Shown here one piece after another: positions 1-64,000 of a stretch of 64,000 nt of DNA; position 1 is the stretch's first letter, and every line of letters starts with the position of its first letter. The notes beneath the pieces were generated by a model. The model was not told the origin of the DNA. It did not search any database and saw only the letters and a list, made by a program, of their open reading frames with translations. The stretch comes from Candidatus Omnitrophota bacterium (GTDB taxonomy: Bacteria; Omnitrophota; Gorgyraeia; Zapsychrales; Fredricksoniimonadaceae): contig CAIOPG010000006.1 in NCBI GenBank assembly GCA_903860135.1, forward strand, positions 100,275 through 164,274, in the 5' to 3' direction. The position numbers were made by a program, and so were the translations under genes.

Positions 1-887
1 GGATCGTTTCCCGTACGGGTATCAAGGAACGCCGTATTGCTGCTTCGGGTGAACGCACGAGCGATCTGGCTGTTGCCGCGGCGCGTGATGCCTTAAAAAA
101 TTCCCCTGTAAAAGCAGAAGATATTGAAGCTATTTTTGTGGCTACGGTTACACCTGATAGTGCTTTTCCTTCTGTCGCCTGCCTTGTTCAAAAGGAGATC
201 GGTGCCCGCAAGGCTTTTGCTTACGATATCAGTGCCGCTTGTTCGGGGTTCCTGTTCGCCCTCACCACGGCCCGGCAATTCATCGCTACCGGGGCAGTGA
301 AGAATGCGCTTGTTATTGCCGCGGATCGGTTCACCTCGATCATCGACTGGAAAGACCGCAATACCTGTGTCCTTTTTGGTGATGGCGCCGGGGCGGCCGT
401 TCTTACCCATGTTCCTTCCGGCGGTATTCTTTCCGATTATATGATCTCCAACGGGGATGGGGCCCCGCTCATGGGGGTTGTTCCCGGAGGCGCGCGCACG
501 CCCGATGACAACACGTTGGATACGGCGTTGTTGCCTTATGTGACGATGAATGGGCAAGAACTGTTCAAGCATGCGGTGCCGGGGATGGCAGAAGCGGTAA
601 GCATTGCGGCGGCTAAAGCCGGTTTGACGGTTAATGATATTGCCTGTGTTGTACCGCACCAGGCCAATGACCGCATCATCGCCAGTGTGGCCAAGAGGGC
701 CGGCATTCCCAAAGAACGTTTCTTTATCAATATAGATAAATACGGCAATATTTCTGCGGCATCCGTCGTCGTTGCGCTGGGGGAAGCTGTTGAAACGGGT
801 CGTATCAAAAAAGGTGACAAGATCGCGCTCACGGTTTTTGGGGCAGGGCTGGTGACGGCGGCAACCATCATGGAGTGGTCTTACTGA
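1..887 (+). CDS. fabH: 3-oxoacyl-ACP synthase III (FabH), 5'-partial; reading frame runs in from the window edge
   Basis: The translation from position 3 (IVSRTGIKERRIAASGERTSDLAVAAARDAL...) continues in frame into the listed ORF at 138..887. It shows the KAS-III/thiolase fold motifs and a C-terminal ...GAGLVTAATIMEW, and is followed immediately by fabD. Confidence 0.85.
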   Translation, partial: IVSRTGIKERRIAASGERTSDLAVAAARDALKNSPVKAEDIEAIFVATVTPDSAFPSVACLVQKEIGARKAFAYDISAACSGFLFALTTARQFIATGAVKNALVIAADRFTSIIDWKDRNTCVLFGDGAGAAVLTHVPSGGILSDYMISNGDGAPLMGVVPGGARTPDDNTLDTALLPYVTMNGQELFKHAVPGMAEAVSIAAAKAGLTVNDIACVVPHQANDRIIASVAKRAGIPKERFFINIDKYGNISAASVVVALGEAVETGRIKKGDKIALTVFGAGLVTAATIMEWSY

Positions 888-888
888 T

Positions 889-1812
889 ATGAAAAGGATT
901 GCTTTAATATTTCCTGGTCAGGGAGCGCAAAAGATCGGCATGGGCAAAGAACTTTATGACCAGAGCCCTGCGGCCAGGGCTGTCTTTGACCAGGCCAATG
1001 CGATCCTCGGCGAAGATCTGGCGCGGGTCATCTTTGAAGGTCCTGAAGATAAATTAATGTCAACCGCTTATTGCCAGCCGGCGATATTTACGGTGAGCAT
1101 GGCGGCTTTGGCGGCGTTCCGTGCCAGTGAGAAGTCTTCGGCTGTAGCTGTGGCGTATACAGCGGGGTTGAGCCTCGGGGAATACGGAGCTATGTGCGCG
1201 GCGGGTGTGCTTTCGTTTAAAGATTCATTGGAATTAATCCGTAAACGCGGGGCTTACATGGAAGAAGCCGCCAAAGCTCATCCAGGTAAAATGGCTGCGG
1301 TCATTGGTTTTGATAAAGATAAACTCGTCGCTATCTGCGCTCAGGCGGGGTGTGAAGTCGCCAATTTCAATGCGCCTGATCAGATCGTTATCACGGGAGC
1401 AGGGGCCGCGGTCGACGAGGCGTGCCGGTTGATCACCGAAGCGGGCGGGAAAAAAGTGATCCCGTTGGATGTCAGTGGGGCATTCCATTCGTCGCTCATG
1501 CGTGTGGCGGCTGATAAATTTGCTGGAGAGCTGGTTTGTGCTCCCTTGCAGATGACTGATACCAAGGTTATAAGTAATGTGACAGCAAAACCACAGCTTT
1601 CTTCCGAAGAAGTTCGTAGTAATCTTTCTAGGCAGATTTATTCGCCGGTGCAATGGGTGGACAGCGTCAGGTTTATTGCCACGCAGGGGATTATGGATAT
1701 CATCGAGATCGGCCCGGGACGGGTACTCAAGGGGTTGATCCGCAAGATCGACACGTCGATCAATGTTCAGAATATTCAGTCTTTTACAGATATCGCCACC
1801 CTGTCTTTTTAA
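889..1812 (+). CDS. fabD: malonyl-CoA:ACP transacylase
   Basis: N-terminus IALIFPGQGAQKIGMGKELYD, the GLSLGEY active-site Ser motif and GAFHS match FabD. The start lies 1 nt after the fabH stop. Confidence 0.9.
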   Translation: MKRIALIFPGQGAQKIGMGKELYDQSPAARAVFDQANAILGEDLARVIFEGPEDKLMSTAYCQPAIFTVSMAALAAFRASEKSSAVAVAYTAGLSLGEYGAMCAAGVLSFKDSLELIRKRGAYMEEAAKAHPGKMAAVIGFDKDKLVAICAQAGCEVANFNAPDQIVITGAGAAVDEACRLITEAGGKKVIPLDVSGAFHSSLMRVAADKFAGELVCAPLQMTDTKVISNVTAKPQLSSEEVRSNLSRQIYSPVQWVDSVRFIATQGIMDIIEIGPGRVLKGLIRKIDTSINVQNIQSFTDIATLSF

Positions 1813-1967
1813 CGCGCATTCTTTAATAAAAAGAGCTAGTACGGTCAGATCACGTCTTTCCTTTATTAATAACTTTTCTGAAATTCTTTTTAAATTGCTA
1901 CTTTTTGATTTTAATTGTCATAAGATAATACCATTACTTCTTAATTAAGTTAAAAGGAGGGGCTAGT

Positions 1968-3269
1968 ATGTCAAAAGCGGTTTGGATCGTTTTGTTGGGG
2001 CTGGTAGCCGTTGGTGTGATGTGCGGAAAAAGTTTTGCGGGTGGTTCGGGGGCTTACCGTGTTGAAGTGCCCGATGCGGCTGCTTTGTCTTTGGGAGGTG
2101 CTGTTGTGGGGCAGGCTGATACGCCAGTTGCAGTATTTTATAATCCGGCAGGGATGACCCAAATAAAGTCACCTGAGGTTTCGACCAATCTTTCGATGAT
2201 CCGTCCCATCGGTGTGGCTCAGCCTTCTGTCAGGGAAAAGACAAAGATGCAGCAGGAGAATTTCTTTATCCCGGGATTATTTTTTGTAACACCCGTCGCT
2301 GAAAAGATGTCGTTGGGTATCGGCGTTACTTCCAACTGGGGGCTTTCCACGGACTGGGCGCAGGACTCTTTTGCACGTTATGTTTCCACCCGTTCTTCTC
2401 TGAAAAACGAGGATTACATTTTGAGTGGAGCTTATCAATTAACGGAAAAGTTTTCGCTGGGGCTGGGCGTTACTGTTGATGCTTCGAGCATCGAGAAAGA
2501 GAAAAAGATCACCCAGGCGGGCATTATCCCGGATGCTAATTTTAAGCTTCAGGGAGACAATACGGCTGCCGGGTTTCAGGTTTCAGGGTTGTATAAAGTA
2601 AGTGACAGGCATCAGTTCGGTGTGCAGTACAGCAGTGATATCCGCCGCAAATACCATGGCAAGGTTCATCTGGATGGGTTTAACAATGATGTTTTGACTG
2701 GTGTATATAAATTCGATCCTAATTTCACTGGTTCGTCGTACGAAACGGATGTTGTTTCCAAGGCCACACTACCTCAGAGCGTGGATATCGGCTATTGCTA
2801 TCGTCCAACAGATAAACTGACGTTGAACGCGGACATCCTGTGGATGGACTGGGCTTCTATCAAGAAAGAGGAACTGGCCTATCCCAATGAGACCAATGCC
2901 AGTCGCCTGGCGTTTCTGAATTTGGGAAATCCGGCTAACCGCGACTGGAAGAGCGCTGTTTCGCTTGGCCTGGGCGCAGAATATAAGCTGGTGGAACGCC
3001 TGCGTTTGAGAGGTGGGTATTACTTCCATCAAAGCCCTATCCCGCAGGATACATGGGAGCCGACGATCCCGGATGCCGATTCGCATTCAATCGCGGCGGG
3101 GTTTGGGTATGACATCACCAAGGCGATGACGCTGGATTTTACTTACAGTGCCATGTTTTATGACACGCGTACGATCAATAATCAGGTGGGCGATGCTGTT
3201 GGTCCAATAGACGGGAAATACCAACAATGGACCAATATCCTTGCGGCAACGGTGACGTACAGGTTTTGA
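1968..3269 (+). CDS. FadL/OmpP1/TodX-family outer-membrane hydrophobic-compound transporter
   Basis: Signal peptide, then the FadL signature ...VAVFYNPAGMTQ; about 430 aa with a C-terminal aromatic residue (..TVTYRF) typical of OM beta-barrels. A strong RBS (AAGGAGGGG) sits upstream. Confidence 0.75.
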   Translation: MSKAVWIVLLGLVAVGVMCGKSFAGGSGAYRVEVPDAAALSLGGAVVGQADTPVAVFYNPAGMTQIKSPEVSTNLSMIRPIGVAQPSVREKTKMQQENFFIPGLFFVTPVAEKMSLGIGVTSNWGLSTDWAQDSFARYVSTRSSLKNEDYILSGAYQLTEKFSLGLGVTVDASSIEKEKKITQAGIIPDANFKLQGDNTAAGFQVSGLYKVSDRHQFGVQYSSDIRRKYHGKVHLDGFNNDVLTGVYKFDPNFTGSSYETDVVSKATLPQSVDIGYCYRPTDKLTLNADILWMDWASIKKEELAYPNETNASRLAFLNLGNPANRDWKSAVSLGLGAEYKLVERLRLRGGYYFHQSPIPQDTWEPTIPDADSHSIAAGFGYDITKAMTLDFTYSAMFYDTRTINNQVGDAVGPIDGKYQQWTNILAATVTYRF

Positions 3270-3406
3270 CCGGTAAAGGGTGTCGTGATATCAATACATC
3301 ATGTTTGAAAAGTATTGATTGTTTATGAATGACTTGCTGTGACTTCTTAGTAATAATGGATACGACCGATGGTGGCGTATGGGAGGAATCCCGGGAAAGG
3401 CACAGG

Positions 3407-4675
3407 ATGAAAGATGAACAGAAAGAGCGACGCAGGGTCGTTGTTACGGGTATTGGTGCAGTGAGCCCCAATGGAATTGGCTGGGATTGTTTTGTGTCTG
3501 CATTGAAGGCAGGGAAAAAAGCGATCCGTCCCATATCTCTTTTTTCTCCTGAAGGTTTGCCGTCGAGGATTGCTGGCGAGGTTGTTGATTTTGATCCTGT
3601 TGTATATATTCAGAAAAAAGATGTGATGAAAATGGGGCGGGGGGCTCAGCTGGGGATCGCGGCGGCCATGCTGGCTCTTGAGCATCGTGGTGTTCCCTTT
3701 GACGAAGAGGAAAAGGCATCTTGCCCCGTTATTATAGGAACCTCTGTCGGGGGGCTTGACTTTGCCGAAAAAGAGTTCCGGCATTTTTTTGATCATGGGG
3801 TGTCCAAAGTAAGCCCCTATTCGGGCATCGCGGTTTTTTGTGGTTTAGTTTCCGGTGAGATCTCACGCAGGTTGGGGCTACACGGACGAAGCGTTTCCAT
3901 TTCCAATGGATGTACCAGTTCGACAGATGCCTTGGAACAGGCCTACGCGAGTATCTTATCCGGAGATTCCGATATCGCGATCAGCGGAGGGGCGGATTGT
4001 TGCGTTTCTCCCGGGATTATTGCGGCTTTCTCGAGGATGGGGGTCATATCCACGGGTTATAATGATCGTCCTTCTGAAGGAAGCCGTCCTTTTGACAGGG
4101 ATCGGGATGGTTTTGTGATCGCTGAGGGGTCATGGGTATTTGTTTTGGAAGAGTATGCGAAGGCTAAGGCCCGGAATGCGGAGATTTATGCCGAGTTGAA
4201 AGGGTTCGGTGTCACCTGCGATGCGTATCATCCCACAACGCCGGATCCTGCGGGGACGTACATATGCTTGTCTTTACAGAAGGCGATTAAAGCGGCAGGG
4301 CTTTTGCCCGACGACATCGACTACTTTGCCGCTTATGGCAACGGGACAAGGATCAATGATGTTTATGAAACAAAAGTGATCAAGGAAGTTTTTGGTCGAC
4401 ATGCGTATAGCCTTCCTGTTTCTTCAATCAAATCCATGATCGGGCACTCGATCGGCTCTTCCGGTGCGGCTCAGGTTGCCACGGCCATTGCGGCCATCAC
4501 GCATGGGTTTCTTCCGCCGACCGTAGGCCTTGAGAATCCAGATGATGCTTGTGATCTTGACTATGTGCCACACAAGAGTCGTCCGGCCATATTACGGCAT
4601 GCCCTGTGCAATACCCTTTCTTTTGGCGGGAAGAATGCCGCTGTTGTTATTTCAAAGTTGCAGGATGATGATTGA
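3407..4675 (+). CDS. beta-ketoacyl-ACP synthase I/II family (KAS)
   Basis: VVVTGIGAVSPNGIG at the N-terminus; active-site Cys context SISNGCTSS...ISGG; the catalytic His motifs AYHPTTPDPAG and IGHSIGSSGA. The start was chosen at M27 of the listed ORF (MKDEQKERRRVVVTG). Confidence 0.8.
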   Translation: MKDEQKERRRVVVTGIGAVSPNGIGWDCFVSALKAGKKAIRPISLFSPEGLPSRIAGEVVDFDPVVYIQKKDVMKMGRGAQLGIAAAMLALEHRGVPFDEEEKASCPVIIGTSVGGLDFAEKEFRHFFDHGVSKVSPYSGIAVFCGLVSGEISRRLGLHGRSVSISNGCTSSTDALEQAYASILSGDSDIAISGGADCCVSPGIIAAFSRMGVISTGYNDRPSEGSRPFDRDRDGFVIAEGSWVFVLEEYAKAKARNAEIYAELKGFGVTCDAYHPTTPDPAGTYICLSLQKAIKAAGLLPDDIDYFAAYGNGTRINDVYETKVIKEVFGRHAYSLPVSSIKSMIGHSIGSSGAAQVATAIAAITHGFLPPTVGLENPDDACDLDYVPHKSRPAILRHALCNTLSFGGKNAAVVISKLQDDD

Positions 4676-4719
4676 AATAATGGCAGCCATAGGAAATTGA
4701 ACAAAGGCGTGGGAAGATT

Positions 4720-6903
4720 ATGGAGAACAAGCTTAGTTTTCTCGTCTATGGTGGTCTTCTTTCATGGGCTGTTAATCTTCTTATTGGATTCTTTGTCTTA
4801 GTCAAGAATCCTGACCGTAAAATAAACCGGTCTTTTTTTTGCCTCAATATTTGTATCGGCTCGTGGAGCCTTGGTTCTTTCCTTCTTAATTTCTATCCTC
4901 ATGAAAGTATTGGGTTATTGTTGCTGAAAATAAGCTATGTTTTTGCTTTTTTTCTTTTTTATTTCTTCCTGCGATTTACTCATGATGCTGTCGAACAAAA
5001 AATCCCTCCGCGGTGGCTGTGGTTTTCCATTGTGTCTGTAGCCGGGCTCCTCTTGTCATTGCCGGGCAATTCTTTTATTTCCGGGGTAAGGCAGTTGTCC
5101 GACGGGATGACCATAGAGCGTCCGGGGTTAGTCTATTATTTCTTTATTTCCGGTTTTGCTCTTATTGGTTTAAAAGGTTTGAAGCTTCTGCTTGTTCGGA
5201 AAGGGCAATTGCGGGGTACCGCCCTTTTTCAGATCAACTATATTTTCTTTGCGTACACCGTAGCCCTAGCTGCTGGCGTTGATTACTTCTTGTCGATACT
5301 GGGCATTGTAAAGACGTATCCGTATGATGATTATGTTCTTTTCTTTTCTTTTTCCATGTTGGCTTATGCGATCGTTAAATACCGCCTCATGGATATTCGG
5401 CTTGCTTTTACCCGTGCCGGGATATTTCTCACTGTTTATACGCTTGTCCTGGGAATACCCGTATGGGTCGGGTGGGGGATCATGGGGCAGGGGCTCTGGC
5501 TTTTTCCGGTTACGCTCATGGCTGTTCTTGCCACGGGTGGACCTTTCTTATATTTATGGATCCAGCGTCGCGCTGAAGCTTCTCTCCTTGCGGAACAACG
5601 TAAATATCAAACAACGTTGCGTCAGGCCTCGGCCGGCATGGGACGTATCCGCGACTTAAAGAAGTTGTTGAACCTTATTGTTTTTATCCTGACGCGCGTT
5701 GTGCGCATTGAACATGTCATGATCTATTTCATAGACCGTGATACCGGCGACTTTCATCTTGCGGCAGCGCGCAGGCACCGGACAGAAGAACCAGCCATTG
5801 CGCGCATAGAGTCCGGGTATCCACTTGTGAAATATTTATCAGCTATTTCATTACCGCTTGTCCGCGACGATGTTTCTTTAAGATCCCGTCAGGAAAAGGA
5901 CGCCGGTCTTGCTGCTATTGATCAGAATATGGGCGAACTCAGGGCAGAAATTGCTTTCCCGGTTTTTATACGGACGCACATGACGGCCATTGTCATCATG
6001 GGGAAAAAATCAAATGGACGTCATTATACCGAGGATGACCTTAATGTTTTCTCGATCCTTGCCAATCAGGCATCGCTGGCTGTTGAAAATGCTTTATCGT
6101 ATGAAGACATGAAAAAGACACAGGAACAACTTTTTAAAGCCGAAAAAATGGCGACCATTGGCACTATGGCTGACGGCCTTTCGCATCAGATCAATAATCG
6201 GTTGCATGCCATGGGTTTTGTCGCCAGCGACATGCTCGACACACTCAAGTTACGCAAGGCATTTTTTGCTACGGAAGAACTCAGACCTTTGGCCGAGGAG
6301 TTCGAGCATTCATTATCGCGTATCCAGGATAATGTGACGCGCGGCGGCGAGATCGTTCAGGGGCTCATGCGCTATACCCGTCAAGGGGAAGAAGGCTTTG
6401 CCGCTTACAGCATTGACGCGATTATCCGGAGTGCTTACGAAATGGCGCAGTTCAAGATCCGTTCTTTGGAATTCAGGTTGCTCAAGGCGTTTAATCCCGA
6501 GACTATCCCGCGTGTGCGCGGCAATTTCACTCAATTGCAGGAAGTGTTTTTTAATTTGATCGATAATGCCTACGATGCGACTGTCCAGCGCAAGGCCGAT
6601 TTGCGGGAAACAGATTATGCGGGTGCCTTGACTATCTCTGCCCATGAGGTCAATGGCCTTCTGGAGATCGTTTTCAGTGATAATGGCATCGGGGTCAAGT
6701 CTTCGGATAGGGATAAGCTTTTCACGCCGTTCTTTACGACCAAGGCGACGACCAAAAAAGGTACTGGACTTGGTTTGTATGTTATACGGAAGATCATTGA
6801 GGATAATCATGGTGGGAAGGTTGATATGCATTCAGTCTATGGCCAAGGGACCGAAATGACCATTTCTTTGGCGACAAGTAAGGATACACCGCCAGTTACC
6901 TGA
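4720..6903 (+). CDS. sensor histidine kinase with N-terminal 7TM-receptor-like membrane domain, GAF-like domain, HisKA and HATPase
   Basis: About 7 predicted TM helices in the first ~280 aa. An H-box region (ADGLSHQINNRLHAMGF) and ATPase G-boxes (SDNGIGV ... GTGLGLYVIRKII) are present. Confidence 0.8.
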   Translation: MENKLSFLVYGGLLSWAVNLLIGFFVLVKNPDRKINRSFFCLNICIGSWSLGSFLLNFYPHESIGLLLLKISYVFAFFLFYFFLRFTHDAVEQKIPPRWLWFSIVSVAGLLLSLPGNSFISGVRQLSDGMTIERPGLVYYFFISGFALIGLKGLKLLLVRKGQLRGTALFQINYIFFAYTVALAAGVDYFLSILGIVKTYPYDDYVLFFSFSMLAYAIVKYRLMDIRLAFTRAGIFLTVYTLVLGIPVWVGWGIMGQGLWLFPVTLMAVLATGGPFLYLWIQRRAEASLLAEQRKYQTTLRQASAGMGRIRDLKKLLNLIVFILTRVVRIEHVMIYFIDRDTGDFHLAAARRHRTEEPAIARIESGYPLVKYLSAISLPLVRDDVSLRSRQEKDAGLAAIDQNMGELRAEIAFPVFIRTHMTAIVIMGKKSNGRHYTEDDLNVFSILANQASLAVENALSYEDMKKTQEQLFKAEKMATIGTMADGLSHQINNRLHAMGFVASDMLDTLKLRKAFFATEELRPLAEEFEHSLSRIQDNVTRGGEIVQGLMRYTRQGEEGFAAYSIDAIIRSAYEMAQFKIRSLEFRLLKAFNPETIPRVRGNFTQLQEVFFNLIDNAYDATVQRKADLRETDYAGALTISAHEVNGLLEIVFSDNGIGVKSSDRDKLFTPFFTTKATTKKGTGLGLYVIRKIIEDNHGGKVDMHSVYGQGTEMTISLATSKDTPPVT

Positions 6904-6956
6904 GTTAATTTTAACAAAGATGCTTGAAAATAAACGATTTGTATTATAATAAGCCT

Positions 6957-7322
6957 ATGTCGAAATTATTGATTGTTGATGATGAACTTGATGTACGGGA
7001 ATTCGCGCGGCATTTTTTTCGCAAGCGTGGCATTGATGTTTCTGTGGCTTCAACAGGCGCTGAAGCGTTGCTTGCCGTAGAGGCGGTATGCCCAGACTTG
7101 ATTCTCCTGGATATTCGCATGGAGGATATGTCAGGCGTTGATGTCTTGAAAGAATTACGCCGCCGCAATAATGTTGTCAAGGTTGTGATGGTTTCAGGCG
7201 TTGAAGATGAGCGGGTCATCCAAGAAACGGTTGCGCTGGGCGCATTAGGGTTCATTCACAAACCGCTTATCCTTGAGGAGTTGGAAAAGGTTGTTCTACG
7301 CGAATTCTCTTTTCAATCATGA
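6957..7322 (+). CDS. stand-alone response-regulator receiver (CheY-like)
   Basis: LLIVDDELDVRE...LILLDIRMEDMSGVDVLKEL...VVMVSG...KP is a canonical REC domain with no output domain. Confidence 0.8.
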   Translation: MSKLLIVDDELDVREFARHFFRKRGIDVSVASTGAEALLAVEAVCPDLILLDIRMEDMSGVDVLKELRRRNNVVKVVMVSGVEDERVIQETVALGALGFIHKPLILEELEKVVLREFSFQS

Positions 7323-8503
7323 CAATCAAAATTGATTACAAGAAAGAACTCGAGACCGCCAGCAAAGGCATGATCATGATCCATGATCATGTCTTTTTGA
7401 TCAAGTTGCTGGTGCGCATGATCGTCCGCAAAGCCAAGTTGCGTCATGCCGGGATGATCCTGTTTGAGCCAGCTCTTGAATCCTATGTGTTGGCTGTTTC
7501 CCGTGGTGAAGCAGGATCCCGCATCCCTGAACGCTTCTTGCGTTTCGAAAAAACACATCCGATCATCCGTATTTTCCATCAGAAGGAATACAAATATCTC
7601 ATCGACACCCGCAATGCGCTTGTTTTTGATGATATTGACCGCATGATCTGGCATGAATCTGTCCTGGGTTCGGCCAATGGTTCGCGTGAGATCCTGCGCG
7701 ACATCAGCGAGCAGATGCCCATGCTTAATAGTGTGGCCTGTGTGCCAGCTTTTTATCGTCATCAGCTATTGGCGGTGCTTCTCCTCGGTGCCAAACACGA
7801 TGGTTCTCGCCTTGAACAGGACGAACTGGATTTCTTTTCTGCGTTGGCCTCTGATGTGGCGATGGCCATACGCAATGCCCAGCTCTTTGAAGTCCTTCAG
7901 CAGGAAGTGGCCCATAGCCGGAATCTTTTTATTCAGGCAACGATCGCCTTCGGGTCGTTCATTGAGGCCAAAGATTCCTACACCCACGGGCATACCGAGC
8001 GCGTTACAAAATACGCCCAAAAGATCGCCCGCCGGATGGCTGCCAATGGCACACTGAATGTGACTGAAAAGTTTTTTGAGAATTTGCACATTGCCAGCCT
8101 TTTGCATGATATTGGTAAGATCGGCATACCGGAGTCTATCCTTGCCAAGAAAGAGAATTTAACGCCCGATGAATATTCGGTGATGAAAACGCATGCTGTC
8201 CGCGGTGCCGATATCCTTGCCGCACTGCCCGATTTTAAAGGATGCCTGGAGGGGGTGCGACATCATCATGAACGCTTTGATGGCTCGGGGTATCCGGATG
8301 CCCTCAAAGGCGATGATATTCCCATGATATCGGCGATCATTGCCGTGGCGGATACTTTTGACGCCATGACGACGAATCGGCCATACCGTGCCGCGCTTAC
8401 GCGGGAATATGCGATAGAGGAGATTGAACGTTATTCCGGTGTGTGGTATCATCCTGCACCGGTTGAAGCGATCATGGAATTATTCGAAGAAGGAGATATT
8501 TAG
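7319..8503 (+). CDS. GAF-domain HD-GYP phosphodiesterase (c-di-GMP hydrolase family)
   Basis: HD motif (LLHDIGKIGIPESIL) and GYP motif (HHERFDGSGYPD) in the C-terminal half, with a GAF-like N-terminal region. Confidence 0.8.
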   Translation: MTIKIDYKKELETASKGMIMIHDHVFLIKLLVRMIVRKAKLRHAGMILFEPALESYVLAVSRGEAGSRIPERFLRFEKTHPIIRIFHQKEYKYLIDTRNALVFDDIDRMIWHESVLGSANGSREILRDISEQMPMLNSVACVPAFYRHQLLAVLLLGAKHDGSRLEQDELDFFSALASDVAMAIRNAQLFEVLQQEVAHSRNLFIQATIAFGSFIEAKDSYTHGHTERVTKYAQKIARRMAANGTLNVTEKFFENLHIASLLHDIGKIGIPESILAKKENLTPDEYSVMKTHAVRGADILAALPDFKGCLEGVRHHHERFDGSGYPDALKGDDIPMISAIIAVADTFDAMTTNRPYRAALTREYAIEEIERYSGVWYHPAPVEAIMELFEEGDI

Positions 8504-8514
8504 GAGGAATATTT

Positions 8515-9510
8515 ATGTTATTTGACGGGATTGCTGTTATTGGTGAGAAAGTGAAGAAAGAAAGTGCTTTCATTGAAGCTGTTATGCTCGAAATGCAAAA
8601 AGTTCTTGTCGGCCAGCGGTATTTGGTCGAACGATTGATGGTCGGGATTCTTGCCAATGGGCATATTTTGATCGAAGGGGTTCCTGGGCTTGCCAAAACG
8701 ACCGCTGTCAAGGCTTTAGCGGATACCATTCATGCCCGTTTTCAGCGCATCCAATTCACTCCGGATATGTTGCCGGCGGATTTGATAGGGACATTGATCT
8801 ATGACCAGCGAACCGGCGGATTTTCCGTCAAACGGGGACCGGTTTTTGCGAATATTATCCTTGCCGATGAGATCAATCGTGCCCCTGCCAAAGTTCAAAG
8901 CGCCCTGCTTGAGGCGATGCAGGAACGACAGGTGACCATTGGCGAAGAAACCATGAAGCTTGACGAGCCTTTTCTGGTTCTTGCCACACAGAATCCGATC
9001 GAACAGGAGGGGACCTATCCGTTGCCCGAAGCGCAGGTCGATCGTTTCATGCTCAAGGTTAAGGTGACCTATCCCAATAAGGCAGAGGAATTGCTGATCC
9101 TCAGACGTATGGGCAATACCGGCCGGCGGATCGATCTTAACCGGATCGTTTCTTTGGACGACATCTTACGTGCGCGCAAGGTGGTTGACGAAGTTTATAT
9201 GGATGAAAAGATCGAGCATTATATCGTAGATCTCATTGAGGCCACACGGTCGCCGGAAAAGTATGCGCTGGCTGATTTAAAGCCGCTTATTTTATATGGT
9301 GCCAGTCCGCGCGCGACCATTAATCTCGCCATTGCGTCCCGGGCCTATGCGTTCCTTCAAGGGCGTGGTTATGTGACGCCGCAGGATGTGAAGACCATTG
9401 GTATGGATGTGCTTCGGCATCGCGTGGCTCCCAGTTATGAAGCCGAGGCTGAGAACCTTTCCTCCGAGAATATTGTGGCGCGTATTTTTGAACAGGTTCA
9501 AGTCCCGTAA
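8515..9510 (+). CDS. moxR: MoxR-family AAA+ ATPase
   Basis: VLVGQRYLVERLMVGILANGHILIEGVPGLAKT Walker A and DEINRAPAKVQSALLEAMQE Walker B/sensor regions. First gene of a Bat-type operon. Confidence 0.9.
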   Translation: MLFDGIAVIGEKVKKESAFIEAVMLEMQKVLVGQRYLVERLMVGILANGHILIEGVPGLAKTTAVKALADTIHARFQRIQFTPDMLPADLIGTLIYDQRTGGFSVKRGPVFANIILADEINRAPAKVQSALLEAMQERQVTIGEETMKLDEPFLVLATQNPIEQEGTYPLPEAQVDRFMLKVKVTYPNKAEELLILRRMGNTGRRIDLNRIVSLDDILRARKVVDEVYMDEKIEHYIVDLIEATRSPEKYALADLKPLILYGASPRATINLAIASRAYAFLQGRGYVTPQDVKTIGMDVLRHRVAPSYEAEAENLSSENIVARIFEQVQVP

Positions 9511-9532
9511 GCGTTATCTGGCAGGTTCCGTT

Positions 9533-10435
9533 ATGATCCCCAAAGATATCCTTGATAAAGTCCGCCGGATAGAGATCACGACCAATCGCCTTGTCACCGA
9601 TGTGTTTGCTGGTCAGTACCATAGTGTATTTAAGGGCCGAGGCATGGAGTTTGACGAGGTGCGCGCGTACCAGCCGGGAGATGATGTGCGCAGCATTGAC
9701 TGGAATGTGACGGCCCGGACAGGCATCCCGCATGTGAAAAAATTTGTTGAAGAACGCGAGATGACGGTCATGGTGCTTGTGGACGCATCGCTGTCTTGCC
9801 GGTTTTCTACGGCCCTAGAGTTAAAAAGTCGCCTTGCCGCCGAGATTGCCGCGGTACTGTCTTTTGCCGCGATCCGCAACAATGACAAGATCGGCCTTCA
9901 GATTTTTACGGATTCCGTCGAGAAGTTCATATCGCCACGCAAGGGGCGCGGTCATGTCCTGCGCATCATCCGCGAGGTGCTGTGCTTTTCAGCCGCCGGG
10001 CGTGGAACAGATATCGCGGCGGCACTTGAATTCATGACCAAGGTCAATCATCGCCGGGCGGTATGTTTCCTGATCTCTGATTTTATTGAGCCGTTGGCAG
10101 GTCAATCCTGGAGTTCACGTTTTGTGAAAGCCATGGCCATCGCCAACCGCCGGCATGACATCATCGCGGTGACGCTCAATGATCCGCGTGAAAAGCAATT
10201 GACGCCTTGCGGCTTGCTGGAATTAGAAGATGCCGAGTCAGGTGAGTCTGTGTGCGTGGACACAAATGATCCGGGTGTCCGAGCGGCTTATGCGCGTGCT
10301 GACAGGGAGCGCCTCACGGCGCGGGACCGGCTTTTTGGTTCGATGAAGGTGGATCATATCGATATATCAACAGATGTGCCTTATGCCGACAGCCTGGTGC
10401 GTTTCTTTGCTCGCCGGCGCAAGAGGTTGGGATGA
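9533..10435 (+). CDS. DUF58-family protein (MoxR partner)
   Basis: The ...YQPGDDVRSIDWNVTART... motif is characteristic of DUF58. The start was moved to the ATG at 9533 to avoid overlapping moxR. Confidence 0.8.
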   Translation: MIPKDILDKVRRIEITTNRLVTDVFAGQYHSVFKGRGMEFDEVRAYQPGDDVRSIDWNVTARTGIPHVKKFVEEREMTVMVLVDASLSCRFSTALELKSRLAAEIAAVLSFAAIRNNDKIGLQIFTDSVEKFISPRKGRGHVLRIIREVLCFSAAGRGTDIAAALEFMTKVNHRRAVCFLISDFIEPLAGQSWSSRFVKAMAIANRRHDIIAVTLNDPREKQLTPCGLLELEDAESGESVCVDTNDPGVRAAYARADRERLTARDRLFGSMKVDHIDISTDVPYADSLVRFFARRRKRLG

Positions 10436-10956
10436 ACGGGGCGTCTGCGACAAGGGCCGGGGTGCTTGAGGCAGGGTTACGTGATATCCGCGGGCCCGTG
10501 GCTATTCCAGGTGAATGGCTTTGGCTCTGGCTACTTTCAGCCGGCATCTTTCTGGTTCTTCTTTTTTGGTTAGCCCGTCATTTTTCCAAACGGGCAACCC
10601 CCCAACCCGTTGTCATCCCGAAACCGGCCTGGGAGACGGCACTCTTGGCCCTGCAGGTATTGGAAAAAGCTGGTTTGATCGGGCAGGGGCGTGCGAAGGA
10701 ATATTATTCCAGTCTTTCCGGGATCGTGCGCGGGTATATTGAGGAACGTTTTGATGTGCGCGCGCCGGAAATGACAACCGAGGAGTTCATGGAGGCGATC
10801 CGTCATTCGGAGAAGTTGACCACAGACCAGCGGGGATTTCTCAAAGATTTCCTGAACGCCAGTGATATGGTCAAGTTCGCCCGTTTTGCTCCGTCGGGTG
10901 ATGATATGCGGCAGGTGATGGCACTGGCCAGGACGTTTGTCGAGGAGGTACGATGA
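10432..10956 (+). CDS. small membrane protein of Bat operons (DUF4381-like)
   Basis: Single TM segment (WLWLWLLSAGIFLVLLFWLA) and a conserved position between DUF58 and batA. Confidence 0.5.
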   Translation: MNGASATRAGVLEAGLRDIRGPVAIPGEWLWLWLLSAGIFLVLLFWLARHFSKRATPQPVVIPKPAWETALLALQVLEKAGLIGQGRAKEYYSSLSGIVRGYIEERFDVRAPEMTTEEFMEAIRHSEKLTTDQRGFLKDFLNASDMVKFARFAPSGDDMRQVMALARTFVEEVR

Positions 10957-11948
10957 CGTTCAAGACGCCGTTGTTCTTGCTTTTGATCCCCCTGGTTCTT
11001 CCGTTCCTGGGTTTTTTATATTTTCGCAAGCGACCGCCGGTGTTCCTTTTTCCGTCGACGGCTTTTGTTTCTGGACTTCCGGTGACATGGCGTTTGCGGT
11101 TGAAACATGTGCCTTTTTTTCTCAGGATAGCGGTGCTGGCTCTTTTTATCCTCGCGCTGGCCGGCCCGGAGAAAGTCCTGCAAGATGCGCGATCGAGTTC
11201 GGAAGGGATCAGCATGGTTCTTCTTCTGGATACATCAACGAGCATGGCGGCTGAGGATTTTACGGTCAACGGTCAACGGATCAACCGTCTGGATGTTGTC
11301 AAATCTGTCCTGAAGGATTTTATTGCCGCGCGACCGGGTGACCGTTTGGGTTTGCTTGCTTTTGCGGCGCGCCCGTATACGGTCAGTCCGTTGACGGCCG
11401 ATCACGCTTGGCTTTTACAAAATCTGGAACGCGTACGTTTTGGCCTGATGGACGATGGGACCGCGATCGGTTCGGCCATCGCTGCGGGCACTGCGCGGTT
11501 ACGCAAGACTGAAGGCAAGAGCAAGGTGATCATCCTGTTGACCGATGGTGTTAATAATGCCGGGAAGATCGCGCCCCTGGAGGCGGCAGATACCGCGGCC
11601 ACGCTGGGCATTAAGGTTTATACCATCGGTGCCGGGACGCGCGAGATGGCACCTTATCCGGTGAAGGATTTGTTGGGGCGGACAATTTATCAGAATATTA
11701 AAGTTGAGATTGACGAGGATGTGCTTCAGAAGATCGCCGGGAAAACGGGAGGCGCCTATTTCCGGGCCACTGATACGGACTCACTCAAGCGCATTTATGA
11801 GCGTATCGACAAACTTGAGAAAGTCAAATTTGATGAGAACGGCTACCGTCAGGTTGAAGGTTACTTTGACATTGTGTTGCTGGCGGCACTGGTGCTTCTT
11901 TTGATCGAGCTCATCCTTGCCAGGACTATATTCTTGAGGATACCGTGA
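10953..11948 (+). CDS. batA: VWA-domain membrane protein BatA
   Basis: N-terminal TMs and the VWA MIDAS motif (VLLLDTSTSM). Confidence 0.8.
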   Translation: MTFKTPLFLLLIPLVLPFLGFLYFRKRPPVFLFPSTAFVSGLPVTWRLRLKHVPFFLRIAVLALFILALAGPEKVLQDARSSSEGISMVLLLDTSTSMAAEDFTVNGQRINRLDVVKSVLKDFIAARPGDRLGLLAFAARPYTVSPLTADHAWLLQNLERVRFGLMDDGTAIGSAIAAGTARLRKTEGKSKVIILLTDGVNNAGKIAPLEAADTAATLGIKVYTIGAGTREMAPYPVKDLLGRTIYQNIKVEIDEDVLQKIAGKTGGAYFRATDTDSLKRIYERIDKLEKVKFDENGYRQVEGYFDIVLLAALVLLLIELILARTIFLRIP

Positions 11949-12952
11949 TCCATTTCGCCCAACCTTCTTTCTGGAACGGTCTTTTGGGTGTTGGCTTTGT
12001 TGCCTTCTTGCTGGTTTTTCTGGCCAGGCTACGGCGTAAGATCAGCTACCGCTTTGGCGACAAGATGCTGGCGCGCGTGACGGCGCGCAGTTTCGAGCGG
12101 CAACGGTTCATTTGGAAAGAAGCCCTGATTGTTGCGGCTTTCTTTTTTTCAGTGGTTGCCCTGGCGCGGCCTCAATGGGGCTTTGAGTGGCAGAGTGTGA
12201 AGCGGCAGGGGCTCGATATCCTTGTGGTGATGGACACGTCAAAGAGCATGTTGACCGAGGATGTCAAGCCAAATCGCCTCGAGCGTGCTAAATTTGCGGT
12301 TAAGGATCTCGTGAAGAAACTTCAAGGCGACAGGGCGGGACTGATCCCTTTTGCCGGGGATGCTTTCTTGTCATGCCCGTTGACCACGGATTATGGCGGA
12401 TTTCTCCTCAGCCTTGATGATGTGAGTGTTCAGACGATCCCCCGTGGCGGAACGAATATTGCCCGGGCCATCGAAGAGGCATTGCAAGGGTATGTCGATG
12501 TGCCGGCGCAGTACAAGGTTATTGTTATTTTGACCGATGGTGAAAGTCTGGAGGGTGATCCGCTACGCTGGGCCAGGACAGCAGCCGAAAAGAATGTCCG
12601 AATTTATACCGTCGGCATTGGCACACGCGAGGGGGAACTCGTCAAGGTTACGGATGAGAGCGGTAGCGGCGGTTTTCTCAAGGATTCCTCAGGAAATTTT
12701 GTTAAATCTTCGCTCAACGAAGGTGCGCTCAAGGAAATTGCCGCGATCACGGGGGGAGCTTATGTGCGTGCCAGCGGGGCTGAACTTGGGCTGGATTATC
12801 TTTATGACCATTATTTGTCGCATTTGGAAAAACGCGACATTGAGAGCCGGATGGAGCAGCGGTATCATGAACGGTTTCAGTTTCCTCTTTTTGCGGCTTT
12901 TCTTTTATTGTTGATCGAGGTCATGTTATCGGTCAGGAGGCCTGAAACGTGA
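11945..12952 (+). CDS. batB: VWA-domain membrane protein BatB
   Basis: MIDAS motif ILVVMDTSKSM and a C-terminal TM. Confidence 0.8.
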   Translation: MIHFAQPSFWNGLLGVGFVAFLLVFLARLRRKISYRFGDKMLARVTARSFERQRFIWKEALIVAAFFFSVVALARPQWGFEWQSVKRQGLDILVVMDTSKSMLTEDVKPNRLERAKFAVKDLVKKLQGDRAGLIPFAGDAFLSCPLTTDYGGFLLSLDDVSVQTIPRGGTNIARAIEEALQGYVDVPAQYKVIVILTDGESLEGDPLRWARTAAEKNVRIYTVGIGTREGELVKVTDESGSGGFLKDSSGNFVKSSLNEGALKEIAAITGGAYVRASGAELGLDYLYDHYLSHLEKRDIESRMEQRYHERFQFPLFAAFLLLLIEVMLSVRRPET

Positions 12953-13776
12953 AAATTTTCTTTATGGCACTGATGATCTGCCTTATGGCTGTTCCGGTGC
13001 ATGCGTCTGGCGCGGCAGGGGATGTTGCGGCAGGGAATAGCCTGTTCAAGCAACAAAAGTTCCCTGAAGCGCGTTTGCGTTATGAATCTGCCGCACGCAA
13101 GGATCCTGCAGAGGCAAGGATTGAGTATGATATTGCTACAGCGGCGTACAAGGCGGGGGATTTTGATGCCGCTACCGATCATTTTCAGAAAAGCCTTTTG
13201 ACCGAAGATGATCATTTTCGGCGGGATGTTCATTACAATCTTGGGAATGCGTTTTACAAGGCTGGGATGTCCCGTGAAGATAAGAATCTGGAACAAGCCT
13301 TGCAGCGCCTTGAGGGAGCTGTGGGCAGTTTTGAGAAAGCGCTGGGAGTTGATCCACATGATGCGGATGCGGCCCATAACAGGGATTTTGTTAAACAGGA
13401 AATAATACGGCTACAACAGAAACAGCAACAGCAGAAGCAACAGCAACAGCAGAAGCAACAGCAAAAAGACGGCCAGCAAGGAAAAGAGCAACAACAAGCG
13501 TCGTCTTCGCAAGACAAGAAGGATGGTGAAACGCCGTCATCAGCGGAACCTAAGAAGGATGAGGAGAATGGATCCCCTTCCGGTGAGGGCCAGTCGAAGA
13601 ATGCTTCGGAAGAAAAGAAAGAGCCTCTGACTGGACAAGGTGCTGAGCGGCAGATATCATCACAGAAAGAGGCCAACGATCTTGTGGATGATTTTGAACG
13701 CAATGAACTTCCCAAAGGGTTTTTGAATTTTATCCATCAGGCGCGCGATCCGCGTCCTGTTGAGAAAGACTGGTAG
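12949..13776 (+). CDS. batC: TPR-repeat protein BatC with low-complexity Q/K-rich linker
   Basis: Signal peptide and TPR-like repeats (YNLGNAFYKAG...), followed by a QQKQQQQKQQQQQKQQQK stretch. Confidence 0.7.
   Translation: MKIFFMALMICLMAVPVHASGAAGDVAAGNSLFKQQKFPEARLRYESAARKDPAEARIEYDIATAAYKAGDFDAATDHFQKSLLTEDDHFRRDVHYNLGNAFYKAGMSREDKNLEQALQRLEGAVGSFEKALGVDPHDADAAHNRDFVKQEIIRLQQKQQQQKQQQQQKQQQKDGQQGKEQQQASSSQDKKDGETPSSAEPKKDEENGSPSGEGQSKNASEEKKEPLTGQGAERQISSQKEANDLVDDFERNELPKGFLNFIHQARDPRPVEKDW
13415..13470 (+). repeat. tandem 18-nt repeat (cagcaacagcagaagcaa ×~2.5) encoding a poly-Q/K tract inside batC
   Basis: A direct read of 13411–13470 shows the repeated unit; it is a likely slippage-prone tract. 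Confidence 0.7.
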
Positions 13777-13778
13777 GT

Positions 13779-15572
13779 ATGCATATGCGAAAATCAGTGA
13801 TGATCATGTTGTTTGCATTGATGCTCAGTACGGCTCAGGCGACGGATATAACGGTTAAGGCGACGGTGAAGTCGGCACGGATTGCTTTCGGATCGGTCGT
13901 GTCATATACCATTACCGTCAACGGAGCGCAGGATCTTCAGCCACCGGCACTGCCACCCATAGACGGGCTTGACGTGCGTTACAGCGGGCCGGCGACGCAT
14001 GTGGCCGTTATTAATGGCGTATATTCGGTTGAGCAGTCTTTTAATTACGTTCTTATTCCTTTAAAGAAAGGCAGTTTGACTATCCCGCCGGTTGAGGTGG
14101 ATGTTAAGGGCCAGAAGTTTACGACAGAGGCTGTTGCTGTCGATGTTGTTACCGCCGTGGATGAAACACCTTCAGTTAATGGGGGCGGAGATAAGGTTCA
14201 GGACATTGAAAGCCGTTTAAAAGTGTTGATGGCGGTATCGAAAGCCCGGGTTTACGCGGGAGAGTCTGTTCCTTTGACCATTCGGCTTTATGTGAATCAG
14301 CTTTCTCTTCAGGAACTTTCTTTTCCTGAAATAACGCACGATGGTTTTCGCCTGGAGTCTTTTTCGGAGCCCAAGCAGTTCCAGGAAGCCATGGATGGCA
14401 TTAATTGGCAGGTGATCGAGTTTTCTACATTGCTTTATCCCACGCGCGCCGGCGGGATCAAGATATCTCCGGCCGTCCTTCGAGGAAGCCTTCTTTTTAA
14501 GGCAGAGTCATCCAAAGATACGTCGGGCGGCCTTTTTGATGACGGATTTTTCGGCAATTTCTTTACCTCTTACCAGAAACGTCCGGTTACCATGACGTCC
14601 AATGCGGTAACGTTGGATGCGCTTCCTTTGCCCGAGGAAGGTAAACCAGCGGATTTTTCGGGGGCTGTGGGTGAGTTTGAATTTACAGCTGAAGCAGCTC
14701 CTCTTAAAGTGAAGGCTGGTGATCCGGTCACGTTACGCATGCAGCTCACGGGGGTTGGCAGTATGAAAGCGGTTACGTTGCCGGTATTCAAAGCTGACGG
14801 TTTTAAAGTTTATGATCCGCAGATCAAGGATGAAGGCGCCCGTAAAAGCCTTGAACAGGTTCTTATTCCGACAGATGTGAAGCTATCAGCCATACCTCCT
14901 GTGAAATTTACTTATTTTGATGTGAAGTCAGGGGCTTATCGCATGATCGAACGTGGCCCTTTTCCGCTTCAGGTGGCACCGGCTTCTAAGGGGGATGAAT
15001 TCCAGGCTGTTGGTTTTTCAAGGTCGGCTGAGGTTTCTGTTCCTGAAACGTTTGGTCGAGACATTGTGTTCATCAAGGATCATCCCGGACGGCTTGAAAA
15101 GCGCGCGGATGCCCCGCTATGGCAGATGGCATTTTATGTCATCCTTGCGCTTTATCTCCAGGCCTGGGGTGCCTTCTTGGTTATTTATCTTCGCCGGCGC
15201 AGATTAATGAATGACCCGCGCTTCGCCCGGCAAGCGGCCGCGGCCAGGGAAGCGCGAGCCGTGTTTAAGGCCGCCCGTGAGCATTTGGCTGACGGGAATA
15301 CCAAGGGGTTTTATGAGGTGCTGGAGAACGGGTTGAGGGATTATTTTTCTTCCAGATGCGGTCTTCCTTCAGGGAACCTTGACATACTATCTGTGGAAGA
15401 GGTTTTGCGGGCGGCGCAGCTTGACGAGAAATATATCTTGCGTCTTAAAGATATTTATAAAGTCGCCGAACATGCCCGTTTTGCCGGTATGCCGGGGGGC
15501 GTTGAGGGGATGCAGTCCCACCTGGCTGATGCGGAGGATATTGTTCGGCTTGTGGAAAGGCGGTCGCGATGA
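13779..15572 (+). CDS. batD: BatD-like oxygen-tolerance protein
   Basis: Signal peptide, a large periplasmic region and one late TM (FYVILALYLQAWGAFLVIYL), and a position after batC. Confidence 0.7.
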   Translation: MHMRKSVMIMLFALMLSTAQATDITVKATVKSARIAFGSVVSYTITVNGAQDLQPPALPPIDGLDVRYSGPATHVAVINGVYSVEQSFNYVLIPLKKGSLTIPPVEVDVKGQKFTTEAVAVDVVTAVDETPSVNGGGDKVQDIESRLKVLMAVSKARVYAGESVPLTIRLYVNQLSLQELSFPEITHDGFRLESFSEPKQFQEAMDGINWQVIEFSTLLYPTRAGGIKISPAVLRGSLLFKAESSKDTSGGLFDDGFFGNFFTSYQKRPVTMTSNAVTLDALPLPEEGKPADFSGAVGEFEFTAEAAPLKVKAGDPVTLRMQLTGVGSMKAVTLPVFKADGFKVYDPQIKDEGARKSLEQVLIPTDVKLSAIPPVKFTYFDVKSGAYRMIERGPFPLQVAPASKGDEFQAVGFSRSAEVSVPETFGRDIVFIKDHPGRLEKRADAPLWQMAFYVILALYLQAWGAFLVIYLRRRRLMNDPRFARQAAAAREARAVFKAAREHLADGNTKGFYEVLENGLRDYFSSRCGLPSGNLDILSVEEVLRAAQLDEKYILRLKDIYKVAEHARFAGMPGGVEGMQSHLADAEDIVRLVERRSR

Positions 15573-16321
15573 AATTATGGAGGATGTTGCTTTTATTTCT
15601 GGTTGTTATGTTCATGGGGCTGTCAGTTGCTCGCGCGGATGCGGGCAGGGCGGAAGCCGAGAAGTTTTTTATTAATGCTGTTAAAGCTTATCACGAGGCG
15701 CATTATACCGATGCGGTGGCATTGAATGAAGCTATTTTGGCACAGGGTTTTTCATCGCCGGCAGTTTATTACAATCTCGGGAACGCGGCGTTTAAATCCA
15801 GACGGATAGGGAAAGCTATCCTGAATTATTTACGCGCCCGGAGCCTAGCACCGCGCGATAGCGATATTCGGGCGAATCTGTCATTTGCCAGAACCATGGT
15901 CGAGAACTATGCACCGGTCAGGTCGGTATCGGCATTCGCGCCGCTGGAAAGATTATTTTCCGGTAATGAGCTTCAGTGGCTGGCGTTGTCGTTGCTGGCA
16001 TTAACGGGGATTTTCTTCCTTGGAAGTCTTTATGCGGGGTTCCCTCAGAAGAGGGTGGTTCAGGGTACAGTCCTTCTGGTTTTGGTAACCGGATATTTTT
16101 CGGCGGCTTCTTTTGCCCATACGCTAGATCAAATAGGGGCATCGGTTTGTGTTGGTAAGGCCGAGGCGCGATTTGAACCGAATGCCCAAGCGACGCTTTA
16201 TTTTAATGTTCCTGAAGGGACCGAGGTGCGGATACATCGGGAAAAAGATGGCTGGGCCAAGATCGAGCGTTCGGATGGTAAGTCCGGCTGGATCATGTCA
16301 GTGCTGGCAGAAAAAATATAG
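15569..16321 (+). CDS. batE: BatE-like TPR/SH3b protein
   Basis: TPR motifs (YYNLGNAAFKSRR...) and a C-terminal SH3b-like segment (GWAKIERSDGKSGWI). Confidence 0.6.
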   Translation: MKLWRMLLLFLVVMFMGLSVARADAGRAEAEKFFINAVKAYHEAHYTDAVALNEAILAQGFSSPAVYYNLGNAAFKSRRIGKAILNYLRARSLAPRDSDIRANLSFARTMVENYAPVRSVSAFAPLERLFSGNELQWLALSLLALTGIFFLGSLYAGFPQKRVVQGTVLLVLVTGYFSAASFAHTLDQIGASVCVGKAEARFEPNAQATLYFNVPEGTEVRIHREKDGWAKIERSDGKSGWIMSVLAEKI

Positions 16322-16328
16322 GGGGTTT

Positions 16329-17156
16329 ATGTCGCAAGAAATGGATGTCATGCTGTCGATCGTTCGCGATGGGGGGCGTATCGCTTTGCGTCTGATCGAT
16401 GATTGCCACCCAGAACTCAAATCCGATGCGTCGGTGGTTACCCGTGCGGATATGGCTGTATCTGCGCTGGCGCAGGAACGGCTCAGACCTTTTCTCAAAG
16501 CTGGCTCGCATATCCTTATTGATGAAGAAACAGTTGCCCGGACAGGTAAACCTGCCGATGTCCTTGCCCGTGATGTACCGTTTATCTGGGCTATCGACCC
16601 TATTGACGGCACACGTCCTTACGCCAACAACATGCCTCAATATGCGGTGTCGCTGGGTCTCATGAAGGATAAAAAGCCATGGATGGGTGCTGTGTATTTT
16701 CCGACGATGCGTGAGCTGTTTTATTGTGATGGCAAAGATGCTTGGTTTGTGACGGAGCCTTTCGGGTTCAGGGCTAGGCGCCGGCGTATTGTTCCAGTTG
16801 ATGCCGTACTCTCGAGTCGTTCAGTATTCATTGCGACCGATGAGGTCGTCGAGAAGTTCGCCTGGCGTTCGCAAGATTGCCGCTTGATGATCTTTGCTTC
16901 TGCGGTGAGCGAGTTTTGCTGGCCAGCGATCGGCCGCGGCTGTGGCTCTTTGTCGCGGGTCTTTGTGTGGGATATTGCCGGTTCATGGCCCATCGCCCTA
17001 CAGGCAGGGCTCAGGTTTCGCTCGGTGCAGACAGGTTTGCCTTTGGATAAACTGGAACCGGGTATTTTTGATGAAGCCTGGAGATTGAAAGATCATTATA
17101 TCCTTTCATCTGACCGTAATTTTCCGTTATTGCGGGATAAATTAAAAGCTATTTGA
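16329..17156 (+). CDS. inositol-monophosphatase-family phosphatase
   Basis: Signature WAIDPIDGTRPY. The start was chosen at the ATG at 16329, after the batE stop. Confidence 0.8.
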   Translation: MSQEMDVMLSIVRDGGRIALRLIDDCHPELKSDASVVTRADMAVSALAQERLRPFLKAGSHILIDEETVARTGKPADVLARDVPFIWAIDPIDGTRPYANNMPQYAVSLGLMKDKKPWMGAVYFPTMRELFYCDGKDAWFVTEPFGFRARRRRIVPVDAVLSSRSVFIATDEVVEKFAWRSQDCRLMIFASAVSEFCWPAIGRGCGSLSRVFVWDIAGSWPIALQAGLRFRSVQTGLPLDKLEPGIFDEAWRLKDHYILSSDRNFPLLRDKLKAI

Positions 17157-17623
17157 GGTTATTGCCTGTGATCCACGACTATATTGATAATTTCTTGCGT
17201 TATTCTCTGCCGGGGGCGGGTCTTATCCTTGAGTTTCTTCGGACGAATCCCGCCCATGCATTGCCTTTGGTTGAACACGCCATCAACGGACGTGAGCTTT
17301 TTGTTCGTCCTGCGGCTTATTCAACCCGGCTTCCTGAAGAGGGGCGTTTTGAAGTCCATCAGCTTTATATGGATGTTCAGTATGTCATCAGCGGTGTTGA
17401 ACGCATGCAGTCTGTTCCTGCGGATGCTTTATTGCCGGCAACGGCATATGATCCTGTGGCGGATATTCAGTTCTTCACAGCGGATCATGACATCACCGAT
17501 GTTTGTGTGAAGCCCGGGGAATTTGTTGTTTATTTTCCCGGAGAGGCGCATCGCCCCATGTGCCAGCGAGGATCAGTCCCGGAGCTTGTCAAAAAACTTG
17601 TTTTCAAGATAAAAATATCCTAG
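17153..17623 (+). CDS. YhcH/YjgK/YiaL-family (DUF386) protein
   Basis: A conserved ...FFTADHD...GEFVVYFPGEAHRP... cupin-like core. The TTG/GTG start overlaps the upstream stop. Confidence 0.65.
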   Translation: MRLLPVIHDYIDNFLRYSLPGAGLILEFLRTNPAHALPLVEHAINGRELFVRPAAYSTRLPEEGRFEVHQLYMDVQYVISGVERMQSVPADALLPATAYDPVADIQFFTADHDITDVCVKPGEFVVYFPGEAHRPMCQRGSVPELVKKLVFKIKIS

Positions 17624-17866
17624 TGTTTTTTATCCAGTAGCCGATGAACGATTTTCTCTACGTGAAGATCAGCCTGGAATAGGGTGCCTATTTTTCCTGT
17701 TTATTTTGTGTAAATTTCTTTGATGTTATATATACTATTAAAATATATTGATCCCGGGTATTCCCTGGCGTGTTGTTGTGCCAACGGTATCGTTCGTTGA
17801 TAGATGGCAGATGCACGATCCGGGTTTATAAATTAACGGAAAAGTATTTCAGAATATTCAGGTGGT

Positions 17867-18844
17867 ATGGAACTTCAAGAGATTTATCAGCCGATCGCAA
17901 AAGATTTCAAGAAATTAGCCGTGATGTTGAAAACCTCGCTCGGAGGACGTGACAGCAAGGTGATTCTTGAGATAAACAAATTTCTCCTTGGGTCTGGCGG
18001 AAAGAAATTGCGCCCGGCCATGGTTTTCTTGTCGGCGCAAGCTGTCAGGGGGCGAGGCATATCCCGGCAAATGGATGGAAAGTTGGTCGAGCTGGCGGCG
18101 GCGGTGGAACTTATTCACCAGGCTTCGTTAATTCATGATGATGTGATCGATCATGCTGCATTAAGGCATCGCCAGCCGACGGTCAATCACCGATGGGGCC
18201 AGGATGTCGCTATCGCGGCAGGTGATTATTTCTACGCCGAGGCATTTCGTCTGGTTGCTGCCTGTGGTAATGCCGGTGTACTTGATTGCATGGGCACGGC
18301 GACAAAGTTGATGTGCGAGGGGGAATTGTCTCAGATATGCGAAAGGGGCAATGTTGATTTGCTCAAACGGCAATATCTTGTGATGGTGCAAAAAAAGACA
18401 GCGGCATTGTTTGCGGCATCTTGTCATGCGGGTGTCCTGCTGGCGGGGGCAAACTTGACAGACCAAAAGACCTTCAAGGACTATGGTTCAAATTTCGGCA
18501 TGGCTTTTCAGGTCAGGGATGATTATCTTGATCTGATTGGGCAAGAAGAGGTCTTGGGTAAAATTTCCGGTGCCGATTTTCATGTTGGCGAGTGGACGTT
18601 GCCTGTTTTTAATCTTCTGGCCCAGAGCGAAGAAAGGGCGTCGACCTTGAAGTTAATGCGTCAGCCTGACAGGCAGGCAGCATTAAAAGAAATACGGCAA
18701 AAGTTTATGAATTCACGGGCACTCTTGAAAACCAAGAATGAAGTGAATGGCTATGTGCGAAAAGCTCAAGAAAGTATACGCGGTTTGAAAGGATCACCGT
18801 TCAAGGATAGTTTGCTGGCGTTGGCGGAAAATGTTTCCGTATAG
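17867..18844 (+). CDS. ispB: long-chain polyprenyl diphosphate synthase (IspB-like)
   Basis: First DDxxD motif (LIHDDVIDH) and second (FQVRDDYLD). Confidence 0.85.
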   Translation: MELQEIYQPIAKDFKKLAVMLKTSLGGRDSKVILEINKFLLGSGGKKLRPAMVFLSAQAVRGRGISRQMDGKLVELAAAVELIHQASLIHDDVIDHAALRHRQPTVNHRWGQDVAIAAGDYFYAEAFRLVAACGNAGVLDCMGTATKLMCEGELSQICERGNVDLLKRQYLVMVQKKTAALFAASCHAGVLLAGANLTDQKTFKDYGSNFGMAFQVRDDYLDLIGQEEVLGKISGADFHVGEWTLPVFNLLAQSEERASTLKLMRQPDRQAALKEIRQKFMNSRALLKTKNEVNGYVRKAQESIRGLKGSPFKDSLLALAENVSV

Positions 18845-18894
18845 ACAGGGTTGTTGCTGACGGGGGATTTTGGGGATCTCCTATAATATTTAAC

Positions 18895-20589
18895 ATGTCA
18901 AATCGAGAGAATAAGATGGGTATAGCTGTGATTGAAACAGATGTCTTGATTGTTGGAGGTGGTACCGCGGGGCTTGCGTTTGCCATTCATTATGCGGACA
19001 TGGTGCGTCAATACAATGAAGATCCTGCCAATACGGCAAAATTGCCAGGCCGCGTGATGCTGATTGAAAAGGGCGGGGCGATCGGGCATCATTCCCTTTC
19101 CGGTGCGGTTATCAACCCTGCGGTTTTTGCAGAACTTTTACCGGATGTTGATCCTAAAGACTATCCGTTTGAATCTCCGGTTATTCAGGATGACACCATG
19201 TTTTTCACAAAGCATGGAGCCTTTAAACTTCCATTTGCTCCACCGTATATGTCTAATAAAGGTAATCATGTTGTCATGTTGGGCAAGCTGGTGCGCTGGC
19301 TTGCCGAGATCGCCGAGAAGAAAGGTGTGCAGATATTCAGCGGGTTCAGCGGCCATGAATTGATCCTCGACAACGGAAAACTGGCGGGTATCCGTACAGG
19401 GGCCTCGGGGCTTGATCATAACGGCAAGCCGATGGTTAATTATCAACCGCCGACGGATGTCCGTGCTAGGATCGTTATTTTGGCCGAGGGATCGCGCGGG
19501 AATTTGACCCGGGATTTGGTCAAGGCGTTCGACCTGGCCAAAGGACGTAACCCTCAAGTGTATTCACTGGGTGTCAAGGAATTATGGGAGATCCCCGAGG
19601 GCGTCTTTAAAAAGGGGCAGGTGGTTCATTCGTTGGGGTATCCTTTCGGGATGGATCAGTTCGGCGGCGGCTTTATCTACGGATTAAGCAAAACGCTGGT
19701 GGCGGTGGGGATGGTGGCTGGTCTTGATATCGCAGATCCGGCTTTCGACACACAGCGTGCCTTACAAATATACAAGGATCATCCTTTTGTCAGCAAGGTC
19801 ATCAAGAACGGAAAAATGTTGCGTTACGGCGCCAAGACGATCCCCGAGGGCGGTCTTTTTGCCCTGCCCCAGTTGTATCATGACAATGTTATGATCGTTG
19901 GCGACGCGGCGGGGTTTCTGGCCATGCCAAGCCTTAAAGGCGTGCATGCGAGCATGCGTTCAGGGATGCTGGCGGCTCAAACGGCCTATGAGGCTTTCAA
20001 GAAAAACGACACATCCAGCGCCGGCTTGTCACGTTACGCGAAGCTTTTTAAAGAAAGTCCTGTTTATAAGGAACTTTATCCTGTCCGCAATTTTCGGCAG
20101 GCTTTTACGGGTAATATAGTGTCGGGAGCATTCCAATTTGGAACCCAGATATTCACCGGCGGGCGCGGGTTGTCATGGGGCGGGCGACTGGCGATGGCCG
20201 AGGATCGCGCGCATTGCCGGCCGTTATGTTGTGCGGGAGCGGGTGTCCCCCGCGAAGCCGCATCGTGTGCCGGGTCGTCCGGGATCGACAAAGAAACGGC
20301 TGTCTTTTTTTCCGGCACCAAGCACGACGAGGAACAGCCATCGCATATCAAAGTTCAAAGTGATGCCGTCTGTGATGAATGCATCAAGAAATACGGCGGC
20401 CCTTGCCAGCATTTTTGTCCGGCGCAGGTTTTTGAGATCAGTGCTGATCCGCATACAGGCAAGAAAAGCTTAAAACTGCATCCGTCCAACTGTGTTCACT
20501 GCAAAACGTGTGATATTAAGGATCCTTATTCTAATGTGATCTGGGCAACACCTTATGGCGGTGACGGCCCTGAATATGAAAATATGTGA
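18895..20589 (+). CDS. electron-transfer flavoprotein:quinone oxidoreductase (ETF-QO / FixCX-like) with C-terminal 4Fe-4S domain
   Basis: FAD-binding VLIVGGGTAGL; C-terminus ...CQHFCPAQVFEIS...CVHCKTCDIKDP...YGGDGPEY is collinear with ETF-QO. Confidence 0.8.
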   Translation: MSNRENKMGIAVIETDVLIVGGGTAGLAFAIHYADMVRQYNEDPANTAKLPGRVMLIEKGGAIGHHSLSGAVINPAVFAELLPDVDPKDYPFESPVIQDDTMFFTKHGAFKLPFAPPYMSNKGNHVVMLGKLVRWLAEIAEKKGVQIFSGFSGHELILDNGKLAGIRTGASGLDHNGKPMVNYQPPTDVRARIVILAEGSRGNLTRDLVKAFDLAKGRNPQVYSLGVKELWEIPEGVFKKGQVVHSLGYPFGMDQFGGGFIYGLSKTLVAVGMVAGLDIADPAFDTQRALQIYKDHPFVSKVIKNGKMLRYGAKTIPEGGLFALPQLYHDNVMIVGDAAGFLAMPSLKGVHASMRSGMLAAQTAYEAFKKNDTSSAGLSRYAKLFKESPVYKELYPVRNFRQAFTGNIVSGAFQFGTQIFTGGRGLSWGGRLAMAEDRAHCRPLCCAGAGVPREAASCAGSSGIDKETAVFFSGTKHDEEQPSHIKVQSDAVCDECIKKYGGPCQHFCPAQVFEISADPHTGKKSLKLHPSNCVHCKTCDIKDPYSNVIWATPYGGDGPEYENM

Positions 20590-20595
20590 GGTGAT

Positions 20596-22533
20596 ATGGG
20601 CTTAAAAGTTATCAGTTTGATGAAACAGGTTCCTTTATTCTCCCAGATGCGCATGGGCGAGGACGGGTTGATGGATCGCACCAAGGCAAAGTCCATGATC
20701 AACACGGATTGCTGTTTTGGGCTTGAGCAGGGGCTTCAGATCAAGAAGCATGTCCCCGATGCGGAGCTGATCGTTGTTTCCATGGGGCCGCCGAGCTTTG
20801 ACCAGTCGTTGCGGCAGACGATTTCTTTGGGTTATGATCGCGCGGTTCTGCTTTCTGACCGCCGGTTGGGAGGCTCTGATACGTTTTCAACGGGGCTGGC
20901 TATTGCAACATTATTGCGGAGCAAGATATTGCCCGCGGACCCCAGGGAGCCTTATATTATTTTTGCCGGGCGGCAGACCAGCGACGGAGATACCGCGCAC
21001 GTCCCTTCGCAGGTCGCCGAGAATCTGGGGATACCTCAGGTGACTTTTGCGGTTAATGTTGAGTATGGTCCGCTGTACCTTATTGTCAAACGCATGATCG
21101 AAGGCGGGCATCAGACGCTCAAGGTGCCTTTGCCGTGTGTGATTTCTGTGGCACCGACGGCGGTACATGTCCGCCGCCCATCGCTGTCCGGCGCGATCAA
21201 GGCACGCCAGATCAGCATTGAGTCCTACAATCTTGACCATATCGGCCTTGATCCTGCGGTGGTCGGGTTGAACGGTTCGCCGACCAGTGTGGCCAAGGTT
21301 GTGAATATCACGCGCGATCGCCCCCCGGTCAGCATGATCGGCGGAAATAATTGTACCGAAGTTACAGGCAACCTGGTCAAGACCTTTGATATTGCCGCTA
21401 CGTTGCATAAGCCTGCCGTTGCGGATACGCCGGCAGGGGCAGAGGCACCTAAACAGGACAGATTTCCGCGCAAGGATTTTCGCCAGGGAGCCAGTGGCAT
21501 TTTTACATGGGCTGAGGTCGTTGGCCGTGAACTGTCATTATCTTCGGTTGAGATCCTCAATCCTGCCCGTAAACTGGCGAATGAATTGAAGACCACCGTG
21601 ACCGCGGTTTTGATCGGGCATAATGTTAAAGCCCTGGCACCTCGCTTGATCGCCCATGGTGCCGATGAGGTTATCGTGGTCGAGGACCCCCGTTTAAAAG
21701 AATATTCCATCCTTCCCTTTACCAGTGTTATCGAGCAGATCGTTAAAGAACGCCGTCCGGAGATAAGCCTTTTCGGGGCGACGACGTCAGGACGTGAACT
21801 GGCCCCGCGCTTGGGCAGCCGCCTGGGTTCGGGTGTTACGGCGGATTGTACCATCCTCAAGGTGGGAGAGTTTGTTCAACCCTCATCGAAGACCATCTGG
21901 TCGCCTTGCCTTGAAGCGATCCGTCCGACGTATGGAGAAAGCAAGCTCGCCACGATCGTCGGTTTTCGCTGCCCGCAAATGGCCACGGCGCGGCCGGGAA
22001 CTTTTGAAGCCTTACAACCGGATCAACGACGTGAAGGCAAGATCACAGCTTTTATCCCGGTGCTTGATGATAAATTGTTTGTGGTGGAGATATTAAGCAC
22101 GGAACGCAAGGAAGCCGGTGACGACGGGTTGTTTTCGGCCAGTGTGATCGTTGCCGGAGGGCGTCCGTGTGGAGAAATGGATGATTTCAAACTCATCAAG
22201 GAGCTTGTGCAGGCGTTTGAAGAAAAAGGCATAAGCGCGGCTTGGGGAGCGACCCGCCAGGCGGTTGACCATGGGTATGCCCCGTACAGCCGTCAGATCG
22301 GTCAGACGGGAAAAACCGTGCGCCCCAAGGTTTATATTGCTGTTGCTGTTTCGGGTGCTATCCAGCATGTCAGCGGCATGAAGGAGTCCGGCAGGATCGT
22401 GGCGATCAATCAGGACAGGCATGCGCATATTTTCGATTGTTCGGATTATGGAGTCGTCGGCGGATATTTGGAGACATTGCCACTGCTTATCGCCAAGATC
22501 CGTGAAGGGTTCACCTTTGGATTAAAGTCTTGA
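20596..22533 (+). CDS. fused electron-transfer flavoprotein beta–alpha subunits (EtfB–EtfA / FixAB in one 645-aa polypeptide)
   Basis: The N-terminal ~260 aa match EtfB (MGLKVISLMKQVP...DTFSTGLAIA); the C-terminal half matches EtfA, including the FAD-binding AVSGAIQHVSGMKESGRIVAINQD. Confidence 0.8.
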   Translation: MGLKVISLMKQVPLFSQMRMGEDGLMDRTKAKSMINTDCCFGLEQGLQIKKHVPDAELIVVSMGPPSFDQSLRQTISLGYDRAVLLSDRRLGGSDTFSTGLAIATLLRSKILPADPREPYIIFAGRQTSDGDTAHVPSQVAENLGIPQVTFAVNVEYGPLYLIVKRMIEGGHQTLKVPLPCVISVAPTAVHVRRPSLSGAIKARQISIESYNLDHIGLDPAVVGLNGSPTSVAKVVNITRDRPPVSMIGGNNCTEVTGNLVKTFDIAATLHKPAVADTPAGAEAPKQDRFPRKDFRQGASGIFTWAEVVGRELSLSSVEILNPARKLANELKTTVTAVLIGHNVKALAPRLIAHGADEVIVVEDPRLKEYSILPFTSVIEQIVKERRPEISLFGATTSGRELAPRLGSRLGSGVTADCTILKVGEFVQPSSKTIWSPCLEAIRPTYGESKLATIVGFRCPQMATARPGTFEALQPDQRREGKITAFIPVLDDKLFVVEILSTERKEAGDDGLFSASVIVAGGRPCGEMDDFKLIKELVQAFEEKGISAAWGATRQAVDHGYAPYSRQIGQTGKTVRPKVYIAVAVSGAIQHVSGMKESGRIVAINQDRHAHIFDCSDYGVVGGYLETLPLLIAKIREGFTFGLKS

Positions 22534-22546
22534 AGGTATCAAAAGC

Positions 22547-22852
22547 ATGACATTGAATGGTAATAAAACTACCGAAAGAAGAAGATTTACGCGTATCGCA
22601 CAAGAAGATGTGTTTGTATGTGAGATATTTGATATGCGTGGGCTGGAAATTGGAGCAAAGAATTTCGGGCATATGATCACGAAGAATTTATCGCAGGAGG
22701 GCTTGCTTTTTGAGTCAGTTGAAGCGCTGGCGATGGGGACCATCCTTAAGCTTCAGGTGGACCTTCCCGGGCTGGAGAAATATAAACACAATTGCAGTCA
22801 GCTACTTCGGCTACCAAGGAACAGACTCTGGCCATGTTCCAGAACAATTTGA
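22547..22852 (+). CDS. PilZ-domain (c-di-GMP-binding) protein, putative
   Basis: An RxxxR-type motif (ERRRFTR) followed by N-L-S-Q-E-G (a D/NxSxxG-like motif) about 35 aa later. Confidence 0.45.
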   Translation: MTLNGNKTTERRRFTRIAQEDVFVCEIFDMRGLEIGAKNFGHMITKNLSQEGLLFESVEALAMGTILKLQVDLPGLEKYKHNCSQLLRLPRNRLWPCSRTI

Positions 22853-23044
22853 TAACCTAGTCCAATGTAGCGGCTTCGATCCAGCTGGCGGCATCTGCCG
22901 AGGATGTGTTCGTACAGGCCGAAACATTACGGGATATGGCCGCGCTGTTCAAGACACTTGACGCGGATGCGAAGACCCCGACGATCGTTCTAAAAAACAG
23001 TACGGAACGATGAACACGTCAAGATAGGTCAAAGAGGTATTATA

Positions 23045-23620
23045 ATGCCAAAAGATTTGGATAAACAAGTTTTAAGTACCATGGCGATGGAAGTGGTTAA
23101 AGATACTTTTAAAAAGATGCTCCAGGTTGAATTTAGTGCACCGCCTGTTGCCGTTGAGAAAAATATCATTGAGTATAAAAGCCGGATGCGCGTTTCCCCC
23201 ATGGAAAAGTTTAACGCGCCGGCGTATGTTTCTTACGTGAACTTTTATCTTTCGCAAAAAGATCTCCAGGCAGAGATCGCCGTAGGTACGTTTATCTTGT
23301 GCGTCAAAGATGATGTTGTCGAGAAGCTGTCCAAAGCCTTCAAACTTTCATCCAAAGACGCGGAGAATGAAAACCTTCAAATGGATAATGTCGCTGAATT
23401 CTGCAATATTCTTGCCGGTAATGTGTCGAATGAATTGACAAAGCTCGGATACGCCAATCTTTTCATGTCAGCTCCCTATAAGGGAATGAATGCCATTCCT
23501 GAAGGGGTTCCATTTGATTATGCGCTTTACTCCAAACAGGAAATATCTTTCTTTTTTTGGAATGAAAAGTGCATTGTCGTGGAATTATGTATTGGGCGTG
23601 TCCCTTTTAGACAGGCGTAA
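23045..23620 (+). CDS. CheX/CheC-family CheY-P phosphatase-like protein
   Basis: Contains the exact motif E-x2-N-x22-P (EFCNILAGNVSNELTKLGYANLFMSAP) preceded by D (DNVA). Confidence 0.55.
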   Translation: MPKDLDKQVLSTMAMEVVKDTFKKMLQVEFSAPPVAVEKNIIEYKSRMRVSPMEKFNAPAYVSYVNFYLSQKDLQAEIAVGTFILCVKDDVVEKLSKAFKLSSKDAENENLQMDNVAEFCNILAGNVSNELTKLGYANLFMSAPYKGMNAIPEGVPFDYALYSKQEISFFFWNEKCIVVELCIGRVPFRQA

Positions 23621-23643
23621 TTTTTAATGGAAAAGATGACACG

Positions 23644-24033
23644 ATGAAGAAAATACTTATTGTGGATGATTCCACTGTTCAAAGAAAAATGATCATCCAG
23701 ATCATCCGCAAATCTGGATTTGAGAACGAGATACTTGAAGCTGGAGATGGTCTCGAAGCCATTGGTGTTTGAGGAGAACATTTTGAAGATATTGGCATTG
23801 TATTGTGTGACTGGAATATGCCTAATATGAATGGCCTTGAGTTCGTGGAGGGCATAGCTCAAGTACCGGCGGTTGCGGCAGTCCCGGTGGTGATGGTGAC
23901 GACCGAAGGGACGGCAGATATGATCGCTCAGGCAAAGGCGGCGAATCCGAATTTGCAGGGGTATGTCGTTAAGCCTTTTACAGCAGAGCAGTTAAAGGCA
24001 GCGATCGAACCTATTTTGCGGCGCGCGGGATAG
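23644..24033 (+). pseudogene. CheY-like receiver interrupted by a single in-frame TGA at 23770–23772
   Basis: MKKILIVDDSTVQRKM...EAGDGLEAIGV-TGA-GEHFEDIGIVLCDWNMPNMNGLEF...KPF reads as one frame. The phospho-acceptor Asp lies after the stop. Confidence 0.6.
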
Positions 24034-24047
24034 TTCTTTGATGGGTA

Positions 24048-24350
24048 ATGGTAAAACTCAGGGATCATGCCTTGAGTTTTGTTGAATTGGCCAAGGTGAT
24101 CAACGTAAAACCCAATGCGGTCCTGCATGAAGGTGGCAAGAGGATCGTTATCATAACTGATGGTCATGTCCGTCTGGGTATTCTGGTTGATGCGTTGATA
24201 GGGAAAGAAGAGATCGTGATCAAATCATTTACGTGCCACTTCTCCAAGGTGAATGGGATATCAGGGGCATCGATCCTTGCCGATGGAGATATCGCGCTGA
24301 TCCTAGACCCGTCGGTTATTATCCGGGAATCAAGACCGGGGACACTTTAA
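24048..24350 (+). CDS. CheW-domain fragment (C-terminal ~2/3 of a CheW fold)
   Basis: ...GILVDALIGKEEIV...GASILADGDIALILDPSVII matches the C-terminal CheW consensus. A stop codon lies 3 codons upstream, so the N-terminal part of the domain is absent. Confidence 0.5.
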   Translation: MVKLRDHALSFVELAKVINVKPNAVLHEGGKRIVIITDGHVRLGILVDALIGKEEIVIKSFTCHFSKVNGISGASILADGDIALILDPSVIIRESRPGTL

Positions 24351-24354
24351 GGCG

Positions 24355-25041
24355 TTACTCGGCGCCCACGAGCACTGAGCCGTTGAACTGCCGGTATTCT
24401 TTCCATATCCTTTGCGATGAGATCGCATAACTTTTATGAGTGTCGCTCTTTTTTTGTCCCATGATGAGGCCGAGCAGGCTGCCTTGGGCGCTGAGGACCG
24501 GCCCGCCGCTGTCGCCAGGATGGAGGTTGAGGTCAAGTTCAAGGAATTCTGTTTCTGACGCAGCCCCGTTGATCAACCGGACAATGCTCCCTTCGATCAC
24601 GCCCTGATCGTACGGCAACGCGATGACACGGTCGCCTGGTTTTGTTTCGGAGAAATTGGCCCTGGCAATGGCACGTAATGGCAAGGGTTGAGGTATCTTT
24701 AGAAAACAGAAATCCAGCGTTCCATTATAAAGCACACGGGCTTCGACTGTCTTGCCATCGGACATGGTCACAAGGATGTGCCTAGCACCGGCGATCACGT
24801 GGTTGTTGGTGACAATGATCCCCGAAGAATCGACGATAATGCCATTGCCCCGGTGTTCCTGCCCGAAGGCGCGCAAGATATTGCTGTCAACACCAGAGAA
24901 ATTCATGTTAAACGCTTTGATGGTGACAAGCGACAGTTTCAAATTTTGTTGTGACTGGAAAAGAGGGCTTTCCTGCCCTTCGGTGCCTTGAGGGCAAAGT
25001 AGGCAGCCAAGAAATACCAATAGATAACATAGAGATCGCAT
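24355..25041 (-). CDS. secreted trypsin-like serine protease (S1 family, no PDZ)
   Basis: Signal peptide and the catalytic triad contexts TNNHV, DFCFLKI and GDSGGPV. Confidence 0.8.
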   Translation of the reverse strand: MRSLCYLLVFLGCLLCPQGTEGQESPLFQSQQNLKLSLVTIKAFNMNFSGVDSNILRAFGQEHRGNGIIVDSSGIIVTNNHVIAGARHILVTMSDGKTVEARVLYNGTLDFCFLKIPQPLPLRAIARANFSETKPGDRVIALPYDQGVIEGSIVRLINGAASETEFLELDLNLHPGDSGGPVLSAQGSLLGLIMGQKKSDTHKSYAISSQRIWKEYRQFNGSVLVGAE

Positions 25042-25191
25042 AGGCTCATTGTATAGTAAAAAGACATTAAATAATGCAACCTTTTGTAAAGAAAAGATCA
25101 GAAATTTGATTGGAGCAATAAGATCATTATGTTATTATTAAACATTGTTTTCAGCATTCTCCGAAGAAACGTTCATGCGGGTTATTGAACA

Positions 25192-26694
25192 ATGAAAAGT
25201 GACGGCAAGAAAATAATTACGGGATACTTCTATAATCCATTATCTTTCATCGGGGCGATATTGGCCGTCCTCGTGTTGATGGCGGAGTTCGTGCTTTTTG
25301 GCATTGATTTTTACGGGCATTATTCCAATCTTTATCTTGGGTTGGGGACCTATCTTGTATTGCCGCCCTTTCTTATCCTCGGGATATTGATGATATTCCT
25401 TGGTTTCCTGCTTGAACGCCGTAAGGCGCGAATGGGTGTTGCGGGCGATCAAAAGGGGCGTTTTATTTTTGATTTCTCTCAACCGCAGACCCGCAATACG
25501 GGCATTATCATCGTCGTTGCTGCCGTTATTTTTATGATCATGACAGCGATCGGTACGTATAAAGCTTTTCATTACACGGAATCGGTCGCTTTCTGCGGCC
25601 TTCTTTGCCATGAAGTGATGAAACCTGAATATGTGGCCTATCAAAATTCGCCGCATGCCCGGGTCAAGTGCGTGGATTGTCATATCGGAGCCGGAGCCGG
25701 ATGGTATGTGCGTTCGAAGATATCGGGGGCTCGACAGGTGGTAAAGACGTTATTGAACAGCTATGAAAGGCCGATCCCTGTGCCGGTACACAATTTGCGC
25801 CCGGCCAAAGAAACATGCGAAGAATGCCACTGGCCCGGGAAATCGTTTGGCAACATTGAACAGGACCGGCAGTATTATTCAACAGGCAGCGACGGACAGC
25901 CTGCGCATTGGACATTACGCATGTTGATGCATGTGAGTGCCAAAGAGGGGAACAGCCAGGGTATCCACGCGCACATGTCGGCCAATAACAAGGTCTCTTA
26001 TGTTGCCAGTGACGAGAAGCGTCAGGTTATCACATGGATCAGGAGTGTGAATGATGCCGGCGTGGCGACTGTTTATACGACCAAGGATTCACCTTACAAG
26101 AATGCCGAACCGCCGCAAGGCAAGATCCGTCAGATGGATTGCATGGATTGCCACACACGGCCGTCCCATCACTATGAGGCTCCTATGCCGTTGGTGAATC
26201 GTGCTATAGCCGAAGGCAGGATCGATCCTGCGATCCCGCTGATCAAGGATAAGGCTGTGGCCGCTCTTGCCAGGAAATACTCAACGGAAGATGAAGCTGT
26301 TGCCGCGATCAGGACTTCATTGCTGGCATATTATAAGGAAAAACAGGCACCCTTTTATACAGCGCATGAAAAGAATATTCAGGGCAGTGTTGATGCCGTG
26401 GTTGATCTTTTCAAGCACAACATGTTCCCTGAGATGAAGGTTAGATGGGATGTTTATCCTGATAATATTGGTCACATGATATCTCCTGGCTGTTTCCGTT
26501 GCCATGATGGTGAGCATCAGTCTAATGCCGGCAAGGTGGTCACCCGTGATTGCCGTGTGTGTCATGCGATCATCGCGCAAGGACCGGCAGATAATGTGGA
26601 AAAAAGTGTGGATGGTCTTCCGTTCCGCCATCCCTTTGATGGTGACGAGTCCTGGAAAGAAATGAACTGCGCGGACTGCCACAGCGGTTCGTAA
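25192..26694 (+). CDS. membrane-anchored multihaem cytochrome c (about 7 haem-binding motifs)
   Basis: Three N-terminal TM helices, then six CxxCH motifs (CVDCH, CEECH, CMDCH, CFRCH, CRVCH, CADCH) and one CxxxCH (CGLLCH). Confidence 0.8.
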   Translation: MKSDGKKIITGYFYNPLSFIGAILAVLVLMAEFVLFGIDFYGHYSNLYLGLGTYLVLPPFLILGILMIFLGFLLERRKARMGVAGDQKGRFIFDFSQPQTRNTGIIIVVAAVIFMIMTAIGTYKAFHYTESVAFCGLLCHEVMKPEYVAYQNSPHARVKCVDCHIGAGAGWYVRSKISGARQVVKTLLNSYERPIPVPVHNLRPAKETCEECHWPGKSFGNIEQDRQYYSTGSDGQPAHWTLRMLMHVSAKEGNSQGIHAHMSANNKVSYVASDEKRQVITWIRSVNDAGVATVYTTKDSPYKNAEPPQGKIRQMDCMDCHTRPSHHYEAPMPLVNRAIAEGRIDPAIPLIKDKAVAALARKYSTEDEAVAAIRTSLLAYYKEKQAPFYTAHEKNIQGSVDAVVDLFKHNMFPEMKVRWDVYPDNIGHMISPGCFRCHDGEHQSNAGKVVTRDCRVCHAIIAQGPADNVEKSVDGLPFRHPFDGDESWKEMNCADCHSGS

Positions 26695-26716
26695 TGCTAT
26701 GTCACGGAGACACTGA

Positions 26717-27784
26717 ATGCCCCTAGTGCTCATCGGAGTCAACCACAAGACCTGCCCGCTCGAGATCAGGGAAAAATTCTTCCTTCAGCCGACGGAAAAA
26801 GAGCTCCTGCTGGCTGAATTCAAGAACGATCCGCGTGTCCTGGCCGCCATCATCCTGTCGACATGCAACCGCACCGAGATCTACGCTGACCTCCTTGACC
26901 TTGACGCGTCCATTATCCTCAAGCTTGTCCTTACCTTTAAAGGCCTCGCGCAGTCACCGGATCTGGAGCATTTCCTTTACGTGCGTCATGAAAAGGATGT
27001 CGTTGCCCATTTCTTCAGTGTTGTTGCCGGGCTTGATTCCATGATCCTCGGCGAGAAACAAATTTTAGGCCAGGTGAAGACGGCCGTGAGTTTGTCGCAA
27101 GAGCGGCAAATCCTCAACCGCACCCTGAATATCCTTTCCAATTTTGCGATTGAGACCGGCAAGAAAGTGCGCCGGGATACGCTGATCGACTGCGGCGGGT
27201 CATCTGTGTCCTGGGCGGCTGTAGCAAAGGCGCAGGAGATCCTCGGGTCACTCGAAGATAAGACAGTGCTGGTCCTGGGATCCGGGAAAATGGGGTCTTT
27301 GGCGATCCAGCAGTTGAAGAATAAAGGCGTAAAAAAGATCTTTGTGATGAACCGGACGCATGAAAAAGCGGAAACCCTCGCGGATGAATGCGGGGCGCAA
27401 GCCGTGCCTTTCTGGCAGATCCGGGATATCCTTGAGCAGTCCGATGTGTGCATTTGTTCCACCGGAGCACCCCATTATTTGGTGGACAAGGATTTGATCG
27501 AACAGGTGATGGCCGCGCGTCCCGCCAGGAGGCTTGCCGCCATCGACATCGCGGTGCCGCGCAATATTGATCCTCTGGTGGCTGAGGTCGCAGGCGTGAA
27601 ACTGGTTGCTGTGGATGACCTTGCGCAGACGGTGCAGGACAGTATGAACAAGCGCCATACGGCGGTTGAACAGGCAGAGAAAATCATTAATCTTAAGATG
27701 CATGAATTTTACAGGGCCCTTGACAAGGCGGCGATGTATGAATTGATGAAGGAATCTGGTGTATCGAAAGGGGCGTGTGCCTGA
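26717..27784 (+). CDS. hemA: glutamyl-tRNA reductase
   Basis: N-terminus LVLIGVNHKTCPLEIREKF and ...TCNRTEIY, with the NADP-binding GSGKMG. Confidence 0.9.
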   Translation: MPLVLIGVNHKTCPLEIREKFFLQPTEKELLLAEFKNDPRVLAAIILSTCNRTEIYADLLDLDASIILKLVLTFKGLAQSPDLEHFLYVRHEKDVVAHFFSVVAGLDSMILGEKQILGQVKTAVSLSQERQILNRTLNILSNFAIETGKKVRRDTLIDCGGSSVSWAAVAKAQEILGSLEDKTVLVLGSGKMGSLAIQQLKNKGVKKIFVMNRTHEKAETLADECGAQAVPFWQIRDILEQSDVCICSTGAPHYLVDKDLIEQVMAARPARRLAAIDIAVPRNIDPLVAEVAGVKLVAVDDLAQTVQDSMNKRHTAVEQAEKIINLKMHEFYRALDKAAMYELMKESGVSKGACA

Positions 27785-29571
27785 TGATGTCTGTTATCAA
27801 GAAATTGGGATCTGTCGGGTTTACGGTTATGATCAGCGTTGCCCTGATCCTTCTTCTGATCATCGCGACGTCCATGGAAGCGGTGCACGGGACGCCGTTT
27901 GCGCAGAAAGCCTTTTATCAAACGCGCTGGTTTGATATGGTGGTTGCTTTATTGTGGATCAATATTTTTTGTTCTACGGTGCTCAGGTTCCCGTTCAAGC
28001 AAGGGCAGATCGGTTTTTTGATCACACACAGCGGGATACTGCTACTTTTGACCGGGGCGTTGATGACGCGCATGTATGGCATTGAAGGCGAGATGACGAT
28101 CTTTGAAGGCGAGACCAGGAATGCGATCAAGCAGTCGGGGTATGCTTTAAGTGCCACGTTCCCGAATCAGGAAGAAGTTTTGTCCGACCTGCGTCAAGGG
28201 AATATTAAGGTTGCGTTGACACGCGAACGCTTGAATGCCGCGGCGCCTTTTTGCCCGCTTGAACCAAAGAAGGCCGTCGGTGATAGGGAACACCCGGAAC
28301 AAATGGTTGATGTTAATATTGTGAATATTATAGAAAAGGCATCCGAGCGCAGGCAAGTGATCATCGGGGATGCGCAGGCACCGGTCAATCATGCCATCGA
28401 GGTCAGGGTTCATAGCCAGCAATTGGCGCAGGACACTGCGGTATGGCTTGTTGAACATGACACCCAGGATCATGGGGCCGATACGGCCATGGCCGGGCCG
28501 ATCAAACTGATGATGCGCCCGGATGTTCGACCAGCACCGGCGCAGCAACCGATCCTCCATATTGTTGATCAAGCTGGCAAGGAGATTCTAGCTATTAATG
28601 TGAGTGACACCGGGCTGGCCAAAAGTATTCGCCTGGGCAAAACAGGTTTGACGATCAAAGATCTTGAATACTATCCCTATGCCACGGTATCGGCGAATAA
28701 GCTGATTAATTTTCCTGAAGGCAAGCGTTTGAATCCGGCTGTTGTTTTTAATCTGGTTGATGCTAAAAAAGTGTCTGTGCGCCAGGTCAAGTTCGCTTTT
28801 TTCCCGGAATTTGAGTCCATGCATCCGCAGGTTTCAAAAACAGCCGCGCGTGTCCAGATAAAATTTGAAGCTGGTAAACCGCAAGCGGTCGAAGAGCCGT
28901 TTGATGGTTTGCAGGTTTCTTTTGTGTACGATCAGGGAAATAGTTGGAAATACCGGACAAAGTTTCAGGATAAATTCTTGGCCGAGGGGAATGTGGTGGC
29001 GGGTGCTTGCGTGCCGGCGGGATGGAGCGATGCAGAGTTTTGTGTTCGCCAAACAATGTCCCGGGCTCAGATAAGTTATGATATAGCCCCATCGGAGAAT
29101 GGCCAGGGCGGGGTGTTGGCTGCGGCGGTTACGGTGCCTGCGGCAAGTCCTGCGGATGTTTTTTGGGTATTTGAAGGACGACGGACACCGGTGCGGTTAG
29201 CTCAGGGTGAGATTAAACTTTCCCTGGTGCCTGAAACACGGGCAATGCCTTTTGCTTTGACGTTGAAACAATTTAGGAAAGTTGATTATCCAGGGACGCA
29301 AGACGCGGCAAGCTACGAGAGCGATGTGGTCCTGGTCGATACCGTGCGCAAGGTGTCATTGGAACGCACGGTCGTCATGAATCATCCTTTGGAATATGAC
29401 GGTTACAAGATATTCCAGTCGTCATACTTCAATGATCCGGAAGCGGGCAAGGCGTCTGTCTTTACCGTTTCAAAAAATCCAGGTATCCCGTGGATTTACA
29501 TAGGATCGATCCTGGCGTGTCTCGGTGCTATATTTCAGTTCTATGGGCCTGAACAAAAGAAGGTGGCATGA
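27775..29571 (+). CDS. resB: cytochrome c biogenesis protein ResB/Ccs1 (system II)
   Basis: N-terminal TMs, a large periplasmic domain and a C-terminal TM, located immediately upstream of ccsA. Confidence 0.7.
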   Translation: MCLMMSVIKKLGSVGFTVMISVALILLLIIATSMEAVHGTPFAQKAFYQTRWFDMVVALLWINIFCSTVLRFPFKQGQIGFLITHSGILLLLTGALMTRMYGIEGEMTIFEGETRNAIKQSGYALSATFPNQEEVLSDLRQGNIKVALTRERLNAAAPFCPLEPKKAVGDREHPEQMVDVNIVNIIEKASERRQVIIGDAQAPVNHAIEVRVHSQQLAQDTAVWLVEHDTQDHGADTAMAGPIKLMMRPDVRPAPAQQPILHIVDQAGKEILAINVSDTGLAKSIRLGKTGLTIKDLEYYPYATVSANKLINFPEGKRLNPAVVFNLVDAKKVSVRQVKFAFFPEFESMHPQVSKTAARVQIKFEAGKPQAVEEPFDGLQVSFVYDQGNSWKYRTKFQDKFLAEGNVVAGACVPAGWSDAEFCVRQTMSRAQISYDIAPSENGQGGVLAAAVTVPAASPADVFWVFEGRRTPVRLAQGEIKLSLVPETRAMPFALTLKQFRKVDYPGTQDAASYESDVVLVDTVRKVSLERTVVMNHPLEYDGYKIFQSSYFNDPEAGKASVFTVSKNPGIPWIYIGSILACLGAIFQFYGPEQKKVA

Positions 29572-31133
29572 AAAAGATAATTTTTGCGGCAGGTATCGGT
29601 TTGTTGTGGGTAATGGTCGCTTATCCGGTATTGGCATCTGCCAAGCCTGAAGGTATCGCTATCCAGCATCATGGCCGGATCAAGCCATTTTCTGCTTTTG
29701 CCCAGGAAACCTTGCAATTGATCAGCGGTAAAGACCACTGGCAGGGGCAAACAGCAACAGCGTTATTCCTTACGAATCTTGATCATCCGCAACGTTTCCT
29801 TGATTTGCCGTTTATCAGGGTCGATCATCCGGCATTGAGAAAGTTGCTAAGCCTTCCTCTAGAAAGTGGCAATGTTTCTTATCAACAGATCATGTCAGCC
29901 GAGGAAACACTCCTGGCTTTGGTGCGCAGTGCTGCTGACAAACGTGCGGCAGACAAGCGGCCGTCGGCAATTGAACAGCAGGCAGAAACGGTGTATCAAC
30001 GTGTGACCGTTGTTCAGAGTTTATTTTCAGGAGCGTCGATCACGGTCATCCCGGCGGAAAGGGTGTGGTTATCGCCGTTTCAATCCGCAGAAGCACCTGC
30101 TGAAGCCTTCAAAAAGCTTGTGCATGCGTTGGCTGTCAAGGCTCCCGGATGTGACTTGGTTGTCCAACAATGGATCGTCGAGAGTCATCGCTCTATCAGC
30201 AAAGCGGTGCAGTTCCGTATCGAGATGGAGAGGATCTATTATCAATTTCAGCCTTTTTATCTGGCCTGGATCTTTTATCTGGGTGGTTTTATATTTTTAT
30301 TGCCTAGGCAACCGTGGGTCAGAAAGACAGGGAAGTTTCTGATTCTGGCGGGTTTCCTGGGGCATTTGACGGGAATAATTTTGCGTTGGACCATCTTGTT
30401 AAGGCCGCCGGTCGCCAATATGTATGAAACCATGATCTTTATGGACTTGATCCTGATGGTGACGGTGGGTGTATTTGTGATCGTGCGCAAGCGTCCTGCC
30501 TTCTTGTCGAGCGGTGCCTTGGTCAGTGCTTTGATCATGCTTTATGCCCGATTGTTGCCGGTCGATCAGTCCTTGGATGTCCTTACGCCGGTCCTGCGCA
30601 GCAGTTACTGGCTGACGGTGCATGTGATCACGATCATTTCCAGCTATAGCCTTTTTGCATTTGCCATGGCCGTGGCGCATCGACATCTGTTTTTGTCGGC
30701 ACGTGGCAAGCCTACACCGCACGAAGAGCAGATCTCGGCGGATACGATCCTGCGTTTGTTGCAGGCTGGCTTGATCGCCTTGGGTGCGGGCACGATCCTC
30801 GGCGGTGTATGGGCGAATGAGGCCTGGGGCCGTTTTTGGGGCTGGGATCCCAAAGAAACATGGGCTTTTATCACGTTCTTGGGATATATGGCCATTCTTC
30901 ATTTGCGTCATAGTCGACGGTTGAATGATTTTGCTCTGGCTGTCAGCGCAATCTTTGGATTCTTGCTGGTGGTGATGACATGGTATGGCGTAAACTTTGT
31001 CCTGGGTCGCGGTCTGCACAGTTATGGTACGGGTTCCGGTGGCTTGACCTGGATCATTTATTTTTTGATCTTTGAAGCAGTCTTTTTAGCTTTTGTTTTC
31101 ATCAATAAGAAATCTAACAACAAGGGGCGTTGA
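29568..31133 (+). CDS. ccsA: cytochrome c-type biogenesis protein CcsA/ResC
   Basis: WWD/haem-handling motif WGRFWGWDPKETW, a polytopic membrane protein. Confidence 0.85.
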   Translation: MKKIIFAAGIGLLWVMVAYPVLASAKPEGIAIQHHGRIKPFSAFAQETLQLISGKDHWQGQTATALFLTNLDHPQRFLDLPFIRVDHPALRKLLSLPLESGNVSYQQIMSAEETLLALVRSAADKRAADKRPSAIEQQAETVYQRVTVVQSLFSGASITVIPAERVWLSPFQSAEAPAEAFKKLVHALAVKAPGCDLVVQQWIVESHRSISKAVQFRIEMERIYYQFQPFYLAWIFYLGGFIFLLPRQPWVRKTGKFLILAGFLGHLTGIILRWTILLRPPVANMYETMIFMDLILMVTVGVFVIVRKRPAFLSSGALVSALIMLYARLLPVDQSLDVLTPVLRSSYWLTVHVITIISSYSLFAFAMAVAHRHLFLSARGKPTPHEEQISADTILRLLQAGLIALGAGTILGGVWANEAWGRFWGWDPKETWAFITFLGYMAILHLRHSRRLNDFALAVSAIFGFLLVVMTWYGVNFVLGRGLHSYGTGSGGLTWIIYFLIFEAVFLAFVFINKKSNNKGR

Positions 31134-31137
31134 TCCC

Positions 31138-31488
31138 ATGAAAAACAATAAGAAAAGGAATCGTATGCGCAGTCGACTTCTAAAATTATTTGCAATACTT
31201 CCCGTGATTTCAGCAGGTTTTATTATTATCAACCTGCCAGCACGCGCGGATGTCGCCGAGATGAAAAAGTATAAAGAAGCTTTTCCCGAAACAAAGCCCA
31301 AGTGCATCAATTGCCATGTGGCCGAGCTTCCCAAGAAAGAAGAAGCGGCGCATGAGTGGAACGATTACGGCAAAGCTGTTATGGCGCAAGTGGCAAAGGA
31401 TGGTATCAAGGGCGATGAAGCTGATGAACCTCGTCCGACACCTGAAACGTATACGCGTGTGGGTAAGATCGAAGATTTCAAAAAATAA
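31138..31488 (+). CDS. small secreted monohaem cytochrome c
   Basis: Signal/TM segment and a single CINCH motif. Confidence 0.55.
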   Translation: MKNNKKRNRMRSRLLKLFAILPVISAGFIIINLPARADVAEMKKYKEAFPETKPKCINCHVAELPKKEEAAHEWNDYGKAVMAQVAKDGIKGDEADEPRPTPETYTRVGKIEDFKK

Positions 31489-31506
31489 AGATACCGAAGG
31501 AGGTTT

Positions 31507-32292
31507 ATGAGAGCTAACCATTCTTTTTTTTTATGTTTAACAAGGGCCATGTTTTTGAGTGTGGCACTGTTTTGCTTGGTCTTTTGCGCCGGGAGAATAT
31601 CGAATGCTCAGGCACTGGTCGAGCAGAAAGCTCCTTCTGTGTCGCAGAAGGGGGCAACGTATGTGGGCATGGAAACCTGCGCCACGTGCCACGAGGATCA
31701 GGCAAAGCAATTCAAACTTTCACCGCACGCCAGGTTGGTGACAAAGGGCACAAAGGATGTGCCTCAGGCGTGCGAAACGTGCCATGGACCGGGCAGTATC
31801 CATGCGGAGAACGGCGGCGGTAAAGGGAATGCCATCACCAATCCCAAGAAAGACCCAACGATTTGTTTCACGTGTCATACGGAAAAGAAGATGGAATTCC
31901 GCCTGCCCAATCATCACCCGGTGCTCGAGGGCAAGATGAGCTGTGTGGATTGCCATGAAATGCATGGTTCTGATGCCAAAGCATCGGCAACGTCCATGGA
32001 AGGGCCCAATGAGACGTGTTTCAAGTGCCACAAGGATCAACAGGGGCCGTTTGTGTATGAACATCCAGCGATGCGTGAAGGCTGCACCTCGTGCCATAAG
32101 GTGCATGGATCCATTAATGCGAAAATGTTGCTGGCCAGGGATTTCAATCTTTGTGTAAAATGTCATTCTCAGGCAAATTTCCCGACGCTGGTTACAGACA
32201 ATCACGCAACTAATATGCAGCGGGCAGGCGCTTGCTGGGAGTGCCACACCCGGCCGCATGGGTCTAATTTTGCGCCAAAATTTACGTATTAA
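31507..32292 (+). CDS. periplasmic octahaem cytochrome c
   Basis: Signal peptide and eight CxxCH motifs (CATCH, CETCH, CFTCH, CVDCH, CFKCH, CTSCH, CVKCH, CWECH) in about 230 mature residues. Confidence 0.8.
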   Translation: MRANHSFFLCLTRAMFLSVALFCLVFCAGRISNAQALVEQKAPSVSQKGATYVGMETCATCHEDQAKQFKLSPHARLVTKGTKDVPQACETCHGPGSIHAENGGGKGNAITNPKKDPTICFTCHTEKKMEFRLPNHHPVLEGKMSCVDCHEMHGSDAKASATSMEGPNETCFKCHKDQQGPFVYEHPAMREGCTSCHKVHGSINAKMLLARDFNLCVKCHSQANFPTLVTDNHATNMQRAGACWECHTRPHGSNFAPKFTY

Positions 32293-32304
32293 AAAGGGGG
32301 TCCA

Positions 32305-34383
32305 GTGATGCGCGATCACTTCGGGGTTAAATTAGTCAGATTTATGTTGGCTGTGGTGATGTTGATGGCATGGAGTGTACCTTCTTTTGCCCAGGAAAGC
32401 GCGGTGGTTTTGACATTGAGGCCGGTTCAGACGGCTTTTGTTAAAGGGGACGTGTCAAAATTCAGGGCGATCAATTGGACCAAGGATGGCGCACAATCCG
32501 GGATCAAGGCGTTGCTCCTTGATGTCAAACCGACAAAAGATGTCACAGTGTCTTTTGAGGGCAGTGGCATGGTCGGTGATGCGGATTATACCGGCGGGAT
32601 GCTGGTTACCAAAGAGAACCTGGGGTATGTGAAGTTCAATTATGATTCTTTCCGGAAGTATTATGATAATAAGGGTGGGTACTATCCTTTTCCTTCAGCG
32701 GGGATGGCGTTACAGACATTGACTCAAGATCTGAAGCTGGATGTGGGGCATTTTGCCGTTGAGATCGGCAAAGGCACTGCCAGTGACCCTGATTTCAGCG
32801 TTGGTTATGAACGCGCCACCAAGAATGGTATCAAAGACAGTACGACCTGGGGGTATGTCAAAGATTATGCGTATAATGCCAATGCGACGGTTAATCGCAA
32901 AAAGATTGCACCGATCTTTATTACCAAAGATGAAATCACGGACACGTTGACTGTTAAAGGCAAGGTGGATGTGGCAGGATTTAAGGTCAAGGGTGAACAG
33001 AAGTATGTTTTCTTCAAGGGTAATAATTTACGTGAAGAGCGTGTTTACGGCAGCGCAGGGGCAACCACGGCTGAGAATAAGATCACGCGTCAGACGGAAA
33101 CACCGCAGACCAAGGAATTGTCATCGGTGATCCGCGCCGAGCGCTGGTCATTGAATGATAAGACGTATGTGGCCATGGGGTATCGTTTTGGCCATGTGCG
33201 TAATTCCATGCTTTATGTGTCCAGGGATTATAATTCAGCGACAGGGCTCTTGTTGTGGTCAGCCGGAAATTTCAAGGATGGATATGCCCAGAATATTCAG
33301 GATACGCATACGGTGACGGGCATGATGTCATCGAACCTGACCGATCAGTTGACGCTGATCTCCAGGGTTAAGGGAGAATTAAAAAGTAGTTATGGCACCA
33401 GCCATCAGTATTTCTTGAATAGCGCTGAAGTAGGGACGACGGATCTTTATCAGGTGAATGAAGACAAAGTGACCAACAGTGCTGAAAGTTTCTCGCTGAG
33501 GTATGCCGGGATTGCACGGACAAGCCTTTATGCGGACCTTGAGTTGAGCCAGGAACGGAACTGGAAGGCGTTAAATTATCCAACATCATGGTCGACGTCG
33601 GCACCGAATCCGGCACTGTTGCTTTCGGAAACGATCAACCATGTGCCTGAAACAGTGGGGACGCTGGGAATGCGCGTAACCCCGGTTGACAAGGTGAGCC
33701 TGACGACCGAACTTAAGTATAAAGAAAAGATAGATAAGCTGGATAAGGTCACGGGCTCTGCGGCGACGTATATCAATAAGCTCAATACCGTTTCTGAGGA
33801 GGTATCAACGCGCCTGGCCTGGAAGCCGTTTAAATGGCTGGAGAATTCTTTTAAGGTCAAGGCGGTGGATAACCTTTACCGTATCCAGGCCATGAACTTT
33901 AACAAGGTCAAGATGCCGGGCACCGAGCGTGATTTTATCTATGGCATTAATCTTATGCCGACGGATCAGGTGATGGTTAACCTGTCGTATGCACTGCAAT
34001 TATCCAAGACAGGCGGGATCGGGGATCAAAGTGTTTACGCCCCGCCGCCGTATACCGCCAATGTGTATACCTGGGCGTTGAGCAGCAGTTATGCGCCGAC
34101 GGAGAAATTTATTTTCTTCGATTCCCTGGAGTACTCAAGGGCCAAGAACCAGACGAATGTTGACGGGAAAAGCATTACGACAACGCTGGCGTCGATGGGA
34201 CCCATGCTCATGGGGCTCGACCAGGAATGGTACAGCATTGACAATGGGGTTAAATGGCTGCCGACCAAGAGCCTGACCATTGAACCGCATTATGCGTATT
34301 ATGCTTTCCGTAATTTTGAAGGCGTATCTACCGGCAATTACAGCGCGCATGTTATCTGGCTGGATGTGAATGTGACGTGGTGA
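32305..34383 (+). CDS. large outer-membrane beta-barrel protein (candidate porin partner of the adjacent cytochromes)
   Basis: Signal peptide ending AQE, 692 aa, a pattern of alternating hydrophobic residues and a C-terminal aromatic (..VNVTW). Confidence 0.5.
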   Translation: MMRDHFGVKLVRFMLAVVMLMAWSVPSFAQESAVVLTLRPVQTAFVKGDVSKFRAINWTKDGAQSGIKALLLDVKPTKDVTVSFEGSGMVGDADYTGGMLVTKENLGYVKFNYDSFRKYYDNKGGYYPFPSAGMALQTLTQDLKLDVGHFAVEIGKGTASDPDFSVGYERATKNGIKDSTTWGYVKDYAYNANATVNRKKIAPIFITKDEITDTLTVKGKVDVAGFKVKGEQKYVFFKGNNLREERVYGSAGATTAENKITRQTETPQTKELSSVIRAERWSLNDKTYVAMGYRFGHVRNSMLYVSRDYNSATGLLLWSAGNFKDGYAQNIQDTHTVTGMMSSNLTDQLTLISRVKGELKSSYGTSHQYFLNSAEVGTTDLYQVNEDKVTNSAESFSLRYAGIARTSLYADLELSQERNWKALNYPTSWSTSAPNPALLLSETINHVPETVGTLGMRVTPVDKVSLTTELKYKEKIDKLDKVTGSAATYINKLNTVSEEVSTRLAWKPFKWLENSFKVKAVDNLYRIQAMNFNKVKMPGTERDFIYGINLMPTDQVMVNLSYALQLSKTGGIGDQSVYAPPPYTANVYTWALSSSYAPTEKFIFFDSLEYSRAKNQTNVDGKSITTTLASMGPMLMGLDQEWYSIDNGVKWLPTKSLTIEPHYAYYAFRNFEGVSTGNYSAHVIWLDVNVTW

Positions 34384-34432
34384 TGTGCATTTATTTTATT
34401 GATCGATCAACGAGGGTGTTGAAGCGTTCCAT

Positions 34433-34462
34433 GAAATCCCCGGTCGTGTGATCGGGGATTTC
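34433..34462 (+). other. perfect 10-bp inverted repeat hairpin (gaaatccccg / cggggatttc, 10-nt loop) between the barrel gene and cysG-N
   Basis: Read directly from the sequence. It has no T-run, so it is not a canonical intrinsic terminator. Confidence 0.4.
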
Positions 34463-34478
34463 CATCATAGAGGTAGGC

Positions 34479-35123
34479 ATGGGGTATAAGGTATATTATC
34501 CGGTTAATCTGGATTTAAACGGCAAACGATGCCTGGTGGTCGGCGGCGGGGCAGTGGCGGCCCGCAAGGCGCTCACGCTTATGGCCTTTGGCGGGGTCGT
34601 CACGGTGATCAGCCCGACGCTGGACCCGTTATTGCGGTGCCAGGTTAAATCAGGCAAGATCAGCTATATAGCCGGGAAATATCATCAGAAATTCATGGCA
34701 GGGGCAGCGGTTGTCATTGCGGCCACCGATGATCCGGCGGTGAATCAAATGGTATTCACGCATGCGGTGCGACGCAATATCCTGGTCAATGTGGTGGATG
34801 TACCGGAGTTGTGCACGTTCATTGTGCCGGCGATCGTCAGGCGAGGGCCTTTGGTACTGGGGATATCGACCAGCGGTCAAAGCCCGATGTTCGCGCAGCA
34901 ACAAAAGAAAATGTGTGAAGCCTGCCGAACGCCGCGGCACGGGGATTTTGTCCGCATGATGGGATCGGTGCGTGCCAGGATCAAGCGGCAGTACGCCACG
35001 ATTCCGGAGCGTAAGGCGGTGCATGCGAAGCTCATGGATTCGAACATCCTTGATCTTGTGCTTGCTGGTAAGGCTGTTGCGGCGCGGAAGGTCTTGCTGT
35101 CTATTCTCAAAGGGCGGGTATGA
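34479..35123 (+). CDS. precorrin-2 dehydrogenase / sirohydrochlorin ferrochelatase (siroheme synthase N-terminal domain)
   Basis: Rossmann motif LVVGGGAVAARK with CysG-N/SirC-like length and context. Confidence 0.8.
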   Translation: MGYKVYYPVNLDLNGKRCLVVGGGAVAARKALTLMAFGGVVTVISPTLDPLLRCQVKSGKISYIAGKYHQKFMAGAAVVIAATDDPAVNQMVFTHAVRRNILVNVVDVPELCTFIVPAIVRRGPLVLGISTSGQSPMFAQQQKKMCEACRTPRHGDFVRMMGSVRARIKRQYATIPERKAVHAKLMDSNILDLVLAGKAVAARKVLLSILKGRV

Positions 35124-36058
35124 TCGACAAGAAAATCATTGTCGGGGCTAGGAAAAGTCAGTTATCATTGACGCAGACCAATGGCGTTATAACTGTTTTA
35201 AAAGGGTTTTTCCCGGATTATGACTTTGAATTAAAGACGATTACGACGGCAGGCGACCGGAGCATGGAACCTGCGGCACTCTTTAATCATCAGGGAATTT
35301 TTGTCAAGGAGATCGAGGAAGCGCTGTTGCGCGGCGCAATCGACCTTGGGGTCCACAGTTTGAAGGATATGCCGTGTGCTATCCGTGATGGTTTGGCCCT
35401 GGGGGCTGTCGGTGAGCGTGAAGATCCGCGCGATGCGTTTTTGTCGCGCGACGGGTCAGCATTATGTGATCTGAAGCCAGGCGCTTTGATCGGAACGAGC
35501 AGTGTGCGCCGTCGGGCACAGCTTCTCCTCGCGCGCCCCGACCTTAAGGTGGTTGAGATGCGCGGGAATGTGGATACGCGGCTAAGGAAACTACAGGCGG
35601 GCGAGGTGGATGCCCTGGTTATTGCCTGTGCCGGTTTGGTGCGCCTGGGGCAGGAGCCGTGCATTACAGAACGTTTGTCGCTGGATATGATGCTGTCGGC
35701 GCCTTGCCAGGGGGCGTTGGGCCTTGAGATCCGGCACGATGATGCACGACTCAGGGCGGTTGCCGCGCGGTTTGACCATGCGTTGACGCGGGCGTGTGTG
35801 ACGGCAGAAAGAGCCTTCCTGCAAACATTAGGCGGCGGCTGCAGTTTGCCGGTGGGCGCGTTGGCACGACTGGAAGCTGGTGTGTTCACCCTGACGGGGC
35901 AGGTGGTTGATCCTGACGGGAAGAAAGCGATCCGGCGGAGTGTGTCAGGTCCTATGGCTGCGCCGCAAGCGCTCGGCGAAACGTTGGCCAGGGAATTATG
36001 GGATGCTGACGGGGCGTGGATAAAGCTAGCGTTACAAAGTCCATATTCTAAGAAATAA
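35120..36058 (+). CDS. hemC: porphobilinogen deaminase (hydroxymethylbilane synthase)
   Basis: ...IVGARKSQLSLTQT... and ...GGCSLPVGA... Confidence 0.9.
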   Translation: MIDKKIIVGARKSQLSLTQTNGVITVLKGFFPDYDFELKTITTAGDRSMEPAALFNHQGIFVKEIEEALLRGAIDLGVHSLKDMPCAIRDGLALGAVGEREDPRDAFLSRDGSALCDLKPGALIGTSSVRRRAQLLLARPDLKVVEMRGNVDTRLRKLQAGEVDALVIACAGLVRLGQEPCITERLSLDMMLSAPCQGALGLEIRHDDARLRAVAARFDHALTRACVTAERAFLQTLGGGCSLPVGALARLEAGVFTLTGQVVDPDGKKAIRRSVSGPMAAPQALGETLARELWDADGAWIKLALQSPYSKK

Positions 36059-36069
36059 CAACTTAGAAT

Positions 36070-36216
36070 GTGATCTTTTACGGGTTCTTAAAGCTTGCAG
36101 TAGCCCTTGCTGCTCAGACAGCAGAAACAGCTTTTTCTTGAAATATTTTTATGGAAAGCCTGGTTTCTGAACTCGCGACGGCGGGATACTTCCAGCTTTA
36201 AACCAGTAAAAGCTAG
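36070..36216 (+). repeat. copy 1 of a ~146-nt structured intergenic element (nested inverted repeats), upstream of cobA–hemD
   Basis: About 90% identical to 40967–41111. An outer stem cttttacgggttcttaaagcttg / cagctttaaaccagtaaaag encloses an inner hairpin ctgct-cagac-agcag. Confidence 0.8.
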
Positions 36217-36254
36217 GCGTAATTTAATATATGAAAAGATCGGGACATTAGGTT

Positions 36255-37799
36255 ATGAGATCAGGTAAAGTTTATCTTGTCGGTGCCGGGCCTGGGGATA
36301 TCGGGCTGGTCACACTCAAAGCGGTTGATCTTCTGAAGGCCGCGGATGTGGTGGTGTACGATCAGCTTGTTAATCCTGAAATCCTGGCTTTTGCCCGGCA
36401 AGGCGCGGAGCTTGTGTTTGCAGGAAAATATGCGGGCGATCATGTGTTGGGCCAGGCGGAGATCAATCAGGTCCTCATCGACAGGGCGCATCAGGGAAAA
36501 GCGGTGGTCCGTTTAAAGGGCGGGGATCCGCTGCTTTTTGGCCGCGGTGCCGAGGAAGCCTTGGAGCTGGCCGAAGCCGGGGTGCTTTTTGAGATCGTTC
36601 CGGGTGTGAGTTCTGCCTATGCGGTTCCGGCTTATGCGGGGATCCCGGTCACGTACCGCAATATTTCTTCGCGGCTTAATATTGTCACTGGCCATGAAAC
36701 GCCCGATAAAGGCAAGGCCGTGATCCCGTGGAAGAAGCTTCTCGATAAAAATGGCACGCTTGTTATTCTGATGGGGTTTGGCAATCTGGAGACTATTGTC
36801 CGGCAGATCGTAACGACACCCGAAGCGTTGAAGACGCCGGTGGCCTTGATCAGCAGGGGCACACGCCCCGAACAGCTGGTGGTGACAGGGGTCCTTTCCA
36901 ATATTGTGAAGAAAGTTAAAGCGTCAGGCATGAAGGCCCCGGCGATCATTGTGATCGGGGCGGTGGTGAATTTGCGCAAGAAACTCGACTGGTTCAAGCC
37001 GGAACTTCCGTTGAAAGGCAAGCGGATCCTTGTGACGCGGCCCGTGCATCAGGCCAGTGTGCTGGCTGATCTTTTAAAACGTCAGGGGGCCAGTGTAACC
37101 GCCATACCGCTCATCACCGTCGTTGCATCGAGGGATGTGGCAGGTATCAGGTCGACACTGCATGATCTGGACCAGTATGACTGGATCGTTTTAACCAGTG
37201 TCAACGGAGCGGTTTTTTTTCTGAAGGCACTGGGGCGTCACAAGATCAGCCTTGATCGCTTGAAGGGCAAGAAATTCGCGGCCATTGGTAAAAAGACGGC
37301 CGAGCACCTGGAAGCCGCCGGGATCAAGGTGGACCTGACGCCGCGGGAGTTTGTTCAGGAAGGGCTGGCCGATGCCATGATCCAGGCCATTGCCACAGGG
37401 TCAAGGCGTGTCCTTTTGCCGCATGCCGCCGGAAGCCGGACGGTCCTTGAACAGCGTCTGCGCGCCGCCGGGCTTAAAGTGGATACACTCGATCTGTACA
37501 GCACCAGGCCGGTCACGGAAAATCATCGGCGTGTGAAGAAGCTGTTTGAGGATCGCAAAGTTGATGCGGTCATGCTCACCAGTTCATCGTGTGCGGAAAG
37601 TTTTATCGATGTGTTTGACCGTTCACGCCTGAAGCAAGCGGTGGGGGATGTTGTTATGGCGTCGATCGGTCCGATCACGTCGGCAACCATCCGCAAGGCC
37701 GGCTTGGCCGTGGCGGTGGAAAGTCAGGAGTCGACGATCGAAGGTGTTACCCATGCGCTTGTGGGCTATTACCGTCAATCAAAGAAAGACGCCACATGA
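36255..37799 (+). CDS. fused uroporphyrinogen-III C-methyltransferase / uroporphyrinogen-III synthase
   Basis: N-terminal CobA/SUMT (VYLVGAGPGDIGLVTLKA...VVYD); the C-terminal ~250 aa are HemD-like. Confidence 0.85.
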   Translation: MRSGKVYLVGAGPGDIGLVTLKAVDLLKAADVVVYDQLVNPEILAFARQGAELVFAGKYAGDHVLGQAEINQVLIDRAHQGKAVVRLKGGDPLLFGRGAEEALELAEAGVLFEIVPGVSSAYAVPAYAGIPVTYRNISSRLNIVTGHETPDKGKAVIPWKKLLDKNGTLVILMGFGNLETIVRQIVTTPEALKTPVALISRGTRPEQLVVTGVLSNIVKKVKASGMKAPAIIVIGAVVNLRKKLDWFKPELPLKGKRILVTRPVHQASVLADLLKRQGASVTAIPLITVVASRDVAGIRSTLHDLDQYDWIVLTSVNGAVFFLKALGRHKISLDRLKGKKFAAIGKKTAEHLEAAGIKVDLTPREFVQEGLADAMIQAIATGSRRVLLPHAAGSRTVLEQRLRAAGLKVDTLDLYSTRPVTENHRRVKKLFEDRKVDAVMLTSSSCAESFIDVFDRSRLKQAVGDVVMASIGPITSATIRKAGLAVAVESQESTIEGVTHALVGYYRQSKKDAT

Positions 37800-38983
37800 T
37801 CAGTTTTACCGGATTATTGAATGACATCACCTCGTATGGGGACAACCTGCGTTATCGCCGTCACGCGGATCCGTCGCGCCGCCGCCCCATCGCGGTCTGG
37901 AATTGTTCCCGGCGCTGTAACCTGAGTTGTGTGCATTGTTACGCGGATTCGCGCGATACCGCCTATGCCGGAGAATTGACGACCGATGAAGCCAAGGCCA
38001 TGATCCGTGACCTTAAGGATTTTAACGTGCCGGTCCTTTTGTTTTCAGGCGGCGAGCCGTTGATGCGCCCTGATTTGTTTGAATTGAACGTTTATGCCCG
38101 GGAACTTGGCCTGCGCACGGTGATCTCGACCAACGGCACATTGATCACGCCAGAAGTCGCGCGCAAGATCAAAGCTACAGGGTTTGAATATATCGGTGTC
38201 AGCCTCGACGGGATCGGCAAGAACAATGATCGGTTCCGCGGCAAGATCGGGGCTTTTGAGGATGCCTTAAATGGCATCAGGAATCTGGTCGATGTCGGGC
38301 AGAAAGTCGGCCTGCGTTTTACGATCACGGGGCACAATTACCGCGACATGCCGCTGCTTTTTGATCTCGTCGAGAAAGAAGCGGTGAACCGTATTTGTTT
38401 TTATCACCTGGCGTATTCAGGGCGCGGCACAGATCTTAAAGAGAATGACCTGGGTTTGGAGGAAACGCGGCAGGCCATTGATCAGATCTATGAATGGGTC
38501 CTTTCTTTAAAACGGCGGGCGCTCGCCAAAGAGGTGTTGACCGTCGATAACCATGCTGACGGCGCGTATCTTTATTTGAAAGTCAAACGCGCGGATCCGG
38601 TGATGGCCGAGGCCATTTATCATTTGTTGAGGGCCAATGGCGGCAATGCGTCGGGGGTGGGTATTTCCAATATTGATAATGTCGGGAATGTGCATGGTGA
38701 TCAATTCTGGCAGAAGGTGTCTTTCGGTAATGTCAGGGAACGCAAGTTCGGTGATATCTGGATGGACACATCGCATGCGCTCATGGGCAAGCTCAAGGAC
38801 CGTCAGCCGCATTTGAAGGGAAGATGCCCCACGTGCAAGTTCCTGGATATTTGCAATGGCAATCTGCGGGTCCGTGCCTGGGCGGCGACAGGCGATGTCT
38901 GGGCCGATGACCCGGCGTGTTATTTGACAGACAAGGAAGTCTTTGAAACGGAAACGCCAGCTGTAAAGGTTCCGGGACAATGA
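37796..38983 (+). CDS. radical-SAM/SPASM enzyme of the alternative haem pathway (AhbC/AhbD type)
   Basis: CSRRCNLSCVHCY CxxxCxxC motif and a Cys-rich C-terminal SPASM-like region, embedded among hem/ahb genes. Confidence 0.65.
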   Translation: MISFTGLLNDITSYGDNLRYRRHADPSRRRPIAVWNCSRRCNLSCVHCYADSRDTAYAGELTTDEAKAMIRDLKDFNVPVLLFSGGEPLMRPDLFELNVYARELGLRTVISTNGTLITPEVARKIKATGFEYIGVSLDGIGKNNDRFRGKIGAFEDALNGIRNLVDVGQKVGLRFTITGHNYRDMPLLFDLVEKEAVNRICFYHLAYSGRGTDLKENDLGLEETRQAIDQIYEWVLSLKRRALAKEVLTVDNHADGAYLYLKVKRADPVMAEAIYHLLRANGGNASGVGISNIDNVGNVHGDQFWQKVSFGNVRERKFGDIWMDTSHALMGKLKDRQPHLKGRCPTCKFLDICNGNLRVRAWAATGDVWADDPACYLTDKEVFETETPAVKVPGQ

Positions 38984-39972
38984 CGCATCCTGCCAGAAAA
39001 GCTATTATTAAAAAACTGGCACCGGCGGCCTGTGGTTTTTCCCTGATCATGCCGTATTTTGTTATTGAAGGCAAAGGCATCAGGAATCCGGTTGTATCCA
39101 TGCCGGGGGTTGCCCAGCTGTCGATCGACAACCTGATCAAAGAGGTGGCGCTCGCCCGGAAGCTGGGGATTCCCGCTGTACTTATCTTCGGGATACCAGC
39201 GCATAAAGATCTGCGGGCAACCCAGGCGTATGCCCCTGACGGGATCGTGCAACAGGCCGTGCATGCCCTGAAGAAGGCCGTGCCGGAGATGATGGTCATC
39301 ACCGATGTTTGCCTGTGCGAGTACATGACCCATGGCCATTGCGGTGTGCTGAAGGACATGACGGGGCGACGCGCCATGCCGGCACGCCTCGCTGATTTCA
39401 TTGATCTCAAGCAAACACGAAAACTATTGGCAGTCACAGCCCTGACACAGGCGCGTGCGGGAGCGGATATGGTGGCGCCGTCGGCCATGATGCCCGGACA
39501 GGTGGGCGCCATCCGCGCGGTGCTTGATGAGAACGGGTTTAAACATATCCCGATCATGGGGTACAGCGCAAAATACGCCTCGGCGTTCTACGGGCCTTTC
39601 CGTGATGCCGCGCAGTCAGCGCCGAAGTTCGGCGACCGTTCCTTGTATCAACTGGATCCGGCCGATGCCCTGATCGCGCTCAAGGAAGTGGCGGCAGATA
39701 TTGATGAACAGGCGGACATTGTCATGGTTAAACCGGCGTTGCCGTACCTTGATGTGATCGCGCGGGTTCGAAGAAAGTTTAAGGCCCCTTTGGCCGCGTA
39801 CAATGTCAGCGGGGAATATGCCATGGTCAAGGCGGCCGCGGCCAACGGCTGGCTCGACGAGAAGAAAACAGTCCTTGAAATATTGACGGCGATCCATCGT
39901 GCCGGCGCGGGCATCATCATCAGTTACCATGCCTGTGACGCGGCGGTGTGGCTTAAGGAGACAAAGAAATGA
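38980..39972 (+). CDS. hemB: porphobilinogen synthase (ALA dehydratase)
   Basis: ...VMVKPALPYLD... active-site Lys context and ...GYSAKYASAFYGPFRDA... Confidence 0.9.
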   Translation: MTHPARKAIIKKLAPAACGFSLIMPYFVIEGKGIRNPVVSMPGVAQLSIDNLIKEVALARKLGIPAVLIFGIPAHKDLRATQAYAPDGIVQQAVHALKKAVPEMMVITDVCLCEYMTHGHCGVLKDMTGRRAMPARLADFIDLKQTRKLLAVTALTQARAGADMVAPSAMMPGQVGAIRAVLDENGFKHIPIMGYSAKYASAFYGPFRDAAQSAPKFGDRSLYQLDPADALIALKEVAADIDEQADIVMVKPALPYLDVIARVRRKFKAPLAAYNVSGEYAMVKAAAANGWLDEKKTVLEILTAIHRAGAGIIISYHACDAAVWLKETKK

Positions 39973-40940
39973 TCATTTCATGGAATATCACCAAGGCCTG
40001 CCAGTTGAAATGCCTGCATTGTTACCGGGATGCCGGCACGAAAGAAGCCGATGAATTGACTCCGGCGGAGGGTAAGGAGTTGATCGACGAGATCGCTCTC
40101 GCCGGGTTCAAGATCCTCATTATCAGCGGCGGAGAGCCGTTGATGCGCCCGGATGTGTATGACCTGATCGCGCATGCCAGGTCTAAAGGGTTGCGTCCGG
40201 TATTAGGGACCAACGGGTGCATGATCGACCGCACGGTGGCACGGAAGCTCAAGGAAGCCGGGCTCACGCGGGCCGGGATCAGCCTCGACAGCACCGATGC
40301 GGCGGTGCATGACAACTTCCGCCAGTATCCGGGCGCCTGGCAAGAAAGCCTGGCTGGGATGAAAGCGTGCCTCGATGAAGGCCTGGATTTTCAGATCCAC
40401 ACCACGGTGACAACGTATAATTATCAGAATGTCGAGAAGATCACGGACCTGGCGGTTACCCTTGGCGCCAAGGCGCATCATATCTTTTTTCTTGTCCCGA
40501 CGGGCAGAGGCAAAGACCTTGAAGCCCTGATCCCCTCGCATGCATATCAGGCGCTCTTGAAAAAGATCATGCACAAACAGCGTGCGGTCTCCATCGAATT
40601 AAAACCGGTGTGCGCGCCGCAATTTGTACCCTTGGCACAGGACATGCATCAGCCGACACGGTTTCAGCGCGGCTGTCTGGCGGGGGTCAGCTATTGCTGT
40701 ATCCTGCCCAATGGGGATGTGCATCCATGTCCCTATTTCCCGATCAAGGTTGGGAACACGCGCGCACAGAAATTCAGCGCGCTGTGGAAAAGCCATCCGC
40801 TGTTCAAGGAGTTGCGCGACGGGGAGTATAGCGGTAACTGCGGCGGCTGTCTGCATAAAACGACCTGCGGCGGGTGCCGTGCCCGGGCCTATGCCGCGAC
40901 GGGCAATTACATGGATTTTGACCCGGAGTGCATTTATTAA
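39969..40940 (+). CDS. radical-SAM/SPASM enzyme of the alternative haem pathway (AhbC/AhbD type)
   Basis: ITKACQLKCLHCY motif and a C-terminal Cys cluster (CGGCLHKTTCGGCRARA). Confidence 0.65.
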   Translation: MIISWNITKACQLKCLHCYRDAGTKEADELTPAEGKELIDEIALAGFKILIISGGEPLMRPDVYDLIAHARSKGLRPVLGTNGCMIDRTVARKLKEAGLTRAGISLDSTDAAVHDNFRQYPGAWQESLAGMKACLDEGLDFQIHTTVTTYNYQNVEKITDLAVTLGAKAHHIFFLVPTGRGKDLEALIPSHAYQALLKKIMHKQRAVSIELKPVCAPQFVPLAQDMHQPTRFQRGCLAGVSYCCILPNGDVHPCPYFPIKVGNTRAQKFSALWKSHPLFKELRDGEYSGNCGGCLHKTTCGGCRARAYAATGNYMDFDPECIY

Positions 40941-40966
40941 TTGTGCGTGTTGCTTGAAAATATCAG

Positions 40967-41111
40967 TGTGATCTTTTACCGGTTCTTAAGGCTTGCGGAT
41001 GCCTTGCTGCTCAGACAGCAGAAACAGCTTTTTCTTGAAATACTTTAAGGAAAGCTTGGTTTCTGAACTCGCGACGGCGGCACTCTTCAGCCTTAAACCG
41101 GTAAAAGCTAG
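40967..41111 (+). repeat. copy 2 of the ~146-nt structured intergenic element, upstream of ahbA
   Basis: Same architecture as copy 1. Its outer stem is cttttaccggttcttaaggcttg / cagccttaaaccggtaaaag, with compensatory changes (aag→agg in the 5' arm paired with ctt→cct in the 3' arm) relative to copy 1. Confidence 0.8.
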
Positions 41112-41130
41112 TCGGAAATATGGTTATTAT

Positions 41131-41583
41131 ATGTTGACTATAAAAGATAAGAAATTTCTCAGGAAGCTTCAGACGGATTTCCCGTTGGTGTCCCGGCCTT
41201 TTGCTGTGTTGGCGGCAGAGCAGGGAGTTACCGAGGCGGAGCTGTTGGCTTATTTCAAGGATTTGCGTCAACAAGGTGTCCTGCGTTATATCGCGGTGAT
41301 GTTTGAATTGAAGGCGCTGGGTATTATTTCAAGTTTGATCGGTATGCGCGTCCCTGCGGACAAACTTGATGCGACGGTGGCTATCATCAATGCGTATCCG
41401 AATGTAAGCCATAATTATCTGCGCGAAGGTGAGTACAATGTCTGGTTCACTGTCAGTGCGGCGTCGGAACGCCGTCTTAAATCGATCCTGGCAGATATCC
41501 GCAAGAAGAGCGGTATTAAAGCTATGCTGGACCTAAGGACGCGGCGGGTTTTTAAGAATCAGGCTGTCTTTGAATTGAAATGA
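41131..41583 (+). CDS. siroheme decarboxylase subunit (AhbA/AhbB; NirD/NirL-like Lrp/AsnC fold)
   Basis: About 150 aa, similar to NirDLGH-type subunits. The start is placed after the repeat element; the listed ORF 40993.. reads through the repeat. Confidence 0.7.
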   Translation: MLTIKDKKFLRKLQTDFPLVSRPFAVLAAEQGVTEAELLAYFKDLRQQGVLRYIAVMFELKALGIISSLIGMRVPADKLDATVAIINAYPNVSHNYLREGEYNVWFTVSAASERRLKSILADIRKKSGIKAMLDLRTRRVFKNQAVFELK

Positions 41584-41584
41584 T

Positions 41585-42055
41585 ATGAAAATATCCAAAG
41601 AAATCATCTTTGCCCTTGCGGCGCCATTAAAACTGGTTAAACAACCGTATGCCGCCATCGCCAAAGAATTGGGCATCGACGAAGCGACCCTTTTAACCAA
41701 GATCAGGCAATGCAAGGCTGCGGGCGTTATTCGCCGTGTGGGTGTTGTTCTGGGGCATTTCAAGGCCGGATACACGAGCAATGCGCTGGTCAGCTGGAAT
41801 GTCGCCGAAGCTGATCTTGAGGCTCAGGGCAAACTACTGGCCACGTTTCCTCAAGTTACTCACTGCTATGTGCGTCAGACGTATCCGCAGTGGCCGTACA
41901 GCCTTTATACCATGGTGCACGCGCGGCATGCTAAAGAGCTGGCGGCGACGATCAAGGCCATGGCGCAGCAGTCGGGGATTAAGGATTACACGATCAGGAC
42001 AACGCTCAAGGAATTCAAAAAGATCAAAAGTGATCTGAAAGGGATACTCGCATGA
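41585..42055 (+). CDS. siroheme decarboxylase subunit (AhbA/AhbB paralogue)
   Basis: Paralogous to the preceding gene (...LGIDEATLLTKIRQ...AGVIRRVG...). Confidence 0.7.
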   Translation: MKISKEIIFALAAPLKLVKQPYAAIAKELGIDEATLLTKIRQCKAAGVIRRVGVVLGHFKAGYTSNALVSWNVAEADLEAQGKLLATFPQVTHCYVRQTYPQWPYSLYTMVHARHAKELAATIKAMAQQSGIKDYTIRTTLKEFKKIKSDLKGILA

Positions 42056-43314
42056 AATTTGATCGATCCAGGAAACTTTTTACGGAGGCCTGCCGTTATT
42101 TTCCTGGCGGCGTTAATAGCCCGGTGCGTGCCTTTGGTGCGGTGGGCGGGAGCCCTCTTTTTATCAAGAAAGGCGCCGGGTCGAAGATCACCGATGTTGA
42201 CGGGAATACGTACATTGATTATGTGATGAGCTGGGGGGCGTTGATCCTCGGGCATGCGGTTCCGGAAGTTGTAGCGGCTGTCAGTAAGGCGGCGGCTTTA
42301 GGGTCAAGTTTCGGCGCGCCGACTGAGTCCGAATCGAAGCTGGCAACGGTTATTTCACACGCAATACCGTCGATGGAGCGCCTGCGTTTGGTTAGTTCGG
42401 GGACGGAAGCCACGATGAGCGCGATCCGTCTAAGCCGCGGGTTCACGGGGCGCGACAAGATCATCAAATTTGATGGCTGTTATCACGGGCATGGCGACAG
42501 CTTGCTCGTCAAGGCTGGTTCGGGGGCGGCCACGCAGGGCATCCCCGGGAGCGCGGGGGTGACAGCGGCCCTCAGCCGGGATACGCTGGTATGCCCTTAC
42601 AATGATATAAGTGCGTTGCGTAAGATTGTCGCCCAGCATGCGGCGTCGATCGCCTGTGTGATCATCGAGCCGGTGGCGGCGAATATGGGCGTTGTGATGC
42701 CCGATGCGGCTTTTCTTCAGGCAGTGCGCGACCTTACGGCCAGGCATGGCATTGTCCTGATCTATGATGAGGTCATCACAGGCTTCCGTTTTCATTTTGG
42801 CGGGGTGCAGACCCTGCAGAAGATCAAGCCTGACCTGACCTGCCTCGGCAAGATCATCGGCGGGGGGCTTCCGATCGCCGCTTACGGCGGGAAGAAAGAG
42901 ATCATGGATTGCGTGGCACCTTTAGGCCAGGTGTATCAGGCCGGGACGCTGTCGGGCAATCCCGTTGCTGTGGCGGCGGGACTGGCGATGCTGAAAGTGC
43001 TCAAGACCAAAGATTATGCCGCGCTCGATCACAAGGCCGCGCGCCTGTGTGAAGGGTTGAAAGAAAGTTTCACACGCAAGCATATGCCAGTCACGATCAA
43101 TCGCGCCGGGTCATTGTTCACTGTTTTCTTTACACCTCAGCCCGTCACAGATTTTACGACGGCAAGAACGTCTGATACGAAGAAATATGCGGCGTATTTC
43201 AAGGCCATGCTTCATGCGGGCATCAATTTGCCGCCGTCGCAGTTCGAGGCGCAGTTCCTTTCTTTTAGCCACACGGATAAAGATGTGGCCTTGACGCTCA
43301 GGGCGGTAAAATAA
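42052..43314 (+). CDS. hemL: glutamate-1-semialdehyde 2,1-aminomutase
   Basis: ...YFPGGVNSPVRAF... and the PLP Lys region. Confidence 0.9.
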   Translation: MKFDRSRKLFTEACRYFPGGVNSPVRAFGAVGGSPLFIKKGAGSKITDVDGNTYIDYVMSWGALILGHAVPEVVAAVSKAAALGSSFGAPTESESKLATVISHAIPSMERLRLVSSGTEATMSAIRLSRGFTGRDKIIKFDGCYHGHGDSLLVKAGSGAATQGIPGSAGVTAALSRDTLVCPYNDISALRKIVAQHAASIACVIIEPVAANMGVVMPDAAFLQAVRDLTARHGIVLIYDEVITGFRFHFGGVQTLQKIKPDLTCLGKIIGGGLPIAAYGGKKEIMDCVAPLGQVYQAGTLSGNPVAVAAGLAMLKVLKTKDYAALDHKAARLCEGLKESFTRKHMPVTINRAGSLFTVFFTPQPVTDFTTARTSDTKKYAAYFKAMLHAGINLPPSQFEAQFLSFSHTDKDVALTLRAVK

Positions 43315-44796
43315 ATGGGCAAAGATCAACTGAAAGCGTCGCAGGTGCGACCTTTTTTCGTGTGTCTTTTATTTGCCATTTGCTTTCTTTTGCGGCTCTA
43401 TCAGCTGGGTTATCATGACCTCTGGTTTGACGAGGTCGCTTCGGCAGGTTATGCCCAGCACCCGTGGGGTAACTGGAATGCGCCATTTTATTGGATATTC
43501 TTGCATGGGTGGGTGAAATTCTTCGGATTTTCTGAATTTGTTTTACGGTTTCCTTCTCTCATTTTCAGTCTTTCTTCCGTTGTTTTTTTATTCTTTCTTG
43601 GTAAAGAGTTGTTCAACGCGCGGGTTGGTTTTTGTGCGGCTTTGTTCATGGGTTTGTCGCCTTTTCATTTATGGTATGCGCAAGAGGCCAGGGATTACAC
43701 TATGGTCTTGTGCCTAGGCGTCTGCGCTTCCTTATTGTTGGCCAAGGCATTGAAGCAGGACCGTAGTATATTCTGGATATCTTTCGCGCTAGTTTCCATG
43801 ATCGGGCTGTATACAAATTATTTCTATGCTGTTCTGCTGATGGCACAGGGCGGTGTGGTCTTGGCTTTTAAAAGGCATCAGATAAAGTTCTTGGAAGTGC
43901 TTTCTTTCCTGATTCCAGTGCTGGCCTTTTCTTATTACCTGCCACATTTCTTTGAGAAGTTCATTTATATTGCGCATGGGTTTTGGGTTCCCCGGCCATC
44001 GCCTGCATCGTTACTAATAACGTTGGAGAATTTTTTGCTGGGATATAATGGCTGGCCGGCATTATATTTGGTAGCGGACATCGTTATAGGCATCTTGTTC
44101 GTTGCAGCCTGCTGGAATGCTTATCGGCAGAAGTTGTACCAGAATTTTCTGGTATGCCTGGTCTTATTTTTGATCCCTATTGGTTGCATTTTTATCTTTT
44201 CCATAAACTTTTTCTCCATTTACCTGGATCGCGCGTTTCTGATCTTCACGCCTTTCTTTTATCTTGTTTTATCTGTAGGCCTGGGTTATGCCTCGCGCTG
44301 GTTCAGGTTCTTGGCGGTGGCTGTTCTGGCGGGATTGATGTTAACGTCGGTCGCGGCATTCTTTAAGAATCATATGGTGATGCCTTTTGAACATCATGTG
44401 GGGGTCTGGCTCAAGAAACCGATTAAGCCTGTAGGGGTTTTTCTGAAGGCGCATCTGGCGTCGGATGATGCCTTGGCGTTTACAAATAATTCTATTCTAC
44501 GATCTTTGTATTTCTACCATCATCAAGGTCTACCTTTATATTATTATTTATTTGATCCAAGGTTCCCCGAGACCGACTGGCAGCGGCCGATCCAGGAAAG
44601 TCCTCGTTGCATTCCGTATTACAAGGCAAGCGGGTTGAAATTCAATAAATTATGGGTGGTTTTCTCGGACTGGCCGCGGGACAAAACCCTTGGCCCAAGT
44701 TCGCAATCGACCAAGGACTGGCTGGACAAGAATATGGTTCAGGAATTTTCCAGGGAATTTGATGGACTGATGGTGGTACGCTATGCGCGCCCATAA
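43315..44796 (+). CDS. GT-C glycosyltransferase (GT39/ArnT/PMT-like polytopic membrane protein)
   Basis: About 11 TMs, with the DE motif in the first loop (HDLWFDEVASA) typical of GT39/GT83. Confidence 0.7.
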   Translation: MGKDQLKASQVRPFFVCLLFAICFLLRLYQLGYHDLWFDEVASAGYAQHPWGNWNAPFYWIFLHGWVKFFGFSEFVLRFPSLIFSLSSVVFLFFLGKELFNARVGFCAALFMGLSPFHLWYAQEARDYTMVLCLGVCASLLLAKALKQDRSIFWISFALVSMIGLYTNYFYAVLLMAQGGVVLAFKRHQIKFLEVLSFLIPVLAFSYYLPHFFEKFIYIAHGFWVPRPSPASLLITLENFLLGYNGWPALYLVADIVIGILFVAACWNAYRQKLYQNFLVCLVLFLIPIGCIFIFSINFFSIYLDRAFLIFTPFFYLVLSVGLGYASRWFRFLAVAVLAGLMLTSVAAFFKNHMVMPFEHHVGVWLKKPIKPVGVFLKAHLASDDALAFTNNSILRSLYFYHHQGLPLYYYLFDPRFPETDWQRPIQESPRCIPYYKASGLKFNKLWVVFSDWPRDKTLGPSSQSTKDWLDKNMVQEFSREFDGLMVVRYARP

Positions 44797-46009
44797 CGCT
44801 AGCGATCATCGCACCCCGGCCACGCGGCTGTTGTGCGCGATAATTGGCGAAGTTGTGACCCAAAAGAAGGACGAGCGTATGCCCGCCCTGATCGGGGCAT
44901 CGACGATCGATTGGGATGTTTTTAAGCGCGGTCTTGGGTATCATGGCCTAGGGCCGTTGGCGTACATGAGCTTGAAAGCGTATGCGGACACGTTGCCGCC
45001 TGATATCGTCGGTACGTTAAAGGCAACATATTATGCTTCCTTAAAACAGGTCGTGGCTTTTGAGGAGCATTTCTTTATTTTGGAAGCGGCATGTGCTCAA
45101 CAAGGACTGTTGATGGTACCGTTCAAGGGCATGGCCATCGTTGAGGATCTTTACGCGGAAAATCCTGTCCGGCCAAGTTGTGACATTGATGTTTTGGTGC
45201 ACCGGGAGGATATTGATCAGGTTATCACGGTCATGGAGGGGCTGGGATTTGAAAAAGAATTATCCGGGCTGAAAGAGTCTTACTGGAGGACACAGTATCA
45301 TATTGCTCTTCGGAAGAATGTCCATGGCCGGCGGCCGTTAGTGGTCGAGGTGCATTGGGATATTGATTATCCGCGCAAAGGGCGGCCTTTATTACCGGAG
45401 AAGTTTAACCGGTTAAGGGAGATCGCCGTCGGCGGGCGAAAGGTCAAGATTCTTTCGGTGGAAGATACGTTCTTTGGCTTAGCTTTGCACCAGCGGCGGT
45501 TTGGTCAGGTCCTCAACCTTAAGGATGTATGTGACATGGGCCGGTTGCTGAAGAAATACGCGGCTACTTTTGACTGGGATTATATTATTCGGGAGAGCAG
45601 GAGTTCTAGGTTGCGCGCCACGGTTTATTTCGCGCTTTTTCAGGTGAAATTCTTCTTTGACATTCATGTTCCTGAGCAGGTGATGGCGGTTTTGGCTGTG
45701 CCATCTTTCCAGAAAAAGATGATCGAGCGTTTTATAAGAAGGAATACCTTTTGGGATGATCCGGATTATAATTTAAAAGACCGTTTTCTAAAGGTGCATT
45801 TTTTGTTATATGATGACATTTGGGAGCCGGCAGTTTATATTCTGGTGATCCCTATTGAACAGTTTGCCAAGTTCTATGAACTCGATCCATATACTAGGAA
45901 GACAAGGTGGCTGTATCACTTCAGTTTCTTTTATGTGATATTCCGCCGAGTTCTGGTGTATTGGAGAAGATTATGGAAATGGTTTGACCGGAGGTGTCAT
46001 GAAGAATAA
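44783..46009 (+). CDS. nucleotidyltransferase-family protein of the type found in RiPP clusters (PF14907-like), putative
   Basis: The hG[S/G]-type region ...MVPFKGMAIVEDLY...CDIDVLVH resembles a minimal nucleotidyltransferase (GS...D.D). The true start is probably the internal MPALIG (~44879). Confidence 0.45.
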   Translation: MRAHNASDHRTPATRLLCAIIGEVVTQKKDERMPALIGASTIDWDVFKRGLGYHGLGPLAYMSLKAYADTLPPDIVGTLKATYYASLKQVVAFEEHFFILEAACAQQGLLMVPFKGMAIVEDLYAENPVRPSCDIDVLVHREDIDQVITVMEGLGFEKELSGLKESYWRTQYHIALRKNVHGRRPLVVEVHWDIDYPRKGRPLLPEKFNRLREIAVGGRKVKILSVEDTFFGLALHQRRFGQVLNLKDVCDMGRLLKKYAATFDWDYIIRESRSSRLRATVYFALFQVKFFFDIHVPEQVMAVLAVPSFQKKMIERFIRRNTFWDDPDYNLKDRFLKVHFLLYDDIWEPAVYILVIPIEQFAKFYELDPYTRKTRWLYHFSFFYVIFRRVLVYWRRLWKWFDRRCHEE

Positions 46010-47126
46010 TTTTTCGATCAATCAGCCTTTAGCGGCATTCTCGTTATGGCAGAAGTTTAAGGCGGAAAGAAGGTTGTATGCATTTGATCTGGAGATCACG
46101 GCCCGGTGCAATAACAACTGCCGTCACTGTTATGTGAATTATCCGGCGGATTGTAACGAGATCCGACAGAAGGAGCTCTCTCTAGATCAGATCAAGCACC
46201 TCGTTGACCAAGCGGTTGATATGGGTGCGTTGTGGTGCCTGATCACAGGCGGAGAGCCACTGTTGCGCCCGGACTTCTTTGATATTTATTTTTACATCAA
46301 AAGCAAAGGACTTTTGGTTTCGGTCTTTACTAACGCGACCATGATCACAGAGGAGCATGTGGCCTTCTTCAAGAAATATCCGCCACGCGAAATTGAGGTG
46401 ACGGTTTATGGCGTGACCTGCGCGACCTATGAGGATGTCAGCCGGGTCAAGGGCTCGTTTAGCCGGTTTATGCGTGGGGTGGATCTGTTGATGACAGGTG
46501 GCGTCAAGGTGCGTTTCAAAGCCATGGCCTTGCGTTCTAATGTTGATGGAATGCAGGCGATTGCTACTTTCTGCCGTGAAAGGACCCGCGATTATTTCCG
46601 GTTCGACCCATCCCTGCATCTGCGTTGTGATGGGGATATTCAACGGAATGAAGAGATCCGTTCCGAGCGATTGTCGCCCGCCGAGTTTGTGGCCCTTGAA
46701 AAAGCGGATGCGGAACGTTTCGGAGCACTCGAGAAGAACTGCGATAAACTCATTGTGCCTGCGCTGGAGCATCTTGCCTGCCATCATCTTTTCCATTGCG
46801 GGTCAGGCAATGGGAGTTTTTATGTCAGTTATGACGGCTTTTTCCGCTTGTGTTCGTCTTTGTGCCAGAAAGATTGTGTTTATGACTTAAAGAAAGGTTC
46901 GCTGAAAGAAGCCTGGGAGTGCTTTGTGCCACAAGTGCGCGCGATGACATCCGACAACAAGGAGTTCCTGGAAAAGTGCCGCGTGTGCCCGATCATCAAT
47001 CTCTGTCTCTGGTGCCCAGCGCACGCGCATCTTGAGACCGGTCGGCTCGACCAGCCAGTCCAATTTTTTTGCGATATAGCGCATGCACGGCAAGCTTCGC
47101 TTGAGGCGAATAATAAAGTTAGTTAA
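45984..47126 (+). CDS. radical-SAM/SPASM peptide-modifying enzyme (paralogue 1)
   Basis: CNNNCRHCY cluster, and a C-terminal SPASM-like Cys cluster (CGSGNGS...CRVCPIINLCLWCPAHA). Confidence 0.8.
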   Translation: MTGGVMKNNFSINQPLAAFSLWQKFKAERRLYAFDLEITARCNNNCRHCYVNYPADCNEIRQKELSLDQIKHLVDQAVDMGALWCLITGGEPLLRPDFFDIYFYIKSKGLLVSVFTNATMITEEHVAFFKKYPPREIEVTVYGVTCATYEDVSRVKGSFSRFMRGVDLLMTGGVKVRFKAMALRSNVDGMQAIATFCRERTRDYFRFDPSLHLRCDGDIQRNEEIRSERLSPAEFVALEKADAERFGALEKNCDKLIVPALEHLACHHLFHCGSGNGSFYVSYDGFFRLCSSLCQKDCVYDLKKGSLKEAWECFVPQVRAMTSDNKEFLEKCRVCPIINLCLWCPAHAHLETGRLDQPVQFFCDIAHARQASLEANNKVS

Positions 47127-47157
47127 ATGGGCGTCATAAATCTACGGAGGGTTCATA

Positions 47158-47342
47158 TGACTGAGAAAATGGATAAGAAATGGACTACGCCGCAGTTGAT
47201 TCAGTTGGTTAGAGGTGGCGAGGAGGAGGGTGTGTTGGGGGTGTGCAAATACTATATGACTGGTGGTCCGATTTATAGAGATTGTGTAACATATGAGGCC
47301 GATATGTCTGCTTATACTTGTTTTGCATATTCACCGTCGTAA
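47158..47342 (+). CDS. candidate RiPP precursor peptide (61 aa; 71 aa if started at 47127)
   Basis: RBS GGAGGG lies 5 nt upstream of the ATG at 47158. The sequence is MTEKMDKKWTTPQLIQLVRGGEEEGVLGVCKYYMTGGPIYRDCVTYEADMSAYTCFAYSPS, with 3 Cys, 6 aromatic residues, a GG motif and a C-terminal Ser. It lies between the rSAM gene and the ABC exporter and is followed by an AT-rich spacer. Confidence 0.4.
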
Positions 47343-47491
47343 GACATGCGAATTAATAGTGTCAGTACTCCTCAAACTGATGAAGTAAAACAAGTTAAAT
47401 TGTAATTTGTTCAATACGGTCACTGATAATATTGACAGACAACTTGGAGTTGTTTGTAGCATTAGATTAACTAAACCAACTTAAGACAACG

Positions 47492-49270
47492 ATGAACCCT
47501 CCTTGGAATCTTTTAAAAGAATTCTATCATTTCCTTGTCCCTTATTACCGCAAACAGGGTGTCGCCTTGGTGCTGACACTTGCCGGTGTCCTGCTCAGCC
47601 TTGTCAATCCTTACTTGACTAAATTGATGGTGGATCGCGCGATCATGGGCAAAGACGTGAAGATGTTCTTGATCCTCGGTGGGATCGGTGCTGGGGTATT
47701 CCTGCTGAACAGTCTTGTCAACGCGGGGGCGGAATACATCACCAAGGATATCAGGATCAGGCTTGGCTTTGATCTTAACAGGAAAATATTCACGCACCTT
47801 CAGCGGCTCCCCTTGGGTTTCTTCAAGATCAGGTCTACTGGGGAACATATGTTCAAGGTCAACTATGATGTGGACCGGGTGGCGGATCTGTTGAGTTTTA
47901 TTCCCCGCGACGCGGTCAATATTTTCCCTAAATTCCTGTGTACGTTTGTGATCATTGCTTGGCTGGATGGGTCGATGGCACTTGTTGCCCTGCTGGTACT
48001 GCCATTGGTATTTTGGCCTGTCAACCGGATGACCCAACGGATGCAGGAGGTGTACCGCGCCATGGTTGACAGATCCCAGGACATTTTCAGGAAGATGGGA
48101 GAAATATTCTCGCACATATACTTGGCTAAGGTATTCGGGAAGGAGCGGGCACAGACACGCGGATACCTGCGCGCGGTGATCGCCCGTATGCGCTGGGAAT
48201 TCAGTAACATTCGCCTTGAGGTGCTTAATACGCTCATGGCCGGCAGCCTCAATCGCGCGATCATCGCTGTTCTTACTTTGTTCGGTGCCTGGCAGGTGAT
48301 GCAAGGCAAGGTGACGCTGGGGACATTGGCCGCGGTGCTGGTCTATCTGGCGGAACTGGTCTTGTTGCAGAGTAGTGTTGTGTTCCTTTTTCAGCGGGTG
48401 AGTATGGGGCTCATTTGTTGTGGCCGGCTGGACGCCTTGTTGAACCAACCGCCGCAAGAGCTTCACGCGGACGGGGCAAAAGTCAACATGAGCGATGCCG
48501 TGGATATTCGGTTTAAAAATGTGTCATTCGGGTATCGTCCCTCTGAGATCATCTTACGGGATACGGCGTTTGAAATACCCGGCGGCTGGGTGGCCCTGGC
48601 TGGCGCTTCGGGCTGCGGGAAGACGACCATCATCAATCTTCTGCTGGGGTTTTATCAGCCGTTCCAGGGGCAGATATTCGTCGGCGGCCATGATATGCGT
48701 GCCATCGACTTGGCTTTTTGGAGAAACCAGCTTGGCGTCGTGACACAAGAACCTTTCTTGTGGGATGACACGGTGGCGAATAATTTGAAATATGCCTGCC
48801 CGCACGCATCTGATGATGAGATGGCTCGCGTGGCTCAGATGACCGGGGTGAACAATATGATTCGGTCACTGCCCCACGGCTATAACACGCTCATTGGCGA
48901 GCGGGGGTGCCTGCTTTCCGAAGGGCAGAAGCAACGCATCGCTCTGGCCAGGGCCTTGCTCAAAAGGCCGAAGATCCTTATCCTGGACGAAGCCATGTCG
49001 TCCATCGATGCTTTAAGTGAAGAGCAGATCATCGCGGTTCTACGCGCGATCCCGGAGGTCACGCAGGTCTTGCTTGTATCGCATCGCTGGTCGACAGTGT
49101 CCAGTTGTGATCATGTGCTATATTTTAACGGTGACCGGCCGGTAATAACCGGTCAGCCTGCGGATCTTATGCAGCATAACGCGGCGTTTCGTGCCCTTTT
49201 CGCCCGTCAGATGAACAATGATCGGGAACATATTCATGCTATACCAGCACTGGAGAATGAACATGCCTGA
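47492..49270 (+). CDS. ABC exporter, fused permease + ATPase (no C39 peptidase domain)
   Basis: Six TMs, then Walker A (GASGCGKTT), the signature LSEGQKQRIALARA and Walker B (ILILDEA). Confidence 0.85.
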   Translation: MNPPWNLLKEFYHFLVPYYRKQGVALVLTLAGVLLSLVNPYLTKLMVDRAIMGKDVKMFLILGGIGAGVFLLNSLVNAGAEYITKDIRIRLGFDLNRKIFTHLQRLPLGFFKIRSTGEHMFKVNYDVDRVADLLSFIPRDAVNIFPKFLCTFVIIAWLDGSMALVALLVLPLVFWPVNRMTQRMQEVYRAMVDRSQDIFRKMGEIFSHIYLAKVFGKERAQTRGYLRAVIARMRWEFSNIRLEVLNTLMAGSLNRAIIAVLTLFGAWQVMQGKVTLGTLAAVLVYLAELVLLQSSVVFLFQRVSMGLICCGRLDALLNQPPQELHADGAKVNMSDAVDIRFKNVSFGYRPSEIILRDTAFEIPGGWVALAGASGCGKTTIINLLLGFYQPFQGQIFVGGHDMRAIDLAFWRNQLGVVTQEPFLWDDTVANNLKYACPHASDDEMARVAQMTGVNNMIRSLPHGYNTLIGERGCLLSEGQKQRIALARALLKRPKILILDEAMSSIDALSEEQIIAVLRAIPEVTQVLLVSHRWSTVSSCDHVLYFNGDRPVITGQPADLMQHNAAFRALFARQMNNDREHIHAIPALENEHA

Positions 49271-50264
49271 GGTTTATTTACCATCTCGAAAAGTTTCTGA
49301 TTTACCGCAGATACCGCTCGATGGTCGCATGGAATTCATGGAAAATTGCGGTTCGTGTGCGTCGCATAGAGAACACTGCCGATTTTATCAGATCGCCGGT
49401 CTATCGATCCGGGTGGAATCTGACTTGCCGATGTCCGACCAGACCTTTCATTTGAAATTTAAGCATTTTGAGATCAAAGTCCCTAAGGCTGACATGATCA
49501 CGATCAGGCATCATTTTAGTTTGCCGAACCTTGATGGGAAAGACCTTGGCCGTGAGGTTTATCGTAAGGTACCGTGGGCTATTTACAGAAAGGGAAATTC
49601 CTGGATATATCTTGGTATTGCACCGACGGAAGGAGACAATTCTCTGCACCGGGTTGTTCGCTGTAATGATGATCATACGCAGGTGACGATCTATAATGAT
49701 AAAATGACAGAGGATGAATTTCTGAAAGGTGAACAACATTCATTGACCTTTTTTCCGACGGACCAGATTCTGATAGCGCGTGTCCTGGCTGACAGGAATG
49801 CTTTTTACCTGCATTCCTGCGGTGTCAGGTTCCACGGTCAGGGTCTTCTTTTTGCCGGGCACTCCGAGGCTGGCAAGTCCACCACGGCCACTATGTTAAA
49901 AGACCGGGCTGACATCCTTTGTGATGACCGGATGATCATTCGGGGAACCGGCACGGACCAGGGATTCGATATCCATGGGACATGGAGCCATGGGGATGTG
50001 CCGGATGTGTCGGCGGGATCCGCGCCACTACGGGCGATCATGTTTCTGGAAAAATCCGATGCTAACAGGCTTATCCGTCTCCATGACAAGAAGGAAATCA
50101 TACGCAGGATGCTCGAATGCCTCATCAGGCCTTTTGTGACCGCGGATTGGTGGCATAAAACCCTGTCGGTCGTGGAAAGGGTCGTTGATAATGTACCCTG
50201 TTATGTGCTCAAATTCGACCGGAGCGGCAAAGTGGTAGACCTGTTGCAGAAGGAGTTGCAATGA
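49263..50264 (+). CDS. HPr-kinase C-terminal-domain-like P-loop protein (HprK-related kinase), putative peptide kinase
   Basis: P-loop LLFAGHSEAGKSTTATML followed by ...DDRMIIR.. resembles the HprK/P C-terminal kinase fold. The start was chosen at the ATG at 49263 (an 8-nt overlap with the ABC stop). Confidence 0.55.
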   Translation: MPEVYLPSRKVSDLPQIPLDGRMEFMENCGSCASHREHCRFYQIAGLSIRVESDLPMSDQTFHLKFKHFEIKVPKADMITIRHHFSLPNLDGKDLGREVYRKVPWAIYRKGNSWIYLGIAPTEGDNSLHRVVRCNDDHTQVTIYNDKMTEDEFLKGEQHSLTFFPTDQILIARVLADRNAFYLHSCGVRFHGQGLLFAGHSEAGKSTTATMLKDRADILCDDRMIIRGTGTDQGFDIHGTWSHGDVPDVSAGSAPLRAIMFLEKSDANRLIRLHDKKEIIRRMLECLIRPFVTADWWHKTLSVVERVVDNVPCYVLKFDRSGKVVDLLQKELQ

Positions 50265-51439
50265 CCGCTGAGGCTTATCTTGTTCGACGGAATGTTAACC
50301 AACCGTCTTCAGGAAAAATATCACCGCCGCGTCTTTTAGGACGATTGGATATGATCCTTACCGAGCGTTGCAATAATAATTGTGTTCATTGCTACATAAA
50401 TCTTCCATCCGGCGACCTAGATGCTAGGAAGAAAGAATTATCGACGGATGAAATAAAGAATATCCTCAAAGAAGCCGTAACGTTAGGGTGCATGATGGTG
50501 CGTTTCTCTGGTGGTGAGCCGCTGTTACGCGAGGATTTTGGGGAACTCTATCTTTTTGCCCGAAGGCAGGGGCTTAAGGTGGCGATCTTCACCAATGCCA
50601 CGTGCATCACGCCAGACCTTGCCGATCTCTTTGCGCGTATTCCACCCAAAGAAAAGATCGAGATCACGGTGTATGGGATGAAGCAAGAATCTTACGAGGC
50701 GGTGACGTGCGTGCCAGGCTCTTTTGCCAAAGCCTGGCGGGGGATTCATTTACTTCAGGAAAGAAAAGTTCCTTTTGTGGTCAAAGGGGCATTGTTGCCG
50801 GATAATAAGGATGATGTCGATGAATTTGAGGCCTGGGCCGCGACCATCCCATGGATGGAAAAACTGCCTGGGTATTCCATGTTCTTTGACCTGCGATGCC
50901 GCCGGGAGGAAGGTAAAAATCGCAGTATAATGGCGGTAAGAGCGACGCCGGAGAACGGGGTTAAATTCATGACGCGTAGAAAAGAAGAATTTCTAAAAGA
51001 CCAAAAGCAATTCTGCTCCCAATTCATGCGCCCTTCTGGCGACAAACTTTTTTCGTGTGGTTCGGGCAAAGGGGGTGGGTGCGTTGATGCGTATGGCGGG
51101 TTTCAGATGTGCATGATGCTCCTGCATCCTGATACGGTCTATGATCTTAAACAGGGCACGCTTCAAGATGCGCTTGAAAGATCTTTTCCGGCTTGCCGTA
51201 ACACGACGGCGGTGAATAAGGATTATCTGCAACGGTGTGCCCGGTGTTTTCTTAAAGGCTTGTGTGAACAGTGCCCGGCGAAGTCATGGGCCGAGCACGG
51301 CACCCTCGATACGCCCGTTGAATATTTCTGCCAGGTAGCACACGCCCAGGCGCGCTTCCTTGGATTGATCGGTGAAGGTGAGAAGGCATGGGAAGTAGTG
51401 GACGCGGAGCAAAGGATTGAGAAATTCGTTAATAGTTAA
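50261..51439 (+). CDS. radical-SAM/SPASM peptide-modifying enzyme (paralogue 2)
   Basis: CNNNCVHCY cluster, a C-terminal Cys cluster (CGSGKGGGC...CARCFLKGLCEQCPAKS), and clear paralogy to 45984..47126. Confidence 0.8.
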   Translation: MTAEAYLVRRNVNQPSSGKISPPRLLGRLDMILTERCNNNCVHCYINLPSGDLDARKKELSTDEIKNILKEAVTLGCMMVRFSGGEPLLREDFGELYLFARRQGLKVAIFTNATCITPDLADLFARIPPKEKIEITVYGMKQESYEAVTCVPGSFAKAWRGIHLLQERKVPFVVKGALLPDNKDDVDEFEAWAATIPWMEKLPGYSMFFDLRCRREEGKNRSIMAVRATPENGVKFMTRRKEEFLKDQKQFCSQFMRPSGDKLFSCGSGKGGGCVDAYGGFQMCMMLLHPDTVYDLKQGTLQDALERSFPACRNTTAVNKDYLQRCARCFLKGLCEQCPAKSWAEHGTLDTPVEYFCQVAHAQARFLGLIGEGEKAWEVVDAEQRIEKFVNS

Positions 51440-51448
51440 GGAGGTCGG

Positions 51449-51760
51449 ATGCAGAAACACGTTATATTAGAAAGTATTTACAAGCCTTCGGAAGATGTGG
51501 TGGCGCGGGATGTCCAAGGCGAATTTGTCATTATACCTATCACGAGCGGTATCGGTGACGGTCAGGATGACATTTTTACAATGAACGACACTGGTCGCGT
51601 TGTCTGGGATCACCTCGACGGCAAAAGGACGCTGAAAGAAATAGGGCTGGAACTTTCCGGAAACTACGACGCCGCACCCGGACAAGTCGAACAGGATGTT
51701 GCCGGTATTGTGCAGGAATTGTTGAATAAGAATATTGTAGTAGAAGTCCCTGCGGTTTGA
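51449..51760 (+). CDS. PqqD-family protein (stand-alone RiPP recognition element)
   Basis: About 100 aa; ...GEFVIIPI...FTMNDTGRVVWDHLDGKRTLKEIGLELS...DVAGIVQELLNKNIV matches the PqqD/RRE pattern. Confidence 0.65.
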   Translation: MQKHVILESIYKPSEDVVARDVQGEFVIIPITSGIGDGQDDIFTMNDTGRVVWDHLDGKRTLKEIGLELSGNYDAAPGQVEQDVAGIVQELLNKNIVVEVPAV

Positions 51761-51819
51761 TCGGATAGTGTCAAAAGTTTTATGAAGAATGTGCATAAAA
51801 AAGGATTTTGATATGAATT

Positions 51820-51852
51820 CCCCTCCCCGCTTCAGCGTGGGAGGGAGTTTTA
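51820..51852 (+). terminator. putative intrinsic terminator after pqqD-like gene
   Basis: GC-rich stem ccctccccgct / agcgtgggaggg with a 2-nt loop, followed by aGTTTTaa. Confidence 0.45.
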
Positions 51853-51929
51853 AGCTATTTAGATATAAGGGTTTTGCGAGTTGGAAGCTAGAACTTTTGA
51901 CAGAACACGCCTAAAAGCGAGGGTATCTT

Positions 51930-53027
51930 ATGCGTTGCTGTAACCGTCATTATCAGGATTTCTGCGGGCATATTTATAAATATGCCCCGGCCTGTGAGGC
52001 GATCAACAGCAAGGACGCGGTCAATGCGGCGTGTTCTTTAAGAAATCAAAGTGATACCGGTTTGGTTGTGCGATTTTTTGACTCTGGGCGAGAGATCGTC
52101 GACAAGAACAAGATGGTTTTCCATCCGCAGGGGATATGCATGTACCCGTGCATACGGCCCGGGGACAGGCTTCACATAGAATCGCGCTCGATAGAACAGG
52201 TCAAGATTGGGGATATTGCGGTGTATCGCCGGTTCAACCGGCTGTTTGCCCACCGTGTTATTGGCGCAGGCGAAAAGCTTGGTGCCCATTATATCATCAC
52301 CCGCCCTGATACGGCACCGCGCGGTGATGATGGTCCGACGTTCGATGAGGATATTCTGGGGGTTGTGGTGCGCCTTGAACGCAAGGGAAAGATACTGGGT
52401 ATTGTTCGCAAAACATACCCGCTGTTGCATAGAATACTCCTCGATATTCACGTTCTTCCGTATCGTTTGGCCGGTCAGCTTTGGGCTTGGCTTTCTTTTC
52501 ATTTAAGCCTTATTCAACAGTATTCATTCTACCGGGTCTTCGCGCAATACTTGTTTATGAACAAGAAGGTTGAATTTTCTCTGCAGGTCCCGATCAATGC
52601 CAGGCCGGACAGCCGGCTTTTTCAGAAACTTTCCCGTGAAGGATTGCTCGACCGGTTGAGCGCTGAAGAACCTGTTGCCAAATGGTCCCTGCACGTGGCA
52701 GTGAAGGCGAGATCTGTTGGGTATGTGTCATTCGTCCGTAAGCCAGAGTCCTGCCTTCACCGTGGCTGGTGGGTGTATGAAGCGCATATTGATCCTTTAT
52801 ATCGAGGGACAGCGGTTGAAACGAGATTGCTCCAGGAAGTTGTTCTTATCCTCGGTCGTGCCGGGATCAAAGCAGTTTCTGTCACCGCCTTCGGGGATGC
52901 GATAAAGGATCGGCTGTTTTTCAAGAATATGGGATTTAACGAAGTTTCTTCGTATCGAGATGTTTTGTTAAAAGGTCAATGCTACGGGGCTGTGGAACGG
53001 GTGATCATGAAAATGTATATTTGTTGA
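51930..53027 (+). CDS. S26/S24-like peptidase domain (apparent Cys/His variant) fused to a GNAT-like acetyltransferase domain, putative
   Basis: Signal-peptidase-like boxes: GICMYPCIRPGD (box B, with Cys at the Ser position), IGDIAVYRR (box C), LFAHRVIGAGE (box D, with His at the Lys position). The C-terminal ...YRGTAVETRLLQEVVLILGRAGIKAVSV...FFKNMGF resembles GNAT motif A. Confidence 0.4.
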   Translation: MRCCNRHYQDFCGHIYKYAPACEAINSKDAVNAACSLRNQSDTGLVVRFFDSGREIVDKNKMVFHPQGICMYPCIRPGDRLHIESRSIEQVKIGDIAVYRRFNRLFAHRVIGAGEKLGAHYIITRPDTAPRGDDGPTFDEDILGVVVRLERKGKILGIVRKTYPLLHRILLDIHVLPYRLAGQLWAWLSFHLSLIQQYSFYRVFAQYLFMNKKVEFSLQVPINARPDSRLFQKLSREGLLDRLSAEEPVAKWSLHVAVKARSVGYVSFVRKPESCLHRGWWVYEAHIDPLYRGTAVETRLLQEVVLILGRAGIKAVSVTAFGDAIKDRLFFKNMGFNEVSSYRDVLLKGQCYGAVERVIMKMYIC

Positions 53028-53081
53028 AAAATCGGGACACACTACTTACTGGTTTTAATGCACAAACCGGGTTTATTTTGT

Positions 53082-53105
53082 AACTTTCAGCCTGCTGGCG
53101 CGTTT
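53082..53105 (+). promoter_or_regulatory. possible ECF-type autoregulatory promoter (AAC – 16 nt – CGTTT) upstream of the ECF sigma gene
   Basis: tAACtttcagcctgctggcgCGTTTa lies 20 nt upstream of the ATG at 53126; the spacing fits ECF -35/-10 geometry. Confidence 0.3.
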
Positions 53106-53125
53106 AAAGGGTAGGAGAGGGCGAT

Positions 53126-53704
53126 ATGGAAAGAACGGATGAAGAACTGATCCGCGCGTATGCCTCCGGCGAACCGGACGCTGTGGGGCTGTTGTTTGCG
53201 CGGCACAAGGGGAGCATTTTCAATTTTGCCTTGCGGCTTATTGGCAACAGGGCAGATGCCGAAGATGTGACCAGCGATGTCTTTCTTCAGCTCTTTAACA
53301 GGCGCTATCAGGCAACCCCGCAGGCCAAATTCACCACCTGGCTTTTTACGGTGGCGCGCAATGCCTGTCTGTCCAGGATAAGGACCCGCAATATGCTGGG
53401 GTCTTTCTGGTTCAAGCGGGACGGCGACGATGGTTTTGAGGAACAGGAGATAGCTGATCCTGCGGGCAATCAAGGTGAGGCTTTAAGGAATAAGGAAAAA
53501 GCCAAGATGGTGAAGCAGGCCGTTATGGCCTTACCTCCGATGCAGAAAGAAGCGTTGATCCTGCGTGAGTATTGCAACAAGGATTATGCCGAGATCGCGG
53601 CGATCCTGGGCTGTTCCTTTGATAATGTTAAAGTGCTTATATTCCGCGGCCGCGAGCGTTTGCGCGTAAGCCTGGCCGCCTGGATGAAGGAGGAAACCCT
53701 ATGA
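53126..53704 (+). CDS. ECF (group IV) sigma-70 factor
   Basis: Region 2 (...DVTSDVFLQLF...) and region 4 (...EALILREYCNKDYAEIAAILGCSFDNVKVLIFRGRERLR). Confidence 0.85.
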   Translation: MERTDEELIRAYASGEPDAVGLLFARHKGSIFNFALRLIGNRADAEDVTSDVFLQLFNRRYQATPQAKFTTWLFTVARNACLSRIRTRNMLGSFWFKRDGDDGFEEQEIADPAGNQGEALRNKEKAKMVKQAVMALPPMQKEALILREYCNKDYAEIAAILGCSFDNVKVLIFRGRERLRVSLAAWMKEETL

Positions 53705-55899
53705 ACGAGCAAGACAAGCTCCTCATATCCGCTTACGCCGACGGCGCGCTCTCTCCAGACGATGCCGCTCGTGCCGAAAGCCTCCTGGCCGGTGATCGTG
53801 CGTGCCGGGCCTACCTCGAGGACATCCGTAAGATTTCCATGTCGCTGTCGGTGGTGAAGGACGAACAGCTCTCTCCCGATGCTGAGATCCAGATCATCCA
53901 ACGCTTGCACAAGGAGACAACGTATATGAAACCCAATACATGGAAGACAGCAGCAACCGTGTGCGTGACCATTGTGGTCGCGTTTTTGGTAATGCAGAAT
54001 TATGCACACAGGACATTGCAGGGACGATTAAAGGATGCGAATGTACTGTTTCGTGACAGTATTGGATCAACGTTGAAGTATGAACCGTATTATACAAATA
54101 CAAGTGCCGCTTCGGATAAGTCTTCTGTAAAGCATGCGGAAGGGTATGTTGATTCGACTGTCTATTCAAGCGGTCTAATGCGCGATACTATGTCCCGTAA
54201 CGCAAAGTCTATTGGTACTGATGCTAAAGATGCTTATGGGGGTGTTGCGCCGGGGGTTGATACATCTGTCTATTTCGAAGCGCCTGTAGAAGGGGCTCTC
54301 ATCTTAAAATCTTCTTTCGCTGGTTTTGGAGGGGAGAATGATAAAGTAAGTAATGATATCGGCGATCAGTATTCTACCGCTACTTACGCTAATTATCAGA
54401 GGGGCGTCAGTGCGCTTGATCATCAACAATATACGCCTTCCTACACCGAAGAATACCCCTTCTTCAATGAGAATGAATTCTTGACCACCGACCAGAACCC
54501 GTTGTCCACATTCTCGACAGATGTTGACACGGCCTCTTACAGCAATCTGCGGCGTTATCTGACCCGGAATCAGGTGCCGCCACAGGATGCGGTGCGGCTC
54601 GAGGAGATGATCAATTACTTCTCTTATAATTATCCCAATCCCAAAAATGGGGAACCGTTCTCGATCACGACGGACCTGGCGGTGTGCCCATGGGCCCAGA
54701 AACATTTGCTGTTGCGCATTGGGCTAAAGGGGCGGGTGCCAGACGAAGAAACGCTGCCGGCGAGCAATCTGGTGTTTCTCATTGACGTGTCCGGCTCCAT
54801 GCAAGATGGCAACAAACTGCCCCTTCTTAAAGAAGGTTTCAAGATGATGGTGCGTCAATTGCGCCCTGAAGACCGGGTATCGATCGTTGTTTATGCGGGT
54901 TATGCCGGAAAGGTGCTCGACACCACGTCGGGGTATGACAAGGACGCGATCATTAATGCCATTGATAATCTGCAAGCCGGTGGTTCGACAGCCGGCAATG
55001 AAGGGATTCAGCTGGCGTATCGGACGGCCCGGGAAAGCTTTATCCGGGGCGGGAACAATCGCGTGATCCTGGCCACCGACGGGGATTTTAACGTGGGCTT
55101 GTCGGATATCGGTGCCTTGACGCGCATGATCGAGGATAAACGCCGCGAAGGTGTTTTTCTGACGATATTGGGCGTGGGCAACGGGAATTATAAGGATGAC
55201 CGTTTGCAGGCACTGGCAGATAAAGGCAACGGGAATTATTTCTACCTTGATTCTATCCGCGAAGCTCAGAAAGTCCTGGTCCATGAATTGGGGTCCACTT
55301 TATTCACGATCGCCAAGGACGTGAAGATCCAGGTGGAATTTAATCCGTCGCAGGTCAAGGCCTATCGCTTGCTGGGTTATGAGAAACGCATCATGGCCAA
55401 GCAGGATTTCAATAATGACGCCAAGGATGCCGGCGAGATCGGGGCCGGGCATACGGTCACCGCCTTGTATGAACTGGTGCCCCCCGGTGTTGATGATGTG
55501 CCTGTGAGTGTGGATGATCTCAAATATGCCCGCACCAGGCCGTCATTCGGTGCGGAAGTTTTGACAGTAAAATTGCGTTATAAGGAACCGGACGGGAATG
55601 TGAGCAAGCTTATTACCAAAGGTGTTGGCAAGTCCTGGTTGCAGCTGGAACCATCGGGCGATTTCGCCTGGTCTGCCGCCGTGGCCGAATTCGGGATGCT
55701 GATCAAGGCTTCTTCGAGCCGGGCCAGGGCGTCGTTCGATCATGTCCTTAAAGCCGCCAGGGCAGCCAAAGGAGATGACAGATCCGGCCAGCGCCAGGAG
55801 TTCATCGACATGGTTGAAACCGCCCGGGATATTGTCCCTGAAAGTAATGGGCGGATCAATTTCAAGAGTGAAAAGCGAGAAGAGCGCCGGGAGGATTAG
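53701..55899 (+). CDS. anti-sigma factor (N-terminal zinc-finger-like anti-sigma domain, one TM) with periplasmic VWA domain
   Basis: N-terminal ...LISAYADGALSPDD... anti-sigma motif, a TM (AATVCVTIVVAFLV), a VWA MIDAS motif (LVFLIDVSGSM), and a 4-nt overlap with the sigma gene. Confidence 0.7.
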   Translation: MNEQDKLLISAYADGALSPDDAARAESLLAGDRACRAYLEDIRKISMSLSVVKDEQLSPDAEIQIIQRLHKETTYMKPNTWKTAATVCVTIVVAFLVMQNYAHRTLQGRLKDANVLFRDSIGSTLKYEPYYTNTSAASDKSSVKHAEGYVDSTVYSSGLMRDTMSRNAKSIGTDAKDAYGGVAPGVDTSVYFEAPVEGALILKSSFAGFGGENDKVSNDIGDQYSTATYANYQRGVSALDHQQYTPSYTEEYPFFNENEFLTTDQNPLSTFSTDVDTASYSNLRRYLTRNQVPPQDAVRLEEMINYFSYNYPNPKNGEPFSITTDLAVCPWAQKHLLLRIGLKGRVPDEETLPASNLVFLIDVSGSMQDGNKLPLLKEGFKMMVRQLRPEDRVSIVVYAGYAGKVLDTTSGYDKDAIINAIDNLQAGGSTAGNEGIQLAYRTARESFIRGGNNRVILATDGDFNVGLSDIGALTRMIEDKRREGVFLTILGVGNGNYKDDRLQALADKGNGNYFYLDSIREAQKVLVHELGSTLFTIAKDVKIQVEFNPSQVKAYRLLGYEKRIMAKQDFNNDAKDAGEIGAGHTVTALYELVPPGVDDVPVSVDDLKYARTRPSFGAEVLTVKLRYKEPDGNVSKLITKGVGKSWLQLEPSGDFAWSAAVAEFGMLIKASSSRARASFDHVLKAARAAKGDDRSGQRQEFIDMVETARDIVPESNGRINFKSEKREERRED

Positions 55900-56037
55900 T
55901 CAATAAAGATTATTTTTAAATTCTTTTTCCCCCCTGATGATGGCAGCATCATCAGGGGGTTTCTTTTCCAGATCAAGTGCGCAAAAAGTTCTTAAATTCC
56001 CTTTTCTCCTTCAGCATCTTGGGGTATATTACGGCAT

Positions 56038-56394
56038 ATGCTTCCTGATTATTTTAATATAGTTTTCTTCTTCATGTTGGGCATTGCCTTTGTCGGGGCG
56101 GCGTTTGTGACCTCGTGGCTTATTCGTCCCCGCGCGCCTTCCCAGGCCAAAAATGCGCCGTATGAATGCGGGGAAGTCATCAAAGGGAATTCGCGCGTTC
56201 AGTTCAATATCCGTTATTACCTTGTCACGCTCATCTTTGTTATCTTCGACGTGGAAATACTTTTCACGATCCCGTGGGCGGTTGTTTTCCGGCAGATGGG
56301 CGCGGCGGCGTATTTTGAGATGGTGTTCTTTATTGGTGTGCTTGCCATCGGCCTTGTGTATGCCTGGAAGAAAGGGGCCCTGGAATGGCTGTGA
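56038..56394 (+). CDS. nuoA: NADH:quinone oxidoreductase subunit A
   Basis: ...YECGE...FDVE..LF..PWA consensus, about 118 aa and 3 TM. Confidence 0.85.
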
Positions 56395-56900
56395 ACGAGA
56401 AGATCCTTGGTTCTGAACTGATAGATAAAGTCCCCGGTGGCGGCTTTGTCCTTGCCAAGACCGAAGATCTTTTTAACTGGGCCAAAAGTTCGTCACTGTG
56501 GCCGCTCACCTTCGGCCTGGCTTGCTGTGCCATTGAAATGATGGTCACGGGCGGTCCTCATTATGATATTGACCGGTTCGGTTCCGGTGTTTTTCGTGCC
56601 AGCCCGCGCCAGTGCGATGTGATGATCATTTCGGGAACGATTTGCGTCAAAATGCAGGACAGCATCAAACGGCTTTACGACCAGATGCCCGAACCCAAAT
56701 ACGTGATCGCCATGGGGAATTGCGCCATCAGCGGCGGGATCTTCTACCATGACAGCTATTCTGTTGTTAAGGGCGCCGAGGCGGTGGGGATTCCTGTGGA
56801 TGTATTTGTGGCCGGCTGTCCGCCGCGCCCCGAGAATCTCCTGCACGGGATCATTAAGCTCCAGGAAAAGATCAACAGCCAAAAAGTAAAGACAGCCTGA
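56385..56900 (+). CDS. nuoB: NADH:quinone oxidoreductase subunit B
   Basis: N2-cluster Cys motifs: [10 protein letters not shown], ...GNCAISGG..., GCPPRPE. Confidence 0.9.
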
Positions 56901-57352
56901 TGGACATAACCACGATCATCCACAGCCTTCAGGCGAAGTTTCCCGGCATCGTTGTTGGCGCATCCGCTGACCAGCTCATTATTACAAAGGAAGTTGTCAA
57001 GCCAGTATTTGAATTCCTGAAGAATGGCCCGGCGGCATTTACCAGCTTGCATAGCATTACGGCGGTTGATCGTAAAGATACGGTCGAGGTCGTCTATCAT
57101 GTGCATTCGTTCGCGCACCGTGTGATGCTGACCGTGAAGGTGATCCTTGGGAATGACCAGCTTGAGGTGCCATCGTTGACGTTATTGTGGGGCGCGGCTG
57201 ATTGGCTGGAACGTGAGGTCTTTGATCTTTTCGGGGTCCGTTTTGAGGGGCATCCGGATCTGCGCCGTATCCTTAATCCCGACAGCTGGACAGCGCATCC
57301 GTTGCGCAAGGATTTTCAGATGGATGGCATTGTCCCAAGGCCGGTGAAATAG
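56900..57352 (+). CDS. nuoC: NADH:quinone oxidoreductase subunit C
   Basis: 30-kDa subunit consensus (...ERE.FDLFG..F.GHPDLRRIL). Confidence 0.85.
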   Translation: MDITTIIHSLQAKFPGIVVGASADQLIITKEVVKPVFEFLKNGPAAFTSLHSITAVDRKDTVEVVYHVHSFAHRVMLTVKVILGNDQLEVPSLTLLWGAADWLEREVFDLFGVRFEGHPDLRRILNPDSWTAHPLRKDFQMDGIVPRPVK

Positions 57353-57354
57353 CC

Positions 57355-58449
57355 ATGGATTTCCAGGAACTGACCATCAACATGGGCCCGCAGCATCCGT
57401 CGACACACGGGGTGCTTTTCCTTCAGCTTAAGCTCGACGGGGAAGTGATCGTGGACTGCCAGCCGCATATCGGCTATCTCCACCGGTCAATTGAAAAGAT
57501 CGCCGAAAGCCGTTCGCTGGTCCAGTTCATGCCGTTCACCGACCGCCTGGATTATATCGCGTCCATGAACAACAACCTTGGTTTTTGCCTGGCGGCGGAG
57601 AAATTGCTGGGCATCACCGCCTCACCGCGGGCGCAGTATTTAAGGGTGATCGTTGCCGAGCTTAACCGTGTGGCAAGCCATCTGCTGGCCATTGGTACCT
57701 TTGCCCAGGACTTAGGCGCGTATGCCACGCCGCTTTTTTATGCCCTGCGCGACCGTGAGAAAATTATTCAGATATTCGACAAGATCTGCGGCCAGCGGTT
57801 GACCTATAATTATTTAAGGATCGGCGGTGTTGCCGGTGATCTGCCTGCGGGGGCGGATCAGCTGATCAAGGATTTCATGGCGTATCAAAGGCGGATCTTG
57901 CCGGAATATCATGATCTTTTGACGGGGAATGTTATTTTTTGCGCGCGTTCTAAAAACATCGGCGTATTGCCCAAAGAAACAGCGATCAATTACGGCGTCA
58001 CCGGGCCGAATTTGCGCGCCTCGGGTGTTGCCTGGGATCTGCGCAAAGATGAACCTTATCTGGTGTATGACAAATTTGATTTTAACGTCGTGACAGGTGC
58101 CAACGGCGATTCCTGGGACCGGTATGATGTCAGGATGCGCGAGATCGAGGAAAGTTTGAAGATCATCGAACAGGCGCTCGGCGGCTTGCCCGAGGGGGAT
58201 CCTGTGGCCAAGGTCAACAAGGTTTTTCGCCTTAACGGGGAAGCCTATATGCGGACGGAAAACCCGCGCGGCGAACTGGGTTTTTATATCGTGGGTGACG
58301 GCGGGCCTTTACCGTACAGGCTCAAGGTCCGGTCGCCTTCTTTTGCCAACCTTTCGGTGTTATCGGCGATGATCAAGGGGATGAATATTTCTGACGCGGT
58401 GTGTGTGCTCGGCAGTCTTGACATCGTGATGGGGGAGATCGACCGATGA
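57355..58449 (+). CDS. nuoD: NADH:quinone oxidoreductase subunit D
   Basis: MGPQHPSTHGVL near the N-terminus and a C-terminus resembling that of [NiFe]-hydrogenase large subunits. Confidence 0.9.
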   Translation: MDFQELTINMGPQHPSTHGVLFLQLKLDGEVIVDCQPHIGYLHRSIEKIAESRSLVQFMPFTDRLDYIASMNNNLGFCLAAEKLLGITASPRAQYLRVIVAELNRVASHLLAIGTFAQDLGAYATPLFYALRDREKIIQIFDKICGQRLTYNYLRIGGVAGDLPAGADQLIKDFMAYQRRILPEYHDLLTGNVIFCARSKNIGVLPKETAINYGVTGPNLRASGVAWDLRKDEPYLVYDKFDFNVVTGANGDSWDRYDVRMREIEESLKIIEQALGGLPEGDPVAKVNKVFRLNGEAYMRTENPRGELGFYIVGDGGPLPYRLKVRSPSFANLSVLSAMIKGMNISDAVCVLGSLDIVMGEIDR

Positions 58450-59417
58450 ACATACCCTGGCTGGCGCTCTTATCCCTTCTCCTGAAAGGCGTGGCGATCC
58501 TTGCTTTCTTCGCGGTCAATGCCATGTTTTTGATCTGGCTCGAACGCAAAATATCGGCGAAGATCCAAAACCGCCTGGGACCCATGGTGGTCGGCCCGCA
58601 TGGGGCGCTGCAGCTGATCGCGGATACGGTGAAACTTCTCCTGAAAGAGAACATTGTCCCGGCCGAGGCGGATCGTTTGATCTGGTGGCTGGCGCCTTTC
58701 TTTGTGGCGGTACCGACGGTGGCGGCTTTCCTGTGCATTCCTTTCAGCCAGGAGTGGATCGTGGCTGACCTTAATGTGGGCATCCTTTTTATTTGTTCGA
58801 TCACATCCTTGTGCGTGCTGGGGGTATTCATGGCGGGCTGGGGATCGAATAATAAATATTCCCTGCTCGGAGGGATGCGTTCAGCGGCGCAGATCGTCAG
58901 CTATGAAGTGCCCCTGCTTTTATCTGTACTGGTCGTTATCATGGAAGCCGGCACTTTGTCAATGCAGGGCATCGTGCATGCCCAGGAACTGGGCTGGTTC
59001 TGCTTAAAACCCAATGTCCTGCTGGCCTTCCTGATCTATATGATTTCCGCTACCGCCGAGGTGAATCGTGTTCCTTTTGATATACCCGAAGCCGAGTCAG
59101 AGCTTGTGTCCGGGTATCACACGGAATATTCGGGGATGAAGTTTTCCATGTTCTTTCTCGCCGAGTACGCCAATCTCTTTATCATTTCGGCTGTTGCCGC
59201 GACACTCTTTCTCGGCGGCTGGCTGGGGCCGTTGCGTCCGTCTGTTTTTTGGTTTCTGATCAAGGTTTACGGCATCATCAGTTTTCTGATGTGGATCCGC
59301 TGGACATTGCCCCGGGTGCGCATGGATCAGATGATGTCTTTTGCCTGGAAAGTATTAACACCGCTGGCGCTCATCAATGTATTGGTAACCGGATGGCTGC
59401 TGGCGGGCAAAGGTTGA
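58446..59417 (+). CDS. nuoH: NADH:quinone oxidoreductase subunit H
   Basis: ...LIWLERKISAKIQNRLGP... and ...VNRVPFDIPEAESELV.GYHTEYSG... Confidence 0.9.
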   Translation: MNIPWLALLSLLLKGVAILAFFAVNAMFLIWLERKISAKIQNRLGPMVVGPHGALQLIADTVKLLLKENIVPAEADRLIWWLAPFFVAVPTVAAFLCIPFSQEWIVADLNVGILFICSITSLCVLGVFMAGWGSNNKYSLLGGMRSAAQIVSYEVPLLLSVLVVIMEAGTLSMQGIVHAQELGWFCLKPNVLLAFLIYMISATAEVNRVPFDIPEAESELVSGYHTEYSGMKFSMFFLAEYANLFIISAVAATLFLGGWLGPLRPSVFWFLIKVYGIISFLMWIRWTLPRVRMDQMMSFAWKVLTPLALINVLVTGWLLAGKG

Positions 59418-59419
59418 TT

Positions 59420-59878
59420 ATGTGCCAAAAAGTCTATGACATCGTCGCAGGGGTGGTCAGTATCCTCAAAGGCCTTGGGGTTACCGGCAAGAATATGTTC
59501 CGCAAAGCGGTAACCATCGAGTATCCTTTTGAAAAACCGGCCATGACGGCAAGATTCCGTGGCCTGGTCGACTTGCATCCGGAGCAGTGCATCGCCTGTT
59601 CCCAATGCGTCAAGATCTGTCCGACGGCAGCCTTACAGCTTGAAGCCACGACTAACCCCGAGACCAGGAAAAAGTTCCCTGGGGTTTTTACTTACAATGA
59701 AGAATTGTGTTGTTTCTGCGGGTTGTGCCAGGAAGTTTGTCCGACGGCCGCCATATATCTCAATCAATGTTATGAAGTGGCGTATTACAGGCATGATGAC
59801 CTGGTAAAGATCGACCTGTTGAAAGCGGATAAATATGTTCATCTCGCACCGCCGAAGGTGAAGGAGCTCAGGCCATGA
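59420..59878 (+). CDS. nuoI: NADH:quinone oxidoreductase subunit I (2×[4Fe-4S])
   Basis: CIACSQCVKICP and CCFCGLCQEVCP motifs. The start is at the ATG at 59420, after the nuoH stop. Confidence 0.85.
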   Translation: MCQKVYDIVAGVVSILKGLGVTGKNMFRKAVTIEYPFEKPAMTARFRGLVDLHPEQCIACSQCVKICPTAALQLEATTNPETRKKFPGVFTYNEELCCFCGLCQEVCPTAAIYLNQCYEVAYYRHDDLVKIDLLKADKYVHLAPPKVKELRP

Positions 59879-60363
59879 ATGCTGTTGTTTTTTATATGAT
59901 CGCCCTTTTTATCGCTGTGAGCGCGGTCTTGAGCGTGACCGTGCGGGATATCTTTCATGGTGCCGTAGCCTTGACCATGACGCTGTTGGGCATTGCGTTC
60001 CTTTATTTTTATCTCGATGCCGGATTCCTGGGGGTCATTCAGATACTGGTGTATGTCGGCGGGATCATGGCTCTTTTTGTCTTTGCGATCATGTTGACTT
60101 CCAAGATGGGGGACCACAAGATCCCGCAGGTCAATGCGCAGTTTTGGCCCGGGCTTTTGATCGCGGCTGTCCTGTGCGCCGTTTTACTCAAAATCGTTGT
60201 CGACAGCTCCTGGATGCATGCGCAGGCGTCAGCGGTGATCACGGATCTTCAGACGATCGGCCGGTCCCTGGTAACCGGGTATGTGTTGCCGTTTGAATTC
60301 ATCTCCCTTCTTTTATTGGCAGCATTGGTAGGGGCGATTGTGATAGGAAAGGTCCGGCGATGA
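59875..60363 (+). CDS. nuoJ: NADH:quinone oxidoreductase subunit J
   Basis: About 5 TM and a position between nuoI and nuoK. Confidence 0.8.
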   Translation: MNAVVFYMIALFIAVSAVLSVTVRDIFHGAVALTMTLLGIAFLYFYLDAGFLGVIQILVYVGGIMALFVFAIMLTSKMGDHKIPQVNAQFWPGLLIAAVLCAVLLKIVVDSSWMHAQASAVITDLQTIGRSLVTGYVLPFEFISLLLLAALVGAIVIGKVRR

Positions 60364-60661
60364 TCCCTTTAGGCCACATTGTCATGTTAAGCATGTTCCT
60401 TTTTTGTGTGGGTGTGTACGGTATTTTGACCCAGCGGCACGCGATACGGTTTTTAATCTCCGTTGAACTTATCCTCAATGCCGCCAACATCAATCTGGTC
60501 GCATTCAATAAATATTGGGGGACACCCGACGGCCTCGGGCAGGTATTTGCCCTCTTTGTCATCGCGGTGGCGGCGGCCGCGAGTGTTGTCGGGTTGATCC
60601 TCGTGATCGCGGTTTACAGGCTCAGAAAATCAGTTTTCATCGACGATTTCAATTTATTAAA

Positions 60662-60668
<7 letters not shown>
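60360..60668 (+). CDS. nuoK: NADH:quinone oxidoreductase subunit K
   Basis: About 100 aa, 3 TM, with conserved ...SVELILNAANINLVAF... Confidence 0.85.
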
Positions 60669-62484
<1,816 letters not shown>

Positions 62485-62500
<16 letters not shown>

Positions 62501-63942
62501 CATGGATCATTTTTCTTCCGCTGATTGGCGCCCTGGCCGTGGCCCTTATCCCGGCGAGGCATGAAAAGTGTATCCGCGCGACAGCCATAGGATTTAATGC
62601 GTTTGTGTTGGTGGCTGTTGTCGTGTTGTGCGCTGTTTTTGACCGGACGCAAATAGGTATGCAGTTTTCTGAAAGTCATCCGTGGATCCCTCAATTAAAT
62701 ATTTTTTATAGCGTTGGTGTTGACGGCCTCAGCTTGGCACTTGTTTTTCTGACGGCACTATTGGGTTTGCTGGCTTGTTTGGCATCTGGGACCATCACGC
62801 GGCAGGTTAAGGAATATTATCTGGTTTACCAGGTATTGATGATCGGCATGCTCGGGACTTTTCTGGCGCTGGATCTGGTTGTCTTTTACATTTTCTGGGA
62901 AACAGTATTGATCCCCATGTTCTTCCTGATCGGGATATGGGGCGGGGCGCGGCGGGAATATGCGGCTTGGAAATTCTTCTTTTATACACTCGCAGGTTCC
63001 GTGCTCATGCTTTTGGCGATCCTGGGGGTTTATTTTACGTCCACACCGCATTCTTTCAATATGATCGCATTAGCCAATCCTGGCCTACGTATCAATTTTG
63101 GTTTTCAGTGCGTGATGTTCCTGTTATTTTTCCTGGGCTTTGCGGTTAAGGTGCCGGTATTCCCTTTTCATACCTGGTTGCCCGACGCGCACGTTGAAGC
63201 GCCGACGCCTGTGAGCGTGATCCTTGCCGGGGTGTTGCTCAAGATGGGTACCTACGGGCTTTTCAGGATCTGTTTGCCTTTGTTCCCTGATGTGATCCTG
63301 ATCTTTGCTTGGCCTATCGGGATACTTGGGGTTGTTAATCTTATCTATGGTGCCTGCGCGGCTTTTGCGCAGACTGATTTCAAGAAGATGATCGCCTATT
63401 CATCGGTCAGCCATATGGGTTTTGTCCTGCTGGGGCTTGCGGCCATGAACGCCACAGGCTTCAATGGTGCTATCCTTGAGATGTTTAATCATGGGATCAT
63501 CACCGGGGCGATGTTCCTTCTGGTGGGCGTCCTGTACGAGCGTTCGCATACGCGTGAATTGGCCGCATTCGGAGGCCTTGCCTCAACCATGCCACGGTAT
63601 GCTTTTTTTCTGACATTCATGGCACTGGCATCGCTGGGGTTGCCCGGGTTAAGCGGCTTTGTGGGGGAATTTATGACGCTGGCTGGGGTTTTTCCGTATC
63701 ATTCCAAGATCGGCATCGTGGGTTGCGTGGGGCTCATTGCGGTGGCCGCGCTTTTCCTGCTCATGATCAAGCGCGTGCTTTGGGGCAAGCCGCGTGAGGG
63801 CGTTGCCTGGCCGGACATGAACGTGTTCGAAGCCGGCGTGATCTTCCCTTTAGTTGTTTTGACCCTTGTTGTGGGATTTTATCCTGAAGCTGTCTTGCAA
63901 TTTCAAAAAAATGCTGTTGATACCCTGGTGAATTTCTTATGA
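62485..63942 (+). CDS. nuoM: NADH:quinone oxidoreductase subunit M
   Basis: Antiporter-like subunit (...FYIFWETVLIPMFFLIGIWGG...). Confidence 0.9.
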
Positions 63943-64000
63943 TCAACTCTTTGAATTTTATTTCTTCTGAACTCATTGTATTAGCCCTTGGATTGGTTGT
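63939..64000 (+). CDS. nuoN: NADH:quinone oxidoreductase subunit N, 3'-partial (runs off the window)
   Basis: ATG overlapping the nuoM stop, a hydrophobic N-terminus (MINSLNFISSELIVLALGLV), and the expected position. Confidence 0.55.
   Translation, partial: MINSLNFISSELIVLALGLV

Follow-up and report, generated by a model that had tools for sequence, protein, structure and literature searches.

A probable two-part, MtrAB-type electron conduit with an eight-haem cytochrome, encoded in a haem-synthesis gene string of an Omnitrophota bacterium

To our knowledge, porin–cytochrome conduits are the only well-understood route by which the respiratory electrons of diderm bacteria cross the outer membrane, and surveys detect them with curated models for MtrA, MtrB, MtoAB and PioAB. 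In MtoAB (Sideroxydans, Gallionella) and PioAB (Rhodopseudomonas palustris), an MtrA-homologous cytochrome precedes an MtrB-homologous barrel and there is no surface cytochrome, and the mto clusters also encode a small periplasmic monohaem protein, MtoD, and an inner-membrane, quinone-linked multihaem cytochrome (CymA or MtoC). The same cytochrome-then-barrel order occurs in MtrCAB of Shewanella (Protein Data Bank 6R2Q), together with MtrC. In freshwater Verrucomicrobia, "novel porin–multihaem cytochrome c" clusters have been predicted, in which a porin of at least 20 strands lies beside an eight-haem periplasmic cytochrome (He et al. 2017, PMC5615132).

Here we describe a locus in 64,000 nucleotides of Candidatus Omnitrophota DNA (contig CAIOPG010000006.1; the whole 64-kb stretch is hereafter the window) that most likely encodes an outer-membrane electron conduit of two parts, in the style of MtoAB/PioAB. 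The sequence-only reading had proposed a monohaem cytochrome, an octahaem cytochrome and a 692-aa barrel at 31138–34383, directly downstream of resB/ccsA; all three were found as + strand open reading frames, each with a signal segment, and the first begins 4 nt after the end of ccsA. The module reaches beyond those coordinates, to an ImcH-type cytochrome gene at 25192–26694. The string comprises:

25192..26694, + strand: ImcH-type inner-membrane multihaem cytochrome (500 aa; 3 TM, CX3CH plus six CXXCH, PF03264)
26717–27784, + strand: hemA, entry step of haem synthesis (Pfam GlutR_N/Shikimate_DH)
27775–29571, + strand: resB/ccs1, System II cytochrome c maturation (Pfam ResB; NCBIfam CcsB, E 2e-46)
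29568–31133, + strand: ccsA, System II cytochrome c maturation (Pfam Cytochrom_C_asm)
31138..31488, + strand: secreted monohaem cytochrome c (CINCH motif and signal segment)
31507..32292, + strand: octahaem MtrA-homologous cytochrome (8 CxxCH, 261 aa)
32305..34383, + strand: predicted outer-membrane β-barrel (all-β AlphaFold2 model; remote MtrB/PioB profile homology)
34479–35123, + strand: sirC/cysG-N (Pfam)
35120–36058, + strand: hemC (Pfam)
36255–37799, + strand: cobA-hemD fusion (Pfam)
37796–38983, + strand: radical-SAM gene (Pfam and PDB sequence matches to radical SAM enzymes)
38980–39972, + strand: hemB (PDB sequence match to ALAD, E 1e-91)
39969–40940, + strand: radical-SAM-like ORF, named from motifs and synteny only
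40993–42055, + strand: two sirohaem-decarboxylase-like genes (PDB match to NirD-like/AhbAB, E 1.8e-40; the ORF at 40993–41583 by motifs and synteny only)
42052–43314, + strand: hemL-like aminotransferase (Pfam)

All genes are co-directional (+), with overlaps of 10 nt between hemA and resB and of 4 nt between resB and ccsA, in that order. Within the module the gaps are 18 nt (monohaem to octahaem) and 12 nt (octahaem to barrel), no terminator-like sites were found in its intergenic gaps, and the genes are probably co-transcribed. The three-gene module is thereby set into the string hemA-ccsBA-...-sirC-hemCD-ahb-hemB-hemL. Quinone-linked dehydrogenase genes elsewhere in the window encode ETF-QO, ETF and a complex I-like nuo. 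The 64-kb window encodes no surface multihaem cytochrome of the kind that characterizes the Geobacter Pcc (OmaB-OmbB-OmcB) and no extracellular MtrC/OmcB-like cytochrome, and the sequence evidence points to the Mtr lineage instead of the Geobacter Pcc, the two-component MtoAB/PioAB and MtrAB appearing to be the closest analogues.

The octahaem cytochrome contains exactly eight CxxCH motifs (residues 58, 89, 120, 146, 171, 193, 216 and 243), as first counted, in a secreted protein of 261 aa that would mature to about 225 aa if cut after residue 36, a cleavage site read by eye. All eight haem sites and eight further (distal) His are conserved across 20 homologues, site 8 is CX4CH in most relatives, and 1671 database homologues were retrieved at E ≤ 1e-10; the clustering of eight haem motifs is not due to chance. 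The protein matches MtrA (6R2Q_A, PDB) with an E-value of 3.7e-30 and Photobacterium MtrA with 33% identity (E 1e-31) over residues 57–254, where all eight haems align. Its scores fall under the family cutoffs for both the DmsE-family model TIGR03508 (172.3 bits against 192.2) and its best NCBIfam match, the GSU2203-family decahaem model NF041028 (E 2.3e-52; 178 bits against 325). It also has eight CXXCH instead of the ten that define the MtrA/DmsE/MtoA/PioA family and that occur in 69/71 sampled cytochromes adjoining canonical MtrB-like barrels; the two haems lacking relative to MtrA lie in the N-terminal half, with BLASTP omitting MtrA haems 1–2 and other alignments haems 3–4. As in the family, the gene stands directly upstream of a barrel gene (12 nt) and the product has an N-terminal Sec-type signal segment. 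Judged by these alignments, the protein is a true MtrA/DmsE-family homologue, in keeping with the likeness to MtrA proposed at the outset. The octahaem could not be adequately modelled (monomer pLDDT 51), so MtrA is the only guide to its length and to how it would fit in the barrel.

The barrel protein (692 aa from GTG at 32305, or 691 aa from ATG at 32308 in public gene calls) has a signal peptide ending in SFA before QES, no Cys and the C-terminus ...VNVTW. Past the signal helix, its AlphaFold2 model (pLDDT 75.7, pTM 0.63) consists throughout of long antiparallel strands, about 26 of them, as expected of an MtrB-type barrel, and a barrel of 26 strands is predicted to be large enough to house a multihaem cytochrome. 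Of the top 50 PDB structure matches, none has a higher TM-score than MtrB (6R2Q_B; 0.49/0.52), which bears out the suggestion of a large outer-membrane barrel and puts it at MtrB size. The top Foldseek matches by E-value are TonB-dependent receptors, and the sequence itself has no Pfam, NCBIfam (E ≤ 0.1) or PDB sequence match; both observations would suit an ordinary channel for solutes or uptake, or else a structural protein, with the cytochromes serving some other periplasmic redox enzyme and no haem wire. We find this reading scarcely credible, as the TonB-receptor TM-scores (0.33–0.44) are lower than those of MtrB, no match to plug-domain or TonB-receptor family models was reported, and the barrel shows full-length profile homology to MtrB-like barrels.

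That homology emerged at the level of profiles. Pairwise sequence similarity to MtrB is not detectable, and hhalign of the single sequence with one MtrB gave a weak alignment that was not in register. Among 68 barrel relatives, sub-threshold PF11854 matches occur in five (best seen 22.1 bits, cutoff 23) and weak GSU2204-family matches in 13 (17–27 bits against a cutoff of 350). Against a set of 48 MtrB-like barrels, gathered with a Photobacterium MtrB (510 bits on PF11854) as the seed, hhalign returned a probability of 98.8% (E 5.6e-17) for a 19-sequence barrel profile and 99.8% (E 3e-28) for a 68-sequence profile, with collinear, full-length alignments. β-Barrels are prone to spurious profile similarity, which is argued against here because the reversed-sequence controls fail (probabilities of 3% and 20%). 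The likeness to the MtrAB/PioAB layout drawn by the sequence-only reading holds for the barrel in profile–profile comparison, with no match among curated HMMs; on this basis the barrel is a remote MtrB/PioB-superfamily homologue despite missing every curated model. It falls in neither the LptD nor the alginate export family, nor in any other unrelated one, its neighbours are cytochromes at every locus examined, and the pairing of an MtrA homologue with a remote MtrB/PioB homologue reproduces the MtrAB/PioAB layout. Shewanella-type MtrB has an N-terminal CXXC motif, confined as far as we know to a gammaproteobacterial metal-reducer subgroup; the motif is absent from the window barrel because the latter has no Cys.

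The barrel family is large, with 797 representative clusters when public sequences are grouped at 50% identity, and some members are joined to cytochromes covalently. An N-terminal cytochrome c (PSCyt1) domain is fused to the barrel in 14/68 family members, and distant relatives (P0225, P0247 and others) carry one or two monohaem cytochrome c domains at the N-terminus, which also argues against an ordinary channel. These fusions follow the same design principle as the Cyc2 cytochrome–porins. Cyc2 has a much smaller barrel, and the window barrel differs from it in being unfused and paired with a separate octahaem. A further likeness is to GSU2203 (OmcK)/GSU2204 of Geobacter sulfurreducens, through the best NCBIfam match of the octahaem and the weak GSU2204-model matches of the barrel relatives. 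The GSU2204 family has been equated with MtrB/PioB-type barrels (2026 review), and the Geobacter pair is induced by hematite and magnetite (PMC4070692). However, the scores lie far under the respective cutoffs, GSU2203 is a decahaem protein, and GSU2204 has a CXXCH itself and contains selenocysteine in some species, neither of which is present in the window barrel.

Gene linkage was well conserved across related loci. The cytochrome lies directly upstream of the barrel at 12/12 loci found through the barrel and at all three found independently through the cytochrome, giving 15/15 Omnitrophota-type loci, and the same holds for four of four pairs in more distant, Verrucomicrobiota-type loci. This adjacency to an MtrA homologue is invariant although the barrels share only ~20–30% identity across loci, and the cluster has no conserved gene for a catalytic reductase; both points weigh further against a mere channel whose cytochromes serve another enzyme. 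The Verrucomicrobia clusters predicted in 2017 (PMC5615132) fit the same description as the window pair and probably belong to the same families. Locus L017 (Verrucomicrobia-labelled) and loci L018 and L019 (phylum label unchecked) encode the same octahaem/barrel pair, with barrels in the same HMM family (E-values of 1e-75 to 1e-98 against the Omnitrophota profile). Unlike the window, clusters of the Verrucomicrobia type often include a large extracellular multihaem cytochrome and are unlinked to ImcH or haem-biosynthesis genes; L018 and L019 encode ~805-aa proteins with PKD or BACON domains.

The position among haem genes raises a different explanation, namely an assimilatory device that reduces extracellular Fe(III) for iron uptake, for example for haem supply. 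Such a role would explain why, in the window and in loci L001, L002, L003, L005 and L007, the module has ccsA on one side and sirC/hemC on the other; in L009 and L021 only the upstream ccs genes flank it. In L008, L011–L013 and L020, however, octahaem, barrel and ImcH-type genes stay together while the haem and ccs genes lie elsewhere or on the opposite strand. The haem-synthesis linkage is therefore lineage-specific, since distant loci keep the trio without these genes alongside. Moreover, no iron transporter is encoded within the cluster, and a quinol-coupled seven-haem membrane protein would, we reason, exceed the needs of reductive iron uptake; we consider an assimilatory role very unlikely.

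The seven-haem protein in question, encoded at 25192–26694, has N-terminal TM segments at residues 11–42, 47–77 and 99–126, followed by CGLLCH (CX3CH) at residue 135, with six CXXCH behind it. Its match to the NapC/NirT N-terminal region (PF03264) has an E-value of 1.6e-13, and NrfH is matched below cutoff. The ImcH family, to which GSU3259 of Geobacter sulfurreducens belongs, has been described as proteins of ~495–519 aa with three N-terminal TM segments, an atypical CX3CH beside the membrane, about six CXXCH and likeness to NapC/NirT, and three homologues were listed for Ca. Omnitrophica (PMC6295460). The sequence of the window protein fits this description, and we assign it as ImcH-type by architecture. 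An ImcH-type gene is in the cluster at 14/16 related loci, directly after the barrel in seven, and at L021 and L022 a CbcL-like multihaem and cytochrome b protein follows the ImcH-type protein. We propose that it acts as a quinol oxidase or quinone reductase feeding the conduit, in the place of CymA or MtoC.

The monohaem cytochrome (116 aa, or 107 aa from ATG at 31165 in public gene calls) has a single CINCH motif behind a hydrophobic N-terminal signal segment and matches no Pfam or NCBIfam family. Homologues are present at 12/16 related loci, with tandem duplicates at L005 and L007; the pattern KC..CH is conserved, as is a second His in 14 of 15 sequences, and the protein is Lys-rich. We propose that it may be a periplasmic electron shuttle. 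It can be likened to MtoD by size and setting, the window protein having no detectable family.

Taken together, we consider it likely that the three genes and the ImcH-type cytochrome form a compact electron-transfer chain that links the quinone pool of the inner membrane with the cell surface, with outward flow favoured. The ImcH-type protein would exchange electrons with (mena)quinol, the small lysine-rich monohaem cytochrome would carry them across the periplasm, and the octahaem, threaded in the 26-strand MtrB-like barrel, would pass them through the outer membrane from one to the next of its eight bis-His haems. Since no gene for an MtrC-like surface cytochrome lies close by, the last haem of the octahaem would itself make contact with the external redox partner, as has been proposed for MtoAB and PioAB; this partner could be Fe in soluble or chelated form, a humic quinone, the face of a mineral or another cell. 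Outward flow would mean that the cell respires extracellular acceptors anaerobically, with electrons supplied by the products of the complex I-like and ETF:quinone oxidoreductase genes of the window. Placement in the hemA-ccsBA-...-ahb-hemB-hemL string would couple output of haem-rich proteins to haem supply and System II maturation.

The direction of flow is uncertain because the absence of a surface cytochrome goes with Fe(II) oxidation in the characterized PioAB and MtoAB. Multihaem conduits are reversible in principle, and the same hardware could draw electrons inward, the donor being Fe(II) outside the cell, reduced humics, a cathodic mineral or a partner cell. The monohaem shuttle would then hand them to the ImcH-type protein working as a quinone reductase, or else to a reductase that is periplasmic or terminal, in the manner of MtoAB-MtoD-CymA or PioAB. 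The window has just the cytochrome and barrel and no MtrC/OmcB-type protein, as in the PioAB and MtoAB arrangement (PMC6344600), and the small monohaem protein parallels the MtoD of mto clusters (PMC6295460). Isolate names of several related metagenome-assembled genomes also seem to resemble those of a magnetotactic-bacteria set, which would fit iron redox physiology. On the other hand, the linked partner is ImcH-type, reported in the 2018 survey only from Fe(III) reducers and read there as a quinol oxidase (PMC6295460), and related loci add CbcL-like partners. The window encodes no terminal oxidase or other electron sink, and the neighbouring nuo and ETF-QO are electron-donating dehydrogenases. 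Inward flow is thus the less probable direction, though one to be taken seriously, and we continue to favour outward flow.

As an eight-haem/porin cluster was already predicted in Verrucomicrobia in 2017, the module counts as a form of a known system; it adds no new principle and has apparently not yet been described for Omnitrophota. Relative to MtoAB/PioAB it differs in having eight haems where those have ten, a barrel too diverged for PF11854 or any NCBIfam model, an ImcH-type inner-membrane partner, and a host outside Pseudomonadota. It escapes curated models, with a barrel that matches none and a cytochrome under the family cutoffs, yet the barrel family comprises ~800 clusters. If functional, it would be the first case in which genomes clearly tie an ImcH-type quinol oxidase to an MtrAB-type conduit, a connection not found in the 2018 survey (PMC6295460). 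It would also represent a minimal eight-haem MtrA wire, informing both the haem number needed to cross a membrane and the design of compact synthetic conduits.

The usual picture of Omnitrophota is one of ultra-small fermenters, syntrophs, predators or magnetotactic oddities. The occurrence of the module with an ImcH-type gene and haem genes in one string suggests that members of this poorly known phylum are able to pass electrons to, or take them from, minerals, humic matter or partner cells. More tentatively, and with considerable doubt, many Omnitrophota may carry a full chain from ImcH (sometimes CbcL) through the monohaem protein to an eight-haem MtrAB, fixed in a haem operon, so that extracellular respiration or direct electron exchange with hosts or partners would be core to the lineage; the same barrel lineage might also have yielded a cytochrome-fused, MtrB-type barrel of 26 strands, an MtrB-derived counterpart of Cyc2. 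If the module is functional, Omnitrophota and more Verrucomicrobiota would join the organisms that respire or tap minerals, humics and partner cells in anoxic freshwater and sediment.

The candidate module lies within an unbroken string of co-directional genes on the + strand (window 25192-43314), in which the spacers are short or negative and the intergenic gaps showed no terminator-like hairpins. Its genes are, in order:

25192-26694, + strand, membrane multihaem cytochrome (500 aa), the first gene of the string
between 26694 and 31138, + strand, hemA, resB, and ccsA, following the 500-aa cytochrome gene
31138-31488, + strand, small monohaem cytochrome, after ccsA
31507-32292, + strand, octahaem cytochrome (261 aa), 3' of the monohaem gene
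32305-34383, + strand, barrel protein (692 aa), 3' of the octahaem gene
3' of the barrel gene, + strand, sirC, hemC, a cobA-hemD fusion, and a radical-SAM enzyme
end of the string, + strand, hemB, a second radical-SAM-like gene, two sirohaem-decarboxylase-like genes, and a hemL-like aminotransferase

Hydrophobic N-terminal signal segments are present in all three proteins of the module (monohaem, octahaem, and barrel). A sequence-only reading had placed a porin–cytochrome module for extracellular electron transfer at 31138-34383, and its coordinates, open reading frames, haem motif counts, and signal segments were correct. The same proteins occur unchanged on a 305-kb contig, where public gene calls shift the barrel start downstream by one codon, giving 691 aa, and place that of the monohaem cytochrome at 31165 (107 aa). 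Further along the string, window 34479-43314 holds sirC, cobA-hemD, two radical-SAM enzymes, and two AhbA/B-like (NirD-like) decarboxylase genes; with hemA, hemB, hemC, and the hemL-like gene in the same string as the AhbA/B-like and sirC genes, haem is apparently made by the sirohaem-dependent alternative route.

The octahaem cytochrome contains exactly eight CxxCH motifs. It scores 172 bits against the DmsE-family decahaem model (curated cutoff 192) and 178 bits against the GSU2203-family decahaem model (curated cutoff 325), and chain A of the Shewanella MtrCAB structure matches it with an E of 3.7e-30. Identity is 33% (E 1e-31) to the MtrA of Photobacterium sp. DA100, a reference taken from a genuine mtrCAB locus; the plasmid collection contained a single mtrCAB locus. 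BLASTP pairs all eight motifs with MtrA haems 3-10, while in the HMMER and MAFFT alignments the two unpaired MtrA haems lie midway through its N-terminal half; because MtrA is internally repetitive, sequence cannot decide which two are missing. The protein is an MtrA homologue that lacks two of the ten haems. Its eight haem sites are all kept in the homologues compared, 20 of them from related loci and 46 from the database, and the eight non-motif His residues conserved among homologues fit a predicted set of eight bis-His haems. By contrast, ten CxxCH motifs are the rule where a metagenome sample encodes a cytochrome upstream of a canonical MtrB-like barrel (69 of 71 cytochromes).

The eighth haem site (residue 243) is CX4CH rather than CXXCH in most relatives: the window protein and its closest relatives (L001-L003) have CXXCH (CWECH), whereas nearly all others, including those of the distant loci L018 and L019, have CX4CH (e.g., CWSAGCH). 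A lipoprotein signal (LVFC, residues 24-27) is unlikely, as Phe at −1 is atypical, the Cys is not kept in relatives, and an AQA cleavage site lies downstream. An AlphaFold2 model of the cytochrome, computed without haems, was unusable (pLDDT 51). The ten-haem MtrA chain in 6R2Q reportedly spans ~80 Å; by proportion, eight haems would extend ~60-65 Å, an extrapolation that would exceed the thickness of the outer membrane.

The barrel contains neither CxxCH motifs nor Cys. Its AlphaFold2 model, built from a 19-sequence alignment (pLDDT 75.7, pTM 0.63), consists beyond the signal helix of long antiparallel strands only (~26). Foldseek matched this model in the PDB to large outer-membrane barrels only; TonB-dependent receptors ranked first by E-value, but MtrB (6R2Q_B) gave the best TM-scores in the top 50 (0.49/0.52 vs 0.33-0.44). 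No family match was obtained in Pfam, NCBIfam, or a phmmer search of the PDB, nor by hmmsearch of the PDB with 19- and 68-sequence barrel profiles. The sequence-only reading had named membership of a well-defined unrelated family, such as LptD or alginate export, with conserved non-cytochrome neighbours as the finding that would count against it; both identities were sought and rejected for want of a Pfam or NCBIfam match, and a TonB-receptor identity was rejected on the same grounds together with the higher TM-scores of MtrB. When 1.84 billion representatives were scanned exhaustively with HMMER, 797 barrel clusters passed E <= 0.001, 322 of them also E <= 1e-30; the family, though without a name, is therefore large. 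Word-indexed protein search badly under-reports it (19 and 16 hits against the 797 clusters). Among 68 diverse family members, five match PF11854 (MtrB_PioB) below threshold and 13 weakly match the GSU2204-family model, which a 2026 review equates with the MtrB/PioB-type barrel; as the GSU2204-family matches are not collinear between proteins, they offer a possible hint only.

Profile–profile comparison gave a clearer answer. From 80 metagenomic loci encoding MtrA relatives, 77 adjacent MtrB-like barrels were collected by jackhmmer seeded with Photobacterium MtrB, which itself scores 510 bits on PF11854. We aligned 48 full-length MtrB-like barrels and compared them with the window barrel's family using hhalign. 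The 19-sequence Omnitrophota profile matched at 98.8% (E 5.6e-17; 638 columns; query 4-687, MtrB 7-738) and the 68-sequence profile at 99.8% (E 3e-28; 616 columns; query 36-693, MtrB 46-741), and both alignments are collinear. Reversing the MtrB alignment, which preserves composition and strand periodicity, lowered the probability to 3% and 20%, and a circularly permuted control matched only the corresponding halves. The 48-barrel alignment was needed: against a single MtrB, the family profile aligned weakly and out of register (112 columns, 63%), and a metagenome scan with Photobacterium MtrB as the sole query gave no match. Because full-length collinear matches were obtained and the reversed controls failed, we conclude that the barrel belongs to the MtrB/PioB superfamily, beyond the reach of current family models. 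The curated MtrB/PioB models proposed earlier as a check thus do not recognize the barrel itself, while remote homology emerges at the profile level.

The pairing of cytochrome and barrel is conserved across related loci. Searches with the barrel yielded loci in 13 GTDB species genomes (10 labelled Omnitrophota/Omnitrophica and three labelled "uncultured Planctomycetales"); wherever upstream sequence is available (12 loci), the barrel gene is immediately preceded by the octahaem gene, an adjacency retained at barrel identities down to 29-31%. Three further loci were selected independently, by way of the cytochrome: one from a MAG labelled Eisenbacteria and two from metagenome contigs that carry no label. 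Each encodes a family barrel directly downstream (E 1e-204 to 1e-216). Even among distant barrels with ~20% identity to that of the window, from L017 (a MAG labelled Verrucomicrobia), L018, and L019 (phylum unverified), the pair is present in four of four cases. In two of these distant loci, a multihaem protein (~805 aa) that contains PKD or BACON domains and looks like a surface cytochrome is encoded upstream as well. L017 carries two cytochrome-plus-barrel pairs in tandem (744-7188), one with a truncated 192-aa cytochrome containing six CxxCH and a CX4CH site.

Some family members (14 of 68) have a barrel whose N-terminus is fused to PSCyt1-type monohaem domains, either one or two. These "Planctomycete cytochrome c" fusions include P0225, P0230, P0231, P0235, P0239, P0247, P0249, P0253, P0256, P0262, and L015 1869-4613. 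The only fused form seen in context, from Roseibacillus (Verrucomicrobiota; L015/L016), has no MtrA-like neighbour, and such proteins suggest an MtrB-derived fused cytochrome-porin analogous to Cyc2. Whether by adjacency or by fusion, the entire barrel family is thus associated with cytochromes; that the barrel is a bystander porin is unlikely. The porin–cytochrome reading is thereby supported by MtrA homology, an MtrB-like barrel, and their conserved pairing.

The module is larger than 31138-34383 and includes the ImcH-type gene at 25192-26694. This protein has three N-terminal TM helices followed by one CX3CH and six CXXCH motifs, with a NapC/NirT-like region, which is the architecture described for ImcH (PMC6295460). 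That study recorded three ImcH homologues in Ca. Omnitrophica and did not find mtrAB or mtoAB beside imcH. In our comparison, 14 of 16 Omnitrophota-type loci encode an ImcH-type homologue within the cluster, located 5' of hemA (the arrangement in the window), a few genes 3' of the barrel (L004, L010), or directly 3' of it (L008, L011-L013, L020-L022). CbcL-like proteins, combining a multihaem c domain with a Ni_hydr_CYTB cytochrome b domain, are encoded 3' of the ImcH-type gene in L021 (12457-14337) and L022 (12531-14354 and 14425-16792); homologues of both Geobacter-type inner-membrane quinol oxidases therefore cluster with an MtrAB-type conduit.

The small monohaem cytochrome occurs in 12 of 16 loci and conserves its haem motif and a second His, with no known family match in Pfam or NCBIfam. 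It is single-copy in the window and tandemly duplicated in two loci, L005 (8413-9126) and L007 (8541-9186), whose MAG isolate names resemble those of a magnetotactic-bacteria set. Haem-synthesis and ccs genes flank the module in closer relatives only, so that this linkage is lineage-specific while the cytochrome–barrel–ImcH core is not. Several Omnitrophota loci add a secreted nine-CxxCH cytochrome of 383-450 aa, absent from the window, after the barrel or the ImcH-type gene (L004 11980-13218; L010 11266-12567; L013 2682-3965; L003 1271-2623; L008 4359-5627; L005 upstream, − strand); it might serve as an additional partner in the periplasm or at the surface. The sole minus-strand gene near the ImcH-type gene, divergent from it, encodes a secreted trypsin-like serine protease (24355-25041, 228 aa), with a distant homologue in L011.

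Elsewhere in the window, 17867-22533 encodes a polyprenyl synthase, an ETF:quinone oxidoreductase (564 aa), and a single fused ETF beta-alpha protein (645 aa). A complex I-like cluster at 56385-63942 comprises NuoB, C, D, H, a 209-aa ORF, J, L, and M; no ORF separates the D-like and H-like genes, the usual place of NuoE/F/G, whose homologues are missing there; this suggests an 11-subunit type enzyme. Together, these genes indicate a quinone-based chain. Together with the ETF genes, a FadL-type transporter (1968-3269) hints that the quinone pool is supplied by the oxidation of fatty acids or acyl-CoA. The window also encodes a complete MoxR-DUF58-BatA-BatB-TPR-BatD aerotolerance-type operon (8515-15572) and a second large VWA/YfbK protein (53701-55899) 3' of an ECF sigma factor.

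The best-supported model is a four-part electron path from the ImcH-type protein to the outside. The ImcH-type cytochrome would couple to quinol/quinone, the monohaem cytochrome would act as periplasmic shuttle, and the octahaem MtrA homologue would sit inside the MtrB-like barrel and pass electrons to the cell exterior. No surface cytochrome genes were found in the 64-kb window, which therefore points to a two-component conduit of the MtoAB/PioAB type. Such a conduit with a monohaem shuttle is the known architecture of Fe(II) oxidisers, making electron uptake a serious, if rather improbable, alternative; export is favoured because of the ImcH and CbcL partners and the nearby electron-donating dehydrogenases. 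A role purely in assimilatory iron reduction is unlikely.

The porin–cytochrome conduits MtrAB(C), MtoAB, and PioAB are the same, well-known kind of system. For freshwater Verrucomicrobia, He et al. (2017; PMC5615132) had already predicted a "novel porin-MHC", which pairs a porin of 20 or more strands with a periplasmic cytochrome carrying eight haems and which, according to them, shares no homology with the systems of Shewanella or Geobacter. Their description matches the distant relatives L017-L019, and from it we infer that both belong to the same family. The searchable literature, which excludes most subscription-journal papers, yielded no description of an Omnitrophota porin–cytochrome module. 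What appears to be new is the profile-level evidence that the barrel is a remote MtrB/PioB homologue, its distribution across Omnitrophota with a conserved monohaem and ImcH-type partner, the insertion of the module in a string of haem-biosynthesis and Ccs genes, and the existence of cytochrome-fused relatives of the barrel.

Follow-up and report, generated by a model that had tools for sequence, protein, structure and literature searches.

A dispersed, structured intergenic repeat in the haem operon of a Candidatus Omnitrophota bacterium

Results and discussion

The window, a 64-kb stretch of DNA from a Candidatus Omnitrophota bacterium, contains a haem operon with the gene order sirC, hemC, [A], cobA-hemD, ahbC, hemB, ahbD, [B], ahbA, ahbB, hemL, in which A and B are two copies of an intergenic element, repeat E. 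Copy A (36074..36217, + strand; covariance model R1, 133.6 bits, E-value 1e-34) occupies a spacer of 196 nt between the stop codon of hemC at 36058 (gene at 35120..36058, + strand; TIGR00212, E-value 4e-97) and the start of a cobA-hemD fusion at 36255 (36255..37799, + strand; NF004790 and HemD models). Copy B (40972..41112, + strand; model R1, 132.2 bits, E-value 2.5e-34) occupies a spacer of 190 nt between the stop codon at 40940 of ahbD, a NirJ2-type radical SAM haem synthase gene (39969..40940, + strand; TIGR04055, E-value 3e-141), and the start of ahbA at 41131 (41131..41583, + strand). Residues 6–147 of the 150-aa AhbA were aligned with positions 1–142 of the 144 in model NF040708, and the ahbA orthologue in the closest relative, AM4_bin-704 (AM4), is also called at 150 aa.

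The original prediction, in which the elements were bounded at 36070–36216 and 40967–41111, was of two copies about 90% identical and in the same orientation, one before cobA-hemD and the other before ahbA. The copies and their gene context were found as described, the identity being 88% over 154 nt. Both copies belong to subtype i of the family and share a derived core variant, CTCGCGACGGCGG, where 19 of the 19 other copies have CTCGCA.

Each copy was predicted to fold into one long imperfect hairpin, of −50 kcal/mol for A (z −2.9) and −61 kcal/mol for B (z −4.6), and neither value was equalled by any of 200 shuffled sequences. In the minimum free energy fold of copy A the distal 5′ arm of the outer stem, ATCTTTTACGGGTTCTTAAAGC (36073..36094, + strand), pairs with the distal 3′ arm, GCTTTAAACCAGTAAAAGCT (36195..36214, + strand), with a single G/A mismatch; the same pair is C–G in copy B and U–A in one AM4 copy (L006). 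Inside this stem lie an invariant 5′ core block, CTGCTCAGACAGCAGAAACAGCTTTTTC (36110..36137, + strand; alignment columns 47–73, 98% conserved, n = 21 copies), and a conserved 3′ core block, GGAAAGCCTGGTTTCTGAACTCGC (36153..36176, + strand; columns 91–115, 97% conserved), which pair with each other through CAGAAAC/GUUUCUG and AGCUUUUU/GGAAAGCU. The corresponding parts of copy B, all on the + strand, are the distal 5′ arm ATCTTTTACCGGTTCTTAAGGC (40971..40992), which pairs with the distal 3′ arm GCCTTAAACCGGTAAAAGCT (41090..41109), the invariant 5′ core block (41007..41034) and the conserved 3′ core block GGAAAGCTTGGTTTCTGAACTCGC (41049..41072).

A compensated change between the outer stems of the two copies had been noted in the original prediction, and it is present as TTAAAGC/GCTTTAA in A and TTAAGGC/GCCTTAA in B. 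In the family alignment this pair is columns 28/135, G–C in 12 members and A–U in 8. The perfect inner hairpin CTGCT-CAGAC-AGCAG that had also been proposed exists as an alternative local fold, but the family consensus places this stretch in the long hairpin, with UGC/GCA and GA/UC pairs around a conserved asymmetric internal loop. As the stretch is invariant, covariation cannot decide between the two folds.

No third copy was found in the 64-kb window by the covariance model with its filters off. A search of the window against Rfam 15 gave no match at the gathering threshold, the best E-value being 8.7 for a microRNA model, which agrees with the earlier view that E is not a known riboswitch. 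No site resembling a promoter or a terminator was seen in either window spacer, which leaves no sign that A and B delimit separate transcription units. After the 3′ arm of E comes GCTAGG or GCTAGT, not the U tract of an intrinsic terminator.

The distribution of E was determined by an exact-pattern (20-mer) scan of 185,579 species genomes, which divergent relatives would escape. Of 22 matching loci, those with full elements came only from the Candidatus Omnitrophota MAGs AM4_bin-704 and ELA167; the other five matches were bare 20-mers without the full element. At least 12 copies were counted in AM4 and at least 9 in ELA167, nhmmer and the covariance model agreeing, and these are lower bounds given the incomplete MAGs and the exact 20-mer scan. 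A metagenome scan with the independent 3′ block returned the same populations and one new copy. The family numbers at least 21 distinct copies, from three species-level lineages. Within the reach of exact-pattern scans, E appears limited to a narrow clade of freshwater (lake) Candidatus Omnitrophota. It is a small, multi-copy, non-coding element of 110–150 nt, always intergenic and with no conserved ORF, made up of a common part of ~110 nt and outer arms of three subtypes; in the window's subtype the whole is 140–150 nt.

Within the family the core blocks are 97–98% conserved, the outer helix 82% and the loop 74% (n = 21 copies). All 21 cores have a 3-nt bulge, a 3x3 internal loop and a UG bulge, and the ~50-nt core as a whole is ~98% conserved and asymmetric: its 5′ and 3′ blocks are reverse complementary only in the P4/P5 helices, the two sides of the internal loop being 12 nt and 10 nt long and unrelated in sequence. 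Four-fold degenerate sites, by comparison, are 37–50% identical between species, and synonymous sites between the E-bearing species are saturated on this sequence comparison. In the outer helix 11 of the 15 pairs show double changes and 96.6% of cells are paired, a level of covariation reached by none of 500 shuffles; slid controls were only 24–47% paired. Selection on the structure, as originally proposed, is thus upheld, and the sequences carry clear signs of function or selection. Every copy has a near-perfect duplex of 20 bp or more, with predicted stabilities across the family from −50 to −77 kcal/mol.

The two strands are not equivalent. Outer stems contain 70 G·U pairs when folded as the sense strand and 28 as the antisense strand, and the sense strand folds more stably in 17 of 21 copies. 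Most copies lie in short spacers between co-directional genes, 13–46 nt from each neighbour, and of the 13 spacers between tandem genes 11 hold E in the same orientation as the genes on both sides (binomial ~0.011); two full copies (L014b and L019), perhaps also L025, are antisense to their neighbours. The earlier suggestion had been of selection on either RNA or a DNA cruciform. The sense-orientation bias and the G·U asymmetry make RNA the more likely active form, and the G·U asymmetry also speaks against the cruciform.

A strand-specific single-stranded DNA mechanism coupled to replication, as for IS200/IS605 or RAYT, could also yield a G·U excess and an orientation bias. On MAG contigs such an origin is not separable from an RNA origin.

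E shares with ERIC- and bcr1-type elements the form and placement of the repeat: it is an imperfect palindrome in the 100–170-nt range, located between genes of the same direction, with compensatory changes that preserve the hairpin. ERIC and bcr1 are both palindromic repeats transcribed with their neighbours; they carry compensatory changes and alter mRNA stability in a way that depends on orientation, and for the hairpins of Correia elements a role as RNase III targets affecting adjacent mRNAs has been proposed (PMC2229807, PMC3184786). Like E, ERIC (IRU, 127 bp) is a non-coding imperfect palindrome of ~130 nt with tens of copies per genome. It too lies between genes inside transcription units and forms a long RNA stem-loop (PMC2229807, PMC3184786), as E would if co-transcribed, and E has the same placement and a sense bias beside ERIC's orientation-dependent effect on mRNA stability (PMC2229807, PMC3184786). 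There is, however, no sequence relationship between them, and the host phylum of E, Omnitrophota, is unrelated. ERIC has TA termini and a target-site duplication (PMC2229807), neither of which is convincing in E, whereas the core of E is invariant and asymmetric, its closing helix covaries and its outer arms are of three subtypes. The bcr1 repeat of the Bacillus cereus group (~155 bp) is also dispersed and of similar size; it is transcribed, as E is presumed to be, but is flanked by 5-bp direct repeats (PMC3184786), which E lacks, and again sequence and host are unrelated.

The Correia (NEMIS) elements of Neisseria (107–155 bp) are likewise small palindromic intergenic repeats, and their hairpin, when transcribed, is a proposed RNase III target (PMC2229807), for which the duplex of 20 bp or more in each copy of E is a parallel. 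Correia elements, present in hundreds of copies, carry an IHF site, a TA duplication and terminal inverted repeats of 24 bp (PMC2229807); E differs in lacking a consistent TA duplication and in being most conserved at its centre, not its ends. REPINs share with E a hairpin unit, compensatory stem changes, clustering beside other repeats and the absence of a target duplication (PMC3116915). They are nevertheless symmetric, being built of two inverted REPs of 20–25 nt, and occur in hundreds of copies with a cognate RAYT gene (PMC3116915), while E has an asymmetric core, about a dozen copies and no RAYT in the loci examined. On balance, and with some reserve, we favour the explanation that E is a new dispersed structured intergenic repeat of the ERIC/bcr1 kind, co-transcribed within operons as a hairpin that acts on the mRNA, and not specific to haem.

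Much of the distribution would also suit a purely selfish, non-autonomous DNA transposon (a MITE, or a palindromic element of the REPIN or IS200–IS605 type) whose hairpin and core were recognised on single-stranded DNA by a transposase encoded in trans, with no role for host RNA. Copies of E are gained, lost and copied: the distribution is multi-copy and patchy, only 1 of ~20 copies is at an orthologous position in both AM4 and ELA167, two AM4 copies (L006 and L021) are 97–99% identical (99% in the common region, where they differ by a compensated pair), and there are truncated copies (L016 5514–5570 and L027 2949–3011) and tandem partial ones. Other repeat families cluster within 20–100 nt of E, as around REPINs, whose hairpins also commonly show compensatory changes (PMC3116915). 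Strand asymmetry would be expected of single-stranded DNA transposition, and HUH/Y1 transposition is compatible with the lack of a target-site duplication: the longest shared flank k-mer averaged 3.3 nt and that of mismatched controls 3.0 nt, and TA was present on both sides only in copy L021. The ends of E are inverted repeats within each subtype, the three outer-arm types differing and conservation peaking in the centre.

Against this explanation, the asymmetric core is not a doublet of inverted REPs and there are few copies. The ~450 kb of flanking loci (8–20 kb around each match) yielded neither a transposase or RAYT nor an IS end, and no similarity to plasmid or phage records was found. 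With neither a target-site duplication nor a transposase, the case for mobility comes from distribution. The one orthologous pair (L013/L023) is 89% identical in E and 37% identical at four-fold sites, suggesting constraint after insertion, and the 11:2 sense bias exceeds the usual by-product of replication. A wholly selfish element is accordingly possible but doubtful.

Integron attC sites were also considered and rejected as a class for E. They have conserved outer R/L boxes and a variable centre, the opposite of the invariant centre and variable outer arms of E.

The invariant asymmetric core of all 21 copies, retained despite saturated neutral divergence, could instead point to a cis-acting RNA module domesticated by the host, on which one specific RNA-binding protein or ribonuclease docks. 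The genes beside E would then form a post-transcriptional regulon, perhaps weighted towards Fe–S, haem or metal functions in the way of an IRE. The sense orientation of E and its closeness to the next start codon would fit, as would the apparent abundance of metal-linked neighbours: haem genes twice, hcp, ferredoxin, sulfite reductase, aconitase, hydF, an Fe-hydrogenase-like sensor, cusBA and ars. Genomes of anaerobes are, however, rich in Fe–S genes. The neighbours of E include SDR/MazG, a GAF-ANTAR regulator, purH, DUF134/Acr3/ArsC/response regulator and hcp/ferredoxin, and further sulfite reductase/CGS, aconitase, MurJ/UvrC, HydF, CusB/CusA, BirA and an aminoacyl-tRNA synthetase, so that purH, uvrC, murJ, birA and the synthetase gene also count against a metal regulon. 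A regulon would not usually change position from one species to another, as most copies of E do, and there is no candidate protein. Such a regulon is therefore improbable. It is similarly unlikely that E represents a class of cis-acting structured RNAs not described before, a regulon marker in uncultivated Omnitrophota that also spreads by copying.

The original prediction was of a cis-regulatory RNA or operator for two haem sub-operons, considered here as one responsive to haem or tetrapyrroles. Both window copies do lie in the sense orientation directly before genes of the haem pathway, the structure is conserved, its invariant internal loop being a conceivable ligand-binding site, and one AM4 copy follows a gene for a sirohaem-dependent sulfite reductase. 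Yet about 17 of the 19 loci outside the window have no adjacent haem gene, and the haem junctions of five relatives (L009, L010, L011, L052 and L054), whose AhbD is 79–86% identical, contained no E by the covariance model; in these hemC and cobA overlap, and ahbD and ahbA abut or are 40 nt apart. Of the species compared, the window species and AM4 alone have E before ahbA, and the hemC–cobA junction of AM4 is occupied by a different repeat. E is a single very stable hairpin with no terminator or alternative expression platform and no Rfam match. What was found, at least 12 and at least 9 copies beside unrelated genes, is a dispersed multi-copy repeat, the outcome that the original prediction had named as refuting it, and a dedicated haem regulator or operator is largely refuted by the genomic distribution; we regard it as very improbable.

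A haem riboswitch or pathway-specific leader was rejected as a class: the neighbours of the 19 copies outside the window are of unrelated function, the position is not conserved in the five relatives above, and an expression platform is lacking.

Equally remote are a DNA-level role, as a cruciform or an operator bound by protein, and a local duplication, recent or by chance, with no selected structure: a long inverted repeat could extrude, and A and B lie < 5 kb apart with derived changes in common, but G·U pairs are far commoner on one strand, the conserved core is not symmetric, copies occur in three species and the covariation over 21 copies excludes an unselected duplication.

Conclusions

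If E is, as we favour, a dispersed repeat co-transcribed with its neighbours, it would be present in the sense orientation within the operon mRNA, where it would fold into a highly stable hairpin whose near-perfect duplex spans at least two turns. On the analogies drawn above, this hairpin probably affects mRNA processing or stability, and might do so as an entry site for a double-strand RNase (RNase III-type), as a barrier to exonucleases, or both. As the core is asymmetric and invariant, beyond the needs of an RNase III site, a specific partner is missing from this model.

In this reading E is not a haem sensor. Its two copies would split the haem operon into three segments, up to hemC, from cobA-hemD to ahbD, and from ahbA to hemL, and mRNA stability or translation could differ among them.

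Results and discussion

Copy A (36070-36216) occupies the spacer that follows the hemC stop (36058) and precedes the start of cobA-hemD (36255). Copy B (40967-41111), on the same strand, occupies the spacer bounded by the ahbD stop (40940) and the start of ahbA (41131). The original prediction had placed two elements of like orientation here, and on alignment they proved to be 88% identical over 154 nt. Each folds as a single long imperfect hairpin (A, -50 kcal/mol, z -2.9; B, -61 kcal/mol, z -4.6) that beats all 200 dinucleotide shuffles, and the antisense strand of A folds more weakly (-43 kcal/mol). The compensated stem change seen between them on first reading was confirmed as TTAAAGC/GCTTTAA in one and TTAAGGC/GCCTTAA in the other. 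No third copy was detected in the 64-kb window by BLASTN (word 7, low stringency), a repeat finder or the family covariance model, the last run with all filters off. An 89-nt direct repeat of 71% identity inside ahbC and ahbD (38048-38136 and 40128-40216) is no element of its own: ahbC and ahbD are paralogous radical SAM genes, and the repeat reflects this.

The two copies sit in an uninterrupted cluster which NCBIfam models identify as sirC, hemC, [A], cobA-hemD, ahbC, hemB, ahbD, [B], ahbA, ahbB, hemL. This is the sirohaem-dependent haem pathway, with ahbC of the NirJ1 type and ahbD of the NirJ2 type. Neither a sigma-70-like promoter nor an intrinsic-terminator-like site was found on the coding strand of either spacer, so nothing points to the copies heading separate transcription units. 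Immediately 5' of sirC is a 692-aa ORF (32305-34383) with no NCBIfam match; its equivalents in relatives (682-718 aa) occupy the same position after a multihaem cytochrome gene and have no Pfam match.

The nearest AhbD homologues belong to Candidatus Omnitrophota MAGs. In the closest relative, AM4_bin-704 (AM4; AhbD 89% identical), the ahbD-ahbA spacer is 345 nt long and holds a GC-rich structured insert of another kind followed by a copy of the same element. The AM4 hemC-cobA spacer (L008 6162-6291; also L007) lacks the element and carries an unrelated pair of GGGGCGGGTCTAAGAYCCGCCC hairpins, a REP-like 22-nt palindrome in two direct copies 74 nt apart; sister lineages have therefore acquired different structured inserts at the hemC-cobA junction. 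In relatives with AhbD 85%, 84% and 79% identical, hemC overlaps cobA and ahbD directly adjoins ahbA, and in one with AhbD 86% identical 40 nt separates ahbD from ahbA. The covariance model gave no match in the hem/ahb loci of these 79-86% relatives. Such overlapping or abutting genes without the element indicate that the tight operon is ancestral and that the spacers with structured inserts are recent additions in one sub-clade.

The two copies belong to a dispersed family, here called E. An exact 20-nt core word was searched for in one genome per species (185,579 species, 596 billion bases), giving 22 loci. Five of these have the bare 20-mer only (Merdimonas, a Burkholderiales MAG, Methyloceanibacter, Faecalicatena and Bosea), which is roughly what chance would give in that many bases, and the remainder are confined to two Omnitrophota MAGs, AM4 and ELA167. 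In AM4, 10 contigs carry, over both strands, at least 12 full copies and a truncated one; in ELA167, at least 8 copies are spread over 8 contigs, and a tandem partial copy is also present. The public scans match exact words only, so divergent members would be overlooked and the counts are minima. When metagenomes were scanned with a second, independent 20-nt word, taken from the 3' half of E, the same populations and one extra copy came back, all relatives being represented by MAG or metagenome contigs. Viral contigs gave no match to a gapped core pattern, and plasmids and phages none by BLASTN in distant mode. A literature search found no report of an Omnitrophica repeat or ncRNA.

Alignment and folding of 21 distinct copies gave the anatomy of E. 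The outermost part is a closing helix of at least 15 pairs, variable in sequence among copies. Inside it is a conserved asymmetric internal region, comprising a UGC/GCA helix, a 3-nt UCA bulge, a GA/UC helix and a CAG/AAC internal loop. Next come a 7 bp inner helix (CAGAAAC/GUUUCUG), a UG bulge, and an innermost 8 bp helix, AGCUUUUU/GGAAAGCU, with two G·U pairs, which ends in a variable apical loop. Conservation by column is highest in the two core blocks (98% and 97%), lower in the closing helix (82%) and lowest in the loop (74%). Outside this common part of ~110 nt, three kinds of distal arm occur: subtype i (ATCTTTTACYGGTYYTTAAGGC...GCCTTAAACCRGTAAAAGC), to which A, B and five copies from AM4 belong; subtype ii (GTACATGTAAG...GTGCGTACWTGT), paired mostly through G·U; and subtype iii, in which the closing helix is the end. 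Copies A and B have in common the variant CTCGCGACGGCGG, where 19/19 other copies have CTCGCA, so one was derived from the other, or sequence was exchanged, inside the window lineage.

Selection on the structure, argued originally from copies A and B, is borne out across the family. Standard pairs make up 96.6% of cells over the consensus of 35 pairs, and 11 of the 15 closing-helix pairs have changed on both sides. None of 500 column shuffles reached the observed paired fraction, double-change count or covariation score, and sliding the partner by 1-3 columns left pairing at only 24-47%. The inner helices are invariant, so covariation is silent on them. Substitution counts per pair between orthologues were mixed, because single-sequence MFE folds take in the flanks, and the family-level count was used in their place. 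Two AM4 copies, one in the haem operon (L006) and one elsewhere (L021), are 99% identical in the common region and differ by a compensated pair, ACTGG/CCAGT in one and ACCGG/CCGGT in the other.

The sequence is also constrained. Four-fold degenerate sites of ahbD, ahbA, ahbB and hemL are 43-50% identical when the window species is compared with AM4, whereas E before ahbA is 89% identical (124/140), the rest of the spacer being unalignable. At the sole orthologous E pair between AM4 and ELA167 (L013/L023), E is again 89% identical and the four-fold sites of the neighbouring gene 37%. The family has thus been kept far above neutral divergence, which on these comparisons would reflect either selection on resident copies or continual replacement from a constrained source.

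Small-peptide coding does not account for this conservation: the ATG in GGCATGCC (12-codon frame) and, on the antisense strand, the ATG in GCAT are both missing from several copies, copy A included, and inspection of the alignment showed conservation at the nucleotide level without a synonymous pattern. A kink-turn was suggested by the UCA bulge followed by GA, but the facing UC makes Watson-Crick pairs, and on inspection the motif was rejected. A likeness of CAGAAACA to loop B of the hairpin ribozyme was also rejected, since GUAUAUUAC is missing from the partner strand and Rfam gives no match.

The gene context does not support a haem-specific role. Taken in E's own orientation, downstream genes include an SDR fusion, a GAF-ANTAR regulator, purH, DUF134, a response regulator, hcp, a Cys/Met PLP enzyme, aconitase, uvrC, hydF, cusA and birA; among those upstream are MazG, a peptidoglycan-binding protein, Acr3, ArsC, a ferredoxin, sulfite reductase, murJ, a lyase, cusB and a class II aminoacyl-tRNA synthetase. 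Many of the genes listed are metalloprotein or metal-handling genes. The haem cis-regulator or operator first proposed is therefore not borne out, E being a multi-copy repeat dispersed through AM4 and ELA167 beside unrelated genes; a dispersed repeat is the outcome that the original prediction had itself set as its refutation. The view that it is not a known riboswitch did hold, Rfam 15 at gathering thresholds giving 0 matches in the whole window; at E≤10 the sole match in the spacer was a chance one to a microRNA model, and neither kind of spacer gave anything meaningful. A haem riboswitch is without support here, and a tempting false lead is removed.

E usually begins 13-46 nt from the upstream stop and ends 16-46 nt before the next start. 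Between two same-strand genes (n = 13, mostly Pfam-supported), 11 copies are sense and 2 antisense (L014b and L019; one-sided binomial ~0.011). Outer stems contain 70 G·U pairs on the folding sense strand against 28 on the antisense, 17 of the 21 copies fold more stably as the sense strand, and the core is asymmetric. A strand-specific process acting on single-stranded DNA would also fit the orientation, the G·U pairs and the core asymmetry. Taken together, these sequence features favour an RNA function of the sense strand.

AM4 and ELA167 have one orthologous E locus each, all others being non-orthologous, and truncated and tandem partial copies exist. Target-site duplication gave no signal, flank matches averaging 3.3 nt compared with 3.0 nt in controls. 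At locus L016 (3920-6186) three copies, two full and one truncated (5514-5570), are found within 2.3 kb of an arsenic-resistance-like operon (DUF134, Acr3/SBF, ArsC-type phosphatase), upstream of a gene for a response regulator.

AM4 also has another repeat family, I. It is ~105 nt long and GC-rich, has an inner GGGGC-GCAAG-CCCC hairpin, and is itself closed by TTTTCGCC/GGCGAAAA; copies are at L006 4445-4552, L021 7146-7254 (-), and L014 3648-3750 and 5155-5255 (-). It lies 20-100 nt from E at 4 of ~11 sites, always on E's strand and in either order. It has no Rfam match and is absent from the window. At L014 3405-5355 a GAF-GAF-ANTAR regulator gene stands between an upstream E+I pair (sense) and a downstream one (antisense). 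After the bracketed gene come a consensus TTGACA-17-TATAAT promoter and the gene of a type III glutamine synthetase. A composite transposon around the regulator gene was rejected, as the two pairs are not mirror-image.

Of known kinds, E is closest to the palindromic intergenic repeats that are transcribed. Among these, ERIC shares a transcript with the genes beside it and affects mRNA stability in a way that depends on its orientation; bcr1, also transcribed, has compensatory changes; and the hairpins of Correia elements have been proposed as RNase III targets (PMC2229807, PMC3184786). REPINs share with E the hairpin, compensatory changes and clustering, but are symmetric REP doublets (PMC3116915), which E is not. 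By its likeness to ERIC, bcr1 and Correia elements, and because REPIN symmetry is missing, E is filed as a new member of the transcribed palindromic repeats. It is unusual among them in that conservation is highest in the asymmetric centre, not at the ends, and in its strong constraint despite saturated neutral divergence. Inside an operon mRNA, E would form a stable hairpin of two or more duplex turns, which may act as a processing or stability determinant; the window copies would then split the haem operon into three segments.

Conclusions

E has practical effects on assembly and annotation. It breaks short-read assemblies within the haem operon: those of the window population break in the invariant core of copy A (L003, ends 2924) and of copy B (L004, starts 1), and several ELA167 copies are at contig ends. 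MAGs are fragmented as a result and copy counts are too low. In the stretch 40993-41583, an in-frame ATG in copy B (40999, in GGATGCC) reads through the repeat into ahbA. In public gene calls AhbA has 194 aa, whereas a length of 150 aa with a start at 41131 is supported by both the AhbA model and the orthologue in AM4; the 44-residue extension is an annotation artefact from this ATG.

E adds a new and well-supported family of structured repeats to a phylum that is known almost entirely through metagenomes. It combines a near-invariant asymmetric core and a strongly covarying stem with saturated neutral sites between hosts, and so offers a clean case in which to ask if repeats of this sort are selfish DNA, RNA modules of the host, or the two at once.

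Follow-up and report, generated by a model that had tools for sequence, protein, structure and literature searches.

A radical SAM/SPASM and ScmC-type gene cluster in a Candidatus Omnitrophota bacterium with a predicted cross-linked, exported peptide product

Gene content and boundaries of the cluster

The window, i.e., the whole 64,000-nucleotide stretch of DNA analyzed, contains at 44783-53027 eight genes that all lie on the + strand and mostly overlap, and the domain call for each of them was verified. These genes and their neighbors are as follows:

43315..44796, + strand, PMT_2 (GT-C, GT39-like) membrane glycosyltransferase, 493 aa (PF13231, E 8e-14)
44783..46009, + strand, PF14907 (NTP_transf_5) nucleotidyltransferase (NTase), 408 aa (141.9 bits, E 3.4e-41)
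45999..47126, + strand, radical SAM (rSAM)/SPASM maturase 1, 375 aa (PF04055, E 1e-22)
47157..47342, + strand, precursor peptide, 61 aa (GGAGG ribosome-binding site; family HMM 70.9 bits)
47492..49270, + strand, ABC exporter, fused TMD-NBD half-transporter, 592 aa (PF00664 and PF00005)
49263..50264, + strand, ScmC-like HprK/PEPCK-fold P-loop phosphotransferase, 333 aa (PF27840, precomputed)
50261..51439, + strand, rSAM/SPASM maturase 2, 392 aa (PF04055, E 4.6e-22)
51449..51760, + strand, discrete PqqD-family RiPP recognition element (RRE), 103 aa (PF05402, 52 bits, E 9e-14)
51815..51850, + strand, stable hairpin with UUUUAAG after it, within the 169-nt spacer between PqqD and peptidase genes (-21.2 kcal/mol)
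51930..53027, + strand, Sec11/S26B-like peptidase-GNAT fusion, 365 aa (TIGR02228, 35.4 bits)
53126-53704, + strand, ECF sigma factor (Sigma70_r2/r4 domains)
53701-55899, + strand, anti-sigma/VWA/YfbK_C protein (zf-HC2/VWA/YfbK_C domains)

A preliminary description had read the region as one RiPP-type operon of eight co-directional, overlapping or abutting genes, and this reading was supported, with all eight genes found in place on the + strand (overlaps of 14, 11, 8, and 4 nt; gaps of 30, 149, 9, and 169 nt). Several details were revised. The first gene (44783-46009) encodes the nucleotidyltransferase and no rSAM. The two rSAM/SPASM maturases had been described as tandem paralogues; they are paralogous (38% identity, E 3e-74), but their genes (45999-47126 and 50261-51439) are separated by the precursor, ABC, and ScmC genes. 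The small ORF is 61 aa with GGAGG 5 nt upstream, shorter than the longest ORF of 71 aa, and the start of the ScmC-like gene was corrected from 49218 to 49263.

Two flanking units had also been pointed out. The GT39-like gene shares 14 nt with the NTase gene, and its homologues adjoin the cassette in 6 of 79 related loci (L003, L005, L017, L028, L032, and L057), a recurrence within a subclade, mainly loci with the most similar NTase; it is possibly an accessory gene of the cluster. The ECF sigma/anti-sigma pair, however, is not co-conserved, as none of the 79 related loci yielded a homologue, and is context only, outside the conserved cassette. The spacer hairpin has a z of -4.05, and 0 of 200 shuffles folded equally well, while the terminator scan gave no call for it; it may act as an attenuator or a weak terminator and may split transcription between the PqqD and peptidase genes, a point against the pathway proposed below. 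The sole strong terminator that the scan placed in the region (55930-55959) follows the anti-sigma gene.

A conserved cassette family and its precursor peptides

Rather than an odd composite, as had been suggested, the gene set belongs to a large conserved family. The ScmC-like gene marks 270 species genomes with confirmed genomic loci (325 clusters at 50% identity with E<=1e-30), and the hosts, approximately 270 genomes of uncultured anaerobic bacteria and archaea, include syntrophs, Chlorobiaceae, and methanogens. Co-occurrence was counted over the 39 loci of at least 14 kb: 38 had rSAM-1 and 38 had rSAM-2, 37 had PqqD and 37 the peptidase, and 34 had a precursor. The rSAM-2 gene nearly always lay directly downstream of ScmC. 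The NTase (18/39) and the ABC exporter (19/39) are accessory and occur in about half of the loci. Of the genes for which a test of co-conservation had been suggested earlier, the rSAMs, PqqD, and the small ORF were co-conserved, and the NTase was so only in part. Chance is far from sufficient to explain the arrangement, since dozens of loci from across phyla carry the same gene set.

The architecture had also been catalogued before by bioinformatics, as the SynChlorMet (SCM) cassette type (Haft; TIGR04248-TIGR04251: ScmC, ScmD, ScmE, and ScmF; Pfam PF27840), which likewise combines two PqqE-like rSAM/SPASM proteins, a PqqD homologue, and an HprK-like protein in similar host taxa (syntrophs, Chlorobiaceae, and methanogens). 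SCM models were among the top subthreshold matches for the window's HprK-like protein, both rSAMs, and PqqD, although the equivalog cut-offs were not reached in the window or in the Chlorobiaceae and Methanotrichaceae loci (ScmC 34/125 bits, ScmD 28/100, ScmE/F at most 87/400). Beyond SCM, the cassette family adds the Sec11-like peptidase, usually a ScmC-fused third rSAM, and often the NTase and ABC exporter. To our knowledge there is no experimental work on SCM; a literature search for such work found none, and a search for papers on the cassette family was likewise negative.

The earlier view that the small ORF is the precursor was borne out by its conservation beside the rSAM genes, its conserved leader, and its variable core. 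The exact 61-aa protein is already present in a database record. In a homologue at 68% identity, the leader is unchanged and the genes are in the same order, but the core has diverged. The leader spans residues 1 to 29 (47157-47243) and the core, CKYYMTGGPIYRDCVTYEADMSAYTCFAYSPS, residues 30 to 61 (47244-47339); 6 of these 32 residues are Tyr and 3 are Cys. The precursor HMM recovered 124 peptides in 64 of 81 loci, with <=11 per locus and a leader consensus of KKWxKPxLxVLVRGxPEExVLxxCK, whose W-x-K-P-x-h-x-x-L-x-x-G pattern we take to resemble the N terminus of PqqA. The distance from the Trp to the first Cys is 21 residues in 99 of 109 precursors, the Cys-Lys pair is conserved at 97%, the last Cys lies six residues from the C terminus in 91/109, and the peptide ends in Ser in 102/109, against a background of 10%. 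Cores carry 3 to 4 Cys as a rule and are hypervariable outside the Cys and the terminal Ser, so that no other target residue is conserved.

Predicted maturation, transfer, and processing enzymes

Both maturases have the CX3CX2C motif (CNNNCRHC in maturase 1, CNNNCVHC in maturase 2) and a 7-Cys SPASM pattern (in each, CX12GX4C, CX2CX5CX2C, and a terminal Cys), and the full-length matches of maturase 1 to peptide-maturase families of the rSAM/SPASM type all stayed below cut-off. These motif cysteines are retained in all three rSAM types of the family. The window's ScmC is unfused; most of its relatives carry an N-terminal rSAM/SPASM domain (71/78 loci). Most loci combine this third, ScmC-fused rSAM with 4-Cys cores (90 of 96 cores in fused loci have four or more Cys), whereas loci without it, including the window, have 3-Cys cores only. 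The number of rSAMs thus tracks the number of Cys (Fisher p 6e-6 by precursor and 1.7e-4 by locus), a correlation that rests on about five independent unfused loci, the unfused ScmCs being polyphyletic.

For the ScmC-like protein, profile matches were weak (TIGR04249, 34 bits; TIGR04355, 24 bits; Hpr_kinase_C, 17.6 bits), while Foldseek searches with its AF2 model (pLDDT 83.6) matched ATP-PEPCK (E 1e-7) and HprK/P (E 1e-5) at TM 0.4-0.5. P-loop residues G199, H200, S201, G204, K205, and T207 are invariant, A203 and S206 are conserved at >=90%, and C220, D221, D222, and R223 are invariant. The earlier HprK-like assignment holds, though the matches are remote (17-34 bits; TM 0.4-0.5) and the substrate could therefore differ. 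Fusion to an rSAM in most loci means that ScmC could also act in the rSAM step instead of in tailoring.

The PF14907 assignment of the NTase was confirmed (E 3.4e-41), with catalytic residues conserved across 28 cassette-linked orthologues: G116, R130, D134, D136, and H191 are invariant and K115 is conserved at 96%, a G...DxD motif of the pol-beta type. The discrete PqqD RRE also stood (PF05402, E 9e-14; 37/39 long loci), with subthreshold matches to PqqD, lasso PqqD chaperones, and ScmD. The ABC exporter was confirmed as ABC_membrane plus ABC_tran; since its alignment to bacteriocin/NHLP exporters starts only at profile position ~141-158, after their N-terminal peptidase domain, it lacks a C39 peptidase domain.

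The last protein, described before as an S26-like peptidase/GNAT fusion, indeed comprises a Sec11/S26B-like domain (~residues 60-160) and a GNAT-fold domain (~residues 210-365), the latter matched in both Foldseek and PDB profile searches. TIGR02228 matched at E 8.8e-9 (35.4 bits, under the 51.85 cut-off), and both the profile and the single sequence matched human SEC11A (E 0.01-0.02). In this alignment FAH108RV corresponds to IVHRV and TRPD127 to TKGD, and Cys70 takes the position of the catalytic Ser, which the 9rjb chain has as Ala. Both H108 and D127 are invariant, and the nucleophile position is Cys in nearly all members and Ser in one. Thus, compared with signal peptidase I of the Sec11/archaeal type (MEROPS S26B), the His and Asp positions are kept, but the nucleophile is Cys instead of Ser, the structure model has no N-terminal membrane-anchor helix, and the protein is encoded inside a RiPP cassette and GNAT-fused in 16 of the 37 long loci with a homologue. 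We consider it a putative leader peptidase plus acetyltransferase.

Proposed pathway and alternative readings

On this sequence evidence, the interpretation we favor, and hold to be reasonably probable, is that of an RRE-guided rSAM RiPP of a ScmC-type cassette family, with Cys cross-links, a phosphorylated and in some cases glycosylated C-terminal Ser, Sec11-type cleavage, and export. The discrete PqqD would bind the PqqA-like leader (KKW-x-x-P-x-L-x-x-L-V-R-G...EE-x-VL) and present the core to the enzymes; the two rSAM/SPASM enzymes would add one cross-link apiece to the 32-residue core, most probably as thioethers formed from Cys, and elsewhere in the family the ScmC-fused rSAM would handle the extra Cys absent from the window's core. 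The ScmC-like enzyme would phosphorylate the near-invariant C-terminal Ser, and the NTase, where present, as in the window, would decorate the phosphate as in pseudomycoidin. The Sec11-like Cys/His peptidase would then cut off the leader near the L-x-x-C-K junction, the fused GNAT domain may acetylate the product, the ABC half-transporter, with no protease domain of its own, would export it, and once outside the cell it may be a substrate of the adjacent GT-C glycosyltransferase. One point against this pathway is that the NTase occurs in about half of the loci while the terminal Ser is near-universal.

The phosphorylation step draws on lasso peptide clusters, where HprK homologues act on precursors that are otherwise dissimilar, placing on their C-terminal Ser a phosphate that an NTase then glycosylates (PMC8498205). 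As terminal Ser is the one feature common to these kinase substrates (PMC8498205), its presence in 102/109 precursors strengthens the analogy with paeninodin drawn earlier. A divergent paeninodin-type lasso cluster would share the HprK-fold kinase, PF14907-type NTase, PqqD-type RRE, ABC exporter, and C-terminal Ser seen in paeninodin/pseudomycoidin tailoring. It is nevertheless extremely improbable here, as no asparagine-synthetase-like cyclase or transglutaminase-like B2 protease was found in the cluster, in agreement with the preliminary description, or in the 79 related loci, the core lacks the Gly/Ala-1 ... Asp/Glu-7-9 ring logic, and the conserved partners are rSAM enzymes, the predicted macrocyclizing enzymes; the cassette kinase is also usually rSAM-fused and only remotely similar to HprK-type kinases. 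Phosphorylation by ScmC might instead be transient, with the Ser (or another hydroxyl) eliminated and the last Cys adding to the dehydroalanine to give a C-terminal lanthionine-like ring of fixed size, or ScmC might be an ATP-dependent partner of its rSAM. The Cys-x5-Ser spacing fixed in 91/109 precursors, suggestive of either a ring or a unit recognized jointly, the fusion in 71/78 loci, and the dispensability of the NTase in half of the loci speak for this. However, the spacing could equally reflect enzyme recognition, profile searches detected no lyase/cyclase domain in the cassette, and characterized kinase relatives leave stable phospho-Ser (PMC8498205), and we consider this reading unlikely.

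A close parallel for the cross-linking step is sactipeptide/ranthipeptide maturation (AlbA, StsB, and PapB), which shares with the cassette the CX3CX2C and 7-Cys SPASM motifs, predicted RRE-guided leader recognition, and a Cys-containing core, and whose models gave subthreshold matches to the window rSAMs; the cassette differs in its separate RRE, its two to three dedicated paralogous rSAMs, and the added kinase, NTase, and Sec11-like peptidase. SPASM enzymes catalyze many types of cross-link, including C-C and C-O links, which counts against the thioether assignment. Such links on aromatic or aliphatic residues, or epimerization, with the Cys serving as disulfides or metal ligands, would suit the Tyr-rich core (6/32) and the best NCBIfam matches, which are scattered across heme, PQQ, mycofactocin, and sactipeptide enzymes, none of them at the family level. 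We find this improbable given that the core is hypervariable besides Cys and terminal Ser, leaving no other conserved target, and that the numbers of Cys and of rSAMs vary together. The core set of PQQ/mycofactocin pathways consists of a PqqA-like leader, PqqD, and a PqqE-like rSAM/SPASM, all present here, from which an intracellular peptide-derived redox cofactor with no secreted product could be proposed. Such a pathway is very unlikely: cores are hypervariable, with up to 11 different precursors per locus and no conserved Glu/Tyr target as in PQQ, half of the loci include an ABC exporter, the related loci have no conserved cofactor-dependent dehydrogenase in the neighborhood, and the PqqE, PqqD, and MftC equivalog cut-offs were not reached.

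In sum, 44783-53027 represents a genuine operon, with a small, cross-linked, exported peptide as its predicted product, from a cassette family that is widespread but apparently unstudied.

Gene content and surroundings of the cluster

The cluster is part of a series of ORFs that runs without a break on the + strand from 43315 to 55899. With gene starts taken from public gene calls on identical contigs, it comprises the following genes.

44783-46009, +, PF14907 nucleotidyltransferase (NTase; 141.9 bits, E 3.4e-41)
45999-47126, +, radical SAM/SPASM protein 1 (rSAM-1; Pfam and NCBIfam matches)
47157-47342, +, 61-aa peptide, the precursor (GGAGG ribosome-binding site)
47492-49270, +, ABC half-transporter without a peptidase domain (Pfam and NCBIfam matches)
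49263-50264, +, HprK-like P-loop protein of 333 aa (ScmC; weak profile matches, precomputed PF27840)
50261-51439, +, radical SAM/SPASM protein 2 (rSAM-2; Pfam and NCBIfam matches)
51449-51760, +, PqqD (E 9e-14)
51930-53027, +, 365-aa two-domain peptidase-GNAT protein (profile and Foldseek matches)

The junctions between these genes are overlaps of 11, 8, and 4 nt and gaps of 30, 149, 9, and 169 nt, and the upstream gene for a PMT_2 glycosyltransferase (GT; 43315-44796) overlaps the NTase gene by 14 nt. The 348-aa longest ORF, tried as the HprK-like gene, returned nothing in an exact look-up and was rejected; the true start is at 49263. All eight domain calls of the preliminary description were found, but its gene order was not, as the first gene encodes the nucleotidyltransferase, and the two rSAM genes that it called tandem are separated by three genes. 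They are paralogues, as proposed there (38% identity, E 3e-74). With these corrections its observation stands, while its interpretation is supported in part only.

A terminator scan placed the sole strong intrinsic terminator of the region at 55930-55959, after the anti-sigma gene. The sigma-70 promoter scan was uninformative (15 sites compared to 17.5 expected), and no Rfam match was found within 42000-57000. The 169 nt that separate the PqqD gene from the peptidase gene contain, at 51815-51850, a stable hairpin (-21.2 kcal/mol, z = -4.05) with UUUUAAG after it; this hairpin may cause attenuation or termination of transcription inside the cluster. Directly upstream of the GT gene, an alternative heme biosynthesis block occupies 37796-43314:

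37796-38983 and 39969-40940, AhbC/AhbD-like rSAM(/SPASM) genes
40993-41583 and 41585-42055, NirD/L-like siroheme decarboxylase subunits
42052-43314, class-III aminotransferase, hemL-like

Since the aminotransferase stop abuts the GT start, transcription may run on from the heme block into the RiPP cluster. Downstream, an ECF sigma factor is followed by the anti-sigma protein (53701-55899), which combines zf-HC2, vWF_A, VWA, and YfbK_C domains in 732 aa, and the translations of 56038-57352 gave small membrane and Fe-S proteins resembling the start of an NADH:quinone oxidoreductase (nuoA/B/C-like) operon.

The ScmC-like protein, the conserved cassette, and the peptidase

The HprK-like assignment of the 49263-50264 product was borne out by an HprK/PEPCK fold and a P-loop, with weak sequence scores: 17.6 bits for Hpr_kinase_C, 24 bits for HprK-related kinase B, and 34.1 bits for TIGR04249 (ScmC), a match that aligned only profile positions 121-228 and compares to a cut-off of 125. 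In structure searches, its AlphaFold model (pLDDT 83.6) matched ATP-dependent PEP carboxykinases (E 1e-7) and HprK/P (E 1e-5, TM about 0.5 on the HprK domain), which together constitute one fold family of P-loop phosphotransferases. An alignment of 20 ScmC homologues showed invariant P-loop residues (G199, H200, S201, G204, K205, and T207) and an invariant C220-D-D-R223. A public collection lists PF27840.1 (ScmC) for the window protein (P0003) and for all of the 120 homologues listed; this assignment is a precomputed record without a score, and PF27840 was not reported for P0003 in the Pfam scan made here. A profile search of 1.84 billion representatives gave 325 clusters at E≤1e-30, 4,403 at E≤1e-10, and 12,262 at E≤0.001. 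In 71 of 78 related loci, ScmC forms the C-terminal half of a protein of ~650 aa, with a complete rSAM/SPASM enzyme, here called rSAM-0, as the other half (for example, L018:8885-10921 and L049:8942-10948, in two of these loci). The window ScmC has lost this N-terminal domain.

Searching 185,579 species genomes with patterns from the ScmC alignment, we obtained 270 loci confirmed by tblastn. The best 79 of these 270 all come from assemblies of uncultured organisms, nearly all labelled as MAGs, and include 21 Omnitrophota (the top match being 80% identical), 6 Planctomycetes, and 9 methanogens (Methanothrix/Methanotrichaceae, Methanoregula, Methanomicrobiales), as well as Chlorobiaceae, Syntrophorhabdales, Aminicenantes, Desulfobacterota, and others. 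When the six-frame ORFs of the 79 loci were searched with the window's proteins as queries, the recurrent gene order was [rSAM-ScmC fusion]-rSAM-2-PqqD-[Sec11-like peptidase]-rSAM-1.

Table. Presence of cassette genes in the 39 related loci of at least 14 kb
rSAM-2: 38/39
rSAM-1: 38/39
PqqD: 37/39
Sec11-like peptidase: 37/39, 16 with a GNAT domain
Precursor: 34/39
ABC exporter: 19/39
NTase: 18/39
GT: 4/39 (6/79 of all loci)

Because of these counts, we consider ScmC, the rSAMs, PqqD, the peptidase, and the precursor as the core; the NTase and ABC exporter are a frequent accessory module, and the GT is a subclade accessory. Thus, the proposed co-conservation holds for rSAM, ScmC, PqqD, and the precursor, which recur together in related genomes with the small ORF kept near the rSAM genes, and extends to the NTase in fewer than half of the long loci. 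Among 28 cassette-linked NTase orthologues, G116, R130, D134-x-D136, and H191 are invariant and K115 is kept in 96%. The ECF sigma/anti-sigma pair was also considered as a cluster member and rejected as a mere neighbour, as none of the 79 related loci carries a homologue of either (0/79).

The 51930-53027 product had been described as an S26-like peptidase/GNAT fusion, which agrees with the Sec11-type and GNAT-fold matches obtained here, with Cys as the putative nucleophile. The N-terminal domain scored 35.4 bits (E 8.8e-9; cut-off 51.85) against TIGR02228 (archaeal/Sec11-type signal peptidase I) and matched human SEC11A in the PDB at E 0.01-0.02. Cys70 aligns with the catalytic Ser of SEC11A, a position that is Ala in the 9rjb chain, FAH108RV aligns with IVHRV, and TRPD127 with TKGD. 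Across 29 homologues, His108 and Asp127 are invariant and Cys70 is nearly so (one member has Ser). Judged from these alignments, the domain appears to be a non-canonical Cys variant of the Sec11 fold, with Cys-His-Asp in place of Ser-His-Asp. The C-terminal domain matched GNATs in Foldseek (E 3e-6, TMt about 0.6 to many) and YycN in a PDB profile search (E 1.5e-4), and scored below the cut-offs of Pfam Acetyltransf_7 (16.6 bits) and Acetyltransf_1 (14.7 bits). The peptidase relationship rests on sequence and profile matches, because the whole-model Foldseek search was dominated by GNAT matches.

The protein also has an N-terminal region, residues 1-60 (window 51930-52110), whose first ~30 residues carry the conserved Cys-rich motif CxNxxYxxFCxQxYxxxPxCE. 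The motif is absent from shorter homologues, and the region was modelled at moderate confidence (mean pLDDT ~63; residues 24-44 below 50).

The precursor family and its cysteines

Pfam and NCBIfam hold no model for the precursor, and a word-indexed protein search with the window precursor returned only 2 sequences, the window peptide itself and one homologue. The two agree in their whole leader, in the C-terminal YSPS, and in the order of the surrounding genes, but their cores diverge. It took an HMM made for the purpose, run over the DNA of related loci, to reveal the family. A small-ORF search in these loci gave dozens of precursor-like ORFs, and the HMM built from them detected 124 peptides in 64 of 81 loci, with up to 11 per locus and exactly one in the window.

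In the 109 unique full-length sequences, the leader reads (K)KKW-x-K-P-x-L-(I/V)-V-L-V-R-G-x-P-E-E-x-V-L-x-x-C-K, with Trp and Pro at 100% and a Trp-to-Cys distance of 21 in 99/109. Ahead of Cys1, the Cys of the invariant C-K, position -3 is always Leu, and positions -2 and -1 are occupied by small residues. The W-x-K-P-x-h-x-x-L-x-x-G part presumably resembles the PqqD-bound part of PqqA (MWKKPAFIDLRLGLE...), a likeness that we take as a lead only. After the leader, 18-60 residues are hypervariable save for the cysteines, C(K)-x14-16-C-x4-8-C-x2-3-C, and exactly six residues follow the last Cys in 91/109. The final residue is Ser in 102/109 and Thr in 4/109, compared to 10% of the other small ORFs of the same loci ending in Ser (binomial p about 1e-92). 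The window core, CKYYMTGGPIYRDCVTYEADMSAYTCFAYSPS, has three Cys and keeps the six-residue tail, and the precursor ends in ...YSPS.

Large precursor arrays were observed in several loci, with 11 copies in L025 (a Dehalococcoidia MAG), 8 in L063, and 6 each in L018 and L035; their members have near-identical leaders and differing cores, as in combinatorial RiPP families. In the closest relative, Ca. Omnitrophica AM4_bin-704 (locus L003), ScmC occurs in a free-standing as well as an rSAM-fused form. The locus also contains two precursor-like ORFs (3649-3756 and 5205-5387) that are truncated immediately behind the leader, and one further precursor with Phe replacing Cys1. These oddities could be decay, duplication, or assembly error.

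Both window rSAMs carry CX3CX2C and, as a complete SPASM pattern, CX12GX4C, CX2CX5CX2C, and a terminal Cys, with CX2C where CX3C is usual; this pattern notwithstanding, the Pfam SPASM model was not reported for them at E≤0.01. CX3CX2C and the 7-Cys SPASM motif are kept in 56-57/57 orthologues of rSAM-1, 63/63 of rSAM-2, and 64-65/65 of the fused rSAM-0. Free-standing ScmC with no detected orthologue of rSAM-0 was found in the window and in four related loci (L019, L040, L072, and L076, the last with a weak rSAM-like ORF of 73 bits about 2 kb upstream), and all precursors of these five loci have three Cys, whereas 90 of 96 precursors in fused-ScmC loci have at least four. The association between rSAM-0 and Cys number was significant both by precursor (Fisher's exact p 6e-6) and by locus (p 1.7e-4), and the Cys missing from the three-Cys precursors is the first of the CX2-3C pair. 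Each free-standing ScmC is most similar to a fused one (80% for the window protein to the fused L003 protein, 79% for that of L019), which argues for independent losses of the fused rSAM. With few independent losses sampled, this co-variation is the best available evidence that the cysteines would be rSAM targets, one enzyme per Cys, and Cys1 of the invariant C-K would therefore have another role.

Relation to known systems and a proposed pathway

The closest catalogued system is SynChlorMet (SCM; TIGR04248-04251), whose cassette has the same architecture, a pair of rSAM/SPASM proteins together with a PqqD homologue and an HprK-like protein, and whose models were among the best matches. Membership was rejected, since all scores were far below the cut-offs: 82.0 (ScmF) and 77.8 bits (ScmE) for rSAM-1 and 80.5 and 74.1 bits for rSAM-2 (cut-off 400), and 28.2 bits for PqqD against ScmD (cut-off 100). 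The same held for Chlorobiaceae and Methanotrichaceae relatives, in that the proteins of L049 and L018 reached at most 87 bits against the ScmE/ScmF equivalogs, and the ScmC fusion proteins of Chlorobiaceae and Methanotrichaceae loci had no TIGR04249 match at E≤1e-10. The cluster belongs instead to a sister family within Pfam ScmC. A PQQ/mycofactocin pathway was likewise rejected, as the equivalog scores were below their cut-offs (PqqE 56-64 bits, cut-off 381; MftC 76, cut-off 265; PqqD 34, cut-off 46), an exporter is part of the cluster, and variable cores occur in multiple copies; unlike in those pathways, the core is hypervariable and has no conserved modified residue pair. As had been pointed out, a lasso cyclase and a transglutaminase-like B protease are lacking: Pfam and NCBIfam detected neither an asparagine-synthetase-like cyclase nor a B/B2 protease in the 11 main + strand ORFs of 43315-55899, and a lasso peptide cluster was therefore rejected. 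The open literature yielded no work on SCM/ScmC, nor any on rSAM cassettes that include HprK-like kinases; what came back were lasso reviews and papers on other subjects.

Together, these results identify the cluster as a true RiPP operon, and the family to which it belongs is widespread, conserved, and, it appears, uncharacterised. Its chemistry we infer throughout. From the established role of PqqD-type RREs, PqqD would bind the leader and recruit the rSAMs, which share CX3CX2C and the 7-Cys SPASM motif with sacti- and ranthipeptide maturases and, by that precedent and the Cys/rSAM co-variation, may cross-link the core through Cys. The conserved Cys positions and the tracking of Cys number with rSAM number lend indirect support to thioether (Cys sulfur-carbon) links, and C-C or C-O chemistry by the same enzymes is a less likely alternative. 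Following leader removal, which we assign tentatively to the Sec11-like Cys/His peptidase (the exporter has no C39 domain, and the residues before Cys1 would suit a -3/-1 site of the signal-peptidase kind just ahead of Cys1 or just behind it), the ABC transporter would export the peptide. The GNAT domain may, speculatively, acetylate the product.

For the C terminus, the paeninodin-type lasso systems offer a parallel, as they too pair an HprK-type kinase with a precursor ending in Ser; here, ScmC has the HprK/PEPCK fold and P-loop, and 102/109 of the precursor family end in Ser. In lasso clusters, HPr-kinase homologues phosphorylate linear precursors at their C-terminal Ser, almost the only feature that these precursors have in common, and in pseudomycoidin the phosphate subsequently receives one or two hexoses from a nucleotidyltransferase (PMC8498205). 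By this analogy, ScmC would phosphorylate the terminal Ser, and the PF14907 enzyme, in which the catalytic residues are conserved, could act on the phosphate as the pseudomycoidin enzyme does. Given the constant Cys-x5-Ser tail and the fusion of ScmC to an rSAM, other roles are conceivable: phosphorylation could prime Ser for elimination and the closing of a ring, or ScmC could serve the rSAM step directly.

A fuller reading, which we offer tentatively and think somewhat more apt to fail in some part than to hold throughout, is that of a new RiPP class with a wide distribution among uncultured anaerobic bacteria and methanogenic archaea. In it, up to three dedicated rSAM/SPASM paralogues would each cross-link one specific Cys, an rSAM-fused HprK-like kinase would modify the invariant C-terminal Ser exactly six residues after the last Cys, leaving either a phospho(glycosyl)-Ser that is stable or an intermediate activated for the formation of a C-terminal ring, and a Cys-nucleophile derivative of the Sec11 fold, of a type not described before, would remove the leader.

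RRE-dependent rSAM/SPASM RiPP cassettes of the ScmC type are already known as a kind of cluster. New here are the precursor family with its invariant C-terminal Ser and fixed Cys-x5-Ser tail and, as read from sequence comparisons, the rSAM/Cys-number co-variation and the probable Cys-nucleophile Sec11-like peptidase. An anonymous composite cluster thereby becomes a defined, testable family with an explicit precursor HMM, Cys and Ser positions, and enzyme set, in which the co-variation predicts enzyme-residue pairing, and the long-catalogued, unexplained ScmC-type cassettes gain a candidate substrate type. The predicted C-terminal Ser phosphorylation or phosphoglycosylation would reach beyond lasso peptides, and a Sec11 fold with a putative Cys nucleophile points to a type of leader peptidase that would be new among RiPPs. 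In Omnitrophota, Planctomycetota, syntrophs, Chlorobiaceae, and Methanothrix, from which, to our knowledge, almost no natural products are known, this family is common.
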